NCBI GenBank assembly: GCA_002293525.1
Contig: DBDJ01000036.1
Coordinates: 33,082 to 97,081 of the forward strand
Direction: 5' to 3'
DNA length: 64,000 bases
Source: Lachnospiraceae bacterium UBA935
GTDB taxonomy: Bacteria > Bacillota > Clostridia > Lachnospirales > Lachnospiraceae
Shown: positions 1 through 64,000 of the stretch, in pieces
Layout: each line of letters starts with the position of its first letter
Numbering within the stretch: the first letter of the stretch is position 1
The notes under the pieces: model-generated
Databases searched by the model: none
Told to the model about the DNA's origin: nothing
The model's input: only the letters and a program-made list of their open reading frames with translations
Position numbers and translations under genes: made by a program

Positions 1-3
1 TAT

Positions 4-534
4 ATGGCAACTTGGAATTCCCGGGGCTTAAGAGGCTCCACCTTGGAGGATATGATAAACCGCACCAACGAAAAATACGCGGAAAACGGACTGGCGCTGA
101 TCCAGAAAATCCCGACTCCGATCACTCCCGTCCATATCGATAAGGATACCCGGCACATTACGCTGGCTTATTTTGAGCAGAAGAGCACTGTCGACTATAT
201 CGGCGCGGTTCAAGGCATACCGGTATGTTTTGACGCCAAAGAATGCGGAAGCGATACCTATACCCTGCAGAATATCCATGAACATCAGGTGAAGTTCATG
301 GAACAGTTTGAAGCGCAGGGAGGAATCGCTTTTTTTCTGATTTTTTATACTTATAAAAACAGCTTTTATTATCTTCCTTATCAAAAGCTCCGCTTTTTCT
401 GGGAACGGATGGTCAACGGCGGCAGAAAGAGCTTTCGCTATGAAGAGCTGGATCCCCAGTATATCTTGTCCCAAAAGCATGGGTTACTGGTTCCTTACCT
501 GGATATGATTCAGATGGATCTGAACGGACGATAA
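4..534 (+). CDS. recU: Holliday junction resolvase RecU
   Basis: 176-aa ORF from the first in-window ATG. RecU-like blocks (KIPTP, FDAKE, LQNIHEHQ, GGIAFF) match Bacillus RecU as I recall it. Confidence 0.85.
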   Translation: MATWNSRGLRGSTLEDMINRTNEKYAENGLALIQKIPTPITPVHIDKDTRHITLAYFEQKSTVDYIGAVQGIPVCFDAKECGSDTYTLQNIHEHQVKFMEQFEAQGGIAFFLIFYTYKNSFYYLPYQKLRFFWERMVNGGRKSFRYEELDPQYILSQKHGLLVPYLDMIQMDLNGR

Positions 535-807
535 ATAGAACCGACGAGTTCTTAATTCAAACTGTCCTGCGTGCCGCAATGAATTCATCAATGTCCGCCA
601 CAAGATATTTTTCAACTAACTGTAATCATCCGTCTTCAGGTTTTTCTTGGCCCATAGCTGCAGAGCCTGGGCATTTAGAGATATTCTTTCCAGAGTACTC
701 ATGATTTTATCAAATTGCATCCGTTCTTCGCCTTCGATCATGCCTTAAGCAGATGAGAGCAGAAGGGTTGCTGCTCAGACTCTAGCTGAAGTACAACAAG
801 CCACTGC

Positions 808-845
808 GAGGGCAGCACCGATCGGACGCTGCCCTCATTCTATTT
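808..845 (+). terminator. Intrinsic-terminator-like hairpin upstream of the his promoter
   Basis: GAGGGCAGC (808-816) pairs with GCTGCCCTC (828-836), followed by ATTCTATTT. It lies about 270 nt after the recU stop. Confidence 0.5.
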
Positions 846-872
846 GACAACATTCCCCTGCTATTATATACT
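844..872 (+). promoter_or_regulatory. Sigma-A-like promoter for hisZ
   Basis: TTGACA (844-849), 17-nt spacer, TATACT (867-872), about 85 nt upstream of the hisZ ATG. Confidence 0.5.
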
Positions 873-955
873 ACAGTTAATTTAACGCTTGGCATTTCTC
901 TGTCATGCCGGCACGTTAAATGAATAAACTGACCGATCTGACCGGAGGCTTTCCC

Positions 956-2074
956 ATGAAAACAAAGCTGTTGCATACTCCCGAAGGCGTAAGGGACATC
1001 TACGGTGCTGAATATGCCCGGAAACTCTATGTCGAGAACCAGATCCGCAGGCAGTTCGGCCTGTATGGATATGAAGACATTCAGACCCCGACCTTTGAAT
1101 TTTTTGATGTATTTTCCCGTGAAGTCGGCACCACGCCGTCCCGAGAACTGTATAAATTCTTCGACAGCGAGGGCAACACCCTGGTTCTCCGGCCTGACTT
1201 CACGCCGTCTATGGCCAGATGTGCTGCCAAATATTTTCGTGAAGACGATGCGCCGCTGCGTTTCTGTTATCAGGGCAACACCTTTACCAATGTATCCAGC
1301 CTGCAGGGGAAGCTGAAAGAAGTGACTGAGATGGGCACGGAACTGATCAATGATTCCAGCGTGGAAGCTGACGGCGAGATTATCGCCCTGGTGGCGGAAG
1401 CACTTTTGGCGGCAGGCTTGAGGGAATTCCAGATCAGCATCGGCCAGGTGGCGTATTTTAAAGGGATGTGTGCCCAGGCCGGGCTCGATGAAGAGACCGA
1501 ACTGGAACTGCGGGACTTTATCTCCGGGAAAAATATTTTCGGAGCCGATGACCTGCTGGTGTCCAAAGGAGTGGACAAGCTTCACCGCCAGATGCTGATC
1601 GGCATTACCGACCTGTTCGGTCCGGCCGTAGTCTTACAACAAGCAGAGGAGCAGGCTGACAATCAGTGTTCCAAGGATGCCATTATCCGGCTCAAGAAGC
1701 TTTATGCCGTGCTCTGTGACTACGGCGTGGATCCATACATATCCTTCGACCTCGGGATGCTGAGCCGCTATAATTACTATACCGGTGTCATCTTCAAAGC
1801 CTATGCTTATGGTATCGGCGATGTGATCGTAAAAGGCGGCCGCTACGACAGTCTGCTCGGCCGATTCGGGAAATCCGCTCCTGCGGTCGGGTCAGTCATC
1901 GAAATTGACCATCTGATGTCAGCATTGACAAGACAGAAAGTGAGCATCCCCGTAAACGAGATCCTGGCCGTAACCTATACTAAAGATACTTATCAAGAAG
2001 CCCTGGAAAAAGCCAGAAACCTGCGCCGGGACGGAAAAAAAGCAGTTTTGCTGCCGGAAGGAGAGCTCCGATGA
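956..2074 (+). CDS. hisZ: ATP phosphoribosyltransferase regulatory subunit HisZ
   Basis: HisRS-like paralog (MKTKLLHTPEGVRDIY, RPDFTPS). GGAGG lies 7 nt upstream of the ATG at 956 (the ORF-track start at 920 is also possible). ATGA overlap with hisG. Confidence 0.85.
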   Translation: MKTKLLHTPEGVRDIYGAEYARKLYVENQIRRQFGLYGYEDIQTPTFEFFDVFSREVGTTPSRELYKFFDSEGNTLVLRPDFTPSMARCAAKYFREDDAPLRFCYQGNTFTNVSSLQGKLKEVTEMGTELINDSSVEADGEIIALVAEALLAAGLREFQISIGQVAYFKGMCAQAGLDEETELELRDFISGKNIFGADDLLVSKGVDKLHRQMLIGITDLFGPAVVLQQAEEQADNQCSKDAIIRLKKLYAVLCDYGVDPYISFDLGMLSRYNYYTGVIFKAYAYGIGDVIVKGGRYDSLLGRFGKSAPAVGSVIEIDHLMSALTRQKVSIPVNEILAVTYTKDTYQEALEKARNLRRDGKKAVLLPEGELR

Positions 2075-2727
2075 AAGAAGCGCGATACCTTACTTTTGCC
2101 CTGAGCAAAGGCCGGCTTGCTTATCAGACTTTGGACCTGCTGGAGCAGATCGGCATTACTTGTGAAGAAATCAAAGATAAAAGCTCCCGCAAACTGATTT
2201 TCGTAAACGAAGAGCGGAAGCTCCGTTTTTTCCTTGCCAAAGGACCGGATGTGCCCACCTATGTAGAGCACGGCGCCGCCGATATCGGCGTGGCCGGAAA
2301 AGACGTCCTGATGGAAGAAAACCGCCGGGTCTATGAAGTCCTTGACCTGCAGCTAGGGAAATGCCGGATGTGCGTATGCGGGCCGGCTTCGGCCGCCGAA
2401 CTGCTAAAGCATCACCAGATGATCCGGGTCGCCAGTAAATACCCCAGCATCGCCAAAGACTATTTTTATAATAAAAAGCATCAGACTGTCGACATCATCA
2501 AACTCAATGGCTCCGTAGAGCTTGGCCCCATTGTCGAATTAAGCGACGTAATCGTTGATATCGTAGAAACCGGTGGAACCCTGCGCGAAAACGGCCTCGA
2601 AGTCCTGGAAGATATCTGCCCGCTGTCAGCCCGTATGATTGTCAACCAAGTAAGCATGCAAATGGACTTTGACCGCATCAGGAGAATCATCAACGACTTA
2701 AGAACTGTACTTAAGATCGGTACTTAA
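2071..2727 (+). CDS. hisG: ATP phosphoribosyltransferase, short form HisG
   Basis: 218 aa with LTFALSKGRL and DIVETGGTLRENGL motifs. Translationally coupled to hisZ. Confidence 0.9.
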   Translation: MKEARYLTFALSKGRLAYQTLDLLEQIGITCEEIKDKSSRKLIFVNEERKLRFFLAKGPDVPTYVEHGAADIGVAGKDVLMEENRRVYEVLDLQLGKCRMCVCGPASAAELLKHHQMIRVASKYPSIAKDYFYNKKHQTVDIIKLNGSVELGPIVELSDVIVDIVETGGTLRENGLEVLEDICPLSARMIVNQVSMQMDFDRIRRIINDLRTVLKIGT

Positions 2728-2749
2728 AAACAGTACTTAAGATCGGTAC
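2707..2749 (+). repeat. 17-bp direct repeat duplicating the hisG 3' end
   Basis: GTACTTAAGATCGGTAC occurs at 2707-2723 (includes the hisG stop) and again at 2733-2749. Confidence 0.9.
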
Positions 2750-2863
2750 AAACTCCAGATGCAAGATGAAAACTACCGACCTAGAAGTGAAGTGAAAATA
2801 TATGAAACAAAAGCCTAACAAATAAGTGAAAGTTTATACCAGACAAGTGAGGAATCCCGACCC

Positions 2864-4156
2864 GTGAAAACGATAAAACTAACTGCCAAAACCAAGAAAA
2901 ACGTCCTGACCGAGCTGCTTCAGCGAAGCCCGGATCAGTATGGACAATATGAAGGCGTCGTCCAGGGCATCATCGACAACATCAAGCTGCGCCGCGACGA
3001 AGGCCTGTTCCATTACACCCGGGAATTTGACAAGTGCCTCATCAATACGGACACGATCCGCGTGACGAAACAGGAAATCAAGGAAGCTTATGCCCAGACT
3101 GATGCCGAATTTATCGCCGTCATGAAGAGGGCGGCCGCCAATATAACCGCATTCCACCAAAAACAGCTGCGGAACAGCTGGTTTGATACCGCAGCGGATG
3201 GTTCCCTGCTAGGGCAGCGGATCACGCCGATCGAAATATCCGGTGTCTATGTTCCCGGAGGGAAAGCTGCCTATCCGTCCAGCGTATTGATGAATATCAT
3301 ACCGGCCAAGGTAGCCGGAGTCTGCCGGGTGATCATGTGTACCCCGCCTGACCGGGAGGGCCGGATCGATCCGGGGACACTGGTAGCCGCCGATATCGCC
3401 GGGGCTGATGAGATCTATAAAGCAGGCGGCGCCCAGGCGATCGCTGCCATGGCCTTTGGTACGGAAAGCATCCCCAAGACGGATAAGATCACCGGACCCG
3501 GCAATATTTACGTGACCCTTGCCAAAAAGGCCTGCTTCGGCCATGTCAGCATTGATTCCATCGCCGGCCCCAGTGAAATCCTGATCTTGGCCGATGAAAC
3601 CGCCAATCCCCGTTATGTCGCCGCCGACCTGCTCTCACAGACAGAGCATGACGAACTGGCCAGCGCGATCCTGGTCACCACGAGCGAAACCTTAGCCCGG
3701 CAAGTAAGCGAAGAAATCGACAGTACCGTTGACCAGCTTTCGCGGGCCGCGATCATCCGCAAGTCCCTGGCGCGTTACGGATACATATTGCTGGCAAAAG
3801 ACATGGAAGAAGCCATTGAAACTGCCAATGAAATCGCCTCGGAACATGTCGAGATCCTGACCCGTGCTCCTTTTGAGATCATGCCTAAGATACGGAATGC
3901 CGGAGCCATCTTCCTGGGTGAGTTTTCCTCCGAACCGCTGGGCGACTATTACGCCGGTCCTAATCATATCCTGCCAACCAACGGGACAGCCCGCTTTTTT
4001 TCGCCGCTTAATGTCGATGACTTCATGAAAAAAACCAGTATCATTTCCTATACGAAAGAAGCTCTGCTGAAAGCGCATAAGGATATCGAGCTTTTTGCCG
4101 AAAAAGAGGGATTGACGGCGCATGCGAATTCTATTAAAGTAAGATTTGAGAAATAA
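2864..4156 (+). CDS. hisD: Histidinol dehydrogenase
   Basis: 430 aa, GTG start. Motifs QTEHDELA, SEHVEI and GDYYAGPNHILPT are typical of HisD. Confidence 0.9.
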   Translation: MKTIKLTAKTKKNVLTELLQRSPDQYGQYEGVVQGIIDNIKLRRDEGLFHYTREFDKCLINTDTIRVTKQEIKEAYAQTDAEFIAVMKRAAANITAFHQKQLRNSWFDTAADGSLLGQRITPIEISGVYVPGGKAAYPSSVLMNIIPAKVAGVCRVIMCTPPDREGRIDPGTLVAADIAGADEIYKAGGAQAIAAMAFGTESIPKTDKITGPGNIYVTLAKKACFGHVSIDSIAGPSEILILADETANPRYVAADLLSQTEHDELASAILVTTSETLARQVSEEIDSTVDQLSRAAIIRKSLARYGYILLAKDMEEAIETANEIASEHVEILTRAPFEIMPKIRNAGAIFLGEFSSEPLGDYYAGPNHILPTNGTARFFSPLNVDDFMKKTSIISYTKEALLKAHKDIELFAEKEGLTAHANSIKVRFEK

Positions 4157-4186
4157 ATCAGCGAGACATCGCAGATAGGAGTCGGT

Positions 4187-4774
4187 ATGAACAGAACCGC
4201 CAAGATAGAGCGAAAAACAACAGAGACAACGATCAGCATGGAGTTAGGCCTGGACGGCAGCGGGAATTCGCAGATAAACACCGGGATCGGCTTTATGGAT
4301 CATATGCTGGAAGGGTTTGCCAGGCATGGCTTTTTTGACCTGAGCTGTACTGTGGAAGGCGACCTGCAGGTAGACGGCCACCATACGGCGGAAGACATCG
4401 GTATCGTCTTAGGACAGGCGATCAAGGAAACGGTAGGAAAAAAAGAAGGAATCAAGCGCTACGGGTTCTTTATCCTCCCGATGGACGATGCTTTGGCGCT
4501 ATGTGCCGTTGATTTGTGCGGACGGCCTTATTTCGAGTTTGACTGTGATTTTCATACGGAACGGGTCGGTTCTCTGGACACGGCTCTGATCAGGGAGTTT
4601 TTCTATGCCATCTCTTATTCCGCCGGAATGAACCTGCATATCAAGATGCTATCGGGACATAATGACCATCACATGATTGAAGCGATCTTCAAATCATTTG
4701 CCAAAGCACTGGATCATGCCGTGGCCATCGATGCCAGAACGAGCGGGGTATTGAGTACGAAAGGCCAACTTTAA
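4187..4774 (+). CDS. hisB: Imidazoleglycerol-phosphate dehydratase
   Basis: 195 aa with the His-rich IGPD motifs GIGFMDHML, GHHTAEDIGI and GHNDHHMIEA. Confidence 0.9.
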   Translation: MNRTAKIERKTTETTISMELGLDGSGNSQINTGIGFMDHMLEGFARHGFFDLSCTVEGDLQVDGHHTAEDIGIVLGQAIKETVGKKEGIKRYGFFILPMDDALALCAVDLCGRPYFEFDCDFHTERVGSLDTALIREFFYAISYSAGMNLHIKMLSGHNDHHMIEAIFKSFAKALDHAVAIDARTSGVLSTKGQL

Positions 4775-4806
4775 CAGGCTTTAGTCTAGGGACAGAGAGG
4801 TTATTT

Positions 4807-6093
4807 ATGATATACAAAAAATTGATTCCGTGCATTTATCTGTATCAGGGAAATGCCGTGGCTGATTATGACGACCGTACCGTCATTGACCTGAATCCCA
4901 TAGAGCTGGCCGTGTTTTACAGCCAAAACGGGGCCGATGAACTGCTGCTCTTTGACCTGTCGGAAACGGCAGAAGAGCATCAGGAAGCTTTGGATCTGAT
5001 CAAAGACATCTGTGCCAAGACCGACATCCCGGTTACCGGGGCAGGCAATGTCGGGCGCATGGAAGATATCAAGAAGTTTTTGTATGCCGGCTGCAAGAAG
5101 GCGGCTTTAGATTATTCCCTGGAAAGCAATGTTGCGATCACCGAGGAAGTGTCGCTTAAATTTGGCCGGGAGAAGACCGTAGCCTGCGTCAGCGAAGCTT
5201 CGGAAATCACCCGCAATGCCGCTCTTCTGGAAGCCTATGTGGCAGAAGTCATCGTAACGGATGAAAACGCGATCCGGACGGCGGCAGCGGTAAGCAAACA
5301 GCCGCTGGTAATTTCCGTGCCCAGGGTTTCGCTGGATAAAATCATTGAACTTTTATCGGAACCGGTTATCAGCGGCATTACCGGCAACGGCATCAATAAT
5401 AATGCCAAAGAATTGCTGAAGATCAAAGACTTCTGTAAGGAAAACGGCATCCTGGTACATTCGCTTGAACCGCTCATAGACTGGAAGGAACTAAAGAAAA
5501 ACGGGGAAGACATGGTTCCGGTCGTGGTTCAGGACTACCGTACGTCGGAAGTCCTGATGGTGGCCTACATGAATGAGGACGCTTTTGCTGCTACGCTTAA
5601 GAGCGGGAAGATGACCTATTTCAGCCGCAGCCGTAACGAACTGTGGATCAAAGGCGATACCAGCGGCCATTACCAATATGTCAAATCCTTGACCGCCGAC
5701 TGTGACAAGGACACGATCCTGGCCAAGGTGTTTCAGGTCGGGGCGGCCTGCCATACCGGAAGCCACAGCTGTTTTTTTAACGACGTCATCAAGCCGGAAG
5801 AAGGTGCCGATGCCAATCCCTTCACCGTCTTTGAAAGAGTCCTGGCTGTCATAAAAGACCGTAAAGTACACCCCAAGGAGGGTTCTTATACCAATTATCT
5901 GTTTGACAAGGGCCTGGATAAAATCCTGAAAAAGATGGGAGAGGAAGCCGCAGAGATTATCATTGCTTCCAAGAATCCTAACCCCAATGAGATCAAATAC
6001 GAGATTGCTGATTTTCTGTATCATATGATGGTGCTGATGGTAGACAAAGGAATTTCCTGGGAGGAGATTATCGAAGAACTTGCAAAACGCTGA
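4807..6093 (+). CDS. hisIE: Phosphoribosyl-AMP cyclohydrolase / phosphoribosyl-ATP diphosphatase HisIE with an N-terminal HisA/HisF-like domain
   Basis: The C-terminal ~200 aa match HisI (VVVQDYRTSEVLMVAYMN, CHTGSHSCFF) and HisE (SYTNYLFDKG, EAAEIIIA). The N-terminal ~230 aa resemble a HisA/F barrel (LIPCIYLYQG, DIPVTGAGNVG). Confidence 0.8.
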   Translation: MIYKKLIPCIYLYQGNAVADYDDRTVIDLNPIELAVFYSQNGADELLLFDLSETAEEHQEALDLIKDICAKTDIPVTGAGNVGRMEDIKKFLYAGCKKAALDYSLESNVAITEEVSLKFGREKTVACVSEASEITRNAALLEAYVAEVIVTDENAIRTAAAVSKQPLVISVPRVSLDKIIELLSEPVISGITGNGINNNAKELLKIKDFCKENGILVHSLEPLIDWKELKKNGEDMVPVVVQDYRTSEVLMVAYMNEDAFAATLKSGKMTYFSRSRNELWIKGDTSGHYQYVKSLTADCDKDTILAKVFQVGAACHTGSHSCFFNDVIKPEEGADANPFTVFERVLAVIKDRKVHPKEGSYTNYLFDKGLDKILKKMGEEAAEIIIASKNPNPNEIKYEIADFLYHMMVLMVDKGISWEEIIEELAKR

Positions 6094-8557
6094 TAAGCAA
6101 TACCGTCATTCATCCCAATCCAAAGCTGATAAGAGGCGTCCCCTCTTCTTTCTGCTGGCGTTTCTGCTTCCCTTTCTGACGATGCTGCTGATCTATGCGG
6201 AAATGGGGATGGCGCCCTTTGGCGGACGTTCGGTTCTGCTCATGGATATGTCTGAGCAATATGTCAACTTCTTTGCGGAGCTTAAGCAGATTGTTCGGGG
6301 CGACAGCAGTATTTATTTTTCCTGGAACAAATCCTTTGGCGCCAGTTTTATCGGCGTATTTGCCTATTATCTTGCCAGCCCGTTTTCGGTTCTGACGATA
6401 TTCTTTAAGCCGGAGAACCTGCCGGTCGCCTTACTGTTTCTGACCTGCCTGAAAATCGGGATGGCAGGCTTTACCCTGAACCTATATTTTAACTATGCCT
6501 TCCGGAAAACGGGACTGGGGACGCTGCTGTTTTCACTCTGCTATGCCCTGATGTCCTATTCGTTTTCTTATTCGCTGAGCATCATGTGGCTGGACGGGCT
6601 GATCTGGCTGCCGGTCATCCTGCTGGGCATCGAAAAGCATCTGGCGGGCAAGTTTCCCTGGATCCTGACGCTTAGCTTAAGCGTCATGTTCGTGTCCAAT
6701 TATTATATCGCCTATATGATCGGCCTTTTTTGCGTCCTTTATTTCTTATACCGCTTTTTTAGTGAAAAACGCCGGCTGCGGCAGTTCGGACGATTACTCA
6801 CCGACTTTATCGGAGCGGTTGTCATAGCGGCCGGGATGGCAGCCTGGCTGCTGCTGCCGACCGGGCTGGAGCTATTGACGGGAAAGCTAGCCCAAGGAGC
6901 AGCCACCGCAGATAAAGGCATGTATTTCATGTCAGTCGATCTGTTCAAACGCTTGCTGCCAGGTCAATATGACGGGATTACCTACGGGCTTCCCTACCTG
7001 TTCTGCGGTACATTGGTGCTGGTGCTGGCGGTTATTTATTTCTTCAATCCCCGGATTCCCGTCAGGGAACGGCTTGCTGCTTATGTTTTTGTCCGCCTGA
7101 TGATTATCAGCTTTTGCAGCAAGCATCTGAATTTCCTTTGGCATGGCTTGCAATACCCTAACTGGTTTCCTTTCCGCAACTCCTTTCTGTTTTCCTTCTT
7201 ACTGATTTTCCTGGCCTTCCGTTCGGTCGGCGCGATACCGCTTAAGGAACTGAAACAGCAGTTTATAAAGAATGCCAAGGCAGTCCGCGTGGTAGAAAAA
7301 GCATTTCCGCTGATACTGATCTTTTTCTTCAGCCTGCAGGCTGTCGAACTCTATCAGAACGGCAGGGTGATTATCAGAGGTCTTGACCGGGATTTTAATT
7401 ACGTATCAATGAAGGACTATCAGGATTTTTATCAAGAACTCCTTCCGCTTGTAGAACAAGCAGAAAGCAGCCCAGGATTCTTCCGGATCGAGAAGGATTT
7501 CGAACGCAGCAAAAATGATGCATTGCTGCTCAGCTATAAAGGCATAACTCATTATTCTTCGGCATTCAATTACCAGGTCAACAGTTTTTCCGAGCAGATC
7601 GGCCTTGCCCAGGGATGGATATGGAACTCCTATTTTGGCCATACGCCCCTGACCGACATGATCTTCAATGTAAAATATATGATGTCAAGAAAAGCCATGC
7701 CGGCTTACTATAAGCGCATCAGTGAAAACGGCAGTGTCACGCTCTATGAAAATCCAGCTGTCCTTCCGGTGGCTTTCATGACAAAAGAGCTTGCCCCGAT
7801 TGCTCGGATCGAAAGCCGGGATTTTGAAGCCCAAAATGAAATGCTGTCGAAACTAAGCGGCTTGGATCATGCTTATTTTACTTCCTGTGAGATTACGGCT
7901 TTGTCGGCCGGCCGGTATTGCTTTACAGCATCGGAAAACGCACCTTATTTTCTTTCTATTACGGTAGGAGACCACGGATATGGCAGCATTTATGCCAATG
8001 AGGTTTACCGCGGTCATTATTGGACCGGTGAAACTCAATGTATTCTTTATATCGGCGATTACCAAAAGGGCGAGGCGGTCGTGATTGACATAGAAAATAT
8101 GAATGAAGAGGATGATCCGGAATCGTCAGGACAGAAGCCTGCTGACCAGGAACCATCTGACCAGGATACGTCAGCACTCAGAATAAGCGCCCTGAATATA
8201 GTCTGGCTTACCGAGGCTTTTCAAGCTCTTGAAAAAGGCGGGCTGACGGTCACCGAATCCGGTGCCGGTCACATAAGCGGCCAGGTGCTTGCACAGGACA
8301 GCGGTGTAATGATGACAAGCATCCCGTATGATGCCGGATTTCAGGTTAAAGTAGACGGTCAAAAGATAAATACCGTAGTAGCTTTTGATACGTTTCTGGC
8401 TTTTCCGGTTCCAGAAGGGAGCCATGAGATTTCCATCCGCTATTTTGCCCGCGGACAGGTCGCCGGTATCCTTGTCTCACTTTGCAGCACCATTTGCTTT
8501 GCTTTCTTGTTCCTAAAGATTATCAGGCATAATTTTGCCCGCCCCCACATATTTTGA
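6080..8557 (+). CDS. YfhO family membrane protein (putative glycosyltransferase)
   Basis: 825 aa, polytopic. The N-terminal region (LPFLTMLLIYAEMGMAPFGG, MDMSEQYVNFF) is typical of YfhO. TTG start overlaps the hisIE end. Confidence 0.75.
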   Translation: MQNADKQYRHSSQSKADKRRPLFFLLAFLLPFLTMLLIYAEMGMAPFGGRSVLLMDMSEQYVNFFAELKQIVRGDSSIYFSWNKSFGASFIGVFAYYLASPFSVLTIFFKPENLPVALLFLTCLKIGMAGFTLNLYFNYAFRKTGLGTLLFSLCYALMSYSFSYSLSIMWLDGLIWLPVILLGIEKHLAGKFPWILTLSLSVMFVSNYYIAYMIGLFCVLYFLYRFFSEKRRLRQFGRLLTDFIGAVVIAAGMAAWLLLPTGLELLTGKLAQGAATADKGMYFMSVDLFKRLLPGQYDGITYGLPYLFCGTLVLVLAVIYFFNPRIPVRERLAAYVFVRLMIISFCSKHLNFLWHGLQYPNWFPFRNSFLFSFLLIFLAFRSVGAIPLKELKQQFIKNAKAVRVVEKAFPLILIFFFSLQAVELYQNGRVIIRGLDRDFNYVSMKDYQDFYQELLPLVEQAESSPGFFRIEKDFERSKNDALLLSYKGITHYSSAFNYQVNSFSEQIGLAQGWIWNSYFGHTPLTDMIFNVKYMMSRKAMPAYYKRISENGSVTLYENPAVLPVAFMTKELAPIARIESRDFEAQNEMLSKLSGLDHAYFTSCEITALSAGRYCFTASENAPYFLSITVGDHGYGSIYANEVYRGHYWTGETQCILYIGDYQKGEAVVIDIENMNEEDDPESSGQKPADQEPSDQDTSALRISALNIVWLTEAFQALEKGGLTVTESGAGHISGQVLAQDSGVMMTSIPYDAGFQVKVDGQKINTVVAFDTFLAFPVPEGSHEISIRYFARGQVAGILVSLCSTICFAFLFLKIIRHNFARPHIF

Positions 8558-8586
8558 TGTAAAGATGTACAAGGCCAGGGACAAAT

Positions 8587-8994
8587 GTGGGACAGATTGA
8601 CACCAACAAGAAATTAGAGCTGATCCGTGACATCCGGATGAGCCAGCAGAATAACCGGGCGGTCATGGGCCGGAGAGAACAGATCGTTTATGGAAGGCCG
8701 AAACCGTTGATTTCCCGGGGCGAGCTTTACAGTCTCGAGTCCACTGCCGTCAATGAGGCAGTGCCGGCTGAAGCTGACGATACCATGCCTACACTCCGGT
8801 CATTCAAGCTGCGGCTGCTGATTGCCATAATCCTTTTTGCTGCCTTCTTCTTTCTTGACCAAACCGGTCAAAGCATCGCCGGCATCACTTCCGTTCAGGT
8901 AAAGGAAGCCGTATCTTCTGAAAGCAAGGATATCCTGAGCTTTATCACCGGCCTGTTTAATGATGCCGCAGAAGAGTTACATTTCAGACTATGA
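8587..8994 (+). CDS. Hypothetical single-pass membrane protein
   Basis: 135-aa ORF with a GTG start and one hydrophobic segment (LRLLIAIILFAAFFFL). I recognise no family. Confidence 0.4.
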   Translation: MGQIDTNKKLELIRDIRMSQQNNRAVMGRREQIVYGRPKPLISRGELYSLESTAVNEAVPAEADDTMPTLRSFKLRLLIAIILFAAFFFLDQTGQSIAGITSVQVKEAVSSESKDILSFITGLFNDAAEELHFRL

Positions 8995-9036
8995 CTGCGA
9001 GGCGCCTAATTTTTAGATGGGAATAGCTGGGGGGCT

Positions 9037-9076
9037 GGGGGAGCTCGGGAACCTCCGGCCCCCGAGCCCCCCCTTT
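9037..9076 (+). terminator. GC-rich intrinsic terminator after the 8587-8994 ORF
   Basis: GGGGGAGCTCGGG pairs with CCCGAGCCCCC (one bulged A), followed by TTT. Confidence 0.6.
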
Positions 9077-9191
9077 ACTAAACTTAACAACATGACATCA
9101 GGCTGTGAACACCAAAGCAGAAGAAGAAGAATTTGGCGAGGAACAGAAATAGAACTTGAATATATCCGGAATATCTTCTATACTTTTAAGC

Positions 9192-11090
9192 ATGAGAAAA
9201 TTAGCGCTTAAAGATGAATACCTGCTCCTTGCCGAGAAACCGGCCAGGTATATCGGCAATGAAATCAATTCCATACAAAAAGATAAGGAAACGACCGCTA
9301 TCCGGATGGCCCTATGCTTTCCGGATGTCTATGAAATCGGCATGTCACACTTAGGCATACAGATTCTTTACGACATGTTAAACAGCTGGGAGGATGTCTG
9401 GTGTGAAAGAGTATATTCACCGTGGGTAGACATGGACCGCATCATGCGGGAAGCGTCTATCCCGCTTTTTGCGTTGGAATCACAGGATCCCATCCGGGAA
9501 TTTGACTTTCTGGGCATCACGATCCAGTATGAGCTGTGTTATACCAACATCCTGCAGATCTTAGATCTGTCCGGGATCCCCTACTATGCCCGTGAAAGAA
9601 GCGACGCTGACCCGATCGTAATCGGCGGCGGCCCTTGTACATACAACCCGGAACCGATTGCGGATTTCTTTGACCTGTTTTATATCGGCGAAGGCGAGAC
9701 CCGTTACCGGGAGCTGCTGGACTGTTATTTGGAGAACCGCAAGCAAGGCGGGAGCCGTGACGAGTTTCTATTGGCAGCGGCCAGGATACCGGGGATTTAT
9801 GTGCCGCGCTTTTACCGGACCGAATATTATCCTGACGGCACGGTCAGCGCTATGAAGCCTCTGGCGGAAGGGATACCGGCACGGATCAGAAAGGAGCTTG
9901 TGGATGATGTTTCCCATACCTGTTATCCGCTCAAACCGGTGGTTCCTTTTATCAAGACCACGCAAGACCGCGTTACCCTTGAACTGCAGCGGGGATGTAT
10001 CAGGGGCTGCCGGTTCTGCCAGGCCGGATACCTGTACCGGCCGGTCCGCGAACGTGACGTGGACGTCCTCAAGAAATATGCGATAACTATGCTGGAGAAT
10101 ACCGGATATGAGGAGATCTCCTTAAGCTCCTTAAGCTCCAGTGATTATTCCGGTCTTGCCGAACTGATTGATTTCCTGATTACCGAGTGCAAATCCCAGC
10201 ATACTAATATATCCTTGCCCTCCCTGCGGATCGATGCTTTTTCTCTGGATGTGATGAGCAAGGTCCAGGACGTCAAAAAAAGCAGCCTGACCTTTGCTCC
10301 GGAAGCCGGGAGCCAGCGGCTCCGCAACATCATCAATAAGGGCCTGACCGAAGAAATGATTTTAGAAGGCGCAGCTACGGCATTTGAAGCCGGTTGGAGC
10401 CGGGTGAAGCTGTATTTTATGCTGGGCCTTCCTTCTGAGACCGAAGCGGATATAAGCGGCATCGGTGAGTTGGCTAACCGCATCGCTGCCGTATATTATG
10501 AAACCGTGCCCAAAGAAAAAAGAAACGGCAAGGTTCAGATCATCGCCAGCACTTCCTTTTTTATCCCTAAGCCGTTCACCCCTTTCCAGTGGGCGCCGCA
10601 GGCAACGAAAGAGGCTTTTCTGGACAAGGCCTATCTGACGCGGAAATCGATTTCGTCACAGCTGAACCAGAAAAGCATCAAGTATAACTGGCATGAGACT
10701 GACAGCAGCGTTCTGGAATGTGTCCTGGCAAGAGGCGACCGCCGTCTGGCTCCCGCTATCCTGGAAGTGTATCGGAAAGGCTGTATCTTTGACGCGTGGA
10801 GCGAACATTACCGGCACGATGTCTGGATGGAAACTTTCAAGGAAAACGATGTGGATATTTCCTTTTACACCACCAGGGAACGGGCTGACGATGAAATTTT
10901 CCCGTGGGACTTCATTGACTGCGGCATAAGCAAGGAATATTTGCGGAAGGAATGGCATAAAGCAAGATCCGCCGCACAGGCGTCATCTGAGTCGGAACAG
11001 TTGGTCACGCCCAATTGCCGGGAACAGTGTCAAGGCTGCGGAGCTGCCAGTTTCCGCACCGGCATCTGCGTTTTAGACAAGAATATTTGA
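9192..11090 (+). CDS. TIGR03960-type B12-binding-domain radical SAM protein
   Basis: CIRGCRFC (CxxxCxxC) cluster motif, N-terminal B12-binding-like domain and a typical MRKLALKDEYLL start. The ORF track offers a TTG start at 9156. Confidence 0.8.
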   Translation: MRKLALKDEYLLLAEKPARYIGNEINSIQKDKETTAIRMALCFPDVYEIGMSHLGIQILYDMLNSWEDVWCERVYSPWVDMDRIMREASIPLFALESQDPIREFDFLGITIQYELCYTNILQILDLSGIPYYARERSDADPIVIGGGPCTYNPEPIADFFDLFYIGEGETRYRELLDCYLENRKQGGSRDEFLLAAARIPGIYVPRFYRTEYYPDGTVSAMKPLAEGIPARIRKELVDDVSHTCYPLKPVVPFIKTTQDRVTLELQRGCIRGCRFCQAGYLYRPVRERDVDVLKKYAITMLENTGYEEISLSSLSSSDYSGLAELIDFLITECKSQHTNISLPSLRIDAFSLDVMSKVQDVKKSSLTFAPEAGSQRLRNIINKGLTEEMILEGAATAFEAGWSRVKLYFMLGLPSETEADISGIGELANRIAAVYYETVPKEKRNGKVQIIASTSFFIPKPFTPFQWAPQATKEAFLDKAYLTRKSISSQLNQKSIKYNWHETDSSVLECVLARGDRRLAPAILEVYRKGCIFDAWSEHYRHDVWMETFKENDVDISFYTTRERADDEIFPWDFIDCGISKEYLRKEWHKARSAAQASSESEQLVTPNCREQCQGCGAASFRTGICVLDKNI

Positions 11091-11098
11091 GGATAAGT

Positions 11099-11782
11099 AT
11101 GAAAGTAAGGATAAAGTTTTCAAAAACAGGAGTCATGAAATTTATCGGCCATCTGGATATGATGCGATATTTTCAGAAAGCAATCCGGCGGGCGAAAATC
11201 GACATTGCCTATTCCGGCGGTTTCAGTCCGCACCAGATTATGTCCTTTGCCGCCCCATTAGGAGTCGGCCTCACCAGCTTGGGGGAGTACTTTGACATCG
11301 AACTACGTACCGCTATGGACGAGGAGGCCATCAAAGAACGGCTGAATCAGGTTATGGCTGAGGGAGTAGCCATTCTGGAAACAACAGCTCTTGCCGACAC
11401 TGCCGGCAATGCGATGGCAAGCGTGGCGGCGGCAGCTTATGAAGTAACATTTGCCGAAGGAACGGTTTTGCCCGATGGGTGGACCGGCCAATTAACAGCA
11501 TTCTTAGACCAGCCACAGATCCCCTATCACAAGCTGACTTCTAAGGTAAGCCGCATGCTGGATTTAAAGCCGCTGCTATATGACAGCAAAGTTACGGAAG
11601 AAAAAGTGTATTTATTGGTAAATGCCAGCAGTGCTGACAATATCAAACCCATATTCGTAATGAAAGCTTTTTTTGAAAGCATCGGTGTGACGATATCGGA
11701 GCATTCTCTATATATCTGCCGCATGGAAACCTATGGCCTGAACGGAGATAAGTTTGTTCCCTTATCTGCGTTAACAGAATAA
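11099..11782 (+). CDS. TIGR03936-type radical SAM-associated protein (DUF2344)
   Basis: MKVRIKFSKTGVMKFIGHLDMMRYF is the family's characteristic N-terminus. It lies directly downstream of the radical SAM gene. Confidence 0.75.
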   Translation: MKVRIKFSKTGVMKFIGHLDMMRYFQKAIRRAKIDIAYSGGFSPHQIMSFAAPLGVGLTSLGEYFDIELRTAMDEEAIKERLNQVMAEGVAILETTALADTAGNAMASVAAAAYEVTFAEGTVLPDGWTGQLTAFLDQPQIPYHKLTSKVSRMLDLKPLLYDSKVTEEKVYLLVNASSADNIKPIFVMKAFFESIGVTISEHSLYICRMETYGLNGDKFVPLSALTE

Positions 11783-11903
11783 GCCTTAACTGAAGAGACA
11801 TTAACTGAATTGGCTTAATCAGATTCGACATTAACAGATTTGGCATTAATAGATGCAGTATTAACAGATTTTGCATATCTGATTGTCAGATTAGATTGAT
11901 ACG
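11769..11903. repeat. 15-bp-period tandem repeat, about 9 units (core CATTAACAGATT)
   Basis: Units start exactly every 15 bp at 11769, 11784, 11799 and so on. The first unit contains the TIGR03936 stop codon, and the array ends 15 nt before the rng ATG. Confidence 0.9.
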
Positions 11904-11918
11904 TAAAGGAGAAACCAG

Positions 11919-13070
11919 ATGCCTGTCACAGAAGGCGGTGCGGTTGATGGCATCGTAGTTATCGTAAAAAGGGGAACACAGATCCTCGTTCTTCTTTATC
12001 AGCATAATAAAGTGCAGTCCTTACAAGCCACCGAGCCGGGCGGCCTGCTGGGAAATATCTATATCGGCCGGGTACAGAAAGTACTGCCTGGGCTTAAAGC
12101 AGCTTTTATTGACGTTGATAAAGAGCTCACCTGTTTCTTGCAAAAAGGAGATCTGAGCGATATCAAAGGCAATGATGAGATCCCTGTCCAGGTCACCGCC
12201 GAAGCCATGAAAGCCAAGCCGCCCGTCGTCAGCCGTAATCTGACCCTGACCGGCAGATACTGTGTCGTTTCCTGCCAGCAGCCAGGACTTTCTTTTTCCG
12301 GGAAATTATCCACTGTCCAAAAGAAACACTTAAGGAAAGAACTGAGCGAGCTGGCAGATCTCTTGGCGGACTATCATGTGATCATCCGGACAAATGCCGG
12401 AGAGCTGGAAGAATCCGGTCCGATGCTTATGGAAATCAGGCAATTGGCAGAAGAACTGACGAAGTTGCGGCTGAATGCCCCCCATCGTACCTGCTACAGC
12501 CTTTTGTATCAAGGAACCCAAGGATATGTCAAAGCGGTCAGGGATATTCGAAACAGTGAATATAAGGAGATTGTAACCGATCTTCCCGATGTATATGATG
12601 TCCTGAATCAATTGTATAGAGGCAGGGTACGTTATTACCAGGATGACATGCTTTCCCTTAGCAAGCTGTACAGCGTCGAAACGCACCTGCAAAACAGCCT
12701 GAATTCCAAAGTATGGCTCGATATGGGCGGTTTTCTGGTGATAGAACCAACCGAGGCGCTGACCGTGATCGATGTCAACAGCGGCAAAAGCAATGCCAAG
12801 AAACCCGCATTCTTTTTAGCACTCAACAAACAAGCGGCACAGGAAGCGGCCCGGCAGATGCGGATCCGTAATCTTTCCGGCATCATTATCATCGATTTCA
12901 TCAATATGGAATCCGCGGAAGAGGAACAGGAACTGTTGGCCTATATGCACGAACTTGTCAGAAAAGACTCCGTCAAAACGAGCGTAATCGACATCACGCC
13001 GCTGGGTCTGATGGAAATCACCCGCAAAAAAATCGGAAAAATGTTGTCGGAAGTGATCAAAATACCTTGA
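11919..13070 (+). CDS. rng: Rne/Rng family ribonuclease (RNase G-like)
   Basis: S1-like segment (IYIGRVQKVLPGLKAAFIDV) and catalytic core (TVIDVNSGK, GIIIIDFI). AAAGGAG RBS. Confidence 0.8.
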   Translation: MPVTEGGAVDGIVVIVKRGTQILVLLYQHNKVQSLQATEPGGLLGNIYIGRVQKVLPGLKAAFIDVDKELTCFLQKGDLSDIKGNDEIPVQVTAEAMKAKPPVVSRNLTLTGRYCVVSCQQPGLSFSGKLSTVQKKHLRKELSELADLLADYHVIIRTNAGELEESGPMLMEIRQLAEELTKLRLNAPHRTCYSLLYQGTQGYVKAVRDIRNSEYKEIVTDLPDVYDVLNQLYRGRVRYYQDDMLSLSKLYSVETHLQNSLNSKVWLDMGGFLVIEPTEALTVIDVNSGKSNAKKPAFFLALNKQAAQEAARQMRIRNLSGIIIIDFINMESAEEEQELLAYMHELVRKDSVKTSVIDITPLGLMEITRKKIGKMLSEVIKIP

Positions 13071-13084
13071 CACAGGCCGGAACC

Positions 13085-13190
13085 GATGGTATTCTTTATG
13101 AGTATGCCGCATAATAAGGCTCCCAAGCGTATCTTCGGATACCGCCGAATTAGCGAGTAAAACCGATGAATATCGGTTAGATTAGGAGGT
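13085..13190 (+). promoter_or_regulatory. Possible L21-leader-type structured 5' UTR
   Basis: Structured leader (hairpins GTATC-TTCG-GATAC and AACCGAT-GAA-ATCGGTT) directly upstream of rplU, where Firmicutes carry the L21 leader. No covariance model was run. Confidence 0.35.
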
Positions 13191-13195
13191 ACCAT

Positions 13196-13501
13196 ATGTA
13201 CGCAATTATTGAAACTGGCGGAAAACAGTACAAAGTTTCCGAAGGCGATGTCATCAAAGTGGAGAAGCTTGATGTCGAACCCGGTAATCCCGTAACCTTT
13301 GATCAGGTCGTCGCGATCAGCGATAACGAACTGAAGGTAGCCGGAGATGTTGCCGCCGCGACCGTGACCGGAACCGTGATGGAACAAGGCAAACACCGTA
13401 AGGTGATTGTCTATAAGTACAAACGTAAGAGCGGTTATCACAAGAAAAAAGGTCACCGGCAAGCATACACACAAGTAAAGATCGACAAGATCAACAGCTG
13501 A
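13196..13501 (+). CDS. rplU: 50S ribosomal protein L21
   Basis: MYAIIETGGKQYKV is the canonical L21 N-terminus. Confidence 0.95.
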   Translation: MYAIIETGGKQYKVSEGDVIKVEKLDVEPGNPVTFDQVVAISDNELKVAGDVAAATVTGTVMEQGKHRKVIVYKYKRKSGYHKKKGHRQAYTQVKIDKINS

Positions 13502-13503
13502 AT

Positions 13504-13833
13504 ATGACCAGGATCATGATCAGAAAGACCAAGAACAACGAATACTTAGGATTTACCTGTCACGGACATACGGACTTTGCCGACAAAGGAGAAGACATCG
13601 TATGTGCCGCCCTGTCGGTTCTGACCATTAATACCGTCAATTCGTTGGAACAACTGACCCAGACAGCCATGGAAGTGGCTGCCGAAGAAGAGGAAGGCAT
13701 CATTATCTGCCGTTTCACCGACACGCTGTCCGAAGCCGGCAGGCTGCTTATGGATGCCTATGTCCTGGGAGTTGAAAATGTCTTTCATGAATATGGAAAT
13801 CAGTACGTAGAAATTGAATTTGAGGAGGTGTAA
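13504..13833 (+). CDS. Ribosomal-processing cysteine protease Prp
   Basis: 109 aa between rplU and rpm[14 protein letters not shown] motif of the YsxB/Prp family. Confidence 0.85.
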
Positions 13834-13837
13834 AACC

Positions 13838-14122
13838 ATGTTGAATATGAACCTTCAATTTTTTGCCCATAAAAAGGGAGTCGGCTCTACCAGAAACGGC
13901 AGGGATTCCGAATCCAAACGCTTAGGAGCCAAAAGAGCTGACGGGCAGTTCGTTAAAGCAGGAAATATTCTGTACAGACAGCGCGGGACGAAGATCCATC
14001 CCGGCGTCAATGTCGGCCGCGGCGGTGATGATACCTTGTTTTCACTGGTTGACGGGATTCTCCGCTTTGAGCGGAAGGGAAGAGACCGGAAGCAGGCTTC
14101 CGTATATCCTGTGGAGAACTAA
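13838..14122 (+). CDS. rpmA: 50S ribosomal protein L27 (with a Prp-cleaved N-terminal extension)
   Basis: [30 protein letters not shown]: the Firmicutes-type propeptide followed by the canonical L27 core. Confidence 0.95.
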
Positions 14123-14132
14123 ACGAATGGGC

Positions 14133-14170
14133 GGGCTTCAAACGGCAATGGGTTTGAAGCCCTTCTTATT
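14133..14170 (+). terminator. Intrinsic terminator after rpmA
   Basis: GGGCTTCAAAC pairs with GTTTGAAGCCC, followed by TTCTTATT. Confidence 0.65.
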
Positions 14171-14252
14171 CCTGTTTCAGTGGGTCTGGCAGGACTATTA
14201 TTTGATAGAGTCTAAGTGACAATCATAAACGACAAGCAGAATCGAGGCGGAC

Positions 14253-15584
14253 ATGTTTGCAGACAGAGCTAAAATCATCGTGAAAAGCGGCCGGGGAGGC
14301 GATGGCCATGTGTCGTTCCGGCGCGAAAAATATGTACCGAACGGCGGCCCGGACGGCGGCGACGGCGGGCACGGCGGAAGCGTTATCCTGATAGTGGATG
14401 AAGGTTTAAATACCCTGACAGATTTCCGCCATATCCGCACCTATAAAGCCCAAAGCGGTGAAAACGGCAAGAAAAAGAACTGCCGCGGTAAAGACGGAGA
14501 AAATATTGTCATCAAAGTACCGGAAGGAACTGTCGTAAAAGAAGCGGAAAGCGGCAAAGTGATCGTCGATATGTCAGCCCAGAACCGGAGCTTTACCTTG
14601 CTGACCGGCGGCCGGGGCGGCAACGGCAACCAGCATTATGCGACCAGCACCATGCAGGCCCCCAAATATGCCCAGCCCGGTCAGCCGGCCAAAGAACTGG
14701 AGCTTTTGCTGGAACTTAAGGTGATTGCCGACGTCGGTTTAGTCGGCTTTCCTAATGTGGGCAAGTCGACCCTGTTAACCAAAGTTTCCAATGCCCGACC
14801 GAAAATCGCCAATTATCATTTTACAACTTTAAATCCTCACCTCGGTGTGGTAGACTTAAATGAAGCCAAAGGGTTTGTCATCGCCGACATCCCCGGACTG
14901 ATTGAAGGTGCCTCTGCCGGCGTCGGCCTGGGATTTGAATTCCTGCGCCACATAGAACGTACCAAGGTCATCATTCATGTCGTCGATGCCGCTTCAGTAG
15001 AAGGCCGGGACCCGATCGCGGATATTTATGCGATCAACCGGGAACTGAAGGCTTATAATGCGGTTCTGGCCGACCTCCCTCAGACCATCGCCGCCAACAA
15101 GACCGATATGTTTATGGCTGACACGCTCATGACTGATCCGACTGATCCGAATCATCTGGCTCATCCGGATAATCCGATAGAGCAGATCAGAGCCGAATTT
15201 GAACCGCAGGGGATTAAAGTTTTCCCTGTTTCCGCCCTCAGCGGCAAAGGGATCGAAGAGCTGCTTTATCATGTCCGGAATATGCTGGATCAGCTTGATG
15301 ACAAGCCGGTCATCTTTGAACCGGAATTCTTCCCCGACACGATGCTTTCATCGATCCAGGATCCTTTTACGGTCAGCTACGACGACGAAGCCGATGAGTA
15401 TGTAGTAGAAGGTCCGCGCATTGAGAAGATGCTGGGCTATACCAATCTGGACTCTGAAAAAGGTTTTGTCTTTTTTCAGAGGTTCCTGAAGGAAAACGGT
15501 ATTTTGGATGAGCTTGAAAAAGCCGGTATCGCAGAAGGCGACACCGTCCGTATGTATGGTCTTTCTTTTGACTATTACCGTTAG
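14253..15584 (+). CDS. obg: GTPase ObgE/CgtA
   Basis: Glycine-rich Obg fold (GGDGGHGGSV), G1 motif GFPNVGKST, DIPGLIEGA, and a C-terminal TGS/OCT-like domain. Confidence 0.95.
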   Translation: MFADRAKIIVKSGRGGDGHVSFRREKYVPNGGPDGGDGGHGGSVILIVDEGLNTLTDFRHIRTYKAQSGENGKKKNCRGKDGENIVIKVPEGTVVKEAESGKVIVDMSAQNRSFTLLTGGRGGNGNQHYATSTMQAPKYAQPGQPAKELELLLELKVIADVGLVGFPNVGKSTLLTKVSNARPKIANYHFTTLNPHLGVVDLNEAKGFVIADIPGLIEGASAGVGLGFEFLRHIERTKVIIHVVDAASVEGRDPIADIYAINRELKAYNAVLADLPQTIAANKTDMFMADTLMTDPTDPNHLAHPDNPIEQIRAEFEPQGIKVFPVSALSGKGIEELLYHVRNMLDQLDDKPVIFEPEFFPDTMLSSIQDPFTVSYDDEADEYVVEGPRIEKMLGYTNLDSEKGFVFFQRFLKENGILDELEKAGIAEGDTVRMYGLSFDYYR

Positions 15585-15705
15585 GGAAACGCTGATGCAA
15601 CGTTTTCCGCGCCGGATTTACGGCACAAAGTGCCAGTTTCCACTGTAATCCATGCGCATCCCGCGGAGCGTCAAAGGAAATACTGATGCATCAGTGTTTC
15701 CTTTG
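15584..15705 (+). repeat. ~122-nt multi-hairpin intergenic repeat element, copy 1
   Basis: Near-identical to 21075-21196 and 61121-61243. Starts at the last base of the obg TAG. Contains the micro-ORF 15595-15648. Confidence 0.9.
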
Positions 15706-15756
15706 AAACGTTTTTTAACATTTCTCTAAATACCGTTATTTATTCAGTTACTACAA

Positions 15757-15817
15757 CGCAGTCATTTTACGCAGTCATTTTCGCAGTCATTTATCGCAGT
15801 TATACGCAGTCATTTAG
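15757..15817. repeat. 12-13-bp tandem repeat CGCAGTCATTT, 5 units
   Basis: Five head-to-tail units between element copy 1 and yhbY. Confidence 0.85.
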
Positions 15818-15867
15818 CACCGTCACAATAAAACAACAGATACGAAGAACTGATAAAGGAAAACATC

Positions 15868-16182
15868 ATGACAAGCAGACAAAGAGCCTATTTAAAAGGA
15901 CTGGCCAGTACCATTGATCCAGTTTTTCAAGTCGGCAAGGCCGGCCTTACACCCGAAGTCACCGAAGCAGTTTCCGAAGCATTCAACAACCGCGAGCTGA
16001 TTAAAGTTTCCGTTCTCAAGAACTGCTCCGACATCCCCCAAAACATTGCTGAAGCGGTAGCAGCACGTACTGATTCACAGGTGGTACATGTCATCGGAAG
16101 AAAAATAATCTTATACAAAGAAAATAAAGAGAATAAAAAAGCGAGCAAGCTCGCTTGGAAGAACGCAGAGCGTTCTTCCTGA
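15868..16182 (+). CDS. yhbY: YhbY/CRS1-type RNA-binding ribosome assembly protein
   Basis: LKGLAS..DPVFQVGKAGLT and ELIKVSVL motifs. The C-terminal 15 aa run through repeat and hairpin sequence. Confidence 0.8.
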   Translation: MTSRQRAYLKGLASTIDPVFQVGKAGLTPEVTEAVSEAFNNRELIKVSVLKNCSDIPQNIAEAVAARTDSQVVHVIGRKIILYKENKENKKASKLAWKNAERSS

Positions 16183-16236
16183 ATGATTCACTCTTGCAGG
16201 AGCACTTTCCTATAGAATAAAAAAGCGAGCAAGCTC
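16130..16236 (+). repeat. 23-bp perfect direct repeat pair, starts spaced 84 bp apart
   Basis: AGAATAAAAAAGCGAGCAAGCTC occurs at 16130-16152 and 16214-16236. The segment between them carries the GGAAGAACGC palindrome and the yhbY stop. Confidence 0.9.
16157..16179 (+). repeat. Palindromic unit GGAAGAACGC-AGA-GCGTTCTTCC (small REP-like family)
   Basis: 10-bp perfect stem. A near-identical unit with the same TGAATG-type tail lies on the - strand at 38178-38198. Confidence 0.8.
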
Positions 16237-16341
16237 TGCCGTTATGGTGTGTCCGCTGTTATCGTGCAGCCGCCGTAATCGTGTGTTGCCATTATAGAAA
16301 CGAAATTTACGTACTTTATCTGATTACAGGAATGAAAACCC

Positions 16342-16968
16342 ATGGAAAAAAACAGTAGAATCGGAATTCTGGGCGGAACTTTCAACCCCATCCATTTAGC
16401 CCATCTGTTAATTGCCGAATCGGCCGGAGATTATCTTGGACTGGAAGAGGTTATCTTTATCCCCAGCGGCCGTTCCTATATGAAAGCCGATATCCGGATG
16501 CCGGATGCCGGAGTGCGATATGAGATGACCCGGCTGGCCGTGTCGGACAATCCGCTTTTTTCTGTTTCAGACTTGGAAATGCGGCGCGCCGGTAACACCT
16601 ATACTTATGAAACCGTTGAACAGCTGAAAGAGCTTTATCCAGACAAAGAACTATGTTTTATCGTCGGCGCGGACACCCTTTTTACTATGGATACCTGGAT
16701 GTATCCCGAGCGGATATTCCAAGCGACATCCGTAGCAGTGGCTGTCAGGAATGATAAAAGCCGGCCAGAAGTACGGACGCAGATGACCCACCTTGCCGAA
16801 AGATATCAGGCGGAAATCTGCCTTCTTCCGATTATGAATCTGGAGATTTCATCCAGTGACATCCGCACCAGGTTAAGCGCGGGCCAATCAGTGAGATATA
16901 TGCTGCCGGAGACGGTCAGGGAATATATATTGAATCATCAGATCTATACTTTAGAGGAGCAGGGATGA
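16342..16968 (+). CDS. nadD: Nicotinate-nucleotide adenylyltransferase
   Basis: GILGGTFNPIHLAHL (the HxGH-type motif) and 208-aa length. Confidence 0.9.
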   Translation: MEKNSRIGILGGTFNPIHLAHLLIAESAGDYLGLEEVIFIPSGRSYMKADIRMPDAGVRYEMTRLAVSDNPLFSVSDLEMRRAGNTYTYETVEQLKELYPDKELCFIVGADTLFTMDTWMYPERIFQATSVAVAVRNDKSRPEVRTQMTHLAERYQAEICLLPIMNLEISSSDIRTRLSAGQSVRYMLPETVREYILNHQIYTLEEQG

Positions 16969-17558
16969 AAGCAGCTGACTTTACCAAACTACGTAAATCA
17001 ATGGAAAAGTCCTTGGACGCCAGAAGATTTGAGCACACATTGGGGGTCACTTATACCGCAGCGTCACTGGCAATGTGTCACGGCGGTGATGTGAGACGGG
17101 CTCAGATCGCCGGACTTTTGCATGATTGTGCCCGGAATATTGACAACCAGAAGAAAATAAGCATCTGTCAAAAACACAACATCGAAATCAATGAAGTGGA
17201 GCGCAACTATCCCTTTTTATTGCATGCCAAAGCCGGAAGCTATCTGGCCATGCAAAAATATGGCATCAGGGACGAGGATATTATCCAGGCCATCCTGAAT
17301 CATACCACCGGACGCCCCGGGATGTCATTGCTGGAAAAGATTATTTATGTAGCCGATTATATTGAGCCGGGAAGGAAGAAGGCACCTAATCTGGCGGCTA
17401 TCAGACAAGAAGCCTTCTGCGATCTTGACAAAGCTCTTTTCATGATCCTGGAAGACACGCTGGCTTACCTTGATTCCCTGGAAGACATTACGGATCCTAT
17501 GACCAGAAAAACCTATGAGTTCTACAAAGATCAGATGGCATCCATACCGCAAATGTAA
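16965..17558 (+). CDS. yqeK: HD-domain bis(5'-nucleosyl)-tetraphosphatase YqeK
   Basis: RFEHTLGV and LLHDCAR HD motifs. ATGA overlap with nadD. Confidence 0.85.
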   Translation: MKAADFTKLRKSMEKSLDARRFEHTLGVTYTAASLAMCHGGDVRRAQIAGLLHDCARNIDNQKKISICQKHNIEINEVERNYPFLLHAKAGSYLAMQKYGIRDEDIIQAILNHTTGRPGMSLLEKIIYVADYIEPGRKKAPNLAAIRQEAFCDLDKALFMILEDTLAYLDSLEDITDPMTRKTYEFYKDQMASIPQM

Positions 17559-17619
17559 CCGGTCAACAGAACATAATAATAAATTATAAGATTTCTAGTA
17601 TAAAGGAGCATACGAATCA

Positions 17620-17976
17620 ATGAGTGACACGATATCTAAAAAGATGACCAAACTTGCCATTGAAGCCTTGGAAAATAAAAAAGCAGAAGACATCCGTGTG
17701 ATCGACATCAGCAACGTATCCATACTGGGAGACTATTTCATTCTGGCCACGGGAAATAACCGCAACCAGATCCAGACCCTGAGCAATGAGGTGGAGCGGC
17801 TGCTGGGCCGGAACGGTTATCCGGTCAAACAGGTGGAAGGATATGACACTGCCAACTGGATACTGCTTGACTACGGCGATATCATCATTCATATCTTTGA
17901 CAAAGATAATCGTCTTTTCTACAATCTGGAAAGAATCTGGCGTGACGGGCGGGACATATCCCCACATGAATTCTAG
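17620..17976 (+). CDS. rsfS: Ribosome silencing factor RsfS
   Basis: KKAEDIRVIDI, DYFILATGNN and WILLDYGDIIIHIF motifs. Confidence 0.9.
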   Translation: MSDTISKKMTKLAIEALENKKAEDIRVIDISNVSILGDYFILATGNNRNQIQTLSNEVERLLGRNGYPVKQVEGYDTANWILLDYGDIIIHIFDKDNRLFYNLERIWRDGRDISPHEF

Positions 17977-17990
17977 TCAGGAGGTCAGTC

Positions 17991-19394
17991 GTGAATACAC
18001 ATATGAGAAGATTAGCCGGTAACAAACAGTTTTACAAGAGGATGCTGGCTATTTCTGTTCCGATCATGATCCAGCACGGTATCACTACGTTTGTATCGCT
18101 GCTGGACAATATCATGGTCGGCCAGATCGGGACAAACCAGATGTCCGGCGTTGCTATCGTGAATCAACTAATTTTTGTGTTTAATATCTGTATTTTCGGC
18201 GGGGTTTCTGGTGCCGGCATTTTTGGTGCCCAGTTTTTTGGTTCCGGTGACCACAAGGGCGTACAGAATACCTTCCGCTTCAAGATGATTATCTGTGCCC
18301 TGCTGACTTCCTTGGGGCTGTTCCTGTTTTTGAACCATAGTGATTTTCTGATCGGCCTGTATCTTCATGGCGATACAACTGCGGCCGCGCTGGAAACCGC
18401 CAGATATGCCCGTGAATATCTCCTGATCATGATCATCGGCCTGGTTCCCTTTGCCATTGAACAGGCCTATGCCGGAACCCTGCGGGAAACCGGTGAAACC
18501 GTATTGCCGATGACAGCGGGAATCTGTGCCGTCTTTGTCAATCTGTCACTTAATTATCTGTTGATTTTCGGCAAGTTCGGCTTTCCCGTACTGGGCGTGG
18601 CCGGAGCCGCTATTGCAACCGTGATTGCCCGCTTTGTGGAAATGGGCATTATCGTGCTATGGACCCATACTCATGCTGGTAAGAACAAATTTATTGTCGG
18701 TGCCTACAGAAAGTTCACCATCCCGGCCGGTTTATCCAAAGATATTATCATAAAAGGAACGCCGCTGATGCTGAATGAAGCCTTATGGGCCTCGGCGCAG
18801 TCCGTGCTGATGCAATGTTATTCTGTCCGGGGTCTTGCGGTAATTGCCGGCTTCAATATTAACTCGACGATAGGCAATTTTTTTAATATTGCCTTTATTG
18901 CCCTTGGCGGAGCTGTCGCCGTTATTGTCGGTCAGCTGCTGGGTGCCGGTAAAATGGAAGAAGCAAAGAGTACCGCTTGGCGGCTGCTTTTTTTCTCAGT
19001 TGCTTCCTGCATGGTCATGGGGCTGATCATGAGCCTATTTGCGCCGTTTTTCCCGCAGATCTACAATACTACCGAGGAGGTACGCAGCCTGTCAACCCGG
19101 TTTATCCTGGTTTCTGCCATTGCCTTACCGGTACACGGCTTTTTGCATTCGGCTTACTTTACCCTTAGGGCAGGCGGCAAAACCCTGATCACATTTCTGT
19201 TCGACAGTGTTTTTGCATGGTGTGTCAGCATTCCGCTGGCATATCTGCTAAGCCGGCATACACAGCTTCCCATTGTTCCGATTTATTTTATCGTTCAGAT
19301 GGCCGAGCTGCTAAAATGTGTCCTCGGTGTTTTTCTGTTAAAAAAAGGCTATTGGATCCAGAACATCGTAAACACGGAAAAGCGTGAGCATTGA
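17991..19394 (+). CDS. MATE family efflux transporter
   Basis: 467 aa, about 12 TM segments. N-terminal FYKRMLAISVPIMIQ..LLDNIMVGQ is typical of MATE. Confidence 0.85.
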   Translation: MNTHMRRLAGNKQFYKRMLAISVPIMIQHGITTFVSLLDNIMVGQIGTNQMSGVAIVNQLIFVFNICIFGGVSGAGIFGAQFFGSGDHKGVQNTFRFKMIICALLTSLGLFLFLNHSDFLIGLYLHGDTTAAALETARYAREYLLIMIIGLVPFAIEQAYAGTLRETGETVLPMTAGICAVFVNLSLNYLLIFGKFGFPVLGVAGAAIATVIARFVEMGIIVLWTHTHAGKNKFIVGAYRKFTIPAGLSKDIIIKGTPLMLNEALWASAQSVLMQCYSVRGLAVIAGFNINSTIGNFFNIAFIALGGAVAVIVGQLLGAGKMEEAKSTAWRLLFFSVASCMVMGLIMSLFAPFFPQIYNTTEEVRSLSTRFILVSAIALPVHGFLHSAYFTLRAGGKTLITFLFDSVFAWCVSIPLAYLLSRHTQLPIVPIYFIVQMAELLKCVLGVFLLKKGYWIQNIVNTEKREH

Positions 19395-19465
19395 CTGCCC
19401 ACGCTTTTTAAACAGTTACTTTTCCGATACCTCAACATATGCTACATTCTAAAATGCTCTTAATG

Positions 19466-19684
19466 TCAGTCCCGAATCCTGTCTCTGCCGCCCGCATACA
19501 TATAGAAGGTAAAGAGGTAAATTCCGCTGATACCTACAAGTGTATATATTATACGGGTAATCCATGACATATTACCAAAGATAAAGGAAACAAGGTTAAA
19601 GTCAAAAATACCGATTAAACCCCAGTTTAATGCACCTATTATGGCAATCGTCAAGGCGATGCAGTCCAAAGCTCTGTTATTCAT
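19466..19684 (-). CDS. DUF378 family small membrane protein
   Basis: 72 aa with the IALTIAIIGALNWGLIGIF motif of DUF378/YuzA. The only - strand gene in the left block. Confidence 0.75.
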   Translation of the reverse strand: MNNRALDCIALTIAIIGALNWGLIGIFDFNLVSFIFGNMSWITRIIYTLVGISGIYLFTFYMYAGGRDRIRD

Positions 19685-19808
19685 GATAATACCTCCATTC
19701 CGTTCTAAAGCTCATGAAAACACAAAAAATTGCTTTCGGTTTATTCTTACCTATCCATTATTTTTTATCCAACCATATTTATCAAAATTTCAACACGATT
19801 ATAAGATG

Positions 19809-19837
19809 TTGACAAAATCTGGATATTCCTGTATCAT
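19809..19837 (+). promoter_or_regulatory. Sigma-A-like promoter for the Liv-type ABC operon
   Basis: TTGACA (19809-19814), 17-nt spacer, TATCAT (19832-19837). Confidence 0.55.
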
Positions 19838-19873
19838 CTATTGTAATTTGAAATTAAATGGAGGAGAAATATT

Positions 19874-21058
19874 ATGAAGAAACTAAAAAAACTAATTGCA
19901 TTAACATTAGTCGCAACCCTGTCAATGACAGTTATTGCCGGTTGCGCTAGTGACAGTTCTGCTGATGCCACATTTAAGATTGGTGGCATTGGGCCAATTA
20001 CCGGAGGCAATGCCGCATACGGCTTAGGTGTTCAGTACGGTGCGCAGATTGCCGTAGATGAAATCAATGCGGCTGGCGGAATTAATGGGGTGGAAATCAG
20101 TTTTAATATGCAAGATGATGAAGCAGATCCTGAAAAAGCGGTAAATGCTTATAATACCTTAAAAGACTGGGGAATGAATATATTGATGGGCACTGTTACC
20201 AGTGGAAGCTGCGTGGCTGTCGCTGCCTTGACCATGGAAGAAAACATGTTCCAGCTTACCCCTTCCAGTTCTTCTGTTAATGTTATTGAAAACAATGATA
20301 ATGTATTTCAGGTATGTTTCACTGACCCTAATCAAGGAATTGGTTCTGCCCAATATATCGGAGAAAGCGGCATATTGGCTTCTGATGGGGCGGCTGTTGA
20401 TAAAGTAGCCGTTATTTATGACAGCTCTGATGTATATTCCAGTGGTATCTATGAAAAATTTGCTCAGGAAGCGGCAAATTACTCGACTTTCGACATAGTT
20501 GCAACTGAATCATTTACCGAAGACAACAAGTCTGATTTTTCAGTTCAGCTTCAGATTGCGAAGGATGCCGGCGCCGACCTGATCTATTTGCCGATATATT
20601 ATGAAGAGGCCTCTTTGATTCTGATACAAGCAGCCAATATGGATTATTCACCGATATTTTTCGGTTGCGATGGACTTGATGGTATTCTTAGCGTTGAAAA
20701 CTTTGACACCTCACTGGCTGAGGGCGTTGTTCTGCTGACACCTTTTGCTGCTGATGCTCAAGATGAGAATACCCAGGCATTTGTAGAAGAATATCAGAAA
20801 AGACATAATGAAATTCCTAATCAGTTTGCTGCCGATGCCTATGATGCGATCTATATCATAAAAGCGGCAATTGAAAAAAGCGGTGCTACTGCCGACATGA
20901 GTACTTCAGAGCTTTGCGACGCTTTGAAAATTGCCATGACAGAGGTTTCGGTGGACGGACTTACCGGCACCGAGATGACATGGGAAGCAACCGGTGAAGT
21001 TGACAAGGCTCCTAAAGCCATGAAGATAGTAGATGGCGTGTATCAGCTGATCCAGTAA
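19874..21058 (+). CDS. Branched-chain amino acid ABC transporter substrate-binding lipoprotein
   Basis: Lipobox (VIAGCAS) and a type-I periplasmic-binding fold of the LivJ/K class (KIGGIGPITG, DDEADPEKA). Confidence 0.85.
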   Translation: MKKLKKLIALTLVATLSMTVIAGCASDSSADATFKIGGIGPITGGNAAYGLGVQYGAQIAVDEINAAGGINGVEISFNMQDDEADPEKAVNAYNTLKDWGMNILMGTVTSGSCVAVAALTMEENMFQLTPSSSSVNVIENNDNVFQVCFTDPNQGIGSAQYIGESGILASDGAAVDKVAVIYDSSDVYSSGIYEKFAQEAANYSTFDIVATESFTEDNKSDFSVQLQIAKDAGADLIYLPIYYEEASLILIQAANMDYSPIFFGCDGLDGILSVENFDTSLAEGVVLLTPFAADAQDENTQAFVEEYQKRHNEIPNQFAADAYDAIYIIKAAIEKSGATADMSTSELCDALKIAMTEVSVDGLTGTEMTWEATGEVDKAPKAMKIVDGVYQLIQ

Positions 21059-21074
21059 TTGACAAGATTAACTA

Positions 21075-21196
21075 GGGAAACGCTGATGCAGCGTTTTCCG
21101 CGCCGGTTTTACGGCACAAAGTGCCAATATCCACTGTAATCCGTGCGCATCCCGCGGAGCGTCTAAGGAAATACTGATGCATCAGTGTTTCCCTGG
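21075..21196 (+). repeat. ~122-nt multi-hairpin intergenic repeat element, copy 2
   Basis: Starts 16 nt after the substrate-binding protein stop. Contains the micro-ORF 21086-21139. Confidence 0.9.
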
Positions 21197-21243
21197 AATT
21201 CAGTAATATGGTTGGATACGATAATTATTAGTGAAAATAAGAG

Positions 21244-21305
21244 CTTTCAGCCCGGATATATTGTGATCCTATGATCTCATTTGACCGGGCTGAAAGTTAT
21301 TTATC
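21244..21305 (+). terminator. Terminator/attenuator-like hairpin between the binding-protein and permease genes
   Basis: CTTTCAGCCCGG (21244-21255) pairs with CCGGGCTGAAAG (21285-21296), followed by TTATTTATCTT. Confidence 0.5.
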
Positions 21306-21440
21306 TTGCCTTTTCCCCATTTTACTGTTATACTAAATCATTGATTTCCATTTTTTTATTCATAAATTTCTAATCATTAAATTTTTAATCAATATTAATT
21401 AATAAACGTACAACAAGCGTATAACAATGGAGATTACGGT

Positions 21441-22328
21441 ATGATGAGTTTTCTAAATCATTTAATAAGAGGCATCAGCCTCGGAAGTGTCTACGCCATT
21501 ATAGCCCTCGGCTATACCATGGTATATGGGATTGCCAAAATGCTTAACTTTGCCCATGGCGACGTCATTATGGTAGGGAGCTTTGCCATATACTGGGGCG
21601 TCAGCATGCAAGGACTGCCACCGGTTCTGGCCATCTTGCTTTCCATCGTTCTCTGTACTGTCATGGGGATTACCATTGAATTTATTGCCTATCGTCCGTT
21701 ACGGCAGTCGGCATCTTCTCTGGTGGTGCTGATTACTGCCATCGGCGTGAGTTATTTTCTGCAGAATCTTGCCTTGCTCATTTTTGGTGCCAATACCAAG
21801 ACGTTTACATCAATGATTCCGCTGGAAACACTCCGGTTTGCCGGAGGAGACATCAGCATTTCCGGGGAAGCGATCGTAACCATGTTATGCTGTCTGATCA
21901 TTATGACCGGACTCACCCTTTTTATCCGGAAAACGAAACCCGGCCAAGCCATGTTAGCCGTATCGGAAGACAAAGGAGCTGCCCAGTTGATGGGGATCAA
22001 CGTAAACGGCACGATCAGCCTGACTTTTGCCATTGGTTCCGGCCTGGCGGCGATTGCCGGCCTCCTGCTTTGTTCCGCTTATCCGGCACTGACACCGTAT
22101 ACTGGTTCCATGCCGGGTATCAAAGCTTTTGTGGCGGCTGTCTTCGGCGGGATCGGTTCGATCCCCGGCGCCCTGATCGGCGGTGTCGTACTCGGCATCA
22201 TTGAAACCCTCGGCAAGGCCTATATTTCCTCACAGATGGCCGATGTTATCGTCTTTATCGTATTGATTATTGTCCTATTAGTGAAACCAACCGGCTTATT
22301 AGGCCGTAAACTTCAGGAAAAGGTGTAA
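21441..22328 (+). CDS. livH: Branched-chain amino acid ABC transporter permease (LivH-type)
   Basis: 295 aa, polytopic, with GYTMVYGIAKMLNFAHGD typical of LivH. Confidence 0.85.
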   Translation: MMSFLNHLIRGISLGSVYAIIALGYTMVYGIAKMLNFAHGDVIMVGSFAIYWGVSMQGLPPVLAILLSIVLCTVMGITIEFIAYRPLRQSASSLVVLITAIGVSYFLQNLALLIFGANTKTFTSMIPLETLRFAGGDISISGEAIVTMLCCLIIMTGLTLFIRKTKPGQAMLAVSEDKGAAQLMGINVNGTISLTFAIGSGLAAIAGLLLCSAYPALTPYTGSMPGIKAFVAAVFGGIGSIPGALIGGVVLGIIETLGKAYISSQMADVIVFIVLIIVLLVKPTGLLGRKLQEKV

Positions 22329-22343
22329 TTCAGGAGGTAGATT

Positions 22344-23423
22344 GTGAAAAGTAAAATAACGAAAGGGAAAGACAATCTGATCACCTATGGCATTGTTCTG
22401 ATTTCCTATGTAATCGCGCAGATATTAATATCCGCCGGCCAGATGTCCTATCTGCTGCAGGGACTTTTGGTTCCGATCTGTGTTAGCGTTATTTTGGCCG
22501 TATCCCTTAACCTTACGGTAGGCATACTGGGAGAACTGAGTCTCGGCCATGCCGGCTTTATGTGCCTCGGTGCCTATTTCGGTGCCATTTTTACCCATTG
22601 CATGAAAGATATCATTACGTTCAGTCCGCTCCGTTTTTTCTTAGCCCTTCTGATCGGTGCTGTTGTTGCCGGTTTCTTTGGTTTCCTGATCGGTATGCCG
22701 GTGCTGCGCCTCCGCGGTGATTATCTGGCCATTGTAACCCTGGCGTTTGGAGAAATCATCAAAAACGTCGCCAATGCCCTTTATCTCGGCATTGACCGTA
22801 ACGGTTTACATATTTCCCTGAAGGATTCCCTGTCATTGAACCTGGAAGAGGACGGGACAGTGATTATCAAGGGCGCTCAAGGGATTATCAGCACTCCCCG
22901 CGACGCTAATTTTACGATCGGAGTCATACTGATCTTAATTACGTTGTTCATCATTATGAATCTGGTAAAATCCCGGGACGGCCGGGCCATTATGGCGATC
23001 CGTGACAATCGGATCGCTGCCGAATCTATCGGGATCAACATCACCAAATATAAGCTGATGGCTTTTTCCCTATCCGCAGCCCTGGCCGGGATAGCCGGCG
23101 TATTATATTCACATAACATTAGCAGCTTAGTAGCGACTACGAATACTTTCGGTTATAATATGTCGATCCTGATCCTGGTCTACGTCGTGCTGGGCGGCAT
23201 CGGCAATATCCGTGGCTCTATCATAGCAGCTGCCATCCTGACCCTGCTTCCGGAGGTTCTGCGCTTTCTTGACGAACAGCGGATGCTGATTTATGCCATC
23301 GTACTGATTGCCATGATGCTGTTCCGCTGGAGCCCGCAGATCATCGCATGGCGCGAGCAGCATTCACTTAAGAACCTGCTGCAAAAGTTCAAAAAAACAA
23401 CGTCAAAGAAGGAGGTGCGGTAA
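22344..23423 (+). CDS. livM: Branched-chain amino acid ABC transporter permease (LivM-type)
   Basis: 359 aa, GTG start, with GELSLGHAGFM and GDYLAIVTLAFGEI motifs. Confidence 0.85.
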   Translation: MKSKITKGKDNLITYGIVLISYVIAQILISAGQMSYLLQGLLVPICVSVILAVSLNLTVGILGELSLGHAGFMCLGAYFGAIFTHCMKDIITFSPLRFFLALLIGAVVAGFFGFLIGMPVLRLRGDYLAIVTLAFGEIIKNVANALYLGIDRNGLHISLKDSLSLNLEEDGTVIIKGAQGIISTPRDANFTIGVILILITLFIIMNLVKSRDGRAIMAIRDNRIAAESIGINITKYKLMAFSLSAALAGIAGVLYSHNISSLVATTNTFGYNMSILILVYVVLGGIGNIRGSIIAAAILTLLPEVLRFLDEQRMLIYAIVLIAMMLFRWSPQIIAWREQHSLKNLLQKFKKTTSKKEVR

Positions 23424-23424
23424 C

Positions 23425-24183
23425 ATGGCTTTATTGGAAGTGACCAATCTGAGTATTTCTTTCGGCGGACTGCGGGCAGTGGAGGACTTTTCCGTTTCCA
23501 TTGAGAAAGGACAGCTCTACGGCCTGATCGGGCCTAACGGTGCCGGCAAAACCACAGTATTCAATCTGCTTACTGGCGTGTATAAGCCAGATGAAGGGCT
23601 TATTCATCTGGAAGGCAAGAATATCACCAATCTGAGGACTATTGATATCAATAAAGAAGGAATCGCCAGGACTTTCCAAAATATCCGTCTTTTCAAAAAT
23701 CTGACCGTACTGGATAACGTAAAAGCCGGCCTGCATAACCGATATCACTATTCTGCCATAGAAGGGATTCTGCGTCTGCCCCGCTTCCATAAGACCGAGA
23801 AAATCATGAACGAAAAAGCCTACGAGCTTTTAAAAGTCTTTGAACTGGAAGGAGAAGCCGACTATCTGGCCGCCAACCTGCCTTATGGAAAGCAGCGCAA
23901 GCTGGAAATCGCCAGGGCACTGGCCACCGGACCGAGGCTGCTTTTGCTGGATGAGCCGGCGGCCGGGATGAACCCGAACGAGACCAAGGAACTGATGGAT
24001 ACCATCCGCTTTGTCCGCAAGGAATTTGACATGACCATCCTGCTGATCGAACATGATATGAAGCTGGTAGCCGGTATCTGCGAGGAACTTACCGTCTTGA
24101 ATTTCGGAAAAATACTGACGAGCGGCGAAACCTCAGAAGTATTGAATGACAGCCGCGTAATTACCGCCTATCTTGGTGAATAA
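23425..24183 (+). CDS. livG: ABC transporter ATP-binding protein (LivG-type)
   Basis: Walker A GPNGAGKTT, signature LPYGKQRKLE, Walker B LLLLDEP. Confidence 0.9.
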   Translation: MALLEVTNLSISFGGLRAVEDFSVSIEKGQLYGLIGPNGAGKTTVFNLLTGVYKPDEGLIHLEGKNITNLRTIDINKEGIARTFQNIRLFKNLTVLDNVKAGLHNRYHYSAIEGILRLPRFHKTEKIMNEKAYELLKVFELEGEADYLAANLPYGKQRKLEIARALATGPRLLLLDEPAAGMNPNETKELMDTIRFVRKEFDMTILLIEHDMKLVAGICEELTVLNFGKILTSGETSEVLNDSRVITAYLGE

Positions 24184-24234
24184 GCATTATGACTCCCGCT
24201 TTATGGGCCGGATATCAAACAAGGAGAGCTTGCA

Positions 24235-24945
24235 ATGGCAATGTTGGAAATAAATGACCTGGCAGTGTACTATGGCATGATCCAGGCCGTAAAAGGTATT
24301 TCTTTTGAAGTAAAGGAGGGCGAAGTCATCGCCCTGATCGGTGCCAACGGTGCCGGGAAAACCACTATCCTGCACACGATTACCGGCCTGCTGTCGCCCA
24401 AAAGCGGACGCATCCTCTTTAACGGAATCGATATTACCAAAGTCAAAAGCCACAAAATTGTGTCGATGGGCATGTCCCATGTGCCGGAGGGAAGGAGGGT
24501 GTTTGCCCAGCTGACGGTGCTGCAGAACCTGCTTCTAGGTGCCTATACCCGCAAAGACAAGGCCTCTGTCCAGGAAACCTTAAAAAACATCTATCAGCGC
24601 TTTCCCCGACTGCTGGAACGTAAAAATCAGCTCGCCGGAACCTTAAGCGGCGGCGAGCAACAGATGTTAGCCATGGGACGTGCCTTAATGTCCCGTCCTA
24701 AAATCCTGCTGATGGATGAGCCTTCCATGGGCCTGTCACCGATATTTGTCAACGAAATATTTAGTATCATCGAAGAAGTAAGCAGCAGCGGAACCACCGT
24801 ACTGCTGGTTGAACAAAATGCCAAAAAAGCGCTTTCTATTGCCGACCGGGCTTATGTATTGGAGACCGGATCGATTGCCCTGGAGGGAAAAGCAAGTGAC
24901 CTTTTGAACAACGATTCCATTAAAAAAGCCTATCTCGGCGAGTAA
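24235..24945 (+). CDS. livF: ABC transporter ATP-binding protein (LivF-type)
   Basis: Walker A GANGAGKTT, signature LSGGEQQML, Walker B ILLMDEP. Confidence 0.9.
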   Translation: MAMLEINDLAVYYGMIQAVKGISFEVKEGEVIALIGANGAGKTTILHTITGLLSPKSGRILFNGIDITKVKSHKIVSMGMSHVPEGRRVFAQLTVLQNLLLGAYTRKDKASVQETLKNIYQRFPRLLERKNQLAGTLSGGEQQMLAMGRALMSRPKILLMDEPSMGLSPIFVNEIFSIIEEVSSSGTTVLLVEQNAKKALSIADRAYVLETGSIALEGKASDLLNNDSIKKAYLGE

Positions 24946-24972
24946 CTTTCACTTAAAACAGGAGAGAAGCCT

Positions 24973-25605
24973 ATGAATAAGGTAGTAATAACGATTGCCA
25001 GACAATATGGGAGCGGCGGAAGAACCGTCGGTGAAATGCTGGCTAAAGACCTGGGAATCAAATATTATGACCGCGAACTGCTCAAACTAGCTTCCGATGA
25101 AAGCGGAATCAATGAGCAGCTTTTTGAAACTGCCGATGAGAAACTGAAAAGCACGCGCTTATTCAAAATAGCCCGCAAAGTATATAGCGGCGAACTGATC
25201 CCGCCGGAAAGCGACGAGTTTACTTCCAATGACAATCTATTTAATTATCAGGCCAAAATCATCAAAGAGCTTGCAGAAGAGGAAGCCTGCGTCATAATCG
25301 GCCGTTGTGCGGATTATATATTAAAGGATTACTCCCATGTACTGAGCGTATTTATTCATGCTCCGGAAGACTTCTGTATCACCGAGGCCATGAAAAAGTT
25401 AAGCATGCCACTGAAAGAAATTGACAGGTTCATCACCAAAACGGATCGCCGCAAAGCAGAATATTACAAATACTATACCGGCCGGGATTGGACCGATGCC
25501 CGCAATTATGATTTATGTCTAGACAGCTCCAAACTGGGATTTGAAAGATGCGTAGAGGAAATAAAGGCATATATCCGGATCCGGTTTCCAGATTATATAT
25601 TTTAG
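24973..25605 (+). CDS. Cytidylate kinase-like family protein
   Basis: ITIARQYGSGGRTVGEMLAK is the P-loop-like N-terminus of this family. Paralog of 31013-31636. Confidence 0.7.
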   Translation: MNKVVITIARQYGSGGRTVGEMLAKDLGIKYYDRELLKLASDESGINEQLFETADEKLKSTRLFKIARKVYSGELIPPESDEFTSNDNLFNYQAKIIKELAEEEACVIIGRCADYILKDYSHVLSVFIHAPEDFCITEAMKKLSMPLKEIDRFITKTDRRKAEYYKYYTGRDWTDARNYDLCLDSSKLGFERCVEEIKAYIRIRFPDYIF

Positions 25606-25630
25606 CCATACATATATCAGACAAAAAGAA

Positions 25631-25662
25631 AACGAGCTAAAATCCCTGTATTTCAGCTCGTT
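25631..25662. terminator. Bidirectional terminator-like hairpin between convergent genes
   Basis: AACGAGCTAAAAT pairs with ATTTCAGCTCGTT (one mismatch), flanked by an A-run and TAAAT. Confidence 0.55.
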
Positions 25663-25746
25663 AAATAAATCTAAATTAATATGTTTACTCTAATGAAAGT
25701 TTAATGATAACTTATATATATATCTTTTATATATATCTTTATATAT

Positions 25747-26364
25747 CTAATGAAACAATCTAAAAACTCCAAAGACCTTTCCAAGAATCTGACAGTCCGG
25801 AACGATAATAGGAGCCATACTATCATTTTCCGGCTGAAGGCGGATATAGCCGTTTTCTTTGTAGAACGTCTTCACAGTAGCAGAGTCATCAATCAGAGCC
25901 ACTGCCATATCACCGTTATTTACGGAATCACATGCGTTAACAAAGACCTGATCACCGTCAAATATTCCGACATTGATCATGGAATCGCCCCTTACCTTCA
26001 AAATAAATGATTCGCCTGAAGGAACCACTTCTGCCGGAACGGGAAAATAACTTTCAATATTTTCCTCGGCTAAGATCGGCTGGCCGGCAGCAACATAGCC
26101 TAGAACCGGCAGGCTGACCATTTCCGTGCGGATCTGCTGAAAGCTATCATCACAAATCTCAATAGCTCGCGGTTTTGTCGGATCCCTCCGAATATAGCCG
26201 TTTTTTTCCAAGGTTTCCAGATGGGAGTGAACCGAAGAAGTCGACTTCAGATTGACGGCCTCGCAGATATCCCGGACAGAAGGCGGATAACCTTTATGAA
26301 GAATCTGATCTTTAATATAATTTAAAATTTCCTGCTGTTTGTTAGATATTTTTCCCTGACTCAT
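25747..26364 (-). CDS. lexA: SOS repressor LexA
   Basis: Winged-HTH N-terminus ([13 protein letters not shown]), AG cleavage site (VAAGQP), and S24 peptidase Ser/Lys (GDSM, VKTF). Confidence 0.95.
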
Positions 26365-26433
26365 GATATCTCCTTTCTCTATTTAACTACTTTGTCTTAT
26401 TTGTCTTATTTTTCCATAAATCATCTTTTTTTC

Positions 26434-26462
26434 ATCATAACACAAGAAATCTCAAAAAGCAA
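26434..26462 (-). promoter_or_regulatory. Candidate lexA promoter
   Basis: On the - strand: TTGCTT, 17 nt, TATGAT. Confidence 0.45.
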
Positions 26463-26472
26463 ACATATATTC
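26461..26472. promoter_or_regulatory. Degenerate LexA (Cheo) box overlapping the lexA -35
   Basis: The - strand reads GAATATATGTTT versus the Firmicutes consensus GAAC-N4-GTTC (10 of 12 to CGAACATATGTTCG). Confidence 0.4.
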
Positions 26473-26493
26473 CAAATATTTGTTCGAAAATGC

Positions 26494-26522
26494 TTGACAC
26501 CAGAATACACGTTCGATATAAT
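26494..26522 (+). promoter_or_regulatory. Sigma-A promoter of the yneA-like gene
   Basis: TTGACA (26494-26499), 17-nt spacer, TATAAT (26517-26522). Confidence 0.6.
26503..26514. promoter_or_regulatory. LexA box within the promoter spacer
   Basis: GAATACACGTTC, one mismatch from GAAC-N4-GTTC. Confidence 0.55.
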
Positions 26523-26531
26523 AACATTGTG

Positions 26532-26543
26532 GAACACTTGTTC
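26532..26543. promoter_or_regulatory. LexA box just downstream of the -10
   Basis: GAACACTTGTTC, a perfect GAAC-N4-GTTC. Confidence 0.7.
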
Positions 26544-26647
26544 CCGGCATTTTATTGCGTAACACTTTAAACAATAAGATCCTTTGTAAAAAATACACCA
26601 TGTAATATTAGTTCTTAGGCATGCGGCCTTAGAGAAGCGGAGGCAAG

Positions 26648-27028
26648 ATGGACAATTTAGCACTATATAAAAGTGATATGAGACGAATCCAGAATAAGAA
26701 GATGAGACAGCGTCAGCTTAAGCACAATATTATTACCGGTATTACCGCCCTTGTCCTGATTATCGCCTTAACTATTGCCTTGGGCAGCATAATAGCGTAT
26801 GCACAGTCTGCTAACAAAGAACATATGTATAAATATTACACCAGCATAGAAGTTCATTATGGTGAAACCCTATGGACAATTGCTGAAAATAATATGGATA
26901 CCAGCCAGTATAAAGACATGGATACTTACATCGACGAAGTATTACATATTAATCATTTACAGGATGACACTATTATTACCGGTCAGCATTTAATCATACC
27001 TTACTTTTCAAGCCAGTTTGTAAACTGA
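26648..27028 (+). CDS. YneA-like LysM-domain membrane protein (putative SOS cell-division inhibitor)
   Basis: 126 aa with an N-terminal TM (ITALVLIIALTIALGSII) and a C-terminal LysM (HYGETLWTIA..HLIIPY). Divergent from lexA behind LexA boxes, as for B. subtilis yneA. Confidence 0.6.
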   Translation: MDNLALYKSDMRRIQNKKMRQRQLKHNIITGITALVLIIALTIALGSIIAYAQSANKEHMYKYYTSIEVHYGETLWTIAENNMDTSQYKDMDTYIDEVLHINHLQDDTIITGQHLIIPYFSSQFVN

Positions 27029-28030
27029 TTATTGGTTTTCCCTAAGCTTCACAACATTGGCGGCTTTTCTGCGCCGCTCGTCCTCAAGCGCAGCATAGTG
27101 TTTTCGCGTAGTATTTACATCTTTATGTCCGAGCACATCAGCGACCAGATAGATATCCCCTGTTTCGCGGTATAACGAGGTTCCATAAGTACTTCTTAAC
27201 TTATGAGGGGTTATTTTCTTTAATGTAGTTACTGTCTGGGCATATTTCTTCACCAGATTTTCAACGGCACGCACCGACAGCCGTCGGTTCTGCATGGACA
27301 GAAAGAGTGCTCCCTCATGCCCCGACAAAGGGATCATGGAGAGCCGTTTTTCAAGATAATCATGCAGAGCATCAGAGACTTCATCACCAAAATAAACGAT
27401 TGCTTCATAGCCGCCTTTTCTTCTGATCCGGATCCCGTTATTTTTAAAATCTATATCCCCGACATCCAGTCCGACACATTCCGAAACGCGTAGCCCTGTC
27501 CCTAATAGCAGGGTCAGCAAAGCAATATCACGTACTTTAGTCTTCGCATGATAGCGCAACTGATTTTTAGTCAATTTAGTACCATCCTCCACCTGATCCA
27601 GCAGGATGGCCACTTCATCGACATCCAGATGAACGATTTCTTTGTCATGCCGTTTCGGCATCGGCACGAGAGCAGCAGGATTGGTCTGGATCGACTCAGA
27701 GCGGAAGAAATAATTATAAAAACTCTTCAATGTAGCTAACTTCCTTGATTTCCCGCGTTCGTCATTGGTGATTTCTTTGCCGTCCTTTTGATACAACGTA
27801 ACGTAATCCAGATATTCTTCTATGTCATCACGTTTAATTAAGTCTAGCATACTTAAAGGAAATTCAGCTATTTCCATGCATTTACAATGACTGTTGTTCT
27901 GGTGCATATATTCAAAAAATACTCTTATATCATAAGCGTAGGCAAGCCTGGTACGAGAAGATGTGTATTCCTGTATTCCCCGGAAAAACTGTTTGCAAAA
28001 GAGCGGAAGAGTATCCAGCACTTCACGCAT
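27029..28030 (-). CDS. Tyrosine-type site-specific recombinase (Xer/integrase family)
   Basis: Catalytic R..HKLR..GH..Y (ITPHKLRST, LGHKDVNTT, RKHY). The start is placed at the ATG at 28030; a TTG near 28075 or the ORF-track start at 28162 (overlapping ttcA) is possible. Confidence 0.8.
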   Translation of the reverse strand: MREVLDTLPLFCKQFFRGIQEYTSSRTRLAYAYDIRVFFEYMHQNNSHCKCMEIAEFPLSMLDLIKRDDIEEYLDYVTLYQKDGKEITNDERGKSRKLATLKSFYNYFFRSESIQTNPAALVPMPKRHDKEIVHLDVDEVAILLDQVEDGTKLTKNQLRYHAKTKVRDIALLTLLLGTGLRVSECVGLDVGDIDFKNNGIRIRRKGGYEAIVYFGDEVSDALHDYLEKRLSMIPLSGHEGALFLSMQNRRLSVRAVENLVKKYAQTVTTLKKITPHKLRSTYGTSLYRETGDIYLVADVLGHKDVNTTRKHYAALEDERRRKAANVVKLRENQ

Positions 28031-28070
28031 TCTCAGGGTATTGACTTTATTCTGCTCATCATGATAATTT

Positions 28071-28802
28071 TTATTGCTTTCCAAAATAATCCTGCCATCC
28101 TTCCATCTTGCCGCGCTGTATCGCTGTAAACATCCGTTCCCTGACCCCAGGGTTTTCAGCATTCAATGTTCTTAATAAATTTTTAACATATTCGCGTTTC
28201 GTATATCCGTCTACCGGACAGGGACTTTTAACTACCGCAACCTTATAATGCTTAACAAACCCGATTACATCCGCTTCATCCATATACATCAGGGGCCTGA
28301 TGACTGTTATGTCCATCCGGTCCAGATAAGTGACTGGTGAAAAAGTATGGAATCTGCCCTCATAGATCAATGATAACAGCATAGTTTCCACTACGTCATC
28401 CTTATGGTGGGCATAAGCCACCTTATTACAGCCGGCCTCCCGCATCGCCTGATTTAACGCACCTTTACGCATCTTGGCACACAAGGAACAAGGATTACTT
28501 TCTCGGCGGTCTTCAAAAATAACCGACGCGATATCTGTCTTAATAATGGTATACGGTATGTCTAACGACGCGCACAGCTCTTTAATCTTGTCCAGATTCA
28601 GATTATCAAATCCCAGATCCACCGTAACCGCATGAATGTCAAATCTACAAGGATAAAACCGCTTAAGGCCATGTAAGGCATGCAGCAGAGTGAGACTGTC
28701 CTTGCCTCCGGATATACCGACAGCTATCCGGTCATTCTCTTCAATCATGCGATAATCATCCACAGCCTTTCGGACATAGCTCATAACCTGTTGTAATTTC
28801 AT
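28071..28802 (-). CDS. TtcA-family PP-loop ATPase (tRNA 2-thiocytidine synthetase-like)
   Basis: SGGKDS PP-loop and the CSLCAKMRKGAL cysteine motif. Confidence 0.8.
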   Translation of the reverse strand: MKLQQVMSYVRKAVDDYRMIEENDRIAVGISGGKDSLTLLHALHGLKRFYPCRFDIHAVTVDLGFDNLNLDKIKELCASLDIPYTIIKTDIASVIFEDRRESNPCSLCAKMRKGALNQAMREAGCNKVAYAHHKDDVVETMLLSLIYEGRFHTFSPVTYLDRMDITVIRPLMYMDEADVIGFVKHYKVAVVKSPCPVDGYTKREYVKNLLRTLNAENPGVRERMFTAIQRGKMEGWQDYFGKQ

Positions 28803-28885
28803 TTTGTCTTATCCACCTCGCTATCAACACATATTAAACTTAATTATACCAAAAACAAGCTTAAAAGTCTTGTGTATATTCGTTG

Positions 28886-29086
28886 AATAAGAAATTACCG
28901 AATAAGAAATTATAGGTATTCGCTGAATAAGAAATTATAGGTGCTGAATAAGAAATTTTAGATGTATAAGAAATTATAGGTGAATAAGAAATTATAGGAA
29001 TTAGGAGGAATTAAACGGATTTAAACGGATTTAAGCGGATTTAAGAGGAATTAAAAGAAATCAAAAAGAAATTAAGGACAAGGATA
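28886..29086. repeat. Two adjacent tandem-repeat arrays in a divergent promoter region
   Basis: Six GAATAAGAAATTATAGG-like units (28886-29000), then CGGATTTAA/GGAATTAA-type units with about 11-bp period (29000-29086). Confidence 0.85.
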
Positions 29087-29192
29087 GCCATAACACCTAT
29101 ACAAAAATTATCAAGCCATAACACGTTCTATACTTGTAATTCCCTGGATTTTACAGTATTATGAATAGGAGAGATGCATTGAAGGAGATTTT

Positions 29193-30479
29193 ATGAAATT
29201 TCGTCCTAATAAAAAAGATCTATCAAAAGGAATCATAGCGCTGCTAGTTATTATCGCGGCTATCTGTTTCTACTACCTTTTATTTAACGGAACTCATTTC
29301 AGTTCTATAATCAAGTCGATTTTTCAAATATTTATGCCAGTCACGTACGGGTTTATATTTGCATACTTACTGACTCCCGTAGTCAATAGGCTGGAAGTCC
29401 GGGTGATTCTTCCTGTCATCAAAAGATTAAAAATAAAAAACGAAGTTAAAGCTCAAAAAATATCAAGAGGACTAACGATCTTCATAACGGTAATGGTAGT
29501 GCTATGGGTAATTTATAGTTTCTTCGCCCTGATTATCCCCGAGTTGATCAGCAGTATCCGAAATATTTCCGTACAGCTTCCGATTTTCGTAAGAAATACT
29601 ACCGACTGGGTAAACAAAATCCTGGCAGATAATCCTGACATCAGGGATTTCATCAGAACCACCCTCCCCATCTATTCAGATCAGCTGCAAAGCTTTCTGA
29701 ATACAAATATTCTGCCGCAAATGGAGACCGTCTTTAAATCCGTTACGCTCAGCGTAATGAGCCTAGTCCAGGTACTATGGAATTTTTTGATCGGCATCAT
29801 TATTTCCTGCTATGTGCTTTTTAATAAAGAACTATTTGCCGGTCAATGTAAAAAAATCCTATATGCTTTATTCAAAACACCGACAGCCAACAACATCATC
29901 CAACGCTCCCGTTTTACCAACAAGACATTCAGCGGTTTCATCGGTGGCAAGATCCTTGATTCCCTTATCATCGGTTTATTATGTTTTATCGGAGTCAGCC
30001 TTTTACAAATGCCACATGCAGTCCTAGTCAGTGTCATAGTGGGTGTAACTAATGTAATACCTTTCTTTGGCCCATATATCGGCGCCATTCCCAGTGCCTT
30101 TTTGATTTTTATGGTAAGCCCGATAAAATGCCTTTACTTTTTGATATTTATCTTAATTTTACAACAATTCGACGGCAACGTCCTGGGACCAAGAATCCTC
30201 GGAGAGTCTACCGGCCTAAGCGGTTTCTGGGTGATTTTTTCGATTACCATTTTCGGAGGCCTCTTTGGTGTTTTAGGCATGATAATAGGAGTCCCATTTT
30301 TCGCTGTCCTATATACCATATTCAGAAGCTATATCAACAAAAAACTTACCCTCCGGGGTTTGCCCGACAGTACCATAGAATATCTAGATGTGGGCACGAT
30401 AGAAGACAACAATTTAATAAAACTCCAACCAGAAGACAAAAAATCCCAAACGTCCCAGTCCACAAATAATTTAAAATAA
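29193..30479 (+). CDS. AI-2E family transporter (UPF0118/PerM)
   Basis: 428 aa, polytopic, with ILQQFDGNVLGPRILGESTGLS typical of the family. Confidence 0.85.
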   Translation: MKFRPNKKDLSKGIIALLVIIAAICFYYLLFNGTHFSSIIKSIFQIFMPVTYGFIFAYLLTPVVNRLEVRVILPVIKRLKIKNEVKAQKISRGLTIFITVMVVLWVIYSFFALIIPELISSIRNISVQLPIFVRNTTDWVNKILADNPDIRDFIRTTLPIYSDQLQSFLNTNILPQMETVFKSVTLSVMSLVQVLWNFLIGIIISCYVLFNKELFAGQCKKILYALFKTPTANNIIQRSRFTNKTFSGFIGGKILDSLIIGLLCFIGVSLLQMPHAVLVSVIVGVTNVIPFFGPYIGAIPSAFLIFMVSPIKCLYFLIFILILQQFDGNVLGPRILGESTGLSGFWVIFSITIFGGLFGVLGMIIGVPFFAVLYTIFRSYINKKLTLRGLPDSTIEYLDVGTIEDNNLIKLQPEDKKSQTSQSTNNLK

Positions 30480-30509
30480 CCCAAAAGTGAATAAGGAGGA
30501 CAGAAAATA

Positions 30510-30809
30510 ATGAACATAATAATACCAATTATTATTATTGCCTTTATTTTAATAGTATACGTCTATACATTTCTCAAACAAAGAAATAAACGAATGGAAA
30601 ATCAAAGAAATCTAGACACATTTCGCATGCAATATCAACATCGTCTAACCAAACCCAATACCAACCCCATTACAAACCCCAATACCAATACCAACCCCAA
30701 TACAAGCACGACTCCAAATACCACCACACCAAATTATCATCATCACCCAAAACTCACTCACCAAGAAGATTATCGCGAGCAAAAAGATTATCACAACCAA
30801 AAAGATTAA
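30510..30809 (+). CDS. Hypothetical small membrane protein with low-complexity PNT and QKDYHN repeats
   Basis: N-terminal TM (IIIPIIIIAFILIVYVY). The tail is encoded by short tandem DNA repeats, and the stop lies inside a repeat unit. Confidence 0.35.
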   Translation: MNIIIPIIIIAFILIVYVYTFLKQRNKRMENQRNLDTFRMQYQHRLTKPNTNPITNPNTNTNPNTSTTPNTTTPNYHHHPKLTHQEDYREQKDYHNQKD

Positions 30810-30851
30810 CACAACCAAAAAGCTTATCACAACCAAAAAGCTTATCACAAC
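30762..30851 (+). repeat. 18-bp tandem repeat, 5 units (CAAAAAGATTATCACAAC)
   Basis: In frame with the 30510 ORF. Unit 3 carries TAA where the other units have TAT. Confidence 0.85.
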
Positions 30852-30922
30852 CAAACGTCAGCTGAAACTAACATCCCCCCCACAACACCTACCAATTAAC
30901 CAACCCTCAACACCCAACCCAC

Positions 30923-31011
30923 GACTTTAACGAATAGTTGGCTCAATATCAAGAGCAACCAGCACACCCCGCGCCAACTATTCGTTAAAGTCGGCTTTTG
31001 CGAATAGTTGG
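30923..31011. repeat. 19-bp perfect inverted repeat plus a third partial copy
   Basis: GACTTTAACGAATAGTTGG (30923-30941) is the reverse complement of 30974-30992. CGAATAGTTGG recurs at 31001-31011. Confidence 0.85.
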
Positions 31012-31012
31012 A

Positions 31013-31636
31013 TTACTGTTTATTCTCGAAGTCATCGATATATTGGATGATCAGCCGCACTGTCCCGTCAATCCCCAACACGCTGCTGTTTACGCAGAGG
31101 TCATAACTGTCAGCCCGTCCCCACTTTTTCGAGGAATAATAATTATAATAGCTCTGACGCTGTTTATCCTTCTTGGCACACATTTCTTTTGCTTTAGCGG
31201 CATCGACATTGTATTTTTCACAGACATGCTTGACTTTTTCTTCTTCATTTCCATAGATAAAAATATGGACACAGTTCTTTTTATCACTTAAGGCATAATC
31301 TGCGCAGCGGCCCATGATGACACAGGGCCCTTCATCGGCAATTTTCTTAATGGTATCAAATTGAGCCAGGAACACCTTATGACTGATCGGCATATCCACA
31401 AAATGTGCCGCATTATAGCCAAATGAATACGTATCCATGACTAGGTTGTACAAAAAAGAACTGGTAGGCCTTTCATCATGGTTATAGATCATTTCTTCGC
31501 AGAATCCGCTTTCTTTGGCAGCCCTGGTCAGCAGTTCTTTATCAAGAAACCGGATATCAAAATGCTTGGCTACCTGCTCTCCTATTTCATGCCCGCCTGA
31601 TCCAAATTGCCGTCCTATGGTAATAATGGTATTCAT
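31013..31636 (-). CDS. Cytidylate kinase-like family protein
   Basis: ITIGRQFGSGGHEIGEQVAK. Paralog of 24973-25605 in the opposite orientation. Confidence 0.7.
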   Translation of the reverse strand: MNTIITIGRQFGSGGHEIGEQVAKHFDIRFLDKELLTRAAKESGFCEEMIYNHDERPTSSFLYNLVMDTYSFGYNAAHFVDMPISHKVFLAQFDTIKKIADEGPCVIMGRCADYALSDKKNCVHIFIYGNEEEKVKHVCEKYNVDAAKAKEMCAKKDKQRQSYYNYYSSKKWGRADSYDLCVNSSVLGIDGTVRLIIQYIDDFENKQ

Positions 31637-31932
31637 ATAGCACCCCCATTCGAAATATTTAATTGGTTAAGTTTATTATAGCATATTACCACATTCAGAG
31701 GCAGAAATATATAAATTAATTTATTGAATTTATTGAATTAATTTCGCTGCAAGCTGTTTTCGCTATAATTAAGGCCATTTTCCGATTCGTTCCCCGCTAC
31801 TCCGCCAGCCAGAAGAGATGATTTTCATTTTTCTGGCCAAAGGGCGAAGCAAACTGGCTTAATTCAAACAATCTTTAACTTGCCGAATAATTCGTTTATC
31901 AATATATTCCAACGATTTATTCAATATTTTTA

Positions 31933-31962
31933 TTGACTGTAACTAAAATAACCTAGTATAAT
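31933..31962 (+). promoter_or_regulatory. Sigma-A-like promoter for the XRE gene
   Basis: TTGACT (31933-31938), 18-nt spacer, TATAAT (31957-31962). AAAGGAGG RBS follows. Confidence 0.5.
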
Positions 31963-31987
31963 TAAAATCACAAAAGGAGGAATAAAA

Positions 31988-32458
31988 ATGGCAAACATAG
32001 AATTTTCAAGGGCTCTAAAAGAATTGCGTCAAAAGGCCGGATTCACCCAAAAAGAAGTCTATGAGCATTTTGAAATACCGCAGTCAACATTTAGTTCGTG
32101 GGAAGTCGGAAAATCGGAGCCATCGGGAGAAATGCTCCTAAGATTGTGTAAGTTTTATAACTCTGACATGCTGAAAGACTTTAATGCGAATGCCGATGCC
32201 CTAACAAACAACGAATTACTGGTTATAGAAAAATATCGTGAGCTAGACAATTATGGCAGAAATGCCGTTAAGGTAGTGATGGAAAATGAATTGAAACGTA
32301 CCAAACATGACGCCGAAGAGAAAGCATTGATTGCCAGAATACATGAACTGAACCGAACGCTAAGTGCTGCTTACGAGCGAACCGACTTGGGCGATCTGTC
32401 CGATGAGGAACTGGCCGAACTAAAAAGACTCGATGATGAGATAATTGACAGGATGTAA
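31988..32458 (+). CDS. XRE-family helix-turn-helix transcriptional regulator
   Basis: HTH_3 N-terminus (LKELRQKAGFTQKEVYEHFEIPQSTFSSWEVGKSEP) with a coiled C-terminal half. Confidence 0.8.
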   Translation: MANIEFSRALKELRQKAGFTQKEVYEHFEIPQSTFSSWEVGKSEPSGEMLLRLCKFYNSDMLKDFNANADALTNNELLVIEKYRELDNYGRNAVKVVMENELKRTKHDAEEKALIARIHELNRTLSAAYERTDLGDLSDEELAELKRLDDEIIDRM

Positions 32459-32543
32459 CGGGAGAAAACTGTTGCGATGTCGCGATGAGGCGTATTTGCA
32501 ATTATATAAACATATTTAAACACAAGAAGAAAGGAATTTTACC

Positions 32544-33809
32544 ATGAATCAAATTATTTGTGAAGAATGCGGTAAAGAAATACCTGAAAAGGCGAATAAT
32601 TGCCCCTACTGCGGTTATCCGGTATTTAATATGCCGCTGCGTCAGACGGTACCAGTGACACCTAGACCCCTGAATCAAAATCAGGTGAACCAATCAAGAC
32701 TGATACCGCCCATTAATAACACCATGCCGGCCACACCGACACAATCCGGTATGGGACTCGCGGCACTTATCCTCACAGTGTTGGGTTGCACTTGCCTGAT
32801 TGGGACAATTCTTGCGATTATTGACCTTGCCAGAAAAGACAAAAGTAAAAAGCACACCCTATCTGTCATCGCCTTGGTTATATCAGGGCTTTGGCTTCTG
32901 ATTGGGATCGCTGGTTTAGCAAACACCGTCATTAACACTCCATCAAGCGCGTTTGTCGAGGAATTCTCTACCCCGGCTGTCGAAGATGATTCCTTCAGTG
33001 AGCAAGTGGCGGCTGAACCGGAGGTAAAAGAAGAACCCACTCCCACCCCTGAACCCACCCCTGAGCCTACCCCTGAACCTACCCCTACGCCGTCTCCCGC
33101 AATCTCGAAAGAGGAATTCATGGCATCTTGTCAAGAAATTGACTACAAGACCTTGGCGCGTAACCCAGAAGAGTATATCGGCCAGCCAATCGTCCTGACC
33201 GTAAAAATTGAGCAGATATTACAAGGCGGCTGGTTTGACGACAGCCAATATTATCGAGTTTATACCAATGACGATTTAGATTGGTGGATGGGCGACGAAT
33301 ATTTTATGTACGATTACCGGCTGGACGACGACACGCGACTGCTGCAGGATGATATTTTGAAGGTGTACGCAGAATTTGCAGGCTTGGAAACTGTTACAAG
33401 AGCGTTGACAGGAACAGACGAGGAAGTTCCGGCAATCAAGGCACTGTATATTGAAATATTAGAGGATGCCGAAAGTGTGTCAGCGGAAGATACTACCCAG
33501 ACAACAGATGACCCAAATGTCACGATGGGTCAAAGAAACGCCCTGCAAGAAGCCAAGAGCTATTTAGACCTTATGCCTTTTTCCTATGAGGGCATAATAG
33601 AGATATTGGAATATGAAGAATATTCTTACGAAGATGCCGTTTATGCGGCAGACAACTGTGGAGCTGACTGGTATGAGCAAGCCGCTAAATGTGCTAAAAG
33701 TTATCTGGATTTTATGGCGTTTTCCCGCGAAGAATTAATAGATCAGCTAGAATATGAAGGATATACTTATGAGCAGGCAGTGTATGGCGTGGAAGCAAAC
33801 GGTTACTAG
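32544..33809 (+). CDS. Zn-ribbon / 2-TM / PT-linker protein with two C-terminal Ltp-type repeats
   Basis: CEECG..CPYCG zinc ribbon, two hydrophobic helices, a (PTPE)n linker, and two repeats (QRNALQEAKSYLD..FSYEGIIEILEYEEYSYEDAVYA and EQAAKCAKSYLD..FSREELIDQLEYEGYTYEQAVYG) resembling phage TP-J34 Ltp. Confidence 0.65.
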   Translation: MNQIICEECGKEIPEKANNCPYCGYPVFNMPLRQTVPVTPRPLNQNQVNQSRLIPPINNTMPATPTQSGMGLAALILTVLGCTCLIGTILAIIDLARKDKSKKHTLSVIALVISGLWLLIGIAGLANTVINTPSSAFVEEFSTPAVEDDSFSEQVAAEPEVKEEPTPTPEPTPEPTPEPTPTPSPAISKEEFMASCQEIDYKTLARNPEEYIGQPIVLTVKIEQILQGGWFDDSQYYRVYTNDDLDWWMGDEYFMYDYRLDDDTRLLQDDILKVYAEFAGLETVTRALTGTDEEVPAIKALYIEILEDAESVSAEDTTQTTDDPNVTMGQRNALQEAKSYLDLMPFSYEGIIEILEYEEYSYEDAVYAADNCGADWYEQAAKCAKSYLDFMAFSREELIDQLEYEGYTYEQAVYGVEANGY

Positions 33810-33903
33810 ATTGTAGCCACCAAGCCCTTACCCTATGCCCTAGCGGTATGGGCATCACAGAAGGCACTGTATGGATTATTCAAACACCTTTGTTATCATT
33901 CAA

Positions 33904-33940
33904 AAAACGGTTTACATAAATATATTATGTAAACCGTTTT
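33904..33940. terminator. Bidirectional terminator-like palindrome with a dif-like core
   Basis: AAAACGGTTTACATAA-ATATA-TTATGTAAACCGTTTT with 16-bp arms, between convergent genes. The core resembles Xer dif sites. Confidence 0.6.
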
Positions 33941-33976
33941 AATGAATCATATAATCCTTCAAGCAGACATATCCTT

Positions 33977-34909
33977 TTATCGTTTCTCGGATAAACTATT
34001 CAACAATTCTTCAAAATAGGCCGGCAAAGGCGCTTCTGTATGGATTAATTCATCAGTGACCGGATGGACGAACCCAAGTGTTTTGGCATGAAGCACCTGT
34101 CCATTCAGGTTAAAAGGGCATTTCCGGTTTCCATATACATTATCACCGAGCAAGGGATGGCCAATATGGGTCATATGCACTCTGATTTGATGCGTGCGCC
34201 CGGTCTCAAGCTGACATTCTACATAAGTATAGTTACCGAAACGCCGCAGTACCCGATAATGTGTTATGGCTTCTTTTCCGTCAGCAATCACTGCCATCCT
34301 TTTCCGTTCTTTAAGATGACGTCCAATCGGTGCCACAATCGTTCCCACATCAGATTTTACGTCACCAAAGACAATTGCCTCATAGCGGCGTTCCAAGTTG
34401 TGGTCTTTAAGCTGGCTGGATATGCCACGATGTGCCACATCACTCTTACACACTAACAAGGCGCCGCTGGTATCGCGGTCGATCCGGTGAACGATGCCGG
34501 GACGCAGAATTCCGTTGATCCCAGAAAGCCGTCCCTGACAATAATAAATCAGAGCATTAACTAGCGTCCCCGTATAGTGCCCAGGAGCAGGGTGAACTAC
34601 CATTCCCTGAGATTTATTAACGACCAACAGATGATCATCCTCAAAAAGTACGGAAAGCGGCAGATTCTCCGGCAGAATATCCGGAACTACTGCTTCGGGG
34701 ATCGTCAGGAAAATCCGGTCATCACATTTAACTCGATAATTAGCTTTTACAGGCTGCCTGTTTCCCGCACCCTTTTCCAGGAAAACCCGCCCCTCTTTCA
34801 AAAGCTTCTGAAGGTAAGAACGAGACAACGGATCGATAAGCAAACTGAGCTGCTTATCGATCCGTTCCCCTTCCTCTTCTTCCGCAATCTGAAATAAAAA
34901 TTCCTTCAT
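33977..34909 (-). CDS. rluD: RluA-family 23S rRNA pseudouridine synthase (RluD-type)
   Basis: N-terminal S4 domain and the catalytic motif HRIDRDTSGALL. Confidence 0.9.
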   Translation of the reverse strand: MKEFLFQIAEEEEGERIDKQLSLLIDPLSRSYLQKLLKEGRVFLEKGAGNRQPVKANYRVKCDDRIFLTIPEAVVPDILPENLPLSVLFEDDHLLVVNKSQGMVVHPAPGHYTGTLVNALIYYCQGRLSGINGILRPGIVHRIDRDTSGALLVCKSDVAHRGISSQLKDHNLERRYEAIVFGDVKSDVGTIVAPIGRHLKERKRMAVIADGKEAITHYRVLRRFGNYTYVECQLETGRTHQIRVHMTHIGHPLLGDNVYGNRKCPFNLNGQVLHAKTLGFVHPVTDELIHTEAPLPAYFEELLNSLSEKR

Positions 34910-34930
34910 AGTAATCCCGTTTCACAAGCT

Positions 34931-34993
34931 TTAACTTATTACGTCACTTATTACTTCCATTCGCATTACTTCCATTCGCATTACTATTCACAG
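34931..34993. repeat. 15-bp tandem repeat TTACTTCCATTCGCA
   Basis: Two perfect units (34951-34980) flanked by degenerate units, between lspA and rluD. Confidence 0.8.
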
Positions 34994-35011
34994 TTAAAAT
35001 CAATACTATCA

Positions 35012-35551
35012 TTACTTGAATTCACGGTACTTTTTCTGTGTAAAACTTAAAAAATCAAAATCCGCATCCTTGTATTTAAAAAAGATAAGAATTACAAGTA
35101 TCAGTGTGGCAATCGTGACATACATATCGGCAACGTTAAAAATCGGAAATGTCTGCCCGAACATCCGGATAGCCACTACATGAATAAAATCCACCACATA
35201 ATTCAGACGCAGCCGATCCAGCATATTACCGATTGCCCCGCCTCCGATCATAGTCAGCAATACATGAAGGGCGTCATACTTCTTCTTATCAGGCGCCTTA
35301 TAAAGCACAAAAACCACCACACCGAGAAAGATCAGGGCAATAAAGATGAAGAAAAATTTTTGGTTAGGCAGCATCCCAAAAGCAGCACCAGTGTTTTCAA
35401 GATAGTTGAATTCTAGAACATTGTCGATGATCCTGTAGGCTGGCTGGTTCTTCAGTTTCAGAGTCGCAAGATATTTCGAATATTGGTCGGTAATGATCAG
35501 TATAGTTAAGAATAAGGCATCAAATATGAAAAGCTTGGATTTTCTGGGCAT
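35012..35551 (-). CDS. lspA: Signal peptidase II
   Basis: NTGAAFG and FNVAD catalytic Asp motifs, 4 TM segments. Confidence 0.9.
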   Translation of the reverse strand: MPRKSKLFIFDALFLTILIITDQYSKYLATLKLKNQPAYRIIDNVLEFNYLENTGAAFGMLPNQKFFFIFIALIFLGVVVFVLYKAPDKKKYDALHVLLTMIGGGAIGNMLDRLRLNYVVDFIHVVAIRMFGQTFPIFNVADMYVTIATLILVILIFFKYKDADFDFLSFTQKKYREFK

Positions 35552-35588
35552 TTTTACTTCCTTTCGGCTATATCAAATATCAAACACA

Positions 35589-36692
35589 TCAATTATTGTC
35601 CTCTGAATAGTTTATTTCATTCAGGGCATTTAAAATATCTTCATCAGTGACATTGCGGTCAATCACTGCTTTACCGACTTTTTTCAGCAGGATGAATTTA
35701 ATATAATCCCCTTCTTTCTTTTTATCCGACTTGGTCAGGCGCAGGATTTCCTGAGGATCCATATGCGTTATGGAAATAGGCAGATGAAACGGCACGAACA
35801 TATCCCTGATCTCATAATATTCCTCCATCGATAGCCATTCATGCTTCCATGATATAAAAGCCGCCGCCACCGCACCCAAAGCGACGCATTCACCATGATA
35901 TAGCTGGAAGCCGGACGCTTTTTCTATGGCATGGCCGATTGTATGTCCGAAATTCAAGAGCGCCCGCTCGCCTTTTTCCAGCGGATCCTTTTCCACGATC
36001 AGCTTCTTTATTGTACAGCTACGCATAATCATTTCTTCCAAGATATCCGTATCTTTTTCGCATATTTCATACATTTTATCCAGCAGCCATTCATAAAAGC
36101 GCCCGTCTTTGATCAGAGCATGTTTCATGATCTCAGCGAAACCGCTGAAATATTGCCGGTCTGGAAGCGTTTGTAAAGTTGAAACATTGATATATACCAG
36201 TTTGGGCATATAGAAGGCGCCCACCATATTCTTATAACCGTCAAAATCGACCCCGGTTTTTCCGCCGATGCTGGAATCAGACTGGGATAATAACGTCGTC
36301 GGAATCTGAATAAAATCTATCCCCCGAAGATAAGTTGCCGCAACATAGCCGGTCAGGTCCCCGACCACACCTCCGCCCAGCGCGATCAACATATCATTCC
36401 GGTCAAAATTTGACCTTATCAAAAAATCATATAGGCTCTCGACTGTCTTTAAGGTCTTCTGCTCCTCTCCCGCTGAGAACATAAAACGGACCGATCCGGC
36501 ACACTGATCTTTCAATATCACATCCATTTCATCTCCGTAAAGCGGCGCCACATTGGAATCAGTTACAATGCATATTTTTTTTCCAGCTGTCGCTAAGGCT
36601 GACAATTCTTCTGCCAGTTCGTCAAAAGTATGGGAAATCAATATATCATAGCAAGGTTTTGATTCATAACTGATATTCAGACGCTCTGACAT
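35589..36692 (-). CDS. aroB: 3-dehydroquinate synthase
   Basis: GGGVVGDLTG, GGKTG and HTIGHAIE motifs. Confidence 0.9.
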   Translation of the reverse strand: MSERLNISYESKPCYDILISHTFDELAEELSALATAGKKICIVTDSNVAPLYGDEMDVILKDQCAGSVRFMFSAGEEQKTLKTVESLYDFLIRSNFDRNDMLIALGGGVVGDLTGYVAATYLRGIDFIQIPTTLLSQSDSSIGGKTGVDFDGYKNMVGAFYMPKLVYINVSTLQTLPDRQYFSGFAEIMKHALIKDGRFYEWLLDKMYEICEKDTDILEEMIMRSCTIKKLIVEKDPLEKGERALLNFGHTIGHAIEKASGFQLYHGECVALGAVAAAFISWKHEWLSMEEYYEIRDMFVPFHLPISITHMDPQEILRLTKSDKKKEGDYIKFILLKKVGKAVIDRNVTDEDILNALNEINYSEDNN

Positions 36693-36787
36693 AACGGTTC
36701 TCCTGTCGTAATGAAGGTGCCCCGCTGGCCGGTTCGGCTTGGGAACACCCTCAAAATTTTGTATGATCTTTCACTAATCCTTTTGAC

Positions 36788-36840
36788 CTAGTTCTTTTAT
36801 CCAGTTCTTTTATCCAGTTCTTTTATTCCAGTTCTTTTTA
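36788..36840. repeat. 13-bp tandem repeat CCAGTTCTTTTAT, 4 units
   Basis: Head-to-tail units between sepF and aroB. Confidence 0.85.
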
Positions 36841-36876
36841 CTTCACCTTTTCTATTCCAGTGAATATACTCTTCAT

Positions 36877-37368
36877 TCAGATCCCGCCATTAATCGGCAC
36901 ATCGAAAGAACCCGATAGAATCTCTTGAAAATCTCCCGATATGTCAACACTTGGAGGAGTAATAATAAATATGTAATGTGAAATCTTCTGTAAATTACCA
37001 CTGATAGCAAAAGTTGAACCGGAAGTAAAATCAATAATCCTCTGGGCAATGTCCACGTCAATCCCTTCAAGATTCAGTACGACTGTACGGTTAGCCAGCA
37101 AAGTTTCGGTAATCTCCCGGGCATCTTCCACAGAAGTCGGCTTAATCACGCATACTTCCATGCCTGTTCCCATCTTTTTCACTTGACGCGGTATCGGTGT
37201 TACTTTGGGGATCGTTTTTTTACGTTCCTCCGTACTGTCTGCTGCATCTTTAGTAGCCAGCTTTCTGGGTGCCTCAGCTTCTTCTTCATCATCTTCGTAG
37301 TCATCATAAAAGTTATCTTCATCTTCATTCAGCTTCATGTAATTAAGAAACTTGTCCATTACGCCCAT
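36877..37368 (-). CDS. sepF: Cell division protein SepF
   Basis: Acidic N-terminal half and a conserved C-terminal domain (VVLNLEGIDVDIAQRIIDFTSG). An alternative ATG at 37359 overlaps the yggS stop (TAATG). Confidence 0.85.
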   Translation of the reverse strand: MGVMDKFLNYMKLNEDEDNFYDDYEDDEEEAEAPRKLATKDAADSTEERKKTIPKVTPIPRQVKKMGTGMEVCVIKPTSVEDAREITETLLANRTVVLNLEGIDVDIAQRIIDFTSGSTFAISGNLQKISHYIFIITPPSVDISGDFQEILSGSFDVPINGGI

Positions 37369-38081
37369 GTCTGTACTCCTTCAGATTTGAAAATACCGGT
37401 TCCGACTCTTATCATATCGGCACCTTCCTCTATGGCCACGTGATAATCTCCAGTCATGCCCATAGACAAAATATCCATACTAGTATTATCAATGTTTTTA
37501 CTTGCGATGTCAACAGATAATTGCTTCAATTTTACAAAGTGACTGCGATTATCCTCCGCATTTTCCGTTAACGGCGCAATCGTCATCAAGCCCTTCACAC
37601 GTATCCCCGGAAGCTTTGCTGCCGCAGCCACCAACTGCAACGCATCTTCTGCCGTCGTCCCATATTTCGAGATTTCCCCAGCTACATTCACCTCAATCAG
37701 GACATTGACTGTAATCCCGCGCTTTTCTGCTTCCCTGCTGATTTCTTCCGCCAGCCGCAAAGAGTCAACGCTATGGATCAAATATACCCGTTCAACAATA
37801 TATCTGACCTTATTACGTTGCAAATGTCCGATCAAATGCCATTTAATATCTTTCGGAAGCAAATCCATCTTTCCGATCAACTCCTGCACCCGGTTCTCAC
37901 CAAAGTGTCGAATCCCTTCATCATATGCCTCCATAATCTTCTCAGGCGGATTATTCTTACTCACCGCAACCAAAACAACCTCATCCCGTTTCCGCCCAAC
38001 CCTTTTGCACGCTTCACATATCCCCTTCTCTATCCCATCCAAGTTGTCCCGAACCATAACCGACATTCCTCTCTCTCTCAT
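37359..38081 (-). CDS. yggS: YggS-family pyridoxal phosphate homeostasis protein
   Basis: LVAVSKN (PLP lysine), HLIGHLQRNK and MGMTGDY motifs. Confidence 0.9.
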   Translation of the reverse strand: MRERGMSVMVRDNLDGIEKGICEACKRVGRKRDEVVLVAVSKNNPPEKIMEAYDEGIRHFGENRVQELIGKMDLLPKDIKWHLIGHLQRNKVRYIVERVYLIHSVDSLRLAEEISREAEKRGITVNVLIEVNVAGEISKYGTTAEDALQLVAAAAKLPGIRVKGLMTIAPLTENAEDNRSHFVKLKQLSVDIASKNIDNTSMDILSMGMTGDYHVAIEEGADMIRVGTGIFKSEGVQTWA

Positions 38082-38177
38082 ACGCCCATTGCAAACTTCC
38101 AGCCAGCACTCCCCACTCTATTCCAACAAATCAGTAAACCATTCAAGAAGAACGCCACACCTTCTTCCAACGATTAC

Positions 38178-38198
38178 GAAGAACGCCCTGCGTTCTTC
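38178..38198 (-). repeat. Palindromic unit GAAGAACGC-AGG-GCGTTCTTC (same family as 16157-16179)
   Basis: The - strand reads TGGAAGAACGCAGGGCGTTCTTC, followed by a degenerate second unit and a TTGAATGGTTTAC tail similar to CTGAATGATTCAC at 16179. Confidence 0.75.
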
Positions 38199-38210
38199 CA
38201 AACATGATTA

Positions 38211-38249
38211 GAATATCTTTGGCGGCGTTCTATGCCGCCTTAGATATTC
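38211..38249 (-). terminator. Long hairpin 9 nt after the stop of the 462-aa gene
   Basis: GAATATCT-TT-GGCGGC..GCCGCC-TT-AGATATTC, with no clear U-tract. Confidence 0.35.
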
Positions 38250-38257
38250 TTCATGTT

Positions 38258-39646
38258 TTATTCATAAATCAACTCATTCTCATTAACAGTACTAGCATCC
38301 AGAACAATATAATCGTACACGCTAAGTCCGTACTGGGTATTGGAACGGACAATGGCATATTCGTCATTCTGATACAGAATATTGATCTGTTTAAAGTCAG
38401 CATATCCTTTATTTACATTATAGACACCGATAAGACTGCCGCGTTTACTGACCGTATACTTTTCAGTGGAATCCGGCTTAATCAGATAATCCCCGATCCG
38501 CAGCATCATGTCGTCCAGATAATATTCACTCTCGGTTTCATGATAAATGGCTGTTTCAACAAACTCTGTTGTCGGTTCCCCGGCTTCGGTAAATGATTCT
38601 CTCAGAACACCCTGAACGCCGTTCTGCCCCCCCTTTGTTATGTACTCTCTGGGCACAATGAAAAACTCTTTTTCTACAATCGACGAATTGGGGATTTTTA
38701 AGCCGGTTTCTTCTTCGGTAATCAGTTCGATATCAATGAAGCGATCCATACAAAAGGTAATCATCGAATTGGTAAGCTCTAATTCTACAAAGGTATCGCC
38801 GGCTTCGTTGGTAAAAGGAGTCACTTTTCCCCAGGACAGATATTGATTTTTCAGGAATTTTACCTTTACGTACTCGGCCTCAGTTAACTCGTCGGCTTTT
38901 TCCTTATCGGTCGGAATCACGATAGACCAGACCTCATTCGTAGACAGTTTGTAGACCGGATCGCCTGGCCCCACCAGGTTATTGCTGATTAGCTGTGTCT
39001 TTCCATACTCTTTTTCATCAAAAATCTCCAGGGTCATCTGATCTAAAGTAAGGTCTTCATAGCCGTCCACAGAATAAACGACAATCCCCGATATCGGAGA
39101 ACTGCCAAAATAAATCTGATTGGCATCGGATCCGTTGATTTCATTGATCCCTTGCAAAATATTTTGATTGGCAAGCTTTAACACGGTTCCTTGTACGTTA
39201 TATTTAAAATCGTAGACAGTGGAAAAATTACTTTCTTCAAAATCATTCACAAAGCCCAGTATTTCTGTCTTTAATTCTGCCAGATCCGCCGAGGTGAGGG
39301 TATTCTCACCCGGTTCCTGATTGCTCAGGTATTCACTCAATTCTCCCAGCTGGTCAACGGCATATACCGGATTGCCAACTCCAGTACGTACCCCTTCGCG
39401 GGCAAGATAGCTGATATAACCCGCTTGATCCGCTTCAATGATGGTCTCGTCACGCAATGCCACGCCGCGGTAGATGTTATTGGATGACAAGGAACCCGCT
39501 TTCACCTCATAGGGAACAATATGTTTTTGGGTGAAAAACATAAAGATACAAATAATAATATACACGAAAATAATCGCAAAGATAATCATGCCGATATTGA
39601 GATTGATCGGTTTCCGATATTTGGTTATTTTCTGCCTCTCTGCCAA
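38258..39646 (-). CDS. Membrane-anchored HlyD-like (membrane-fusion-type) protein, function unknown
   Basis: 462 aa, TTG start with GGGAGG RBS, N-terminal TM, then lipoyl-like hairpin segments (AGYISYLAREGVRTGVGNPVY, ISGIVVYSVDG). The family call is from memory only. Confidence 0.5.
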   Translation of the reverse strand: MAERQKITKYRKPINLNIGMIIFAIIFVYIIICIFMFFTQKHIVPYEVKAGSLSSNNIYRGVALRDETIIEADQAGYISYLAREGVRTGVGNPVYAVDQLGELSEYLSNQEPGENTLTSADLAELKTEILGFVNDFEESNFSTVYDFKYNVQGTVLKLANQNILQGINEINGSDANQIYFGSSPISGIVVYSVDGYEDLTLDQMTLEIFDEKEYGKTQLISNNLVGPGDPVYKLSTNEVWSIVIPTDKEKADELTEAEYVKVKFLKNQYLSWGKVTPFTNEAGDTFVELELTNSMITFCMDRFIDIELITEEETGLKIPNSSIVEKEFFIVPREYITKGGQNGVQGVLRESFTEAGEPTTEFVETAIYHETESEYYLDDMMLRIGDYLIKPDSTEKYTVSKRGSLIGVYNVNKGYADFKQINILYQNDEYAIVRSNTQYGLSVYDYIVLDASTVNENELIYE

Positions 39647-39725
39647 GAACTCGCCTCCCTTGACTTATCGGTCTGCTATTCTAAAGACCCCGGAAAAATC
39701 CGGGGTCAGTGAATTTCATTACCCT

Positions 39726-40145
39726 TTATAAAGATACAATTACTTTTGACTTTAAGGAATCGGACACTTCTCCGACATCCAAAGATGCGCTTAAGACAAA
39801 TTTTATATTAAACTTAGTGCTGATTTTCTCTAACTCATCGATAATTTCATCGATATGGCCGTCTTCTTTACAGGCAATTGTCAGGAAACTGTCGAAATAC
39901 ATCTGCTCTAAATCATGATCCTGAGAAATGATACCGCTTACAAAGCCTAGAAATCCATTGCTGTCCGGTATCATATGCTCTGACACGTTGATAAGCCTTA
40001 TTTTATTATTCAGCTCATACATATGCTTAGCATTTTTATCCAGATAAACTATGTTTCCGGATGCTTTCTGAATCTCGGCATTTACTATTTCCAGCAGATA
40101 TTTCGTTTTCCCTTTTCCTTTTTTACCTAAAATTAACTGCACCAT
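39726..40145 (-). CDS. Minimal P-loop NTPase, function unknown
   Basis: 139 aa with Walker A GKKGKGKT, Walker-B-like NIVYLD and a GGAGGG RBS. Confidence 0.5.
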   Translation of the reverse strand: MVQLILGKKGKGKTKYLLEIVNAEIQKASGNIVYLDKNAKHMYELNNKIRLINVSEHMIPDSNGFLGFVSGIISQDHDLEQMYFDSFLTIACKEDGHIDEIIDELEKISTKFNIKFVLSASLDVGEVSDSLKSKVIVSL

Positions 40146-40309
40146 TGGCAGACCCTCCTATAGCGAATGAAATTTGCTCAAGCTAATATACTATTATTAT
40201 AAGTGAATGCAATGTAAATAACAACCTATAATCAATTTAACCTTATTCACGTTACTGTTCAGACCCTAGACGAAGTGTATCAAACTGCTGCTCCACAGTA
40301 ACAACGTTC

Positions 40310-40323
40310 TGCAAACGTTTGCA
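40310..40323. promoter_or_regulatory. Perfect 14-bp palindrome matching the cre / LacI-family operator pattern
   Basis: TGCAAACGTTTGCA fits WTGNAANCGNWNNCW. About 165 nt upstream of the P-loop gene. Confidence 0.4.
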
Positions 40324-40387
40324 CAAGTTGTAAAGAACTGAACAGCGTAAAACACCTCGCAGTGGTCCGAACTGTAACTTATTCAGC

Positions 40388-41011
40388 TCATAAAAATGGC
40401 ATGACAGCGGCATTGATAACCCAGGTGACAAGCGATATTACCATACCTACGATGGCGCAGATCCTACCGGTAACCGCAAGGCTTCTTCCGGAGGAATTCA
40501 TTCCTGCCCTGGCCATTGACAGAGCTACAGCGGAAACGATAATACCGATGAGAGGCATGATCAACGAACCGACTATCGATGCAATCCCGACCGCCAGTGC
40601 GGCAACGGCTTGTCCTTTATTATCCACCGTCTGTACCGGAACCGGCTGGCCGGAAGCACTTGCGGCTGCCGCATCCATTTTGCTCATATCGGGAACGCTT
40701 TGCTGTAAGGTTACTATTAATGCTTCCAGATTATTCCGATACATTTTCTTAGGTAAAGCACCAAAAAAACCGGTCAGGCCCATCTCGCCGCCAAAGGGCC
40801 CTTTCATCCATGCTTCCAGATGAAATATTCCGTTCATGTACGACCATTTCAGGTACTTGTACCCTTCAATCATTGCGTCGCCGCACCTAAGGCACTCTTC
40901 CCTTTTCCATTCCGAAGGCGCGTAACCGCCTTTCTGCAGGAAGTCTCCCATCATAAAATTGACAAATTCAGCGGGCTGGTTCAGGTTAACATCCTTTACA
41001 AATCTGGCCAT
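40388..41011 (-). CDS. Hypothetical membrane protein (soluble N-domain, Ala/Pro linker, 2 TM)
   Basis: AAAGGAG RBS 8 nt upstream of the ATG at 41011. C-terminal hydrophobic helices. I recognise no family. Confidence 0.45.
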   Translation of the reverse strand: MARFVKDVNLNQPAEFVNFMMGDFLQKGGYAPSEWKREECLRCGDAMIEGYKYLKWSYMNGIFHLEAWMKGPFGGEMGLTGFFGALPKKMYRNNLEALIVTLQQSVPDMSKMDAAAASASGQPVPVQTVDNKGQAVAALAVGIASIVGSLIMPLIGIIVSAVALSMARAGMNSSGRSLAVTGRICAIVGMVISLVTWVINAAVMPFL

Positions 41012-41053
41012 AATCAATACTCCTTTTCATGTTGTTTATTTAAATTAATTGCT

Positions 41054-42049
41054 CTAATTAATTTCACTTTCAAGCATCCCTGTCATCTGGTCATACAGGG
41101 CATCACGACTGTCGGAGCGCATTATAATTGAGATATAAAGTTTTTCCGTTGTGTCTTTGCAGACAATGGCCAAACAATGGCCGGCGGCATTGGTCGTGCC
41201 GGTTTTACCGCCCAGCACGGTCACTTGTTCCGGAGCCGGCTTCACGCCTTGCAGATATAAATTAGTGGTATTGACGGGAATCTCCCGTAAATCGCCGGCG
41301 GCAGTGGTAATCGTGGTAGTATACTGGGGCATCTGGATAATCTGATTAAACGCTTCGTATTTGATCGCCTCGTTCAAGATCAGATAGAGGTCATAAACCG
41401 TGGTATAATGACTGTCGTCCGTCAGGCCGTGGGGATTGACAAAATTGCTGTTCGTGGCTCCCAGTCTTTTTGCCTCCTCATTCATCATGGCCAGAAAGCC
41501 GTCCAACGAACCGCCCACACCTTCGGCAACGATGATGGCGGCATCATTGGCAGAATTGATCATCATCAGATGCAGAGCCTGCGAAAGCGTCAGCTGGTCG
41601 CCCGGCCTTAAACCGCATACCTGAGCGCCTGATTCCGTGATCGTTACATTCTCGCTTGCAGTTATGACAGAATCCATGGAACCGTATTTTATCGCCACCA
41701 GAGCTGACAAAATTTTTGTCAGACTGGCCGGTGACAGCTGCTCATGGACATTCTGGGCATACATCGTGTTTTGATCGGACAGGCTGAATAATCCTGCGCT
41801 CAGCACTTCCTTAAGATTTTCCTGCTGATTGTCGGTATTCTCGGTTATGACACAGAGTTCCGCGGCAAACGGCGTCGCGGCCGGAACCTCATCTTCCATG
41901 CTGACGATCCGGTAACTGCTAACGGCACTGTCGGGAACATATGCGAGAGGATAGTCATTACTGCCGCAACCGGTAAGCCCGGCCTGTAAAACAAGAATGA
42001 GCGACAAAAGTTTTATACCCAAAGGTTTTTTCTTATTTATACATCTCAC
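41054..42049 (-). CDS. D-alanyl-D-alanine carboxypeptidase (peptidase S11)
   Basis: Lipobox-like LTGC, SxxK (PASLTK), SxN (NSAND), KTG (GKTGTT). Confidence 0.85.
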   Translation of the reverse strand: MRCINKKKPLGIKLLSLILVLQAGLTGCGSNDYPLAYVPDSAVSSYRIVSMEDEVPAATPFAAELCVITENTDNQQENLKEVLSAGLFSLSDQNTMYAQNVHEQLSPASLTKILSALVAIKYGSMDSVITASENVTITESGAQVCGLRPGDQLTLSQALHLMMINSANDAAIIVAEGVGGSLDGFLAMMNEEAKRLGATNSNFVNPHGLTDDSHYTTVYDLYLILNEAIKYEAFNQIIQMPQYTTTITTAAGDLREIPVNTTNLYLQGVKPAPEQVTVLGGKTGTTNAAGHCLAIVCKDTTEKLYISIIMRSDSRDALYDQMTGMLESEIN

Positions 42050-42428
42050 GCCACTCCATATCTCCTCTATCCAATGATTTTATTAACAGTTCAGCGGTGG
42101 CCAGATTGGTTGCCACGGGAATGTTATGTATGTCACACAGACGTACTACATTATTCATGTCCGGCTCATGAGACGCAAGCGTCAGCGGATCCCGCAGCAT
42201 AATGACCAGATCGATCTGATTATGCTCGATCTGGGCACCGATCTGTTTTTCGCCGCCAAGATGCCCGGCCAGATATTTATGGATCGTCAGATTGGTGACA
42301 TCCTCAATCAGCCTGCCGGTAGTTCCCGTCGCAAACAGATCGTTTTTATTCAGAATCCCCCGATAAGCAATGCAGAAATTCTGCATCAGTATTTTTTTGC
42401 TATCATGGGCAATTAATGCTATATTCAT
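42033..42428 (-). CDS. mgsA: Methylglyoxal synthase
   Basis: IALIAHDSKK, ATGTTG and GGEKQIGA motifs. Its 3' end overlaps the dac start by 17 nt. Confidence 0.9.
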   Translation of the reverse strand: MNIALIAHDSKKILMQNFCIAYRGILNKNDLFATGTTGRLIEDVTNLTIHKYLAGHLGGEKQIGAQIEHNQIDLVIMLRDPLTLASHEPDMNNVVRLCDIHNIPVATNLATAELLIKSLDRGDMEWREMYK

Positions 42429-42493
42429 AGGTAATCCCTCCTACACCCTTTCCTTTTGCCGTACCTTGCGTAACGTAACAGTGACAGTAAGTG

Positions 42494-43600
42494 TTATTTT
42501 CGAATGCGTTGCAGTCCAACGTTTAGAACAAAACCGATCCCGATAAACGAGCTTACCAGCGAGGTCAGGCCATGACTGACAAACGGAAGCGGCAGGCCGG
42601 TATTGGGGAGCAGAAAAGTGGCCACGCCGATATTGACAAACGCCTGTAGGCCGATCATACATCCTACCCCGGCAGCAATTATGGTACCCGCAAGATCTTT
42701 CGCCCTTCTGGCAATCAGCAGGCACTCCGTCGAAATCAGAAATATGAGAATAATCACGCTGCAAGCGCCGATAAACCCGAACTCCTCTCCGATTACAGCA
42801 AAGATAAAGTCGGTTTCCTGTTCAGCAATATAGTTGGCATTTTTAACCGAGCTGATCAGATTGTTTTTATAGCCCTTTCCGTATAACTGTCCCGAACCGA
42901 TCGCCATAACCGAGTTTTCCTGCTGAAACCCTTCCGTCATAGAGTACTCTTCTTGGTTGATGAAAGCCATAATGCGTTTGCGCTGGTAATCATTAATAAG
43001 ATCCTGATCAGGCTGGATCACGATAAGCAAAAATATCACTGCCGCAGGAACCGCTACAGCTAATACACCGGCAATGATCTTCCAGCTTAATCCACCGATA
43101 AACATGATGACACAAAAAATCATGACCACGACTATACTGGTGGATAAATCCGGCTGTAAATATACTAAGGTCACCGGTATGGCAAACAGGAAACAGCATA
43201 ATAAAATCCGGCTGAACGTATTAAGCTTCTCTTTATGTTTCATAATAAACTGTGCAAAGAATAAAATCAATATTATTTTTGCGATTTCTGAAGGCTGAAA
43301 CTGAATGCCGAACAAAATTAGCCAACGCTGCGCCACGCCCCGGCCTTCTCCCATGGCAATTACCATAGAAAGCAAGACCAAATTGGCAATATACATGACC
43401 CAATATAGGTTAAGCAGGACGGAGTAATCAAAAAGGGAGATCACCATCATCAGAAACAAGCCGGTGAGAAAGCCGGAAATCTGCCTTCCCTGCAGGGATT
43501 CTTCCGCGCTTCCTATGGCTAAAATTCCGATGATGGTCAATGCCGTCACAAATATCACTAACTTAAAATCAAAATCCCTGATCCGGTAATGCTTGAGCAT
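42494..43600 (-). CDS. rodA: Peptidoglycan glycosyltransferase RodA (SEDS family)
   Basis: FQPSEIAKI, TDFIFAVIGEEFGF and LPFVSHGLTS motifs. Confidence 0.9.
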   Translation of the reverse strand: MLKHYRIRDFDFKLVIFVTALTIIGILAIGSAEESLQGRQISGFLTGLFLMMVISLFDYSVLLNLYWVMYIANLVLLSMVIAMGEGRGVAQRWLILFGIQFQPSEIAKIILILFFAQFIMKHKEKLNTFSRILLCCFLFAIPVTLVYLQPDLSTSIVVVMIFCVIMFIGGLSWKIIAGVLAVAVPAAVIFLLIVIQPDQDLINDYQRKRIMAFINQEEYSMTEGFQQENSVMAIGSGQLYGKGYKNNLISSVKNANYIAEQETDFIFAVIGEEFGFIGACSVIILIFLISTECLLIARRAKDLAGTIIAAGVGCMIGLQAFVNIGVATFLLPNTGLPLPFVSHGLTSLVSSFIGIGFVLNVGLQRIRK

Positions 43601-43675
43601 GCAGTTCCCTTTCTCAATTGGTATTTATATACAAGTAAAATACAGCTGTATTCCGCGAGGTGATTTACATGATAT

Positions 43676-43951
43676 TTACAAATTTTTATTGAGGTCGATA
43701 ATGGGAATATTGGCATAAAGGGAAGGGTTTTTCATATTGCGCCCTTTATTATTCCCGGTCTGGTTGATCTGTATTTCCATGCTTTTGCTGTCAATCTTCA
43801 TGTATTTGGACAGCACCTTGACGATGTCCATTTTAATCATTTCTATCATTTCCTGGGAACAGTTGACCCGGTCGGATATCAGCAGGATTTTCAGCCTGTC
43901 TTTAGCAATCTCATTGGATTTCTTTCGTCTGAACAGATTTTTCACTTTCAT
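43676..43951 (-). CDS. minE: Cell division topological specificity factor MinE
   Basis: 91 aa with SNEIAKDRLKILLISDR. ATGA-type overlap with minD. Confidence 0.85.
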   Translation of the reverse strand: MKVKNLFRRKKSNEIAKDRLKILLISDRVNCSQEMIEMIKMDIVKVLSKYMKIDSKSMEIQINQTGNNKGRNMKNPSLYANIPIIDLNKNL

Positions 43952-44754
43952 TTTGTGCCCCCCTGACTTTTATGAAAAATACCGGTTACTTTTGTCCAGA
44001 ATGATATGCTTTTGTCAAATTCCATAAAGGGTACTTCTTTTCCCGCTACCCGGTAACAGATATTCTGATAGGCCCGCCCTGCCAGAGTGCTGTTGCCTAC
44101 CAAGGGCTCGCCCTGATTGGTCGCTATTACGACATTTTCATCGTCCGGCACGACACCGATCAGGGGAAGGGCCAGAATCTCCACGACATCGGAAGCGCTC
44201 ATCATGTCGCCCCTTTTTACCATATCCAGCCGCATCCGGTTGATCATCAGGTCGATTTTCTTGAATTCTTCTGCTTCTAAAAGACCGATGATGCGGTCGG
44301 CATCTCGGATCGCCGACACCTCCGGCGTCGTGACCACCAAGGCCCGGTCCGCGCCGGCGATGGCATTCTTGAAACCCTGTTCAATTCCGGCGGGGCAGTC
44401 AAGGATCACATAATCAAACTGTTCCCGCAGCTGCGAAACCATTTTGATCATCTGATCGGGACGGACGGCGGTTTTGTCTTTGGTCTGGGCCGACGGCAGC
44501 AGATACAGGGTCGGATGACGCTTGTCCCGGATCAGTGCCTGTTTGATGCGGCATTTTCCCTCCACCACGTCAACCAGATTATAGACAATCCGGTTTTCCA
44601 GTCCCATGACTACGTCCAGGTTACGTAACCCGATATCGGTGTCGATCAATACGACCCGTTTCCCCATGGCCGCCAGACCTGTTCCTACGTTTGCGGATGT
44701 AGTGGTTTTCCCTACGCCGCCTTTTCCTGATGTGACGACAATTACTTCACTCAT
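43948..44754 (-). CDS. minD: Septum site-determining ATPase MinD
   Basis: Deviant Walker A SGKGGVGKTT and DCPAGIE. Confidence 0.95.
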   Translation of the reverse strand: MSEVIVVTSGKGGVGKTTTSANVGTGLAAMGKRVVLIDTDIGLRNLDVVMGLENRIVYNLVDVVEGKCRIKQALIRDKRHPTLYLLPSAQTKDKTAVRPDQMIKMVSQLREQFDYVILDCPAGIEQGFKNAIAGADRALVVTTPEVSAIRDADRIIGLLEAEEFKKIDLMINRMRLDMVKRGDMMSASDVVEILALPLIGVVPDDENVVIATNQGEPLVGNSTLAGRAYQNICYRVAGKEVPFMEFDKSISFWTKVTGIFHKSQGGTK

Positions 44755-44842
44755 TTCTTATCCTCCTTACCATGAGTTATAATTGTCCCCTGAGTCCCGT
44801 TCTGCACCGGCAGCATCACTCCTGACGCTGGGTTTGCTGACC

Positions 44843-45517
44843 TTAAATGGGTAATTCACTCAGTAATTCTTTCGTAACCGGTTCTGTTACTACTTGTCCG
44901 TTCTTGACAAAAGCAATCTTGGGCTGTATTTTCATTCGGATTGACCATTTGGAAGTTTTTTCTTTGGTTTTATATTTGAAATCGCCGATCGTTAATTTCT
45001 CCGGCGACATTTCAAGCGCCACAATAAAATGTCCTTCACTGCCGCTGGCACCGGCATAGGCGGCACCGTACAGCCCCCCCAGTATAACGATATCCTTGGT
45101 GGATATGATCGACGATCCCGGATTGACATCGCCGATAATGACTATGCTGGATTCGGTTTCCAGGATCTGTCCGCTTTTTAAAGTGCCCCGGTAAAACTGT
45201 CCTTCATTCGCTTCGCTGTCATAATGCAGCATCTGCAGCGCTTTTAAATAATTCTGATTGACATCCCCGTCCTTTCCCACCAGACAGATGATTTTCAGTT
45301 CGGAGTTGTCGCTGATGACATCAGCCACCTCCCGTTCTTCGGCATCTGTAAGGATCCTGCCTTCCAAGGACAGCGCCATCTTGGCATTCTTAAAAAAAGC
45401 TGCGGATTCCCGGAATTTAACAGCTATCTCATCCAATAATTCCTGAAAAGGGATGTTTTCATCCAAATGTAATGAGATACCGTTCTGAAAGCTCTTTATG
45501 ACGACTGAATTCTTCAT
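44843..45517 (-). CDS. minC: Septum formation inhibitor MinC
   Basis: 224 aa with a C-terminal beta-helix segment (IIGDVNPGSSIISTKDIVILG). Located upstream of minD. Confidence 0.85.
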   Translation of the reverse strand: MKNSVVIKSFQNGISLHLDENIPFQELLDEIAVKFRESAAFFKNAKMALSLEGRILTDAEEREVADVISDNSELKIICLVGKDGDVNQNYLKALQMLHYDSEANEGQFYRGTLKSGQILETESSIVIIGDVNPGSSIISTKDIVILGGLYGAAYAGASGSEGHFIVALEMSPEKLTIGDFKYKTKEKTSKWSIRMKIQPKIAFVKNGQVVTEPVTKELLSELPI

Positions 45518-45560
45518 GTTTCATCTCCTATGGGAAAAAACGTTGCTGTTCACCACGTTT

Positions 45561-48467
45561 TTAGTCGGTGATGGCAGTACCGCCCTCCAATTGTCCGGCG
45601 GTGCCGGTGATGATTTCTTCCGGTTCGGCCAGCCCGTAATAATATTTAATGACTTCTCTGGTAATCTGGGCCGCATAGTCAGAGCTGTATCCAAAGGCTA
45701 CCCTGGTCGCAATCCCGATCTGGGGATTTTCATAGGGTGCATAACCGACGAATAAGGCATGGTTGGCCCGATTTAAATTCTCCTGTGCCGTTCCGGTTTT
45801 GCCGGCTACATTGACAGAAAGATCACTGAAATACACTTTATTTTCGACTACTTGCCGCATTCCCCGCCGAATTGCCTGGATCTCATCGGGTTCCAGGTCA
45901 ACCTCGTTGCGCACTTCGGCATTATTTTCTGACAGGATATTGCCGTTATGATCGGTCACCTTGTCAATCAAGGTAAGGTTATAGCAGGTACCGCCGTTCG
46001 CGATGGTGGTTACGTATCTGGCAAGCCCGGTGGTGGTATAGTTGCTGTTGCCTTGGCCGATTGCCGAACGCACCGAATCCTCGGTAGACATCTGGGGGGC
46101 GTATTCCTCGATCTCAACCCCGGAAACTTCGCTCAGGCCATACAAGTCGCTATATTTATTTAAAACCGCGATCCCCTCGTCGGAAGAATAAATATTGTCG
46201 ATCACACCCATGCGGTAACCCAGGTCATAGAAAAATACATTGCATGAATTCCCGATGCCGCCTGACACGTTCAGGGCACCGTGGCTGCCACGGGGATAAA
46301 TCCAGCATCTTGGTGACGGCGTTATCGCCTCAAAGATCCCCTGGCAGGTACAGGTATCAGTAGGGGAAATCAGGCCTTCCATCATCCCGGCCGTGGCCGA
46401 GACCATCTTAAAGGTGGAACCGGGCGCTGTTTTTTGCTGCGTGGCGTAATTGAACATCGGTTTGGAAAGATCATTTAAGAGGCTGGAATAGTAATCTGCA
46501 TCCACGCCGTTGGCCATCTTATTGTTATCATAGCTGGGGTATGAAACCAAGGCCAGGACTTCGCCAGTATGTACGTCAGTAATGACAATCGATCCCGAAT
46601 AAGGATCCAAGGCCAGCTGCGCCGGGGTGATGTCCAGCTGGGCAATCCGTGTCAATAGAAAGTCATAGGGGCTGATTTTTCCTTCCCGGAACTGGATCAC
46701 TTCCTCTTCTTCCACTTCAATGGCATTCTGCTCCAGCAAAATTTCGCAGAGCTGTCGTCCGGTTACCCTGTCATCCTTAATCATATATTTGTATATTTTC
46801 TTGTCAAATTCCGTATTTACACTCAAAGAATCCGCGATGTATCTTAGGATTTCTTCATATATTTCCGCAGAATCGGAATACTGGCCGTCCAGTTCCAGCA
46901 TGGTAATATCAATCCAGTTCATGGAAATACAATAGTGGATATATTCATTCAGGCTGATAACTTCCTCCGTGGTCCATGCTTTATATGTGGCATCCTGCAC
47001 GTCTACCCGCTCTCGCATGATAATGCCTTTGCTGTATAGCAGATCAGCAATGAAGCTTTGGTATACCTGATATTCCAAGTTCAGGGCATTGTAAGGCGTC
47101 TTCGTCTCCCGCAGTTCATTGTCTAACAGTTCCATGACGGATGCCTTATGTTCGATAAAAGTGCTGCCGACAGCGATTTCGTTCTCACCGGCCCGGTCGG
47201 ATCCGAAATGACCAATATCGATGACATTGTTATTGATCAGGGCAAAATAGACATCGTAGATCGGAATTACGATACTGGAACTGGAGGTATTTTCATCAGG
47301 GACAAACTCTTTGATATTCCTGATCTTGGTATAGAGGATGCTGGCAATTTTTTCTTCCAGGATATGGTATGCCGCTTCCTGAAGATCCTTGTCGATCGTC
47401 AGATAAACATCATTACCGGCAATCGGTTCCGTATAGTCACTTGAGGAAATGACTTTCCCGACATTATTGACAAAAACCGTCTCATGGCCCTTTCTTCCTT
47501 GCAGAATGCTTTCTTGCGACTGTTCGATCCCCAGTTTGCCGATGGTGTCGTTCATGTCATACTGCATGTCCGGATAAGCCAGGTTCAGGCTCTCTAATTC
47601 CTCTTGCGAAGTTTTTCCGGTATAGCCCAGAATCTGTGAAAAATAAACGCTGTCAATATACTTACGGATGGTGTCCTCAATAATGGTCACCCCGTCGAGG
47701 ATATCACTGTTTTCCATGATGACGGCAACTGTTTCTTCGCTTACATTAGTGGAAACCGTAGTAGCAATATATTTTTGATAGCTGTTATTATTCATGTCAA
47801 AACGGATCGTCAAGATCTTCAGCAATTCTTCACGGGTATAGCCCTTGCCGACGACAAAATTGTTCCGGCTCTCCTCGCCGTCATACCCGCCGATCCCGAA
47901 CCGGTCATAACCGGCAAGATAGTTTACGACATCTTCAGCCGTGGCCGTCATTTCTTCATATTTCAGATCATCATAGTTCCTCTCGCCGTAAACATCAGCC
48001 AAAAATCTCTTTAGTTGTTTATCCTCGCGGTCCTCCACCGTAAACCGATAGTTGTTATCGTTATCCAGAATAATCTTAAAATCGCTGACCGTCTTATCCC
48101 CGCACCTTTCTATAAGCTGCACCAGATGGTAGATAACGGCATTCAGATTGGTATTTCTGCTTGATCCCGATTCAAAGACATCTTCGATTGTAACCGAATA
48201 AGAAAGATCGTTATATGCAAGCAACTTGCCGTTACGGTCATAGATATTGCCTCTTGCTGCCGGTATCGTCCGCTCTTTTTTTATCTTCAGCTGGAACGTA
48301 TCCAGATATTCCTCACCATGAACAATCTGGAGATCGAAGATCCGTTGAACCATGACCGCACTGATCGCTGCCATCAGCAAGAAAAGAAAAAAGATCCTTG
48401 ACGTAATCAAATTAATGAAATTATCTTTTATCTTACTTAGCAACCCTTCAGGTCCTCCTCTTTCCAT
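45561..48467 (-). CDS. mrdA: Penicillin-binding protein 2 (elongasome transpeptidase) with a large internal insertion
   Basis: N-terminal TM, pedestal domain, STFK, SCN and KTGTA motifs. 968 aa, with about 240 extra residues before the transpeptidase domain. Confidence 0.85.
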   Translation of the reverse strand: MERGGPEGLLSKIKDNFINLITSRIFFLFLLMAAISAVMVQRIFDLQIVHGEEYLDTFQLKIKKERTIPAARGNIYDRNGKLLAYNDLSYSVTIEDVFESGSSRNTNLNAVIYHLVQLIERCGDKTVSDFKIILDNDNNYRFTVEDREDKQLKRFLADVYGERNYDDLKYEEMTATAEDVVNYLAGYDRFGIGGYDGEESRNNFVVGKGYTREELLKILTIRFDMNNNSYQKYIATTVSTNVSEETVAVIMENSDILDGVTIIEDTIRKYIDSVYFSQILGYTGKTSQEELESLNLAYPDMQYDMNDTIGKLGIEQSQESILQGRKGHETVFVNNVGKVISSSDYTEPIAGNDVYLTIDKDLQEAAYHILEEKIASILYTKIRNIKEFVPDENTSSSSIVIPIYDVYFALINNNVIDIGHFGSDRAGENEIAVGSTFIEHKASVMELLDNELRETKTPYNALNLEYQVYQSFIADLLYSKGIIMRERVDVQDATYKAWTTEEVISLNEYIHYCISMNWIDITMLELDGQYSDSAEIYEEILRYIADSLSVNTEFDKKIYKYMIKDDRVTGRQLCEILLEQNAIEVEEEEVIQFREGKISPYDFLLTRIAQLDITPAQLALDPYSGSIVITDVHTGEVLALVSYPSYDNNKMANGVDADYYSSLLNDLSKPMFNYATQQKTAPGSTFKMVSATAGMMEGLISPTDTCTCQGIFEAITPSPRCWIYPRGSHGALNVSGGIGNSCNVFFYDLGYRMGVIDNIYSSDEGIAVLNKYSDLYGLSEVSGVEIEEYAPQMSTEDSVRSAIGQGNSNYTTTGLARYVTTIANGGTCYNLTLIDKVTDHNGNILSENNAEVRNEVDLEPDEIQAIRRGMRQVVENKVYFSDLSVNVAGKTGTAQENLNRANHALFVGYAPYENPQIGIATRVAFGYSSDYAAQITREVIKYYYGLAEPEEIITGTAGQLEGGTAITD

Positions 48468-48490
48468 GTTCTTCTAAGAAAATAATTGAA

Positions 48491-48982
48491 TCAGTGTTTC
48501 TCTAAACGATTGTATATCCAAAGAATAATCGGATATAACAGCAGCGTGACCAAAATAGTGTATACAATCTCCGGAAGGATAATATTCATAAAATAGAATG
48601 GGAAGGCAAATCGGCTTCTCATCATAAACAGCAGCAGATAAGTGAATAATCCGTAAAAGAGATCGCTGATTAAAATCAGTGCCATCGGCAGCTTGATATC
48701 TTCCGGGAAAAATATTCCGTTAAACTTGCCGTTCAAATACCCTATGTACATATAGATCATTGCATGCATCCCGATAGCATCGCCGGAAAAAATATCCGCC
48801 AGCAGGCCGCTGACAAATCCGACCGCCAGACCGGTCCTGTCCCCCCACATAAAACCACAGGCGGCGGTCACCACGATCAAAAGATTGGGAACGATCTCGG
48901 CAAAGGCAATCGCGGGGAAAACCGTAGACTGCAGTATGTAACATCCAATAATCAATAAAGCCGTTATTATCCCCCGTCTCAT
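48491..48982 (-). CDS. mreD: Rod shape-determining protein MreD
   Basis: 163 aa, polytopic, located after mreC. Confidence 0.8.
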   Translation of the reverse strand: MRRGIITALLIIGCYILQSTVFPAIAFAEIVPNLLIVVTAACGFMWGDRTGLAVGFVSGLLADIFSGDAIGMHAMIYMYIGYLNGKFNGIFFPEDIKLPMALILISDLFYGLFTYLLLFMMRSRFAFPFYFMNIILPEIVYTILVTLLLYPIILWIYNRLEKH

Positions 48983-49054
48983 CTTCTCCTGACCTCTTGC
49001 TTATTATTTGCTCCTGCCAGTATTAAATACTCTTGCGTACTTTGCTCGTTTATT

Positions 49055-49927
49055 TTACATATCTTCATAATTTTGTTTCAGCTGTAGTATCACCAGTACG
49101 TCATTCAGATGTTCAAAGTCCACTGCCGGTATCAGGTGCCCGGATTTGGTCAGATTATTGGAATCACGGTTCAACGTGCTGATATAACCGATCAATATGC
49201 CGGGAAGATATTTGTCGCTAATATTGGAAGTCACGATTTTATCGCCGACTACCACTTGATCGGCATTATCGATCAGATCTCCGAATTCCACGACGCCATC
49301 GGCATAAAGCTCCAGGCTGCCCTTGACGATAAGATTGTCTTCGGTGGAAAGCACCTGCCCGCTGACGTTAAAATTATCCGCTATCACGGTATTTACCTTG
49401 GCCCAGTTCGGCCCCACCTTTACGACCCGCCCGACCAGGCCGCTCCCGGCGATGATATTCATGTCAACCGCGACGCCGTCCTCATAGCCTTTGTCAATCT
49501 GGAAGGAATGGAACCAATTGCCGGGATCCCTGGCAATGATGCGGGCCCCGATCTTCTGATAATCATCATATTGGGCATCCAGCCCGTACAGCTCCCGCAG
49601 GCTGGTCAGCTCGTAACGGTCCTGTTGCAGCTTGGTATTTTCGATGGTTAACTCATCAATCTGATTCTTCAGTTCTTCATTTTCTTCCAGTAGGTCCCTG
49701 ATCTGTACCAGTTCCTCCGAACGCCTGCCAAGCCAGTTGCCCATCGAACTGATGCCCTGCTGAAGTGGTGAAATCACATAGCCGGCGACAATCGTCAGCG
49801 GCCTGCTGACATAGTCGGTATTCAAGGTTAAAACAATCAGCCCGGTACAGATGATTGTTAAAATAAAAAGGAGATATTTACCAGGCAGTGTAAACTTCTC
49901 TCCTTTTTTCTTTACTATTGGACTCAT
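49055..49927 (-). CDS. mreC: Rod shape-determining protein MreC
   Basis: N-terminal TM, coiled coil (ENEELKNQIDELTIEN), beta-barrel domains (SGLVGRVVKV). Confidence 0.9.
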   Translation of the reverse strand: MSPIVKKKGEKFTLPGKYLLFILTIICTGLIVLTLNTDYVSRPLTIVAGYVISPLQQGISSMGNWLGRRSEELVQIRDLLEENEELKNQIDELTIENTKLQQDRYELTSLRELYGLDAQYDDYQKIGARIIARDPGNWFHSFQIDKGYEDGVAVDMNIIAGSGLVGRVVKVGPNWAKVNTVIADNFNVSGQVLSTEDNLIVKGSLELYADGVVEFGDLIDNADQVVVGDKIVTSNISDKYLPGILIGYISTLNRDSNNLTKSGHLIPAVDFEHLNDVLVILQLKQNYEDM

Positions 49928-50934
49928 TTGCTCATTCCTTCAATTGCATATGCCACTGATTTATAGTTATCGTCCTTGATAATCTTGGAGAGTCCTACCG
50001 CAACGCTGGTTATCGGGTTTTCGGCAACGTTTACATTCAGTCCCGTGCCTTTCCTCATGAGTTCGGCAAAATGGTTGACCTGAGAAGCCCCGCCGGTCAG
50101 GTAGAGGCCGTTCCGGTAGATATCTGCCGCCAGCTCGGGCGGGGTTCGTTCCAGGATCACCTTGACGTTATCAATGATGGCCGCAAAATGTTCGGTCAAG
50201 GTTTCGTCAATCAGACGTGTCGGAATCTCTCTTTCCACCGGCAGGCCGGTTACGATATCCCTTCCGTAGACGAGCGCACCCTGACCGTTCCCTTCCAGCT
50301 CCTGAAGATCAATCTTGACCTTTTCCGCTGTTTTGCCCCCGATAATCAGGCTGAATTCTTTGCGGATGGCATTACGGATCGCATCGTCAAATTTCTGGCC
50401 GCCGGTCTTGATCAAGCGGCTCAAGACGATGCCGCCGAGCGATAAAATGGAGATTTCCGTGGTATCATAGCCGACATTGACCATCAGGACTCCTTGTGAG
50501 TTCTTGACGTCAATATTCATCCCGAGCCCGTCGGCAATCGCTTTTTCAACTACCATGATCCGCTTGGCCTTGACCCCGGCTTCGCGGACCAGGTCTTTAA
50601 AAGCCCGTTTCTCTACTTCGGTGATATCCGTGGGGACTGCGACAAAAAAATCGGCCGGCCGGACATTCCCCTTCGAAAGATCTGTCACAAAAAATTTGAT
50701 CAGGGTCTCCATGTTCTTGATATCGGCGATCACACCATTGCAGAGCGGATAAGAAATCTGGATGTTCCCCGGGGCCTTTTCATGCATCTCAAAAGCGGAA
50801 TCCCCATAAGCAAACAGATTGTTCTTATTCTCAATGGCAATCATATTCTTCTCGACCAGTATCACGTCATCGGACTTACTGTAAATTTTGATATTACTGG
50901 TACCAAGATCGATACCAAAAGCATTGTTAGACAA
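49924..50934 (-). CDS. mreB: Rod shape-determining protein MreB
   Basis: Actin-fold motifs GIDLGTSN, DGVIAD-type (NGVIADI) and LTGGASQ. Confidence 0.9.
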   Translation of the reverse strand: MSNNAFGIDLGTSNIKIYSKSDDVILVEKNMIAIENKNNLFAYGDSAFEMHEKAPGNIQISYPLCNGVIADIKNMETLIKFFVTDLSKGNVRPADFFVAVPTDITEVEKRAFKDLVREAGVKAKRIMVVEKAIADGLGMNIDVKNSQGVLMVNVGYDTTEISILSLGGIVLSRLIKTGGQKFDDAIRNAIRKEFSLIIGGKTAEKVKIDLQELEGNGQGALVYGRDIVTGLPVEREIPTRLIDETLTEHFAAIIDNVKVILERTPPELAADIYRNGLYLTGGASQVNHFAELMRKGTGLNVNVAENPITSVAVGLSKIIKDDNYKSVAYAIEGMSK

Positions 50935-51031
50935 ATCAGCACCCCTTTCGTGTCACCGCATTATTATGTCGTATTTATCTTGTGTTGTTCAGGGAAACGC
51001 CATGCAGCGTTTCTCGCACTTAGGGCAGCCG

Positions 51032-51808
51032 TCATGCCAGAAGTCCATGTTCTTTAAAGCTTGTATATTTATTATCCCCAATTATAATGTGGTCAATCAA
51101 GGGAATATCGATCATCCTGCCCACTTCGCAGATATGGGCGGTAATCTCCTTATCCTTGTTGCTGGGAGTGGCATCTCCGCTGGGATGATTGTGGAGCAGC
51201 ATCAGATAGACTGCCTGTACCTTCAGGGCCCTGACAAATATCTCTCTTGGCGACAGCAGGGAAGCTTTTACCGTCCCTACCGACAGCAGATATTCCTCCA
51301 GCAGATGCAGCCTGCTGTCCAGCAGCAGCAACAAGACGGTTTCCTGCTCGTTATGGCGCAGTGTTTCCTTATAATAATCCGCCACTGACTGGGGACTGCT
51401 GAACGCCAGCCGCTCTCCGGCACTTTCTCGGGACATCCGCAAAGCCAGCTCAGTAAGACAGCGGATCTTGACGGCTTTCACCTGGCCGATCCCTTTGATA
51501 CTCATAAGTTCCTCAAGGGAAACATGATGGAGGCTGTTTAGGCCTTTATGCCCCCCTCCTGCCAGCTGCAGGATCTGATTTCCCAGTTCTACGGTAGAGC
51601 AGTCTCTGGTTCCGGTACGCAGGATGATGGCTAACAGTTCAGCTTCGGTCAGGCTGGCTGCCCCGCTTCCCAGAAACTTTTCATAAGGACCGCTCTTTTG
51701 GCGGCCTGACCCGTTCTTCGGCACGGAAGCCGTGCCCTTATCTGTGGTTTGATTCTTATTCACTTTTTTATTTTCCATGGCAATCCCCACTGTGCGTTCT
51801 CTCTTCAT
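51032..51808 (-). CDS. radC: RadC-family JAB-domain protein
   Basis: HhH segment (LMSIKGIGQVKA) and JAMM motif (HNHPSGDATPS). The start may be the ATG at 51778. Confidence 0.85.
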   Translation of the reverse strand: MKRERTVGIAMENKKVNKNQTTDKGTASVPKNGSGRQKSGPYEKFLGSGAASLTEAELLAIILRTGTRDCSTVELGNQILQLAGGGHKGLNSLHHVSLEELMSIKGIGQVKAVKIRCLTELALRMSRESAGERLAFSSPQSVADYYKETLRHNEQETVLLLLLDSRLHLLEEYLLSVGTVKASLLSPREIFVRALKVQAVYLMLLHNHPSGDATPSNKDKEITAHICEVGRMIDIPLIDHIIIGDNKYTSFKEHGLLA

Positions 51809-51838
51809 CCCGCCTGTAAGGAAAGTTAGTACGTGGCT

Positions 51839-52075
51839 CTAAAGAATCCGATAGATCATAATCGCAATCGCAATCCCGATGATACTGGCAATCGATATCC
51901 TGATGGTTAATGCAAAAGTGATACATAAAATCCCGATATCGAAAACGGCCGGTTCCACCAGGCCAAAGGTTTGTCCAAAATCAAGCCAGGTGCCGGGAAA
52001 AAGGCTTCCGATAAAACCGCCGATCACGATCCCGGCCAGTATCATCAGAAAGCAGGCCCACTTGTTTTTGCGCAT
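51839..52075 (-). CDS. DUF4321 family small membrane protein
   Basis: 78 aa with two hydrophobic helices. The sequence resembles DUF4321 members found near mreB in Firmicutes (from memory). Confidence 0.7.
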   Translation of the reverse strand: MRKNKWACFLMILAGIVIGGFIGSLFPGTWLDFGQTFGLVEPAVFDIGILCITFALTIRISIASIIGIAIAIMIYRIL

Positions 52076-52179
52076 ATGCTACCTCCTCTTTCGTGCCCGC
52101 AACTATAAATCATATTATCACAAACAGGTAATTATGTATACCAATTTCAAGCAAAATTTTTCTTAAAAATTCACTAAAA

Positions 52180-53508
52180 TTAATTTATAAAGCGACCGGA
52201 AACGACATCGGCCAGGCCTAATTCCACCAGCTTCTGCAGGCTCTTTAAGATGCCGGTTTTGGCATGCGTAAAGGTCAGGCCGCCCTGAAAATAAACGCTA
52301 TACGGCTCTTTCATGGGACCGTCGGCACTGAGCTCAATCGAAGACCCGGAGATAAAGGCTCCGGCGGCCATGATCACCTGATTTTCATATCCGGGCATGT
52401 CGGCCGGCAGCGGTGTTACATGGCTGTCGATCGGTGCGGCACTCTGGATTCCTTGGCAGAAGGCCGCTAGCGCTTCCGGTGTTCCAAGGGAAACGGCCTG
52501 AATAATGTCATACCGCGGTTCTGTTCCGCCGGGAATAACAGCAAAGCCTAGCTGCTCATAGATATTGGCGGCAAATATCGCCCCTTTCAGTGCCGCTGCG
52601 GTGACGGAAGGCGCGAGGAACAGACCTTGGTAAATGGAGCGGAGGCTGTCGCTGGTCGCCCCTACTTCCTTGCCGAGACCGGGAGCGTTAAGGCGGAATG
52701 CCGCCTGTTCGATACAGGGCCTGGTTCCGGCGATATAGCCGCCGCTGGGGACAAGGCCGCCGCCGGGATTCTTGATCAGGGAACCGACTGTCATATCGGC
52801 GCCGACGTCGGAAGGTTCGGTTACATCGACGAATTCACCGTAGCAATTGTCTACCAGACAGATGATGTCCGGTTTCAGGTTTTTGATGAAGGCGATCAGT
52901 TCACCGATCTGGCCGGTTGATAAGGTGGGGCGCGTCTGATAGCCTTTAGAACGCTGGATGGTTACCATTTTAGTCTGTTTTCTTACAGCTTGGCGGATGC
53001 CTTCCCAGTCAAAGCTGCCGTCGGGAAGCAGGTCTACCTGGCGGTATGAGATCTGGTATTCGGCCAGGGATCCGGGGGAAGGGCGGATCCCGATTACGCT
53101 TTCTAAGGTATCATAGGGTTTGCCGACCGGTGAAAGCAGTTCGTCGCCGGGGCGCAGGTTGCTCAGCAGCGCCAAGGCCAGGGCGTGGGTACCGCAGGTG
53201 ATCTGGGGACGTACCAGAGCATCTTCGGTGTGGAAGACGGAGGCGTAGACTTTCTCCAGGGCTTCTCTGCCGATGTCGTTGTAGCCGTAGCCGGTGGTTC
53301 CGGACAGATGCGCTTCGCTGATTTGATGGGACTGCATGGCATGTAGCACCTTTAACTGATTGAATTCTGCGGTTACGTCGATTTCATTGAAACGGTCTGT
53401 AAGGCCTTGCAGTATGGATTCGCCAAAAGCTAGTACATCTGCTGATATACCAAGTTTTTGGTATGCACATCGCAATTGGTCTTTATTTGTCATTTTATAA
53501 TTTGTCAT
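52180..53508 (-). CDS. Methionine gamma-lyase family protein (YnbB / aluminium-resistance type PLP enzyme)
   Basis: 442 aa with GTTGYGYNDIGRE typical of this family. The usual neighbourhood near miaA. Confidence 0.8.
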   Translation of the reverse strand: MTNYKMTNKDQLRCAYQKLGISADVLAFGESILQGLTDRFNEIDVTAEFNQLKVLHAMQSHQISEAHLSGTTGYGYNDIGREALEKVYASVFHTEDALVRPQITCGTHALALALLSNLRPGDELLSPVGKPYDTLESVIGIRPSPGSLAEYQISYRQVDLLPDGSFDWEGIRQAVRKQTKMVTIQRSKGYQTRPTLSTGQIGELIAFIKNLKPDIICLVDNCYGEFVDVTEPSDVGADMTVGSLIKNPGGGLVPSGGYIAGTRPCIEQAAFRLNAPGLGKEVGATSDSLRSIYQGLFLAPSVTAAALKGAIFAANIYEQLGFAVIPGGTEPRYDIIQAVSLGTPEALAAFCQGIQSAAPIDSHVTPLPADMPGYENQVIMAAGAFISGSSIELSADGPMKEPYSVYFQGGLTFTHAKTGILKSLQKLVELGLADVVSGRFIN

Positions 53509-53771
53509 TTTATATGCTTCTTTCTATCAATTAATTATTAGAAGTAGTATTTGTTTCTGGCTGTTCTTAAGTACTATGCGGCTTCGGTATTTGGCAATTG
53601 TTTTGTCACTCCCGATTTGGGCTTCACAAGGGGGGATTCCTTTTTGATCTTCTGGAGAATCCGATTGGCTTCCTTGTTCTCAAGCTCCGATAAATTGGCA
53701 AAAGGTCCGACTGCCTCATTGTAATAATGATACAGATGCACTAAGATCACCTCTACTGTTATATTCTTATA

Positions 53772-54740
53772 TCAATCGTACTGTCTGGCTGAGATATTGT
53801 CGCATATGCCTTTTTCTTTTAAGACATGACACATCTTATCTACGATCCGGTCTGTATCGAAGGTGTAATCTTCCAGCGGGATCCAGATGACATCTTTCTC
53901 ACGTCGGAACCATGTCAGCTGGCGCTTGGCAAAGTGCCGGGTATCGCGCTTAATCCGGTTCACTGCCTCAGTTATGGAGATTTCTCCTTCCAGATAAGAG
54001 AAGATTTCTTTATATCCCAAGCCTTGCATGGAAACCATATCCTTGCCGCAACCTTGGTTTCTTAGCTTGATCACCTCATCTACAAGGCCGTCTGCTATCA
54101 TGCTATCCACGCGTTGATTGATTCTTTGATACAGTCGCACCCTGTCATCCTGAAGAACAAAATAGCCGAAATTATAAGGAGAAATCCGCTGGCGTTCCTC
54201 GCTGTTGTGCTGCGATATCCTGAGTCCGGTATCATGCCGGAACACCAAGGCTCTGATTATCCTCTTGCGGTTATTCTCATGAATGATCGCTGCCGATTCA
54301 GGATCGGCGTCTTTCAGCATGGCATGTAGATATGCATTTCCTCTTTCTTCTCCGAGGCGCTCCAATTCCTGGCGGTAAGAATCGTTGGGAGCCTTGTCGG
54401 TAAAGTTAATGTCATACAACAGGGCTTGGATATAAAATCCCGTACCGCCGGTAATAATCGGGATATTTCCTCTGTCAAAAATGCCTTCCAGACATTTTTT
54501 TGCCATTGACTGGAACGTAAATACATTGAAGTCTTCTTCCGGTTCCAGTATGTCAATCATGTGATGGGGAATACCTTGCATTTCTTCCGTAGATATTTTA
54601 GCCGTTCCGATATCCATATGCCGGTATACCTGCATAGAATCAGCCGAAACAATCTCTCCGCCAATACGTTTAGCCAGCAGTAAAGAAAGTGCTGTTTTAC
54701 CTACCGCCGTAGGACCGGTTACGATCACCAATGGCTTCAT
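53772..54740 (-). CDS. miaA: tRNA dimethylallyltransferase
   Basis: P-loop GPTAVGKT, SADSMQVY and GGTGFY motifs. Confidence 0.95.
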   Translation of the reverse strand: MKPLVIVTGPTAVGKTALSLLLAKRIGGEIVSADSMQVYRHMDIGTAKISTEEMQGIPHHMIDILEPEEDFNVFTFQSMAKKCLEGIFDRGNIPIITGGTGFYIQALLYDINFTDKAPNDSYRQELERLGEERGNAYLHAMLKDADPESAAIIHENNRKRIIRALVFRHDTGLRISQHNSEERQRISPYNFGYFVLQDDRVRLYQRINQRVDSMIADGLVDEVIKLRNQGCGKDMVSMQGLGYKEIFSYLEGEISITEAVNRIKRDTRHFAKRQLTWFRREKDVIWIPLEDYTFDTDRIVDKMCHVLKEKGICDNISARQYD

Positions 54741-54768
54741 GATATCTTAACTCCTATCTAGTTCGTTA

Positions 54769-56721
54769 TTATAGTACCCTTTTAAACTTCTTCTCAATTT
54801 CATAGCGGCTCATCGATATCATGGTCGGGCGGCCATGAGGGCAATGATAGGGATTCTCAAGTAAAAGCAATTCTTCGATGAGGCTCTCAAATTCTTGCTT
54901 TGAAAGTTTGGTATTGCCTTTTACGGCGGCTTTGCAGGCGGCCGAAGCCAGGTGGCTCTCCAGTAAAGCATCGCCTTTGCCATGTTCTGCCAGTTCATCT
55001 AATATATCATGGAAAAAGGCAGCTTCATGGCATCCATAAAGATCCAGCGGCACACTGCGCAGGGCATAAGAATCTTCCCCGAACGGCTCGATTTCGAATC
55101 CGAAGGACGCAAATAACGTCTCTTGTTCTTTCAGAAGGGACTCTTCTCTGCCGTTCAGCTGCAGAATGACCGGGGGACTGATCATCTGCGATGGCACGGT
55201 TTTCTTGGAGAGGTCTTTCATAAGTCTTTCGAACTTAACTTTTTCGTGGGCAGCATGCTGGTCAATAAATACCAGTCGCTCATGAAAGGCGATAAGCCAG
55301 TATGTGCCGAAGACCTGACCCAGGACTTCATATTGTGACCGGGCTTCTTTCGTCAGGAATTTATCGTCAAAGAAATTCATCTGGGCCGCTTCGACCAGAA
55401 TATGATTCTGAGCCTTGATGATATTGTCATGAATTTCATTAGTTGATGATTTTTTATTATGATATTGTGATTCGCTTCCCAAGACCTTGCTAATGCCTGA
55501 TTTTTGAATCTTTTCCTGCAAGTTTTCATATTTCCCCTGCATTCTCAAGGCATTATCTTGCAACTTGTATTCAGGTTCTTCATGAACCACCATATTTGCC
55601 ACGTTTTTCTGAGCTGCTTTGATCCGCTGAATCTCGAAAGGTTCCGGGGCTTTGGGGGGAAGTGTGGGGGCTTTTTTTTCGTTGACTAGTGTGGTCGAAG
55701 GAATGAGCTCTTTTTCGGCAAATGCGGCTTTGACATTTTCGGATAAAAAGTGGAGCATTTCCTTCTCTTGGGCAAATCTTATTTCCATCTTTGTCGGATG
55801 GACATTGATGTCCACCATATCGGTATCTATCGCGATCTGCAAGATGGCAAAAGGAAATTTGTGCTGCATTAAATATGGTTTATAGCCTTCCTCAAGTCCC
55901 TTCGAAAGGATGTCGCTTTTAACATACCTGCCGTTTACAAAGAAAAATTCATAGCTACGGTTGGCGCGGTTCAGTTCTGGCTTACCTAGGTAACCGGCGA
56001 TGTGAATCTTTCCGGAACCGGGGGAACCAGCCGGCCGGCTTGCTGGTTCAATCGGCAAAAGACTGTTCACGACGTCCCTTCCGTAGATACGATAAACGAC
56101 CTCCTTCAGATCATCGCGGCCGGAGGTGTGGAAACGTGTCTGTCCGTTATTGACAAACTTAAAAGAAATAGCGGGGCGTGACAATGCCATATGCTCCATC
56201 AGATCGGTGATGTAACTGCCTTCGGTAGGCGGCTGCTTTAGGAATTTCCGCCGTGCCGGGACATTGAAAAAAAGATTGCGGATCAGGAATGTCGTTCCGT
56301 TCGGCGCACCGATTTCTTCAAGCTGGGGCGGCCGGTCTCCCGACAGTGTGTAGCGGATGCCGGTCAGGCTATCGGCGGTTTTCGTAATCACTTCAACTTC
56401 TGAGACAGCCGCAATGCTGGAAAGTGCCTCACCGCGGAAGCCCAAGCTGCGGACGCTTGACAGGTCATCAGCAGACTGTATCTTGCTGGTGGCATGGCGC
56501 AAGAAGGCTTTGGCGATCTGGTCTTTTTCAATCCCGCACCCGTCATCTGTGACCCGGATCAAGGAGATTCCGCCTTCTTTGATTTCTACCGTGATGCGGG
56601 ATGCCCCTGCATCTATCGCGTTTTCCACCAGTTCTTTCACCACGCTGGCAGGCCGTTCTACGACTTCTCCCGCAGCGATCCGGTCAATTGTTGTCTGTTC
56701 CAATACATTAATCTGCGGCAT
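54769..56721 (-). CDS. mutL: DNA mismatch repair protein MutL
   Basis: GHKL ATPase motifs (VVKELVENAIDA, DDGCGI, GFRGEAL) and a C-terminal dimerisation/endonuclease domain (DQHAAHEK). Confidence 0.95.
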   Translation of the reverse strand: MPQINVLEQTTIDRIAAGEVVERPASVVKELVENAIDAGASRITVEIKEGGISLIRVTDDGCGIEKDQIAKAFLRHATSKIQSADDLSSVRSLGFRGEALSSIAAVSEVEVITKTADSLTGIRYTLSGDRPPQLEEIGAPNGTTFLIRNLFFNVPARRKFLKQPPTEGSYITDLMEHMALSRPAISFKFVNNGQTRFHTSGRDDLKEVVYRIYGRDVVNSLLPIEPASRPAGSPGSGKIHIAGYLGKPELNRANRSYEFFFVNGRYVKSDILSKGLEEGYKPYLMQHKFPFAILQIAIDTDMVDINVHPTKMEIRFAQEKEMLHFLSENVKAAFAEKELIPSTTLVNEKKAPTLPPKAPEPFEIQRIKAAQKNVANMVVHEEPEYKLQDNALRMQGKYENLQEKIQKSGISKVLGSESQYHNKKSSTNEIHDNIIKAQNHILVEAAQMNFFDDKFLTKEARSQYEVLGQVFGTYWLIAFHERLVFIDQHAAHEKVKFERLMKDLSKKTVPSQMISPPVILQLNGREESLLKEQETLFASFGFEIEPFGEDSYALRSVPLDLYGCHEAAFFHDILDELAEHGKGDALLESHLASAACKAAVKGNTKLSKQEFESLIEELLLLENPYHCPHGRPTMISMSRYEIEKKFKRVL

Positions 56722-56732
56722 GGTGTCTCCTT

Positions 56733-59432
56733 TTATTTCCAGCGGTTATTCAGCCGGTTCTGCAGTCGGTACAAAGTATTGAGGGCGTCAAGCGGGGTCA
56801 GGTTGGAAACATCAACCTGGCTCAGTTCTTTTAACACGTCTTCGTCGCTTACGGCGTCAAACAGGTACATTTGCGCAAGATCAACATCGTCGTAAGTGAT
56901 GGACTTTTTCTTTTCATGCTTGAGATCTACGGACAGGTCTTTCAGCTGTTCCATAATATTATTGTCACTTAGCTGGCCGGCTATTTCTTCAGCGCGGTCA
57001 ATTACCATGTCCGGTACGCCTGCCAGCCTGGCAACGTGGATGCCGTAACTGCGGTCGGCACCGCCTTTGATGATTTTACGCAAGAAAACGATGTCGTCTC
57101 CTTTTTCATGAACGGCAATGCAGAAATTGTTTACATTGTCAATTTTTCCTTCCAGTTCCGTCAGCTCATGATAATGGGTGGCAAACAAGGTTTTGGCACC
57201 CAGATACTTGCGGTTGCTGATATGCTCGATCACTGCCCAGGCGATGCTGAGGCCGTCAAAGGTCGAAGTGCCCCGGCCGATCTCGTCCAGGATCAGTAGG
57301 CTGTCTGCTGTGGCATTGCGCAGAATATTAGCCACTTCGTTCATTTCGATCATGAAGGTACTCTGGCCGCTGGCGAGGTCGTCGGAGGCTCCCACCCTGG
57401 TAAAGATCCGGTCCACGATGCCGATATCGGCTTTATCGGCCGGAACAAAGCTGCCGATCTGGGCCATCAGCACAATCAAGGCCGTCTGCCGCATGTAGGT
57501 GGATTTTCCCGCCATGTTGGGGCCGGTGATTACGGCAATGGCGTTTTTCTTATTATCCAGATGGGTATCGTTGGCAATGAACATCCCGCCTTCGATCATC
57601 TGCTCGACCACCGGGTGGCGGCCGTTTTTGATGTCAATACGGCCTTTATTATTTAATTCCGGGCGGACATAGCGGTTGCGCTCCGCCACATAGGATAAAG
57701 CTGTCAGGACGTCGAGGGCGGCGAGGCCTTTTGCCGTTCTTTGGATTCTTTCCATCTGTGCGGCAATCGAATCACGGATGGCACAGAAACTGTCATATTC
57801 CAGCCCATAGAGCTTGTCCTCGGCATTCAGTATCGTATCTTCCAGCTCTTTTAGGCGTGGCGTGGTGTAGCGTTCGGCATTGGCCAGGGTCTGTTTGCGG
57901 ATATAATCGTCCGGAACCATCGTAAGGTTTGAATTCGTGACTTCAAAATAATAACCGAAGACCTTATTGTATTTTACCTTCAGATTCTTGATCCCGGTTC
58001 GCTCCCGGTCTTCTGCTTCCAGCTGGGCCAGCCAGTTGCGTCCTTCTGTCTTGGCGTTTCGTAATTGATCGATGGTGCTGTCATAGCCCTCCTTAATGAT
58101 GCCGCCTTCTTTAACGGCAAGCGGCGGCTCTTCTACGACAGACTGTTCCAGCAAGCTTAGGATATCCTCCATGCCGTCGATTTCTGTTTGAATCCGTCCG
58201 AGAAGAAGGCCGGTGTCAAGGTCGGAAAGCACTGTTTTGATAGGCTGCAGCATCCTGAGGGAATTGCGGAAGGCAATCAGATCCCGGGGATTGACTGATT
58301 TGTAGCTGATTTTCCCCAGCAGCCGTTCCAGGTCATAGATCGGGCTCAGGTATTCCCTGAGCTCATCCCTGATCATGGTTTCCCGGCAAAAAGCTTCGAT
58401 TCCGTCCAGCCGTTCCTCCATCTGTTCCTTATCCAGCAGCGGCTGTTCCATATAAGAACGCAGCGTCCTGGCACCCATGGCTGTTTTCGTCTTGTCCAGC
58501 ACCCACAATAACGACCCTTTTTTCTGTTTTTCCCGGATGGTTTCGGTCAGCTCCAGGTTCCGCCTCGTCGAACTGTCCAAAAGCATATATGTCCCGGTCA
58601 GATAGGGATGCAGGCCGGTTATATGCTCCAGTGAAGTTTTCTGCGTCTCATATAGGTATTGCAGCAAAGCTCCGGCGGCCACCGTGCCGACCGGAAAATC
58701 ACTGAGTCCCAGTCCCTTTAGGCTATCGGTCTTAAAGTGTTTTCTTATGCACCGTTCGGAGTTTTCGTCATCAAAAAAATACTCTTCCAGAGTATGCACC
58801 ATAATGCCCAGCCGCTCCTGTAAATCGCTTACGGCAATTCCGCTGACCAGAAAAGCAGCATTGCTGATGATTTCCGTAGGCGTATATTTATGTATCTCGT
58901 CCAGCAGCTTTTTCCCGTCTTCTGCTTCCGTCACATAAAAGTCCCCGGTCGTAATATCCGTCAGGGCCAGCCCGGATTTTCCTTGAAAATAAGCTACACA
59001 GCAAAGATAATTGTTTCTGCTCTCATCCAGTGACTGAACATTCAGGTTCGTGCCTGCCGAAACGATCCTGACTACCTCGCGCTTGACCAGGCCTTTGGCA
59101 AGCCGGGGATCCTCAACCTGCTCACAGATAGCCACCTTATACCCCTTGGCTACCAATTTGGTCAAATACCCTTCGACGGCATGATAAGGCACTCCGCACA
59201 TCGGGGCTCGTTCCTCCAGCCCGCAGCTCTTGCCGGTAAGCGTGATGTTCAGTTCCTTGGAAGCGGTAAGCGCGTCTTCAAAAAACATCTCATAGAAATC
59301 CCCCAGCCGGTAGAACAGGATACAGTCGGGATATTCTTTTTTCGTATCTACATACTGCTGCATCATCGGCGTAAGCTCAGCCACGTTTCTCTCCTTGTTT
59401 TCCATCCTGAATTCATAGTTATGATACTTCAT
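56733..59432 (-). CDS. mutS: DNA mismatch repair protein MutS
   Basis: TPMMQQY, GDFYE mismatch-binding motif, Walker A GPNMAGKST, DEIGRGTS. The start codon is uncertain (59432 or 59405). Confidence 0.95.
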   Translation of the reverse strand: MKYHNYEFRMENKERNVAELTPMMQQYVDTKKEYPDCILFYRLGDFYEMFFEDALTASKELNITLTGKSCGLEERAPMCGVPYHAVEGYLTKLVAKGYKVAICEQVEDPRLAKGLVKREVVRIVSAGTNLNVQSLDESRNNYLCCVAYFQGKSGLALTDITTGDFYVTEAEDGKKLLDEIHKYTPTEIISNAAFLVSGIAVSDLQERLGIMVHTLEEYFFDDENSERCIRKHFKTDSLKGLGLSDFPVGTVAAGALLQYLYETQKTSLEHITGLHPYLTGTYMLLDSSTRRNLELTETIREKQKKGSLLWVLDKTKTAMGARTLRSYMEQPLLDKEQMEERLDGIEAFCRETMIRDELREYLSPIYDLERLLGKISYKSVNPRDLIAFRNSLRMLQPIKTVLSDLDTGLLLGRIQTEIDGMEDILSLLEQSVVEEPPLAVKEGGIIKEGYDSTIDQLRNAKTEGRNWLAQLEAEDRERTGIKNLKVKYNKVFGYYFEVTNSNLTMVPDDYIRKQTLANAERYTTPRLKELEDTILNAEDKLYGLEYDSFCAIRDSIAAQMERIQRTAKGLAALDVLTALSYVAERNRYVRPELNNKGRIDIKNGRHPVVEQMIEGGMFIANDTHLDNKKNAIAVITGPNMAGKSTYMRQTALIVLMAQIGSFVPADKADIGIVDRIFTRVGASDDLASGQSTFMIEMNEVANILRNATADSLLILDEIGRGTSTFDGLSIAWAVIEHISNRKYLGAKTLFATHYHELTELEGKIDNVNNFCIAVHEKGDDIVFLRKIIKGGADRSYGIHVARLAGVPDMVIDRAEEIAGQLSDNNIMEQLKDLSVDLKHEKKKSITYDDVDLAQMYLFDAVSDEDVLKELSQVDVSNLTPLDALNTLYRLQNRLNNRWK

Positions 59433-59438
59433 TGTGAT

Positions 59439-60911
59439 TTATTGTAGCATAACCCCGCTATAATAAAACCCATGACACTCTTTCAGCTCCACGGCAACGA
59501 TCTTTCCGATCAAGTCATGACCGCCATTAAAATGCACAATCATATTATTAGACAACCTGCCCGTCAGCAGCGAATCGTCCTGTTCATTTATTTCTTCCGC
59601 TAAAACCGGTAAAATCTTTCCCTGTAACCGGCCGGCCCTGAGCTTAGCCGTTTCCTGTACCGCCTTCAGCAACCGGTCAAAGCTGAGCTTTACCGCTTCT
59701 TTGGATACCTGTCCGTCCATAGCCGCCGCCGGAGTCCCGGTCCGCTTGGAATAAATAAAGGTAAAGGCATTTTCAAACTGTACCTCTTTCACTACAGCTA
59801 TCGTTTCCTCTACATCTTGCGGCGTCTCCCCCGGGAAGCCGACAATAATATCGGTGGTAATGGCAATGTCCGGCATCGTTTTACGGATCTTCCGGGCCAG
59901 CTCCAGATATTCTTCCTTGGTATAATGACGGTTCATCGCTTCTAAGATCGGTGTCGACCCGGACTGTAACGGCAGGTGAAGATGCCGGCAGATCTTTTTT
60001 GAATCTTTCATGACCTGAATCAGCTCATCGGACAGATCCTTCGGATGTGACGTCATAAACCGGATTCGTTCCAGTCCCTCAATTCCTTCTATCCTTCTTA
60101 ACAATTCCGGAAAAGTGACCGGCTCGCTTAAAGTTGTCCCATAAGAATTGACATTCTGCCCCAGCAGCATCACTTCTACGACACCGTCCTCCACCAGCCT
60201 GCGGATTTCCCGAATGATATCTTCCGGCTCGCGGCTGCGCTCCCGCCCTCTGACAAAAGGTACAATACAGTAGCTGCAGTAATTATCGCAGCCGAACATA
60301 ATATTGATCCCCGACTTAAACGGATACTTACGCTCCGCCGGCAGTTCCTCCACGATCTGGTCAGTCGCCTTCCAGATATCGATCACCATCCTCCCGCTTT
60401 CCAGCATCGTAAAAAGCAGTTCGGCAAACTTAAAGATATTATGGGTTCCGAAAACCAGATCAACAAAGCGGTAGCTAGTACGTATCTTCTCAATAACCGC
60501 ATCTTCCTGCATCATGCAGCCACATAGGACAATCTTCATCTGGGGATTCTTCTTTTTTAAGCTACCCAGCCGACCCAGCCGGCCGTATATCCGCTGGTTG
60601 GCATGATCACGCACCGTGCAGGTGTTGTAGATCACAAAATCCGCCGCTTCCTCCGCTGTCGTCCGGTATCCGGCCGCTTCCAGGATACCGGCCAGTTTCT
60701 CGGAATCCCGGGCATTCATCTGGCAGCCAAATGTCGTGGTACATGCAAAAAGCGGACGGCCCAGACGTTCGCTTTCCTTCTGTACGTATTCGCGGCATTT
60801 CGCCATAAAATAATACTGTCTTTCCGGCTCTTTTAGCGGCGGTTCATGAGCCGGGTCGATTGCATCAAGAAATTTGGTCATATCATCCTTCATTCTGACA
60901 TGTTGCTTCAT
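59439..60911 (-). CDS. miaB: tRNA-i6A37 methylthiotransferase MiaB
   Basis: UPF0004 cysteines (FGCQMN, NTC, CGC), radical SAM CDNYCSYC and a TRAM domain. Confidence 0.9.
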   Translation of the reverse strand: MKQHVRMKDDMTKFLDAIDPAHEPPLKEPERQYYFMAKCREYVQKESERLGRPLFACTTTFGCQMNARDSEKLAGILEAAGYRTTAEEAADFVIYNTCTVRDHANQRIYGRLGRLGSLKKKNPQMKIVLCGCMMQEDAVIEKIRTSYRFVDLVFGTHNIFKFAELLFTMLESGRMVIDIWKATDQIVEELPAERKYPFKSGINIMFGCDNYCSYCIVPFVRGRERSREPEDIIREIRRLVEDGVVEVMLLGQNVNSYGTTLSEPVTFPELLRRIEGIEGLERIRFMTSHPKDLSDELIQVMKDSKKICRHLHLPLQSGSTPILEAMNRHYTKEEYLELARKIRKTMPDIAITTDIIVGFPGETPQDVEETIAVVKEVQFENAFTFIYSKRTGTPAAAMDGQVSKEAVKLSFDRLLKAVQETAKLRAGRLQGKILPVLAEEINEQDDSLLTGRLSNNMIVHFNGGHDLIGKIVAVELKECHGFYYSGVMLQ

Positions 60912-61057
60912 TTTTGTATTTATTATAAAAGATTAGTCACGGGATTTCAACTTATTTCGAATGTGATATTCCGTAGATTTTCAATAGGATCAGCAGGGAT
61001 AATTCCGGTTCTGGCCGCAAATTGTTTTGCACTGTTTTAGAATAATATAATGACTCC

Positions 61058-61100
61058 GCCAGACAGAAAAATGCAAACACTTTCTGTCTGGCTTCTTGTT
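61058..61100 (+). terminator. Orphan terminator-like hairpin
   Basis: GCCAGACAGAAA pairs with TTTCTGTCTGGC, followed by TTCTTGTT on the + strand only. No + strand gene lies upstream. Confidence 0.4.
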
Positions 61101-61120
61101 GGAGTTTCAACTGATTATTA

Positions 61121-61243
61121 GGGAAACGCTGATGCAGCGTTTCCCGCGCCGGATTTATGGCACAAAGTGCCAGTTTCCCCTGTAAATCCGTGCGCATCCC
61201 GCGGAGCGTCTAAGGAAATACTGATGCATCAGTGTTTCCTTAG
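61121..61243 (+). repeat. ~122-nt multi-hairpin intergenic repeat element, copy 3
   Basis: 123 nt (one extra A). Lies between - strand genes miaB and GH25. Contains the micro-ORF 61132-61185. Confidence 0.9.
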
Positions 61244-61307
61244 GATCCCATTACGTTGACTCTTACGTAATGAGATTTAAGCTCAACAACAATCAATGTA
61301 ATATACG

Positions 61308-62306
61308 TTAATAAAACAACATCGCTGAAATACTATTATAACCCGCAATCCCGTCCGGTGCAAGCTGATATTTGTTCTGGAACGCAATCGTTTGTTCCCT
61401 GGTATCTCCGCCAAACAATCCGTCCACATCAACATGAAAACCCATTTCCATCAGACGTCCCTGCCACCAAGTGACCAGATTGCCGGTAGAATCAGTGATA
61501 TAACTGCTTCCTGACGGTTTCGCCATCAGGCACACCTGTTTACAGACAAACTGGGTCTTGGCTCCGTTTATTCCGTCCACTTGCAGCAACTGACCTTCAT
61601 AATCACGGAAGCCGTCATTATTCGCTGCTAATTGAAAATATTTAACATCCAATTGGCCTTTTTCCTTATCAGCCGGCTTGGGTTTCACATCGTTGAATTC
61701 CGTGTAAAACTCGTTAATATCTACATTTCCGTTAATGCCGTTAACCTTGCCGGTACTAGATTTCTGCCAGATGTCGGCAAGCTGCATCTCGCTGCTGTTC
61801 AGGCTGTTCGTATAGCGGGCATACCAGATGTAAACCTTTTCCGCAAAGTGATTCTTAATCTGCTCTATATCAAAATAATTGTCCATATAATCTTTATTCG
61901 TATAAAGTACCGGAATAAATCCGCCGTTTACCACGACTTCCAAAAATGCGATTGCCATATCCGTTGCCAGAGCCTTGGTAATTTCCACGCCGTTTTTTCT
62001 GGCATAGGAAACGGTGTCATATTCCAGGTCAAAGGCAACAGGACATTTGTCCCAGTATTTCCCGGCCGCTGCCAGCGCATATTGCCCCTCGGCTTTGGCC
62101 ATGGCTGTATTATATCCGTAGCTGAACCAGTATATCCCGCCGTTCAGCGCAACAGTACGGCAAGCCTCCGCATTGATGATATATTTCTGGTCGATATTAT
62201 TTTTTCCATAGCCGGCACGCATAAATAACCTGTTGTAACCTGCCGTTTTAACACTATGCATATTGACAATGCCATTATGCACAGAAATATCAATCCCTAA
62301 TTCCAT
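61308..62306 (-). CDS. GH25 muramidase with a C-terminal peptidoglycan-binding domain
   Basis: The N-terminus GIDISVHNG..FMRAGYG..GIYWF is GH25-like. The C-terminus GLFGGDTREQTIAFQNKYQLAPDGIAG is PG_binding_1-like. No signal peptide. Confidence 0.8.
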   Translation of the reverse strand: MELGIDISVHNGIVNMHSVKTAGYNRLFMRAGYGKNNIDQKYIINAEACRTVALNGGIYWFSYGYNTAMAKAEGQYALAAAGKYWDKCPVAFDLEYDTVSYARKNGVEITKALATDMAIAFLEVVVNGGFIPVLYTNKDYMDNYFDIEQIKNHFAEKVYIWYARYTNSLNSSEMQLADIWQKSSTGKVNGINGNVDINEFYTEFNDVKPKPADKEKGQLDVKYFQLAANNDGFRDYEGQLLQVDGINGAKTQFVCKQVCLMAKPSGSSYITDSTGNLVTWWQGRLMEMGFHVDVDGLFGGDTREQTIAFQNKYQLAPDGIAGYNSISAMLFY

Positions 62307-62470
62307 ATTTATTTCCCAGACTGCTTTGAAGAATTACTATTAATCTATGCTGTTAAGGGGATATTGTGCCAAAAAAAGTCTTATTCCTCCATATGGTAAA
62401 ACAAACAGGAGAAAAGCATATATGACTCGTAAGAATTAAAGATTGTACATATTGAACATAACTCAAATGC

Positions 62471-63205
62471 TTATTTTTTCATAGTAAGGAATTGTTTTAG
62501 CACATTTTTTTGACGATCTTCGCTGATACGAAGGAGATTTCCGTTTTCCATAAGTACAGTTTTGTGGTTCATACTTTCAATATAATCAAAATTTACCAGA
62601 AAAGACTGATGAATTCTGATAAATCGATAGTTGCTCGCATTAATCTGGTTCTCTACATCGGTCATTCTACTGTAAAAGCGATAATCCTTCTTAGATAAAA
62701 AATCGTGTTTTCCACTTTTCACATGAATATAGATCAATCGACTTTGACTTTCAAAGAAGTAGATTTTGGAGATTGGAATTTTCACGTATGTTTTATTAAA
62801 AGTATAGTAAAAATATTCATTCTTACTTTGGATTTTTTTAAATGCTAACATAAACACAGAGTAAAATACAGTAGTATTTATAGGCTTTTGCAGGAAGTTG
62901 AAGGGTTCTGTTTTAAATAATTTATGCAAGTAAAATTCGTGGCTGGATAGATAGATAATTAATACGTTAACATCTATATTTCGTATTATTTCCGCTGTTT
63001 TGATAACTTTTGAATTTTTTTGATCTATATTCATATAAATCATGTCAAAACATTTTCCCAGACTCATCATATTGATTAGAGTTCTGCTATCATAGAAAAT
63101 TTCATAATTTATCTTTATGTTCTGAGCCTTTTCTATATCAATGATAAGTCGTTCAATTAGGGATGAAGTTATTAAATCGCTGTCGCAAATCGCTATGTCT
63201 ATCAT
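62471..63205 (-). CDS. LytTR-family response-regulator-like DNA-binding protein (atypical receiver)
   Basis: N-terminal REC-like domain (IAICDSD, FLQKPI) and a C-terminal LytTR domain (IYFFES, FIRIHQSFLVN). Very AT-rich gene. Confidence 0.8.
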   Translation of the reverse strand: MIDIAICDSDLITSSLIERLIIDIEKAQNIKINYEIFYDSRTLINMMSLGKCFDMIYMNIDQKNSKVIKTAEIIRNIDVNVLIIYLSSHEFYLHKLFKTEPFNFLQKPINTTVFYSVFMLAFKKIQSKNEYFYYTFNKTYVKIPISKIYFFESQSRLIYIHVKSGKHDFLSKKDYRFYSRMTDVENQINASNYRFIRIHQSFLVNFDYIESMNHKTVLMENGNLLRISEDRQKNVLKQFLTMKK

Positions 63206-63243
63206 CAGAATTCCCCTTAAAAACTGTATTGATCATATGCACA

Positions 63244-64000
63244 TCAATCTGTTATTTTTTTCAGTAGAACAATAGCCACAAATAGTTCAAATATACAAGT
63301 AATTGAAATAATTATATACATTATAGTAACATTATATATTTGCATGAAATAAGTAGATATCACTGGCCCAATAAAAAAACCTAGCTGTTTTAGTTCCGAA
63401 ATTGCGAAAAGACCTGTTAATTTTCGGCCATCTGCGATTTTGCTAATAAGTACGTCTAGAATCGGAATCAACATTGCTTCTCCGACGGTAAATATAGCAG
63501 TTGCTGTAATAAGTAATATGAAGTTACCTCTCGAATATGCAAATAAGGCATACGATGAACAAAAGGAAAGACTACCTATTATTAATTGTAACTTTAAATT
63601 TAACTTTTCATTTAGAATTATTATTAAAGGCTGAAACAGTATTGCTAGTACTGAATTTAATATAATCATTATTGAAAATAGTCTTTCAGCATCAAGTCGA
63701 AAAGGTATTATAGCAAGAGGCGACACATTTTCAAATACTGAAAAAACAGTAAAAACTATAATACTCCAAGCAACAAACAAAATAAGAGAAAAATTAGGTT
63801 TTTGTTTGTACTCTGTTTTTGAATAAAGTACATCATTGTCAATTTTTATATTTGCCAGAAAAAAACAAAGCATACAACCGGTAGCAGCAATCCTAAGCAT
63901 GTTATCCACTCCAAATACACTAAGAATATTTCCAATGATTGGACCGACTATTATTGCTATACATAATACAATATATCGATATCTAAAGGCAATATTTTCA
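63244..64000 (-). CDS. MFS-type transporter, 5' end outside the window
   Basis: The reading frame stays open upstream of the GVDNMLRIAATG segment to the window edge. Polytopic, with the TVGEAMLIPILDVLISKIA motif. AT-rich. Confidence 0.55.
   Translation of the reverse strand, partial: ENIAFRYRYIVLCIAIIVGPIIGNILSVFGVDNMLRIAATGCMLCFFLANIKIDNDVLYSKTEYKQKPNFSLILFVAWSIIVFTVFSVFENVSPLAIIPFRLDAERLFSIMIILNSVLAILFQPLIIILNEKLNLKLQLIIGSLSFCSSYALFAYSRGNFILLITATAIFTVGEAMLIPILDVLISKIADGRKLTGLFAISELKQLGFFIGPVISTYFMQIYNVTIMYIIISITCIFELFVAIVLLKKITD

Follow-up and report, generated by a model that had tools for sequence, protein, structure and literature searches.

The question raised by this locus is whether a hairpin-rich sequence of about 122 nucleotides, found three times between the genes of a Lachnospiraceae contig, is a structured RNA or a mobile piece of DNA. 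The window, as the term is used here, is the whole 64,000-nucleotide stretch of DNA that was analyzed. A sequence-only reading of the window had proposed a + strand structured RNA and had also remarked on a layout resembling that of MITEs and REPs. The explanation favored here, and held to be probable, is that the repeats are a non-autonomous MITE of a small uncultured Lachnospiraceae clade.

Copies within the Window

The three copies of about 122 nucleotides were confirmed at 15581–15705, 21072–21196, and 61118–61243, each on the + strand and with the 4-nucleotide flanks included. The earlier hand count of differences also stands, with 8, 8, and 9 positions differing among the pairs in the alignment. 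A covariance model of the family, run against the window, returned three full-length matches only, with E values of 1e-30 to 1e-34. The coordinates of all features are given in Table 1.

Table 1. Positions of the repeat copies, their flanks, and related sequences in the window.
Feature	Position	Strand	Remark
Copy 1 left flank, TTAG	15581–15584	+	obg stop TAG at 15582–15584
Copy 1 core, 117 nt, GGAAACGCTGATGCA...TGCATCAGTGTTTCC	15585–15701	+	Covariance model, 135.4 bits
Copy 1 right flank, TTTG	15702–15705	+	3/4 match to left TTAG
Copy 2 left flank, CTAG	21072–21075	+	
Copy 2 core, 117 nt	21076–21192	+	Covariance model, 135.9 bits
Copy 2 right flank, CTGG	21193–21196	+	Unusual first C in common with left CTAG
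Copy 3 left flank, TTAG	61118–61121	+	
Copy 3 core, 118 nt	61122–61239	+	Covariance model, 155.8 bits
Copy 3 right flank, TTAG	61240–61243	+	Perfect direct repeat of left flank
Probable degenerate solo remnant, CTAA GAAAATAATTGAATCAGTGTTTCT CTAA	48474–48505	.	Weak
Probable degenerate hairpin-1-type solo, GGGAAACGCCATGCAGCGTTTCT	50990–51014	.	Intergenic; nhmmer E 0.31; weak

The core of copy 2 begins 14 nucleotides 3’ of the stop codon of an ABC substrate-binding-protein gene. Copy 3 is flanked by minus-strand genes (GH25 lysozyme and MiaB-like) and is thus antisense to local transcription. Copies 1 and 2 have two features in common, a T within hairpin 1 and a 1-nucleotide deletion. The extra A that had been described for copy 3 is present, but 11 of 13 copies have it and it represents the ancestral state; the difference is the 1-nucleotide deletion in copies 1 and 2.

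Two shorter sequences in the window are probably solo remnants of the element. The first is recognized by an 11-nucleotide exact match to the right terminus and by its matching 4-nucleotide flanks. It occupies a 23-nucleotide gap between two minus-strand genes, and the stop codon of the upstream gene (TCA, read as TGA) falls within it.

Termini and Internal Architecture

The core follows the pattern GGAAAC(G)CTGATGCA...TGCATCAG(T)GTTTCC. Its ends are terminal inverted repeats of 15 nucleotides; when the right end is read in reverse complement, GGAAACACTGATGCA, it agrees with the left end, GGAAACGCTGATGCA, in 14 of the 15 positions. An internal complement is available for pairing with each of the termini, which gives the element two end hairpins. 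These hairpins are inverted copies of one another, as had been described. All 13 full copies have an identical left terminus, GGAAACGCTGAT, which is absent from the scan pattern; its pairing partner in hairpin 1 carries seven changes across the 13 copies. Both the G-C versus G-U difference in hairpin 1 and the CAAAGG/CCTTTG double change of copy 1 were found as reported.

Two direct repeats, GGAAAYRCTGATGCA and CAGYGTTTCC, each occur twice inside the element. The element has no coding capacity. Only spurious ORFs overlap the core, and two of the three frames entering the element meet a stop within 15 nucleotides.

Family Size, Distribution, and Variants

A pattern scan of metagenomes gave 18 loci matching the element. 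Together with the related contigs, the family comprises 13 full copies of differing sequence or site plus eight or more short derivatives, the latter being truncated forms and solo palindromes of about 26 bp. No fewer than three related Lachnospiraceae genomes host the family, namely those of the window organism, of the UBA938/QMCD01 species (assemblies GCA_002293475.1 and GCA_003324365.1, respectively), and of one further MAG. A scan of a genome collection used a 16-mer fitting both termini, which is too short a pattern; nearly all of its 120 loci are single chance matches, and the only genuine members are L089 (UBA938) and L072.

The core is 117–118 nucleotides long in the window and up to 132 nucleotides long in variants, well inside the general size limit for MITEs of about 300 bp. 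Loci L127 and L140, located on different contigs, form a subfamily with a common 14-nucleotide hairpin insertion. Copy 3 and locus L137 have derived changes in common, and in locus L072 the family termini enclose a 25-nucleotide interior of unrelated sequence. Every copy is intergenic.

Gene Context and Orientation

The stop codon of a flanking gene lies in the 4-mer flank or in the first 13 nucleotides of the element in 9 of the 21 copies. Copy 1 had been described as abutting the obg stop codon, and the TAG is indeed contained in its left flank. At locus L135, each of the two TTAG repeats holds the stop of one of two convergent genes. A transcription-factor operator was rejected given the location of the copies at gene 3’ ends.

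The same absolute orientation that had been claimed for the copies holds inside the window but not elsewhere; opposite orientations occur on single contigs with the same gene direction. Relative to neighboring genes, seven of the 13 full copies are sense and six are antisense, and no orientation bias was found with respect to gene or replication direction. Strand-specific insertion of the IS200/IS605 type was considered as the cause of the shared orientation and was rejected. The window crosses a switch in GC skew and gene strand, so copies 1 and 2 meet the replication fork differently from copy 3, and both orientations are present on other contigs.

Predicted Folds

The hairpins described earlier are predicted for the copies, with z scores between −5.1 and −8.8 relative to shuffled sequences. 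Folding of the minus strand is nearly as strong (z scores of −4.6 to −8.4), and the minimum-free-energy fold of copy 2 turns the whole element into one long hairpin. The covariation term of RNAalifold is −0.25 of −53.7 kcal/mol, in an alignment with too little divergence (86% mean column identity) and in which hairpin 3 is largely fixed by the scan pattern. Paired cells make up 94.7%, and a few of the changes look compensatory, such as A-U, G-U, and G-C at columns 40/66. Double changes are present in 4 of 608 cells, compared with 1.5 ± 1.1 after shuffling, a number that unconstrained related sequences can also reach.

The proposal of a + strand structured RNA is not supported, given the near-even split of sense and antisense copies, the like folding of both strands, the small number of double changes, and the negligible covariation. 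There is no evidence for the repeats of about 122 nucleotides as structured RNA. The invariant U-G pair that had been offered as a strand indicator is simply a position at which the inner arm and the outer arm differ by C/T. It is invariant because all copies inherited this difference from a common ancestor.

As a rival explanation, the + strand RNA takes the form of a cis-acting structured RNA of the 3’ UTR (terminator, attenuator, or mRNA stabilizer) that is conserved for its fold. This is very unlikely, although the predicted folds are very stable, most cells are paired with a few compensatory-looking changes, and copies lie directly 3’ of stop codons. At copy 1, hairpin 3 and a T-run in the flank fit the terminator pattern; however, this T-run belongs to the flank and not to the element, and the pattern is absent at copies 2 and 3. 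The orientation counts, the covariation term, the number of double changes, and the foldability of the minus strand all argue against such an RNA, as do the lack of an Rfam match and the persistence of truncated and collapsed copies.

A free-standing small RNA gene with three or more paralogous copies would agree with the size and predicted structure of the element, both of which fall within the sRNA range. This reading is scarcely credible. No promoter-like site was found on the + strand ahead of any window copy, copy 1 begins within the obg stop codon, and the copies are randomly oriented. Short derivatives of 26 bp, direct repeats at the flanks, and contigs broken within the element all characterize a DNA repeat.

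Flanking Direct Repeats

The elements are flanked by 4-nucleotide direct repeats of the form YTAR. Most are TTAG/TTAG; CTAG/CTAG and TTAA/TTAA are also present, as is CTAA. The flanks match at 69 of 84 positions when compared as direct repeats and at 46 of 84 when compared as inverted repeats, and the direct repeat is perfect in 11 of the 21 copies. Deviations in the left and right flanks co-vary (CTAG/CTAG, CTAG/CTGG, TTAA/TTAA, and TTAT/CTAT; permutation p = 0.014). An internal CTAA also pairs with the right flank, and this pairing alone could keep the flank near TTAG. The flanks are moderate evidence for duplication, with p of about 0.01–0.03.

YTAR is the target and duplication motif of IS5 (PMC5009759) and the target motif of IS711, a member of the IS427 group (PMC2266754). 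A 2-bp TA duplication of the IS630-like kind was rejected, as it needs chance co-variation of the terminal bases with the genomic flank in four copies.

The flanks also bear on a REP/REPIN-like reading, which is possible but doubtful. Here the unit would be the palindrome of about 26 nucleotides together with TTAG, moved as a single-stranded DNA hairpin by a REP-associated tyrosine (HUH/Y1) transposase or an IS200/IS605-type enzyme. There would be no true target duplication, and the 122-nucleotide form would be two units around a spacer (BIME/REPIN). Solo palindromes do occur independently, and the full element is a spacer between two palindromes that can, as a whole, form one long hairpin. 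The conserved tetranucleotide adjoins the foot of the hairpin, and the copies are extragenic and close to gene 3’ ends. An IS200/IS605-type element inserting 3’ of TTAG and ending in TTAG would also produce TTAG...TTAG. However, the co-variation of the left and right tetranucleotides (CTAG/CTAG, TTAA/TTAA, and TAT/TAT) is predicted by duplication and not by an element-borne end. The lack of orientation bias also argues against this reading, and deletion between the internal direct repeats fully explains the solo palindromes. With E. coli RayT as the query, tblastn gave no match better than E = 4.8, in an insensitive test of small genome coverage.

It is unlikely that the 26-bp TTAG-flanked palindrome is itself the mobile unit, a Firmicute counterpart of REP/REPIN retained at stop codons, with hairpins that, in either orientation, would protect mRNA 3’ ends or serve as terminators for a single gene or for both members of a convergent pair. 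If it were mobile, it would be among the smallest known mobile DNAs.

Corresponding Sites in Sister Species

Sister species without the three window insertions carry the family at other places. The copy 1 site is without the element in three relatives (loci L146, L147, and L149). The obg genes of relatives have the same final residue (SFDYYR/P*) but a TAA stop, with no element following. Copy 2 has no counterpart between the same two genes in loci L150 and L151, and the copy 3 site in UBA938 (locus L158) has a 75-nucleotide spacer only. A base-exact empty site was not recovered for any of the three window sites. The surrounding intergenic DNA is unalignable between the species, so the comparison establishes absence and not a clean single YTAR.

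The MITE/REP-like layout proposed earlier is thus borne out by the terminal inverted repeats, the 4-nucleotide direct repeats, the presence of copies in both orientations, the deletion derivatives and subfamilies, and the lack of the element at the corresponding sites of sister species.

Searches for Known Families and a Partner Transposase

That the element belongs to no known family agrees with the searches made here. Rfam includes some repeat-derived RNA families. It gave no match at the gathering score in the 64 kb, and around copy 1 it gave only miRNA and snoRNA noise with E above 1. BLAST of the copies against plasmid and phage collections found no match, and scans of viral contigs gave either no match or chance matches inside genes. 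A literature string search with the terminal 13-mers returned unrelated primers only, and a literature search for MITEs in Lachnospiraceae returned nothing relevant. Judged against Rfam, the plasmid and phage collections, and the literature strings, the probable MITE family is previously undescribed. To our knowledge, MITEs of uncultured gut Firmicutes are rarely catalogued.

No transposase partner with the same termini was found in the window, in loci L121–L161, or among the 120 chance 16-mer matches. A pair of termini 1.39 kb apart in locus L112 (Verrucomicrobia) lies within ordinary genes and was rejected as chance. With coverage of a small part of each relevant genome, tblastn found no match to E. 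coli IS5 InsH and nothing relevant to the E. coli IS30 and IS1 proteins. An integron attC site was rejected because the end motifs misfit RYYYAAC/GTTRRRY and there is no cassette array.

Proposed Mode of Insertion

For the favored MITE, we infer an enzyme of the DDE type that is encoded elsewhere and would bind the element termini. Insertion would take place at a YTAR tetranucleotide by a 4-bp staggered cut, and repair of the cut would duplicate the tetranucleotide. The target preference points to a possible origin from an IS5-family partner.

What stands out most clearly in biological terms is how the YTAR target relates to stop codons. YTAR includes TAA or TAG, which makes stop codons natural targets. 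The duplication would regenerate the stop, so insertions would be harmless and copies would build up at gene 3’ ends; this would be why copies adjoin genes such as obg without damage. The internal direct repeats may promote deletions that leave solo palindromes of about 26 bp with the duplication still flanking them. Any putative effect that the hairpins have on mRNA 3’ ends would arise as a by-product; if there is such an effect, the family is a putative source of regulatory variation.

The element also has practical consequences. It disrupts short-read assemblies, with four contigs (L122, L142, L143, and L145) ending within it, and fold-based screens can take it for a structured RNA. It marks recent genome change among closely related Lachnospiraceae.

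Comparison with Known Systems

Palindrome-associated elements derived from IS200/IS605 (PATEs) resemble the window element in having end hairpins on both sides and a short specific sequence located 5’ to the left end and also at the right end. PATEs have no target duplication and show strand-biased insertion. The window element differs in its co-varying flanks and in its unbiased orientation, even where the gene direction of a contig is uniform.

A hallmark of REPs is a palindromic unit, 20–40 nucleotides in size, with a conserved tetranucleotide adjoining it on one side. Like the REP, BIME, and REPIN sequences of E. coli and Pseudomonas, the element consists of short extragenic palindromes, single or paired around a spacer, that are located close to the 3’ ends of genes and may influence the ends of mRNAs. 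Unlike them, it has the tetranucleotide on both sides as a co-varying direct repeat, and its sequence is unrelated to E. coli REPs. The described REP/RAYT systems are mostly proteobacterial, whereas the host of the window element is a Firmicute.

The IS5 family is similar in its flanking YTAR tetranucleotide (TTAG, CTAG, TTAA, or CTAA), and the termini of the element start with GG or GA, as in IS5 (GGAAGGTGCG...). The termini share only GGAA with those of E. coli IS5 and have no resemblance past the first four bases. Unlike members of the IS5 family, the element has no transposase gene, and no IS5-like protein is present in the loci examined.

Bacterial MITEs include the Correia elements of Neisseria, RUP of Streptococcus pneumoniae, and ERIC/IRU of enterobacteria. 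In common with Correia, RUP, and ERIC, the window element is about 100–150 nucleotides long and non-coding, with terminal inverted repeats, a short TA-containing duplication, and many intergenic copies that face either way. Variants with internal deletions, a strong tendency to form hairpins, and frequent gene adjacency are also shared. The window element is set apart from them by termini that each make up one half of their own local palindrome, giving nested inverted repeats, by a 4-nucleotide YTAR duplication in place of TA, and by the overlap of nearly half of its copies with a stop codon.

Window Copies and Predicted Fold

The sequence-only reading of a three-copy, hairpin-rich element holds. 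Coordinates, pairwise differences (8, 8, and 9 positions in an alignment of the three window copies), the repeat finder, which groups them as a single family, and a covariance model built from 13 family members all agree; a search of the 64-kb window with that model recovers the three full copies and no other full copy (E 1e-30 to 1e-34). The fold proposed there is also predicted in each copy, with hairpin 1, a compound stem around GGCAC-AAA-GTGCC, a short CCGCGG linker, and hairpin 3. Predicted fold energies lie 5.1 to 8.8 SD under shuffled controls. Copies and other features are listed in the table, where L-numbers denote loci or contigs retrieved from related genomes and metagenomes, and solos are short (~26-bp) palindromic derivatives.

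Table. Element copies, derivatives, and two window genes
Feature	Sequence	Position	Strand	Remarks
Full copy 1	window	15581-15705	+	
Full copy 2	window	21072-21196	+	
Full copy 3	window	61118-61243	+	
5’-truncated copies (2)	L123, L129			
Hairpin-3-only remnant	L089			UBA938 MAG
Hybrid solos (5)	L128, L130, L135, L136, L138			identical, GGAAACGCTGATGCATCAGTGTTTCC
Hairpin-1-type solo	L136	about 13053-13075		
Solo, different loop	L124	7435-7462		
55-nt element	L072			another Lachnospiraceae MAG; same termini, unrelated interior
Probable degenerate solo	window	48474-48505		intergenic palindromic remnant; flanks CTAA/CTAA; holds stop codon of adjacent minus-strand gene
Probable degenerate solo	window	50990-51014		intergenic palindromic remnant
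LexA	window	25747-26364	-	
Tyrosine recombinase	window	27029-28162	-	

Termini, Derivatives and Subfamilies

The alignment of 13 full copies sets the core limits at GGAAAC and GTTTCC. The left 15 nucleotides match the reverse complement of the right 15 at 14 positions, so the element has terminal inverted repeats; hairpins 1 and 3 form because each terminus also pairs with an internal complement. The left terminus, GGAAACGCTGAT, is unchanged in 13 of 13 copies, though it lies outside the scan pattern used for retrieval, and its partner, the internal arm of hairpin 1, carries seven changes. Conservation thus tracks the terminus and not the helix.

This nesting creates two direct-repeat pairs, GGAAAYRCTGATGCA and CAGYGTTTCC, each present once in hairpin 1 and once in hairpin 3. 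The hybrid solo is the exact product of a deletion between the GGAAAYRCTGATGCA copies, and the hairpin-1-type solo that of a deletion between the CAGYGTTTCC copies. The solos are therefore most simply read as collapse products that retain the original flanks. Two short palindromes in the window probably represent collapsed copies as well.

A C-to-T change and a 1-nucleotide deletion unite copies 1 and 2, two changes unite copy 3 with L137, and a 14-nucleotide hairpin insertion in the linker is common to L127 and L140, which lie on different contigs. These shared derived characters define subfamilies, so variants have been copied to new sites. At L127 (10506-10646) and L140 (248-385) the CCGCGG linker is exchanged for the 14-nucleotide longer hairpin AGTCCC-ATA-GGGACT, a larger palindrome replacing a small one at the same position. 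At L126 (about 4060-4130) part of the central stem is repeated in inverted orientation beside a full copy, centered on a shared hairpin 3, which makes the locus a longer palindrome.

Family Size and Hosts

Scanning metagenomes with a hairpin 3 pattern, degenerate at both wobble positions, returned 18 loci, 15 in the WGS set QMCD01 and three in QMCE01. QMCD01 (GCA_003324365.1) encodes proteins identical to those of the MAG Lachnospiraceae bacterium UBA938 (GCA_002293475.1). The window sequence matches QMCE01769388.1 exactly, as it does contigs with the label termite gut metagenome (PRJNA193472). Obg of the window shares 87% identity with its UBA938 counterpart and 76-78% with proteins named as Lachnospiraceae. 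A census of the window and retrieved loci by nhmmer and direct reading gave 13 distinct full copies. At L159 (QMCE01769633.1, about 5713-5726), mutS lacks 13 nucleotides that UBA938 (L158), identical apart from this, has and is thereby split into 217- and 616-residue ORFs, either a frameshifted allele or an assembly error.

Rfam 15 gave nothing at gathering score across the entire window, and around copy 1 only miRNA and snoRNA noise with E above 1. BLAST of the copies against 72,556 plasmids and 50,697 phages gave zero matches, and a literature string search with the terminal 13-mers returned only unrelated primers. By these comparisons the element is no RNA or repeat known in the collections searched.

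Presence among Relatives

In the closest relative (L146, Obg 92%), the copy 1 site is a 37-nucleotide obg-yhbY spacer (...TACCGTTAAGAACCC...) without the element; copy 1 is also absent in UBA938 (L147) and L149. At the copy 2 site, the gene pair and the downstream promoter are the same in two relatives, which lack the element. UBA938 has a 75-nucleotide spacer at the copy 3 site, in which the same promoter is present and the element is not. The spacers are otherwise not alignable between species, so these comparisons give lineage-specific presence and not a base-exact empty site. Every contig found from the window species either carries the element or stops within it (L122, L142, L143, and L145), which is typical of a dispersed repeat.

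Orientation and the RNA Reading

A strand-specific RNA from the + strand, also proposed from the sequence, is not supported as an explanation for why the element exists. Seven full copies are sense and six antisense to the nearest genes, and three QMCD01 contigs have a pair of oppositely oriented copies each, with flanking genes all in one direction. The shared absolute orientation of the window copies is real; gene strand and GC skew switch at ~24-33 kb, however, so copies 1 and 2 have no transcription or presumed replication orientation in common with copy 3. Both strands fold nearly equally well (-49.6, -55.2, and -66.1 kcal/mol for the + strand versus -49.5, -50.5, and -62.1 for the reverse). 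No promoter pattern precedes any window copy, and a terminator pattern occurs at copy 1 only, where the T-run is flank and not element. The persistence of collapsed 26-bp derivatives also speaks against such an RNA.

Across the 13 full copies, 94.7% of cells are paired versus 94.1% in shuffles, and both-side changes occupy 4 of 608 cells. Four pairs show a both-side change, versus 1.5 +/- 1.1 in shuffles, of which 25 of 500 reach four. The RNAalifold covariation term is -0.25 of -53.7 kcal/mol. Covariation power is low because the columns average 86% identity and the scan pattern fixed most of hairpin 3, so the RNA reading is without support rather than disproved. The hairpins might secondarily affect mRNA ends.

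Other Features of the Window

Between copy 1 and yhbY stands a tandem array of the 13-nucleotide unit ACGCAGTCATTTT (15756-15816, about 5 copies); the L146 spacer has neither this array nor the element. A perfect 12-bp-stem hairpin (CCAGACAGAAAA...TTTCTGTCTGG; 61055-61087), 30 nucleotides from copy 3, is, like the element, absent from the UBA938 spacer. At about 24000-34000 the gene strand changes from + to -, with a cumulative GC skew peak near 24 kb and GC down to 0.39 at 26-32 kb; the region, where LexA and the tyrosine recombinase of the table are encoded, may be an inserted island or a junction resembling a replication terminus. Intergenic tandem repeats with periods of 10-18 nucleotides (2696-2749, 11797-11876, 25707-25746, 28900-29055, and 36780-36838), often directly upstream of genes, may be repeated protein-binding sites. 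At 30510-30855, a 99-codon ORF without Pfam match is followed or overlapped by 12- and 18-nucleotide repeats (ACCAAAAAGATTATCACA x5; CCAACCCCAAT-type), which could encode a repetitive peptide.

Flanks, Stop Codons and Proposed Mobilization

On either side of the core, the adjoining four nucleotides are mostly TTAG. Over 21 copies, left and right flanks match at 69 of 84 positions as direct repeats and 46 of 84 as inverted repeats. Non-TTAG flanks co-vary: CTAG/CTAG (L125), CTAG/CTGG (copy 2), TTAA/TTAA (L134), and TTAT/CTAT (L140). Shuffling right flanks among copies reached the observed match count in 1.4% of trials. The motif reads as YTAR. A 2-bp TA duplication is unparsimonious, since in four copies the terminal bases of the element would then have to vary in concert with the adjacent genomic sequence. 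One reservation is that the right flank can pair with an internal CTAA at the hairpin 3 base, which could bias its sequence. The double change CAAA/TTTG, described earlier as compensatory, does exist in copy 1; it involves this flank, and the pairing may be maintained at the DNA level in a palindrome.

All copies are intergenic. In 9 of 21, a flanking gene of substantial length (154-655 codons) has its stop codon in the 4-nucleotide flank (copy 1, with the obg TAG, L125, L127, L140, L135, and L136) or in the first 13 nucleotides of the element, as the TGA of CTGATG (L139, L131, and L128). YTAR contains TAR, so its duplication would restore a stop codon and make insertion there tolerable, which explains why copy 1 abuts the obg stop. 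There Obg retains the usual C-terminus SFDYYR* and only the stop changes, from TAA to TAG. At L135, each TTAG copy holds the stop of one of two convergent genes, TAG for one gene and TAA for the gene on the opposite strand, the pattern expected from duplicating one shared TTAG.

The MITE/REP-like layout suggested at the outset is borne out by terminal inverted repeats, co-varying flanks, dispersed copies, and absence in relatives. The main rival, a REP/REPIN-like element spread by an HUH enzyme, is possible but disfavored since left and right flanks co-vary and orientation is unbiased. The element is best classed as a new, previously uncatalogued MITE family of, as far as seen, a small Lachnospiraceae clade. 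Two features stand out: a target preference that regenerates stop codons, and nested termini that make the element self-collapsing. Mobilization in trans by an IS5-family-like DDE transposase, which would prefer YTAR and a 4-bp duplication, explains this MITE best. No partner transposase turned up; the window and retrieved loci, a small part of each genome, encode no IS5-, IS30-, IS1-, or RayT-like protein. YTAR is documented as both target and duplication of IS5 (PMC5009759) and as the target of IS711 (PMC2266754); the YTAR flanking the present element is the same motif in both comparisons.
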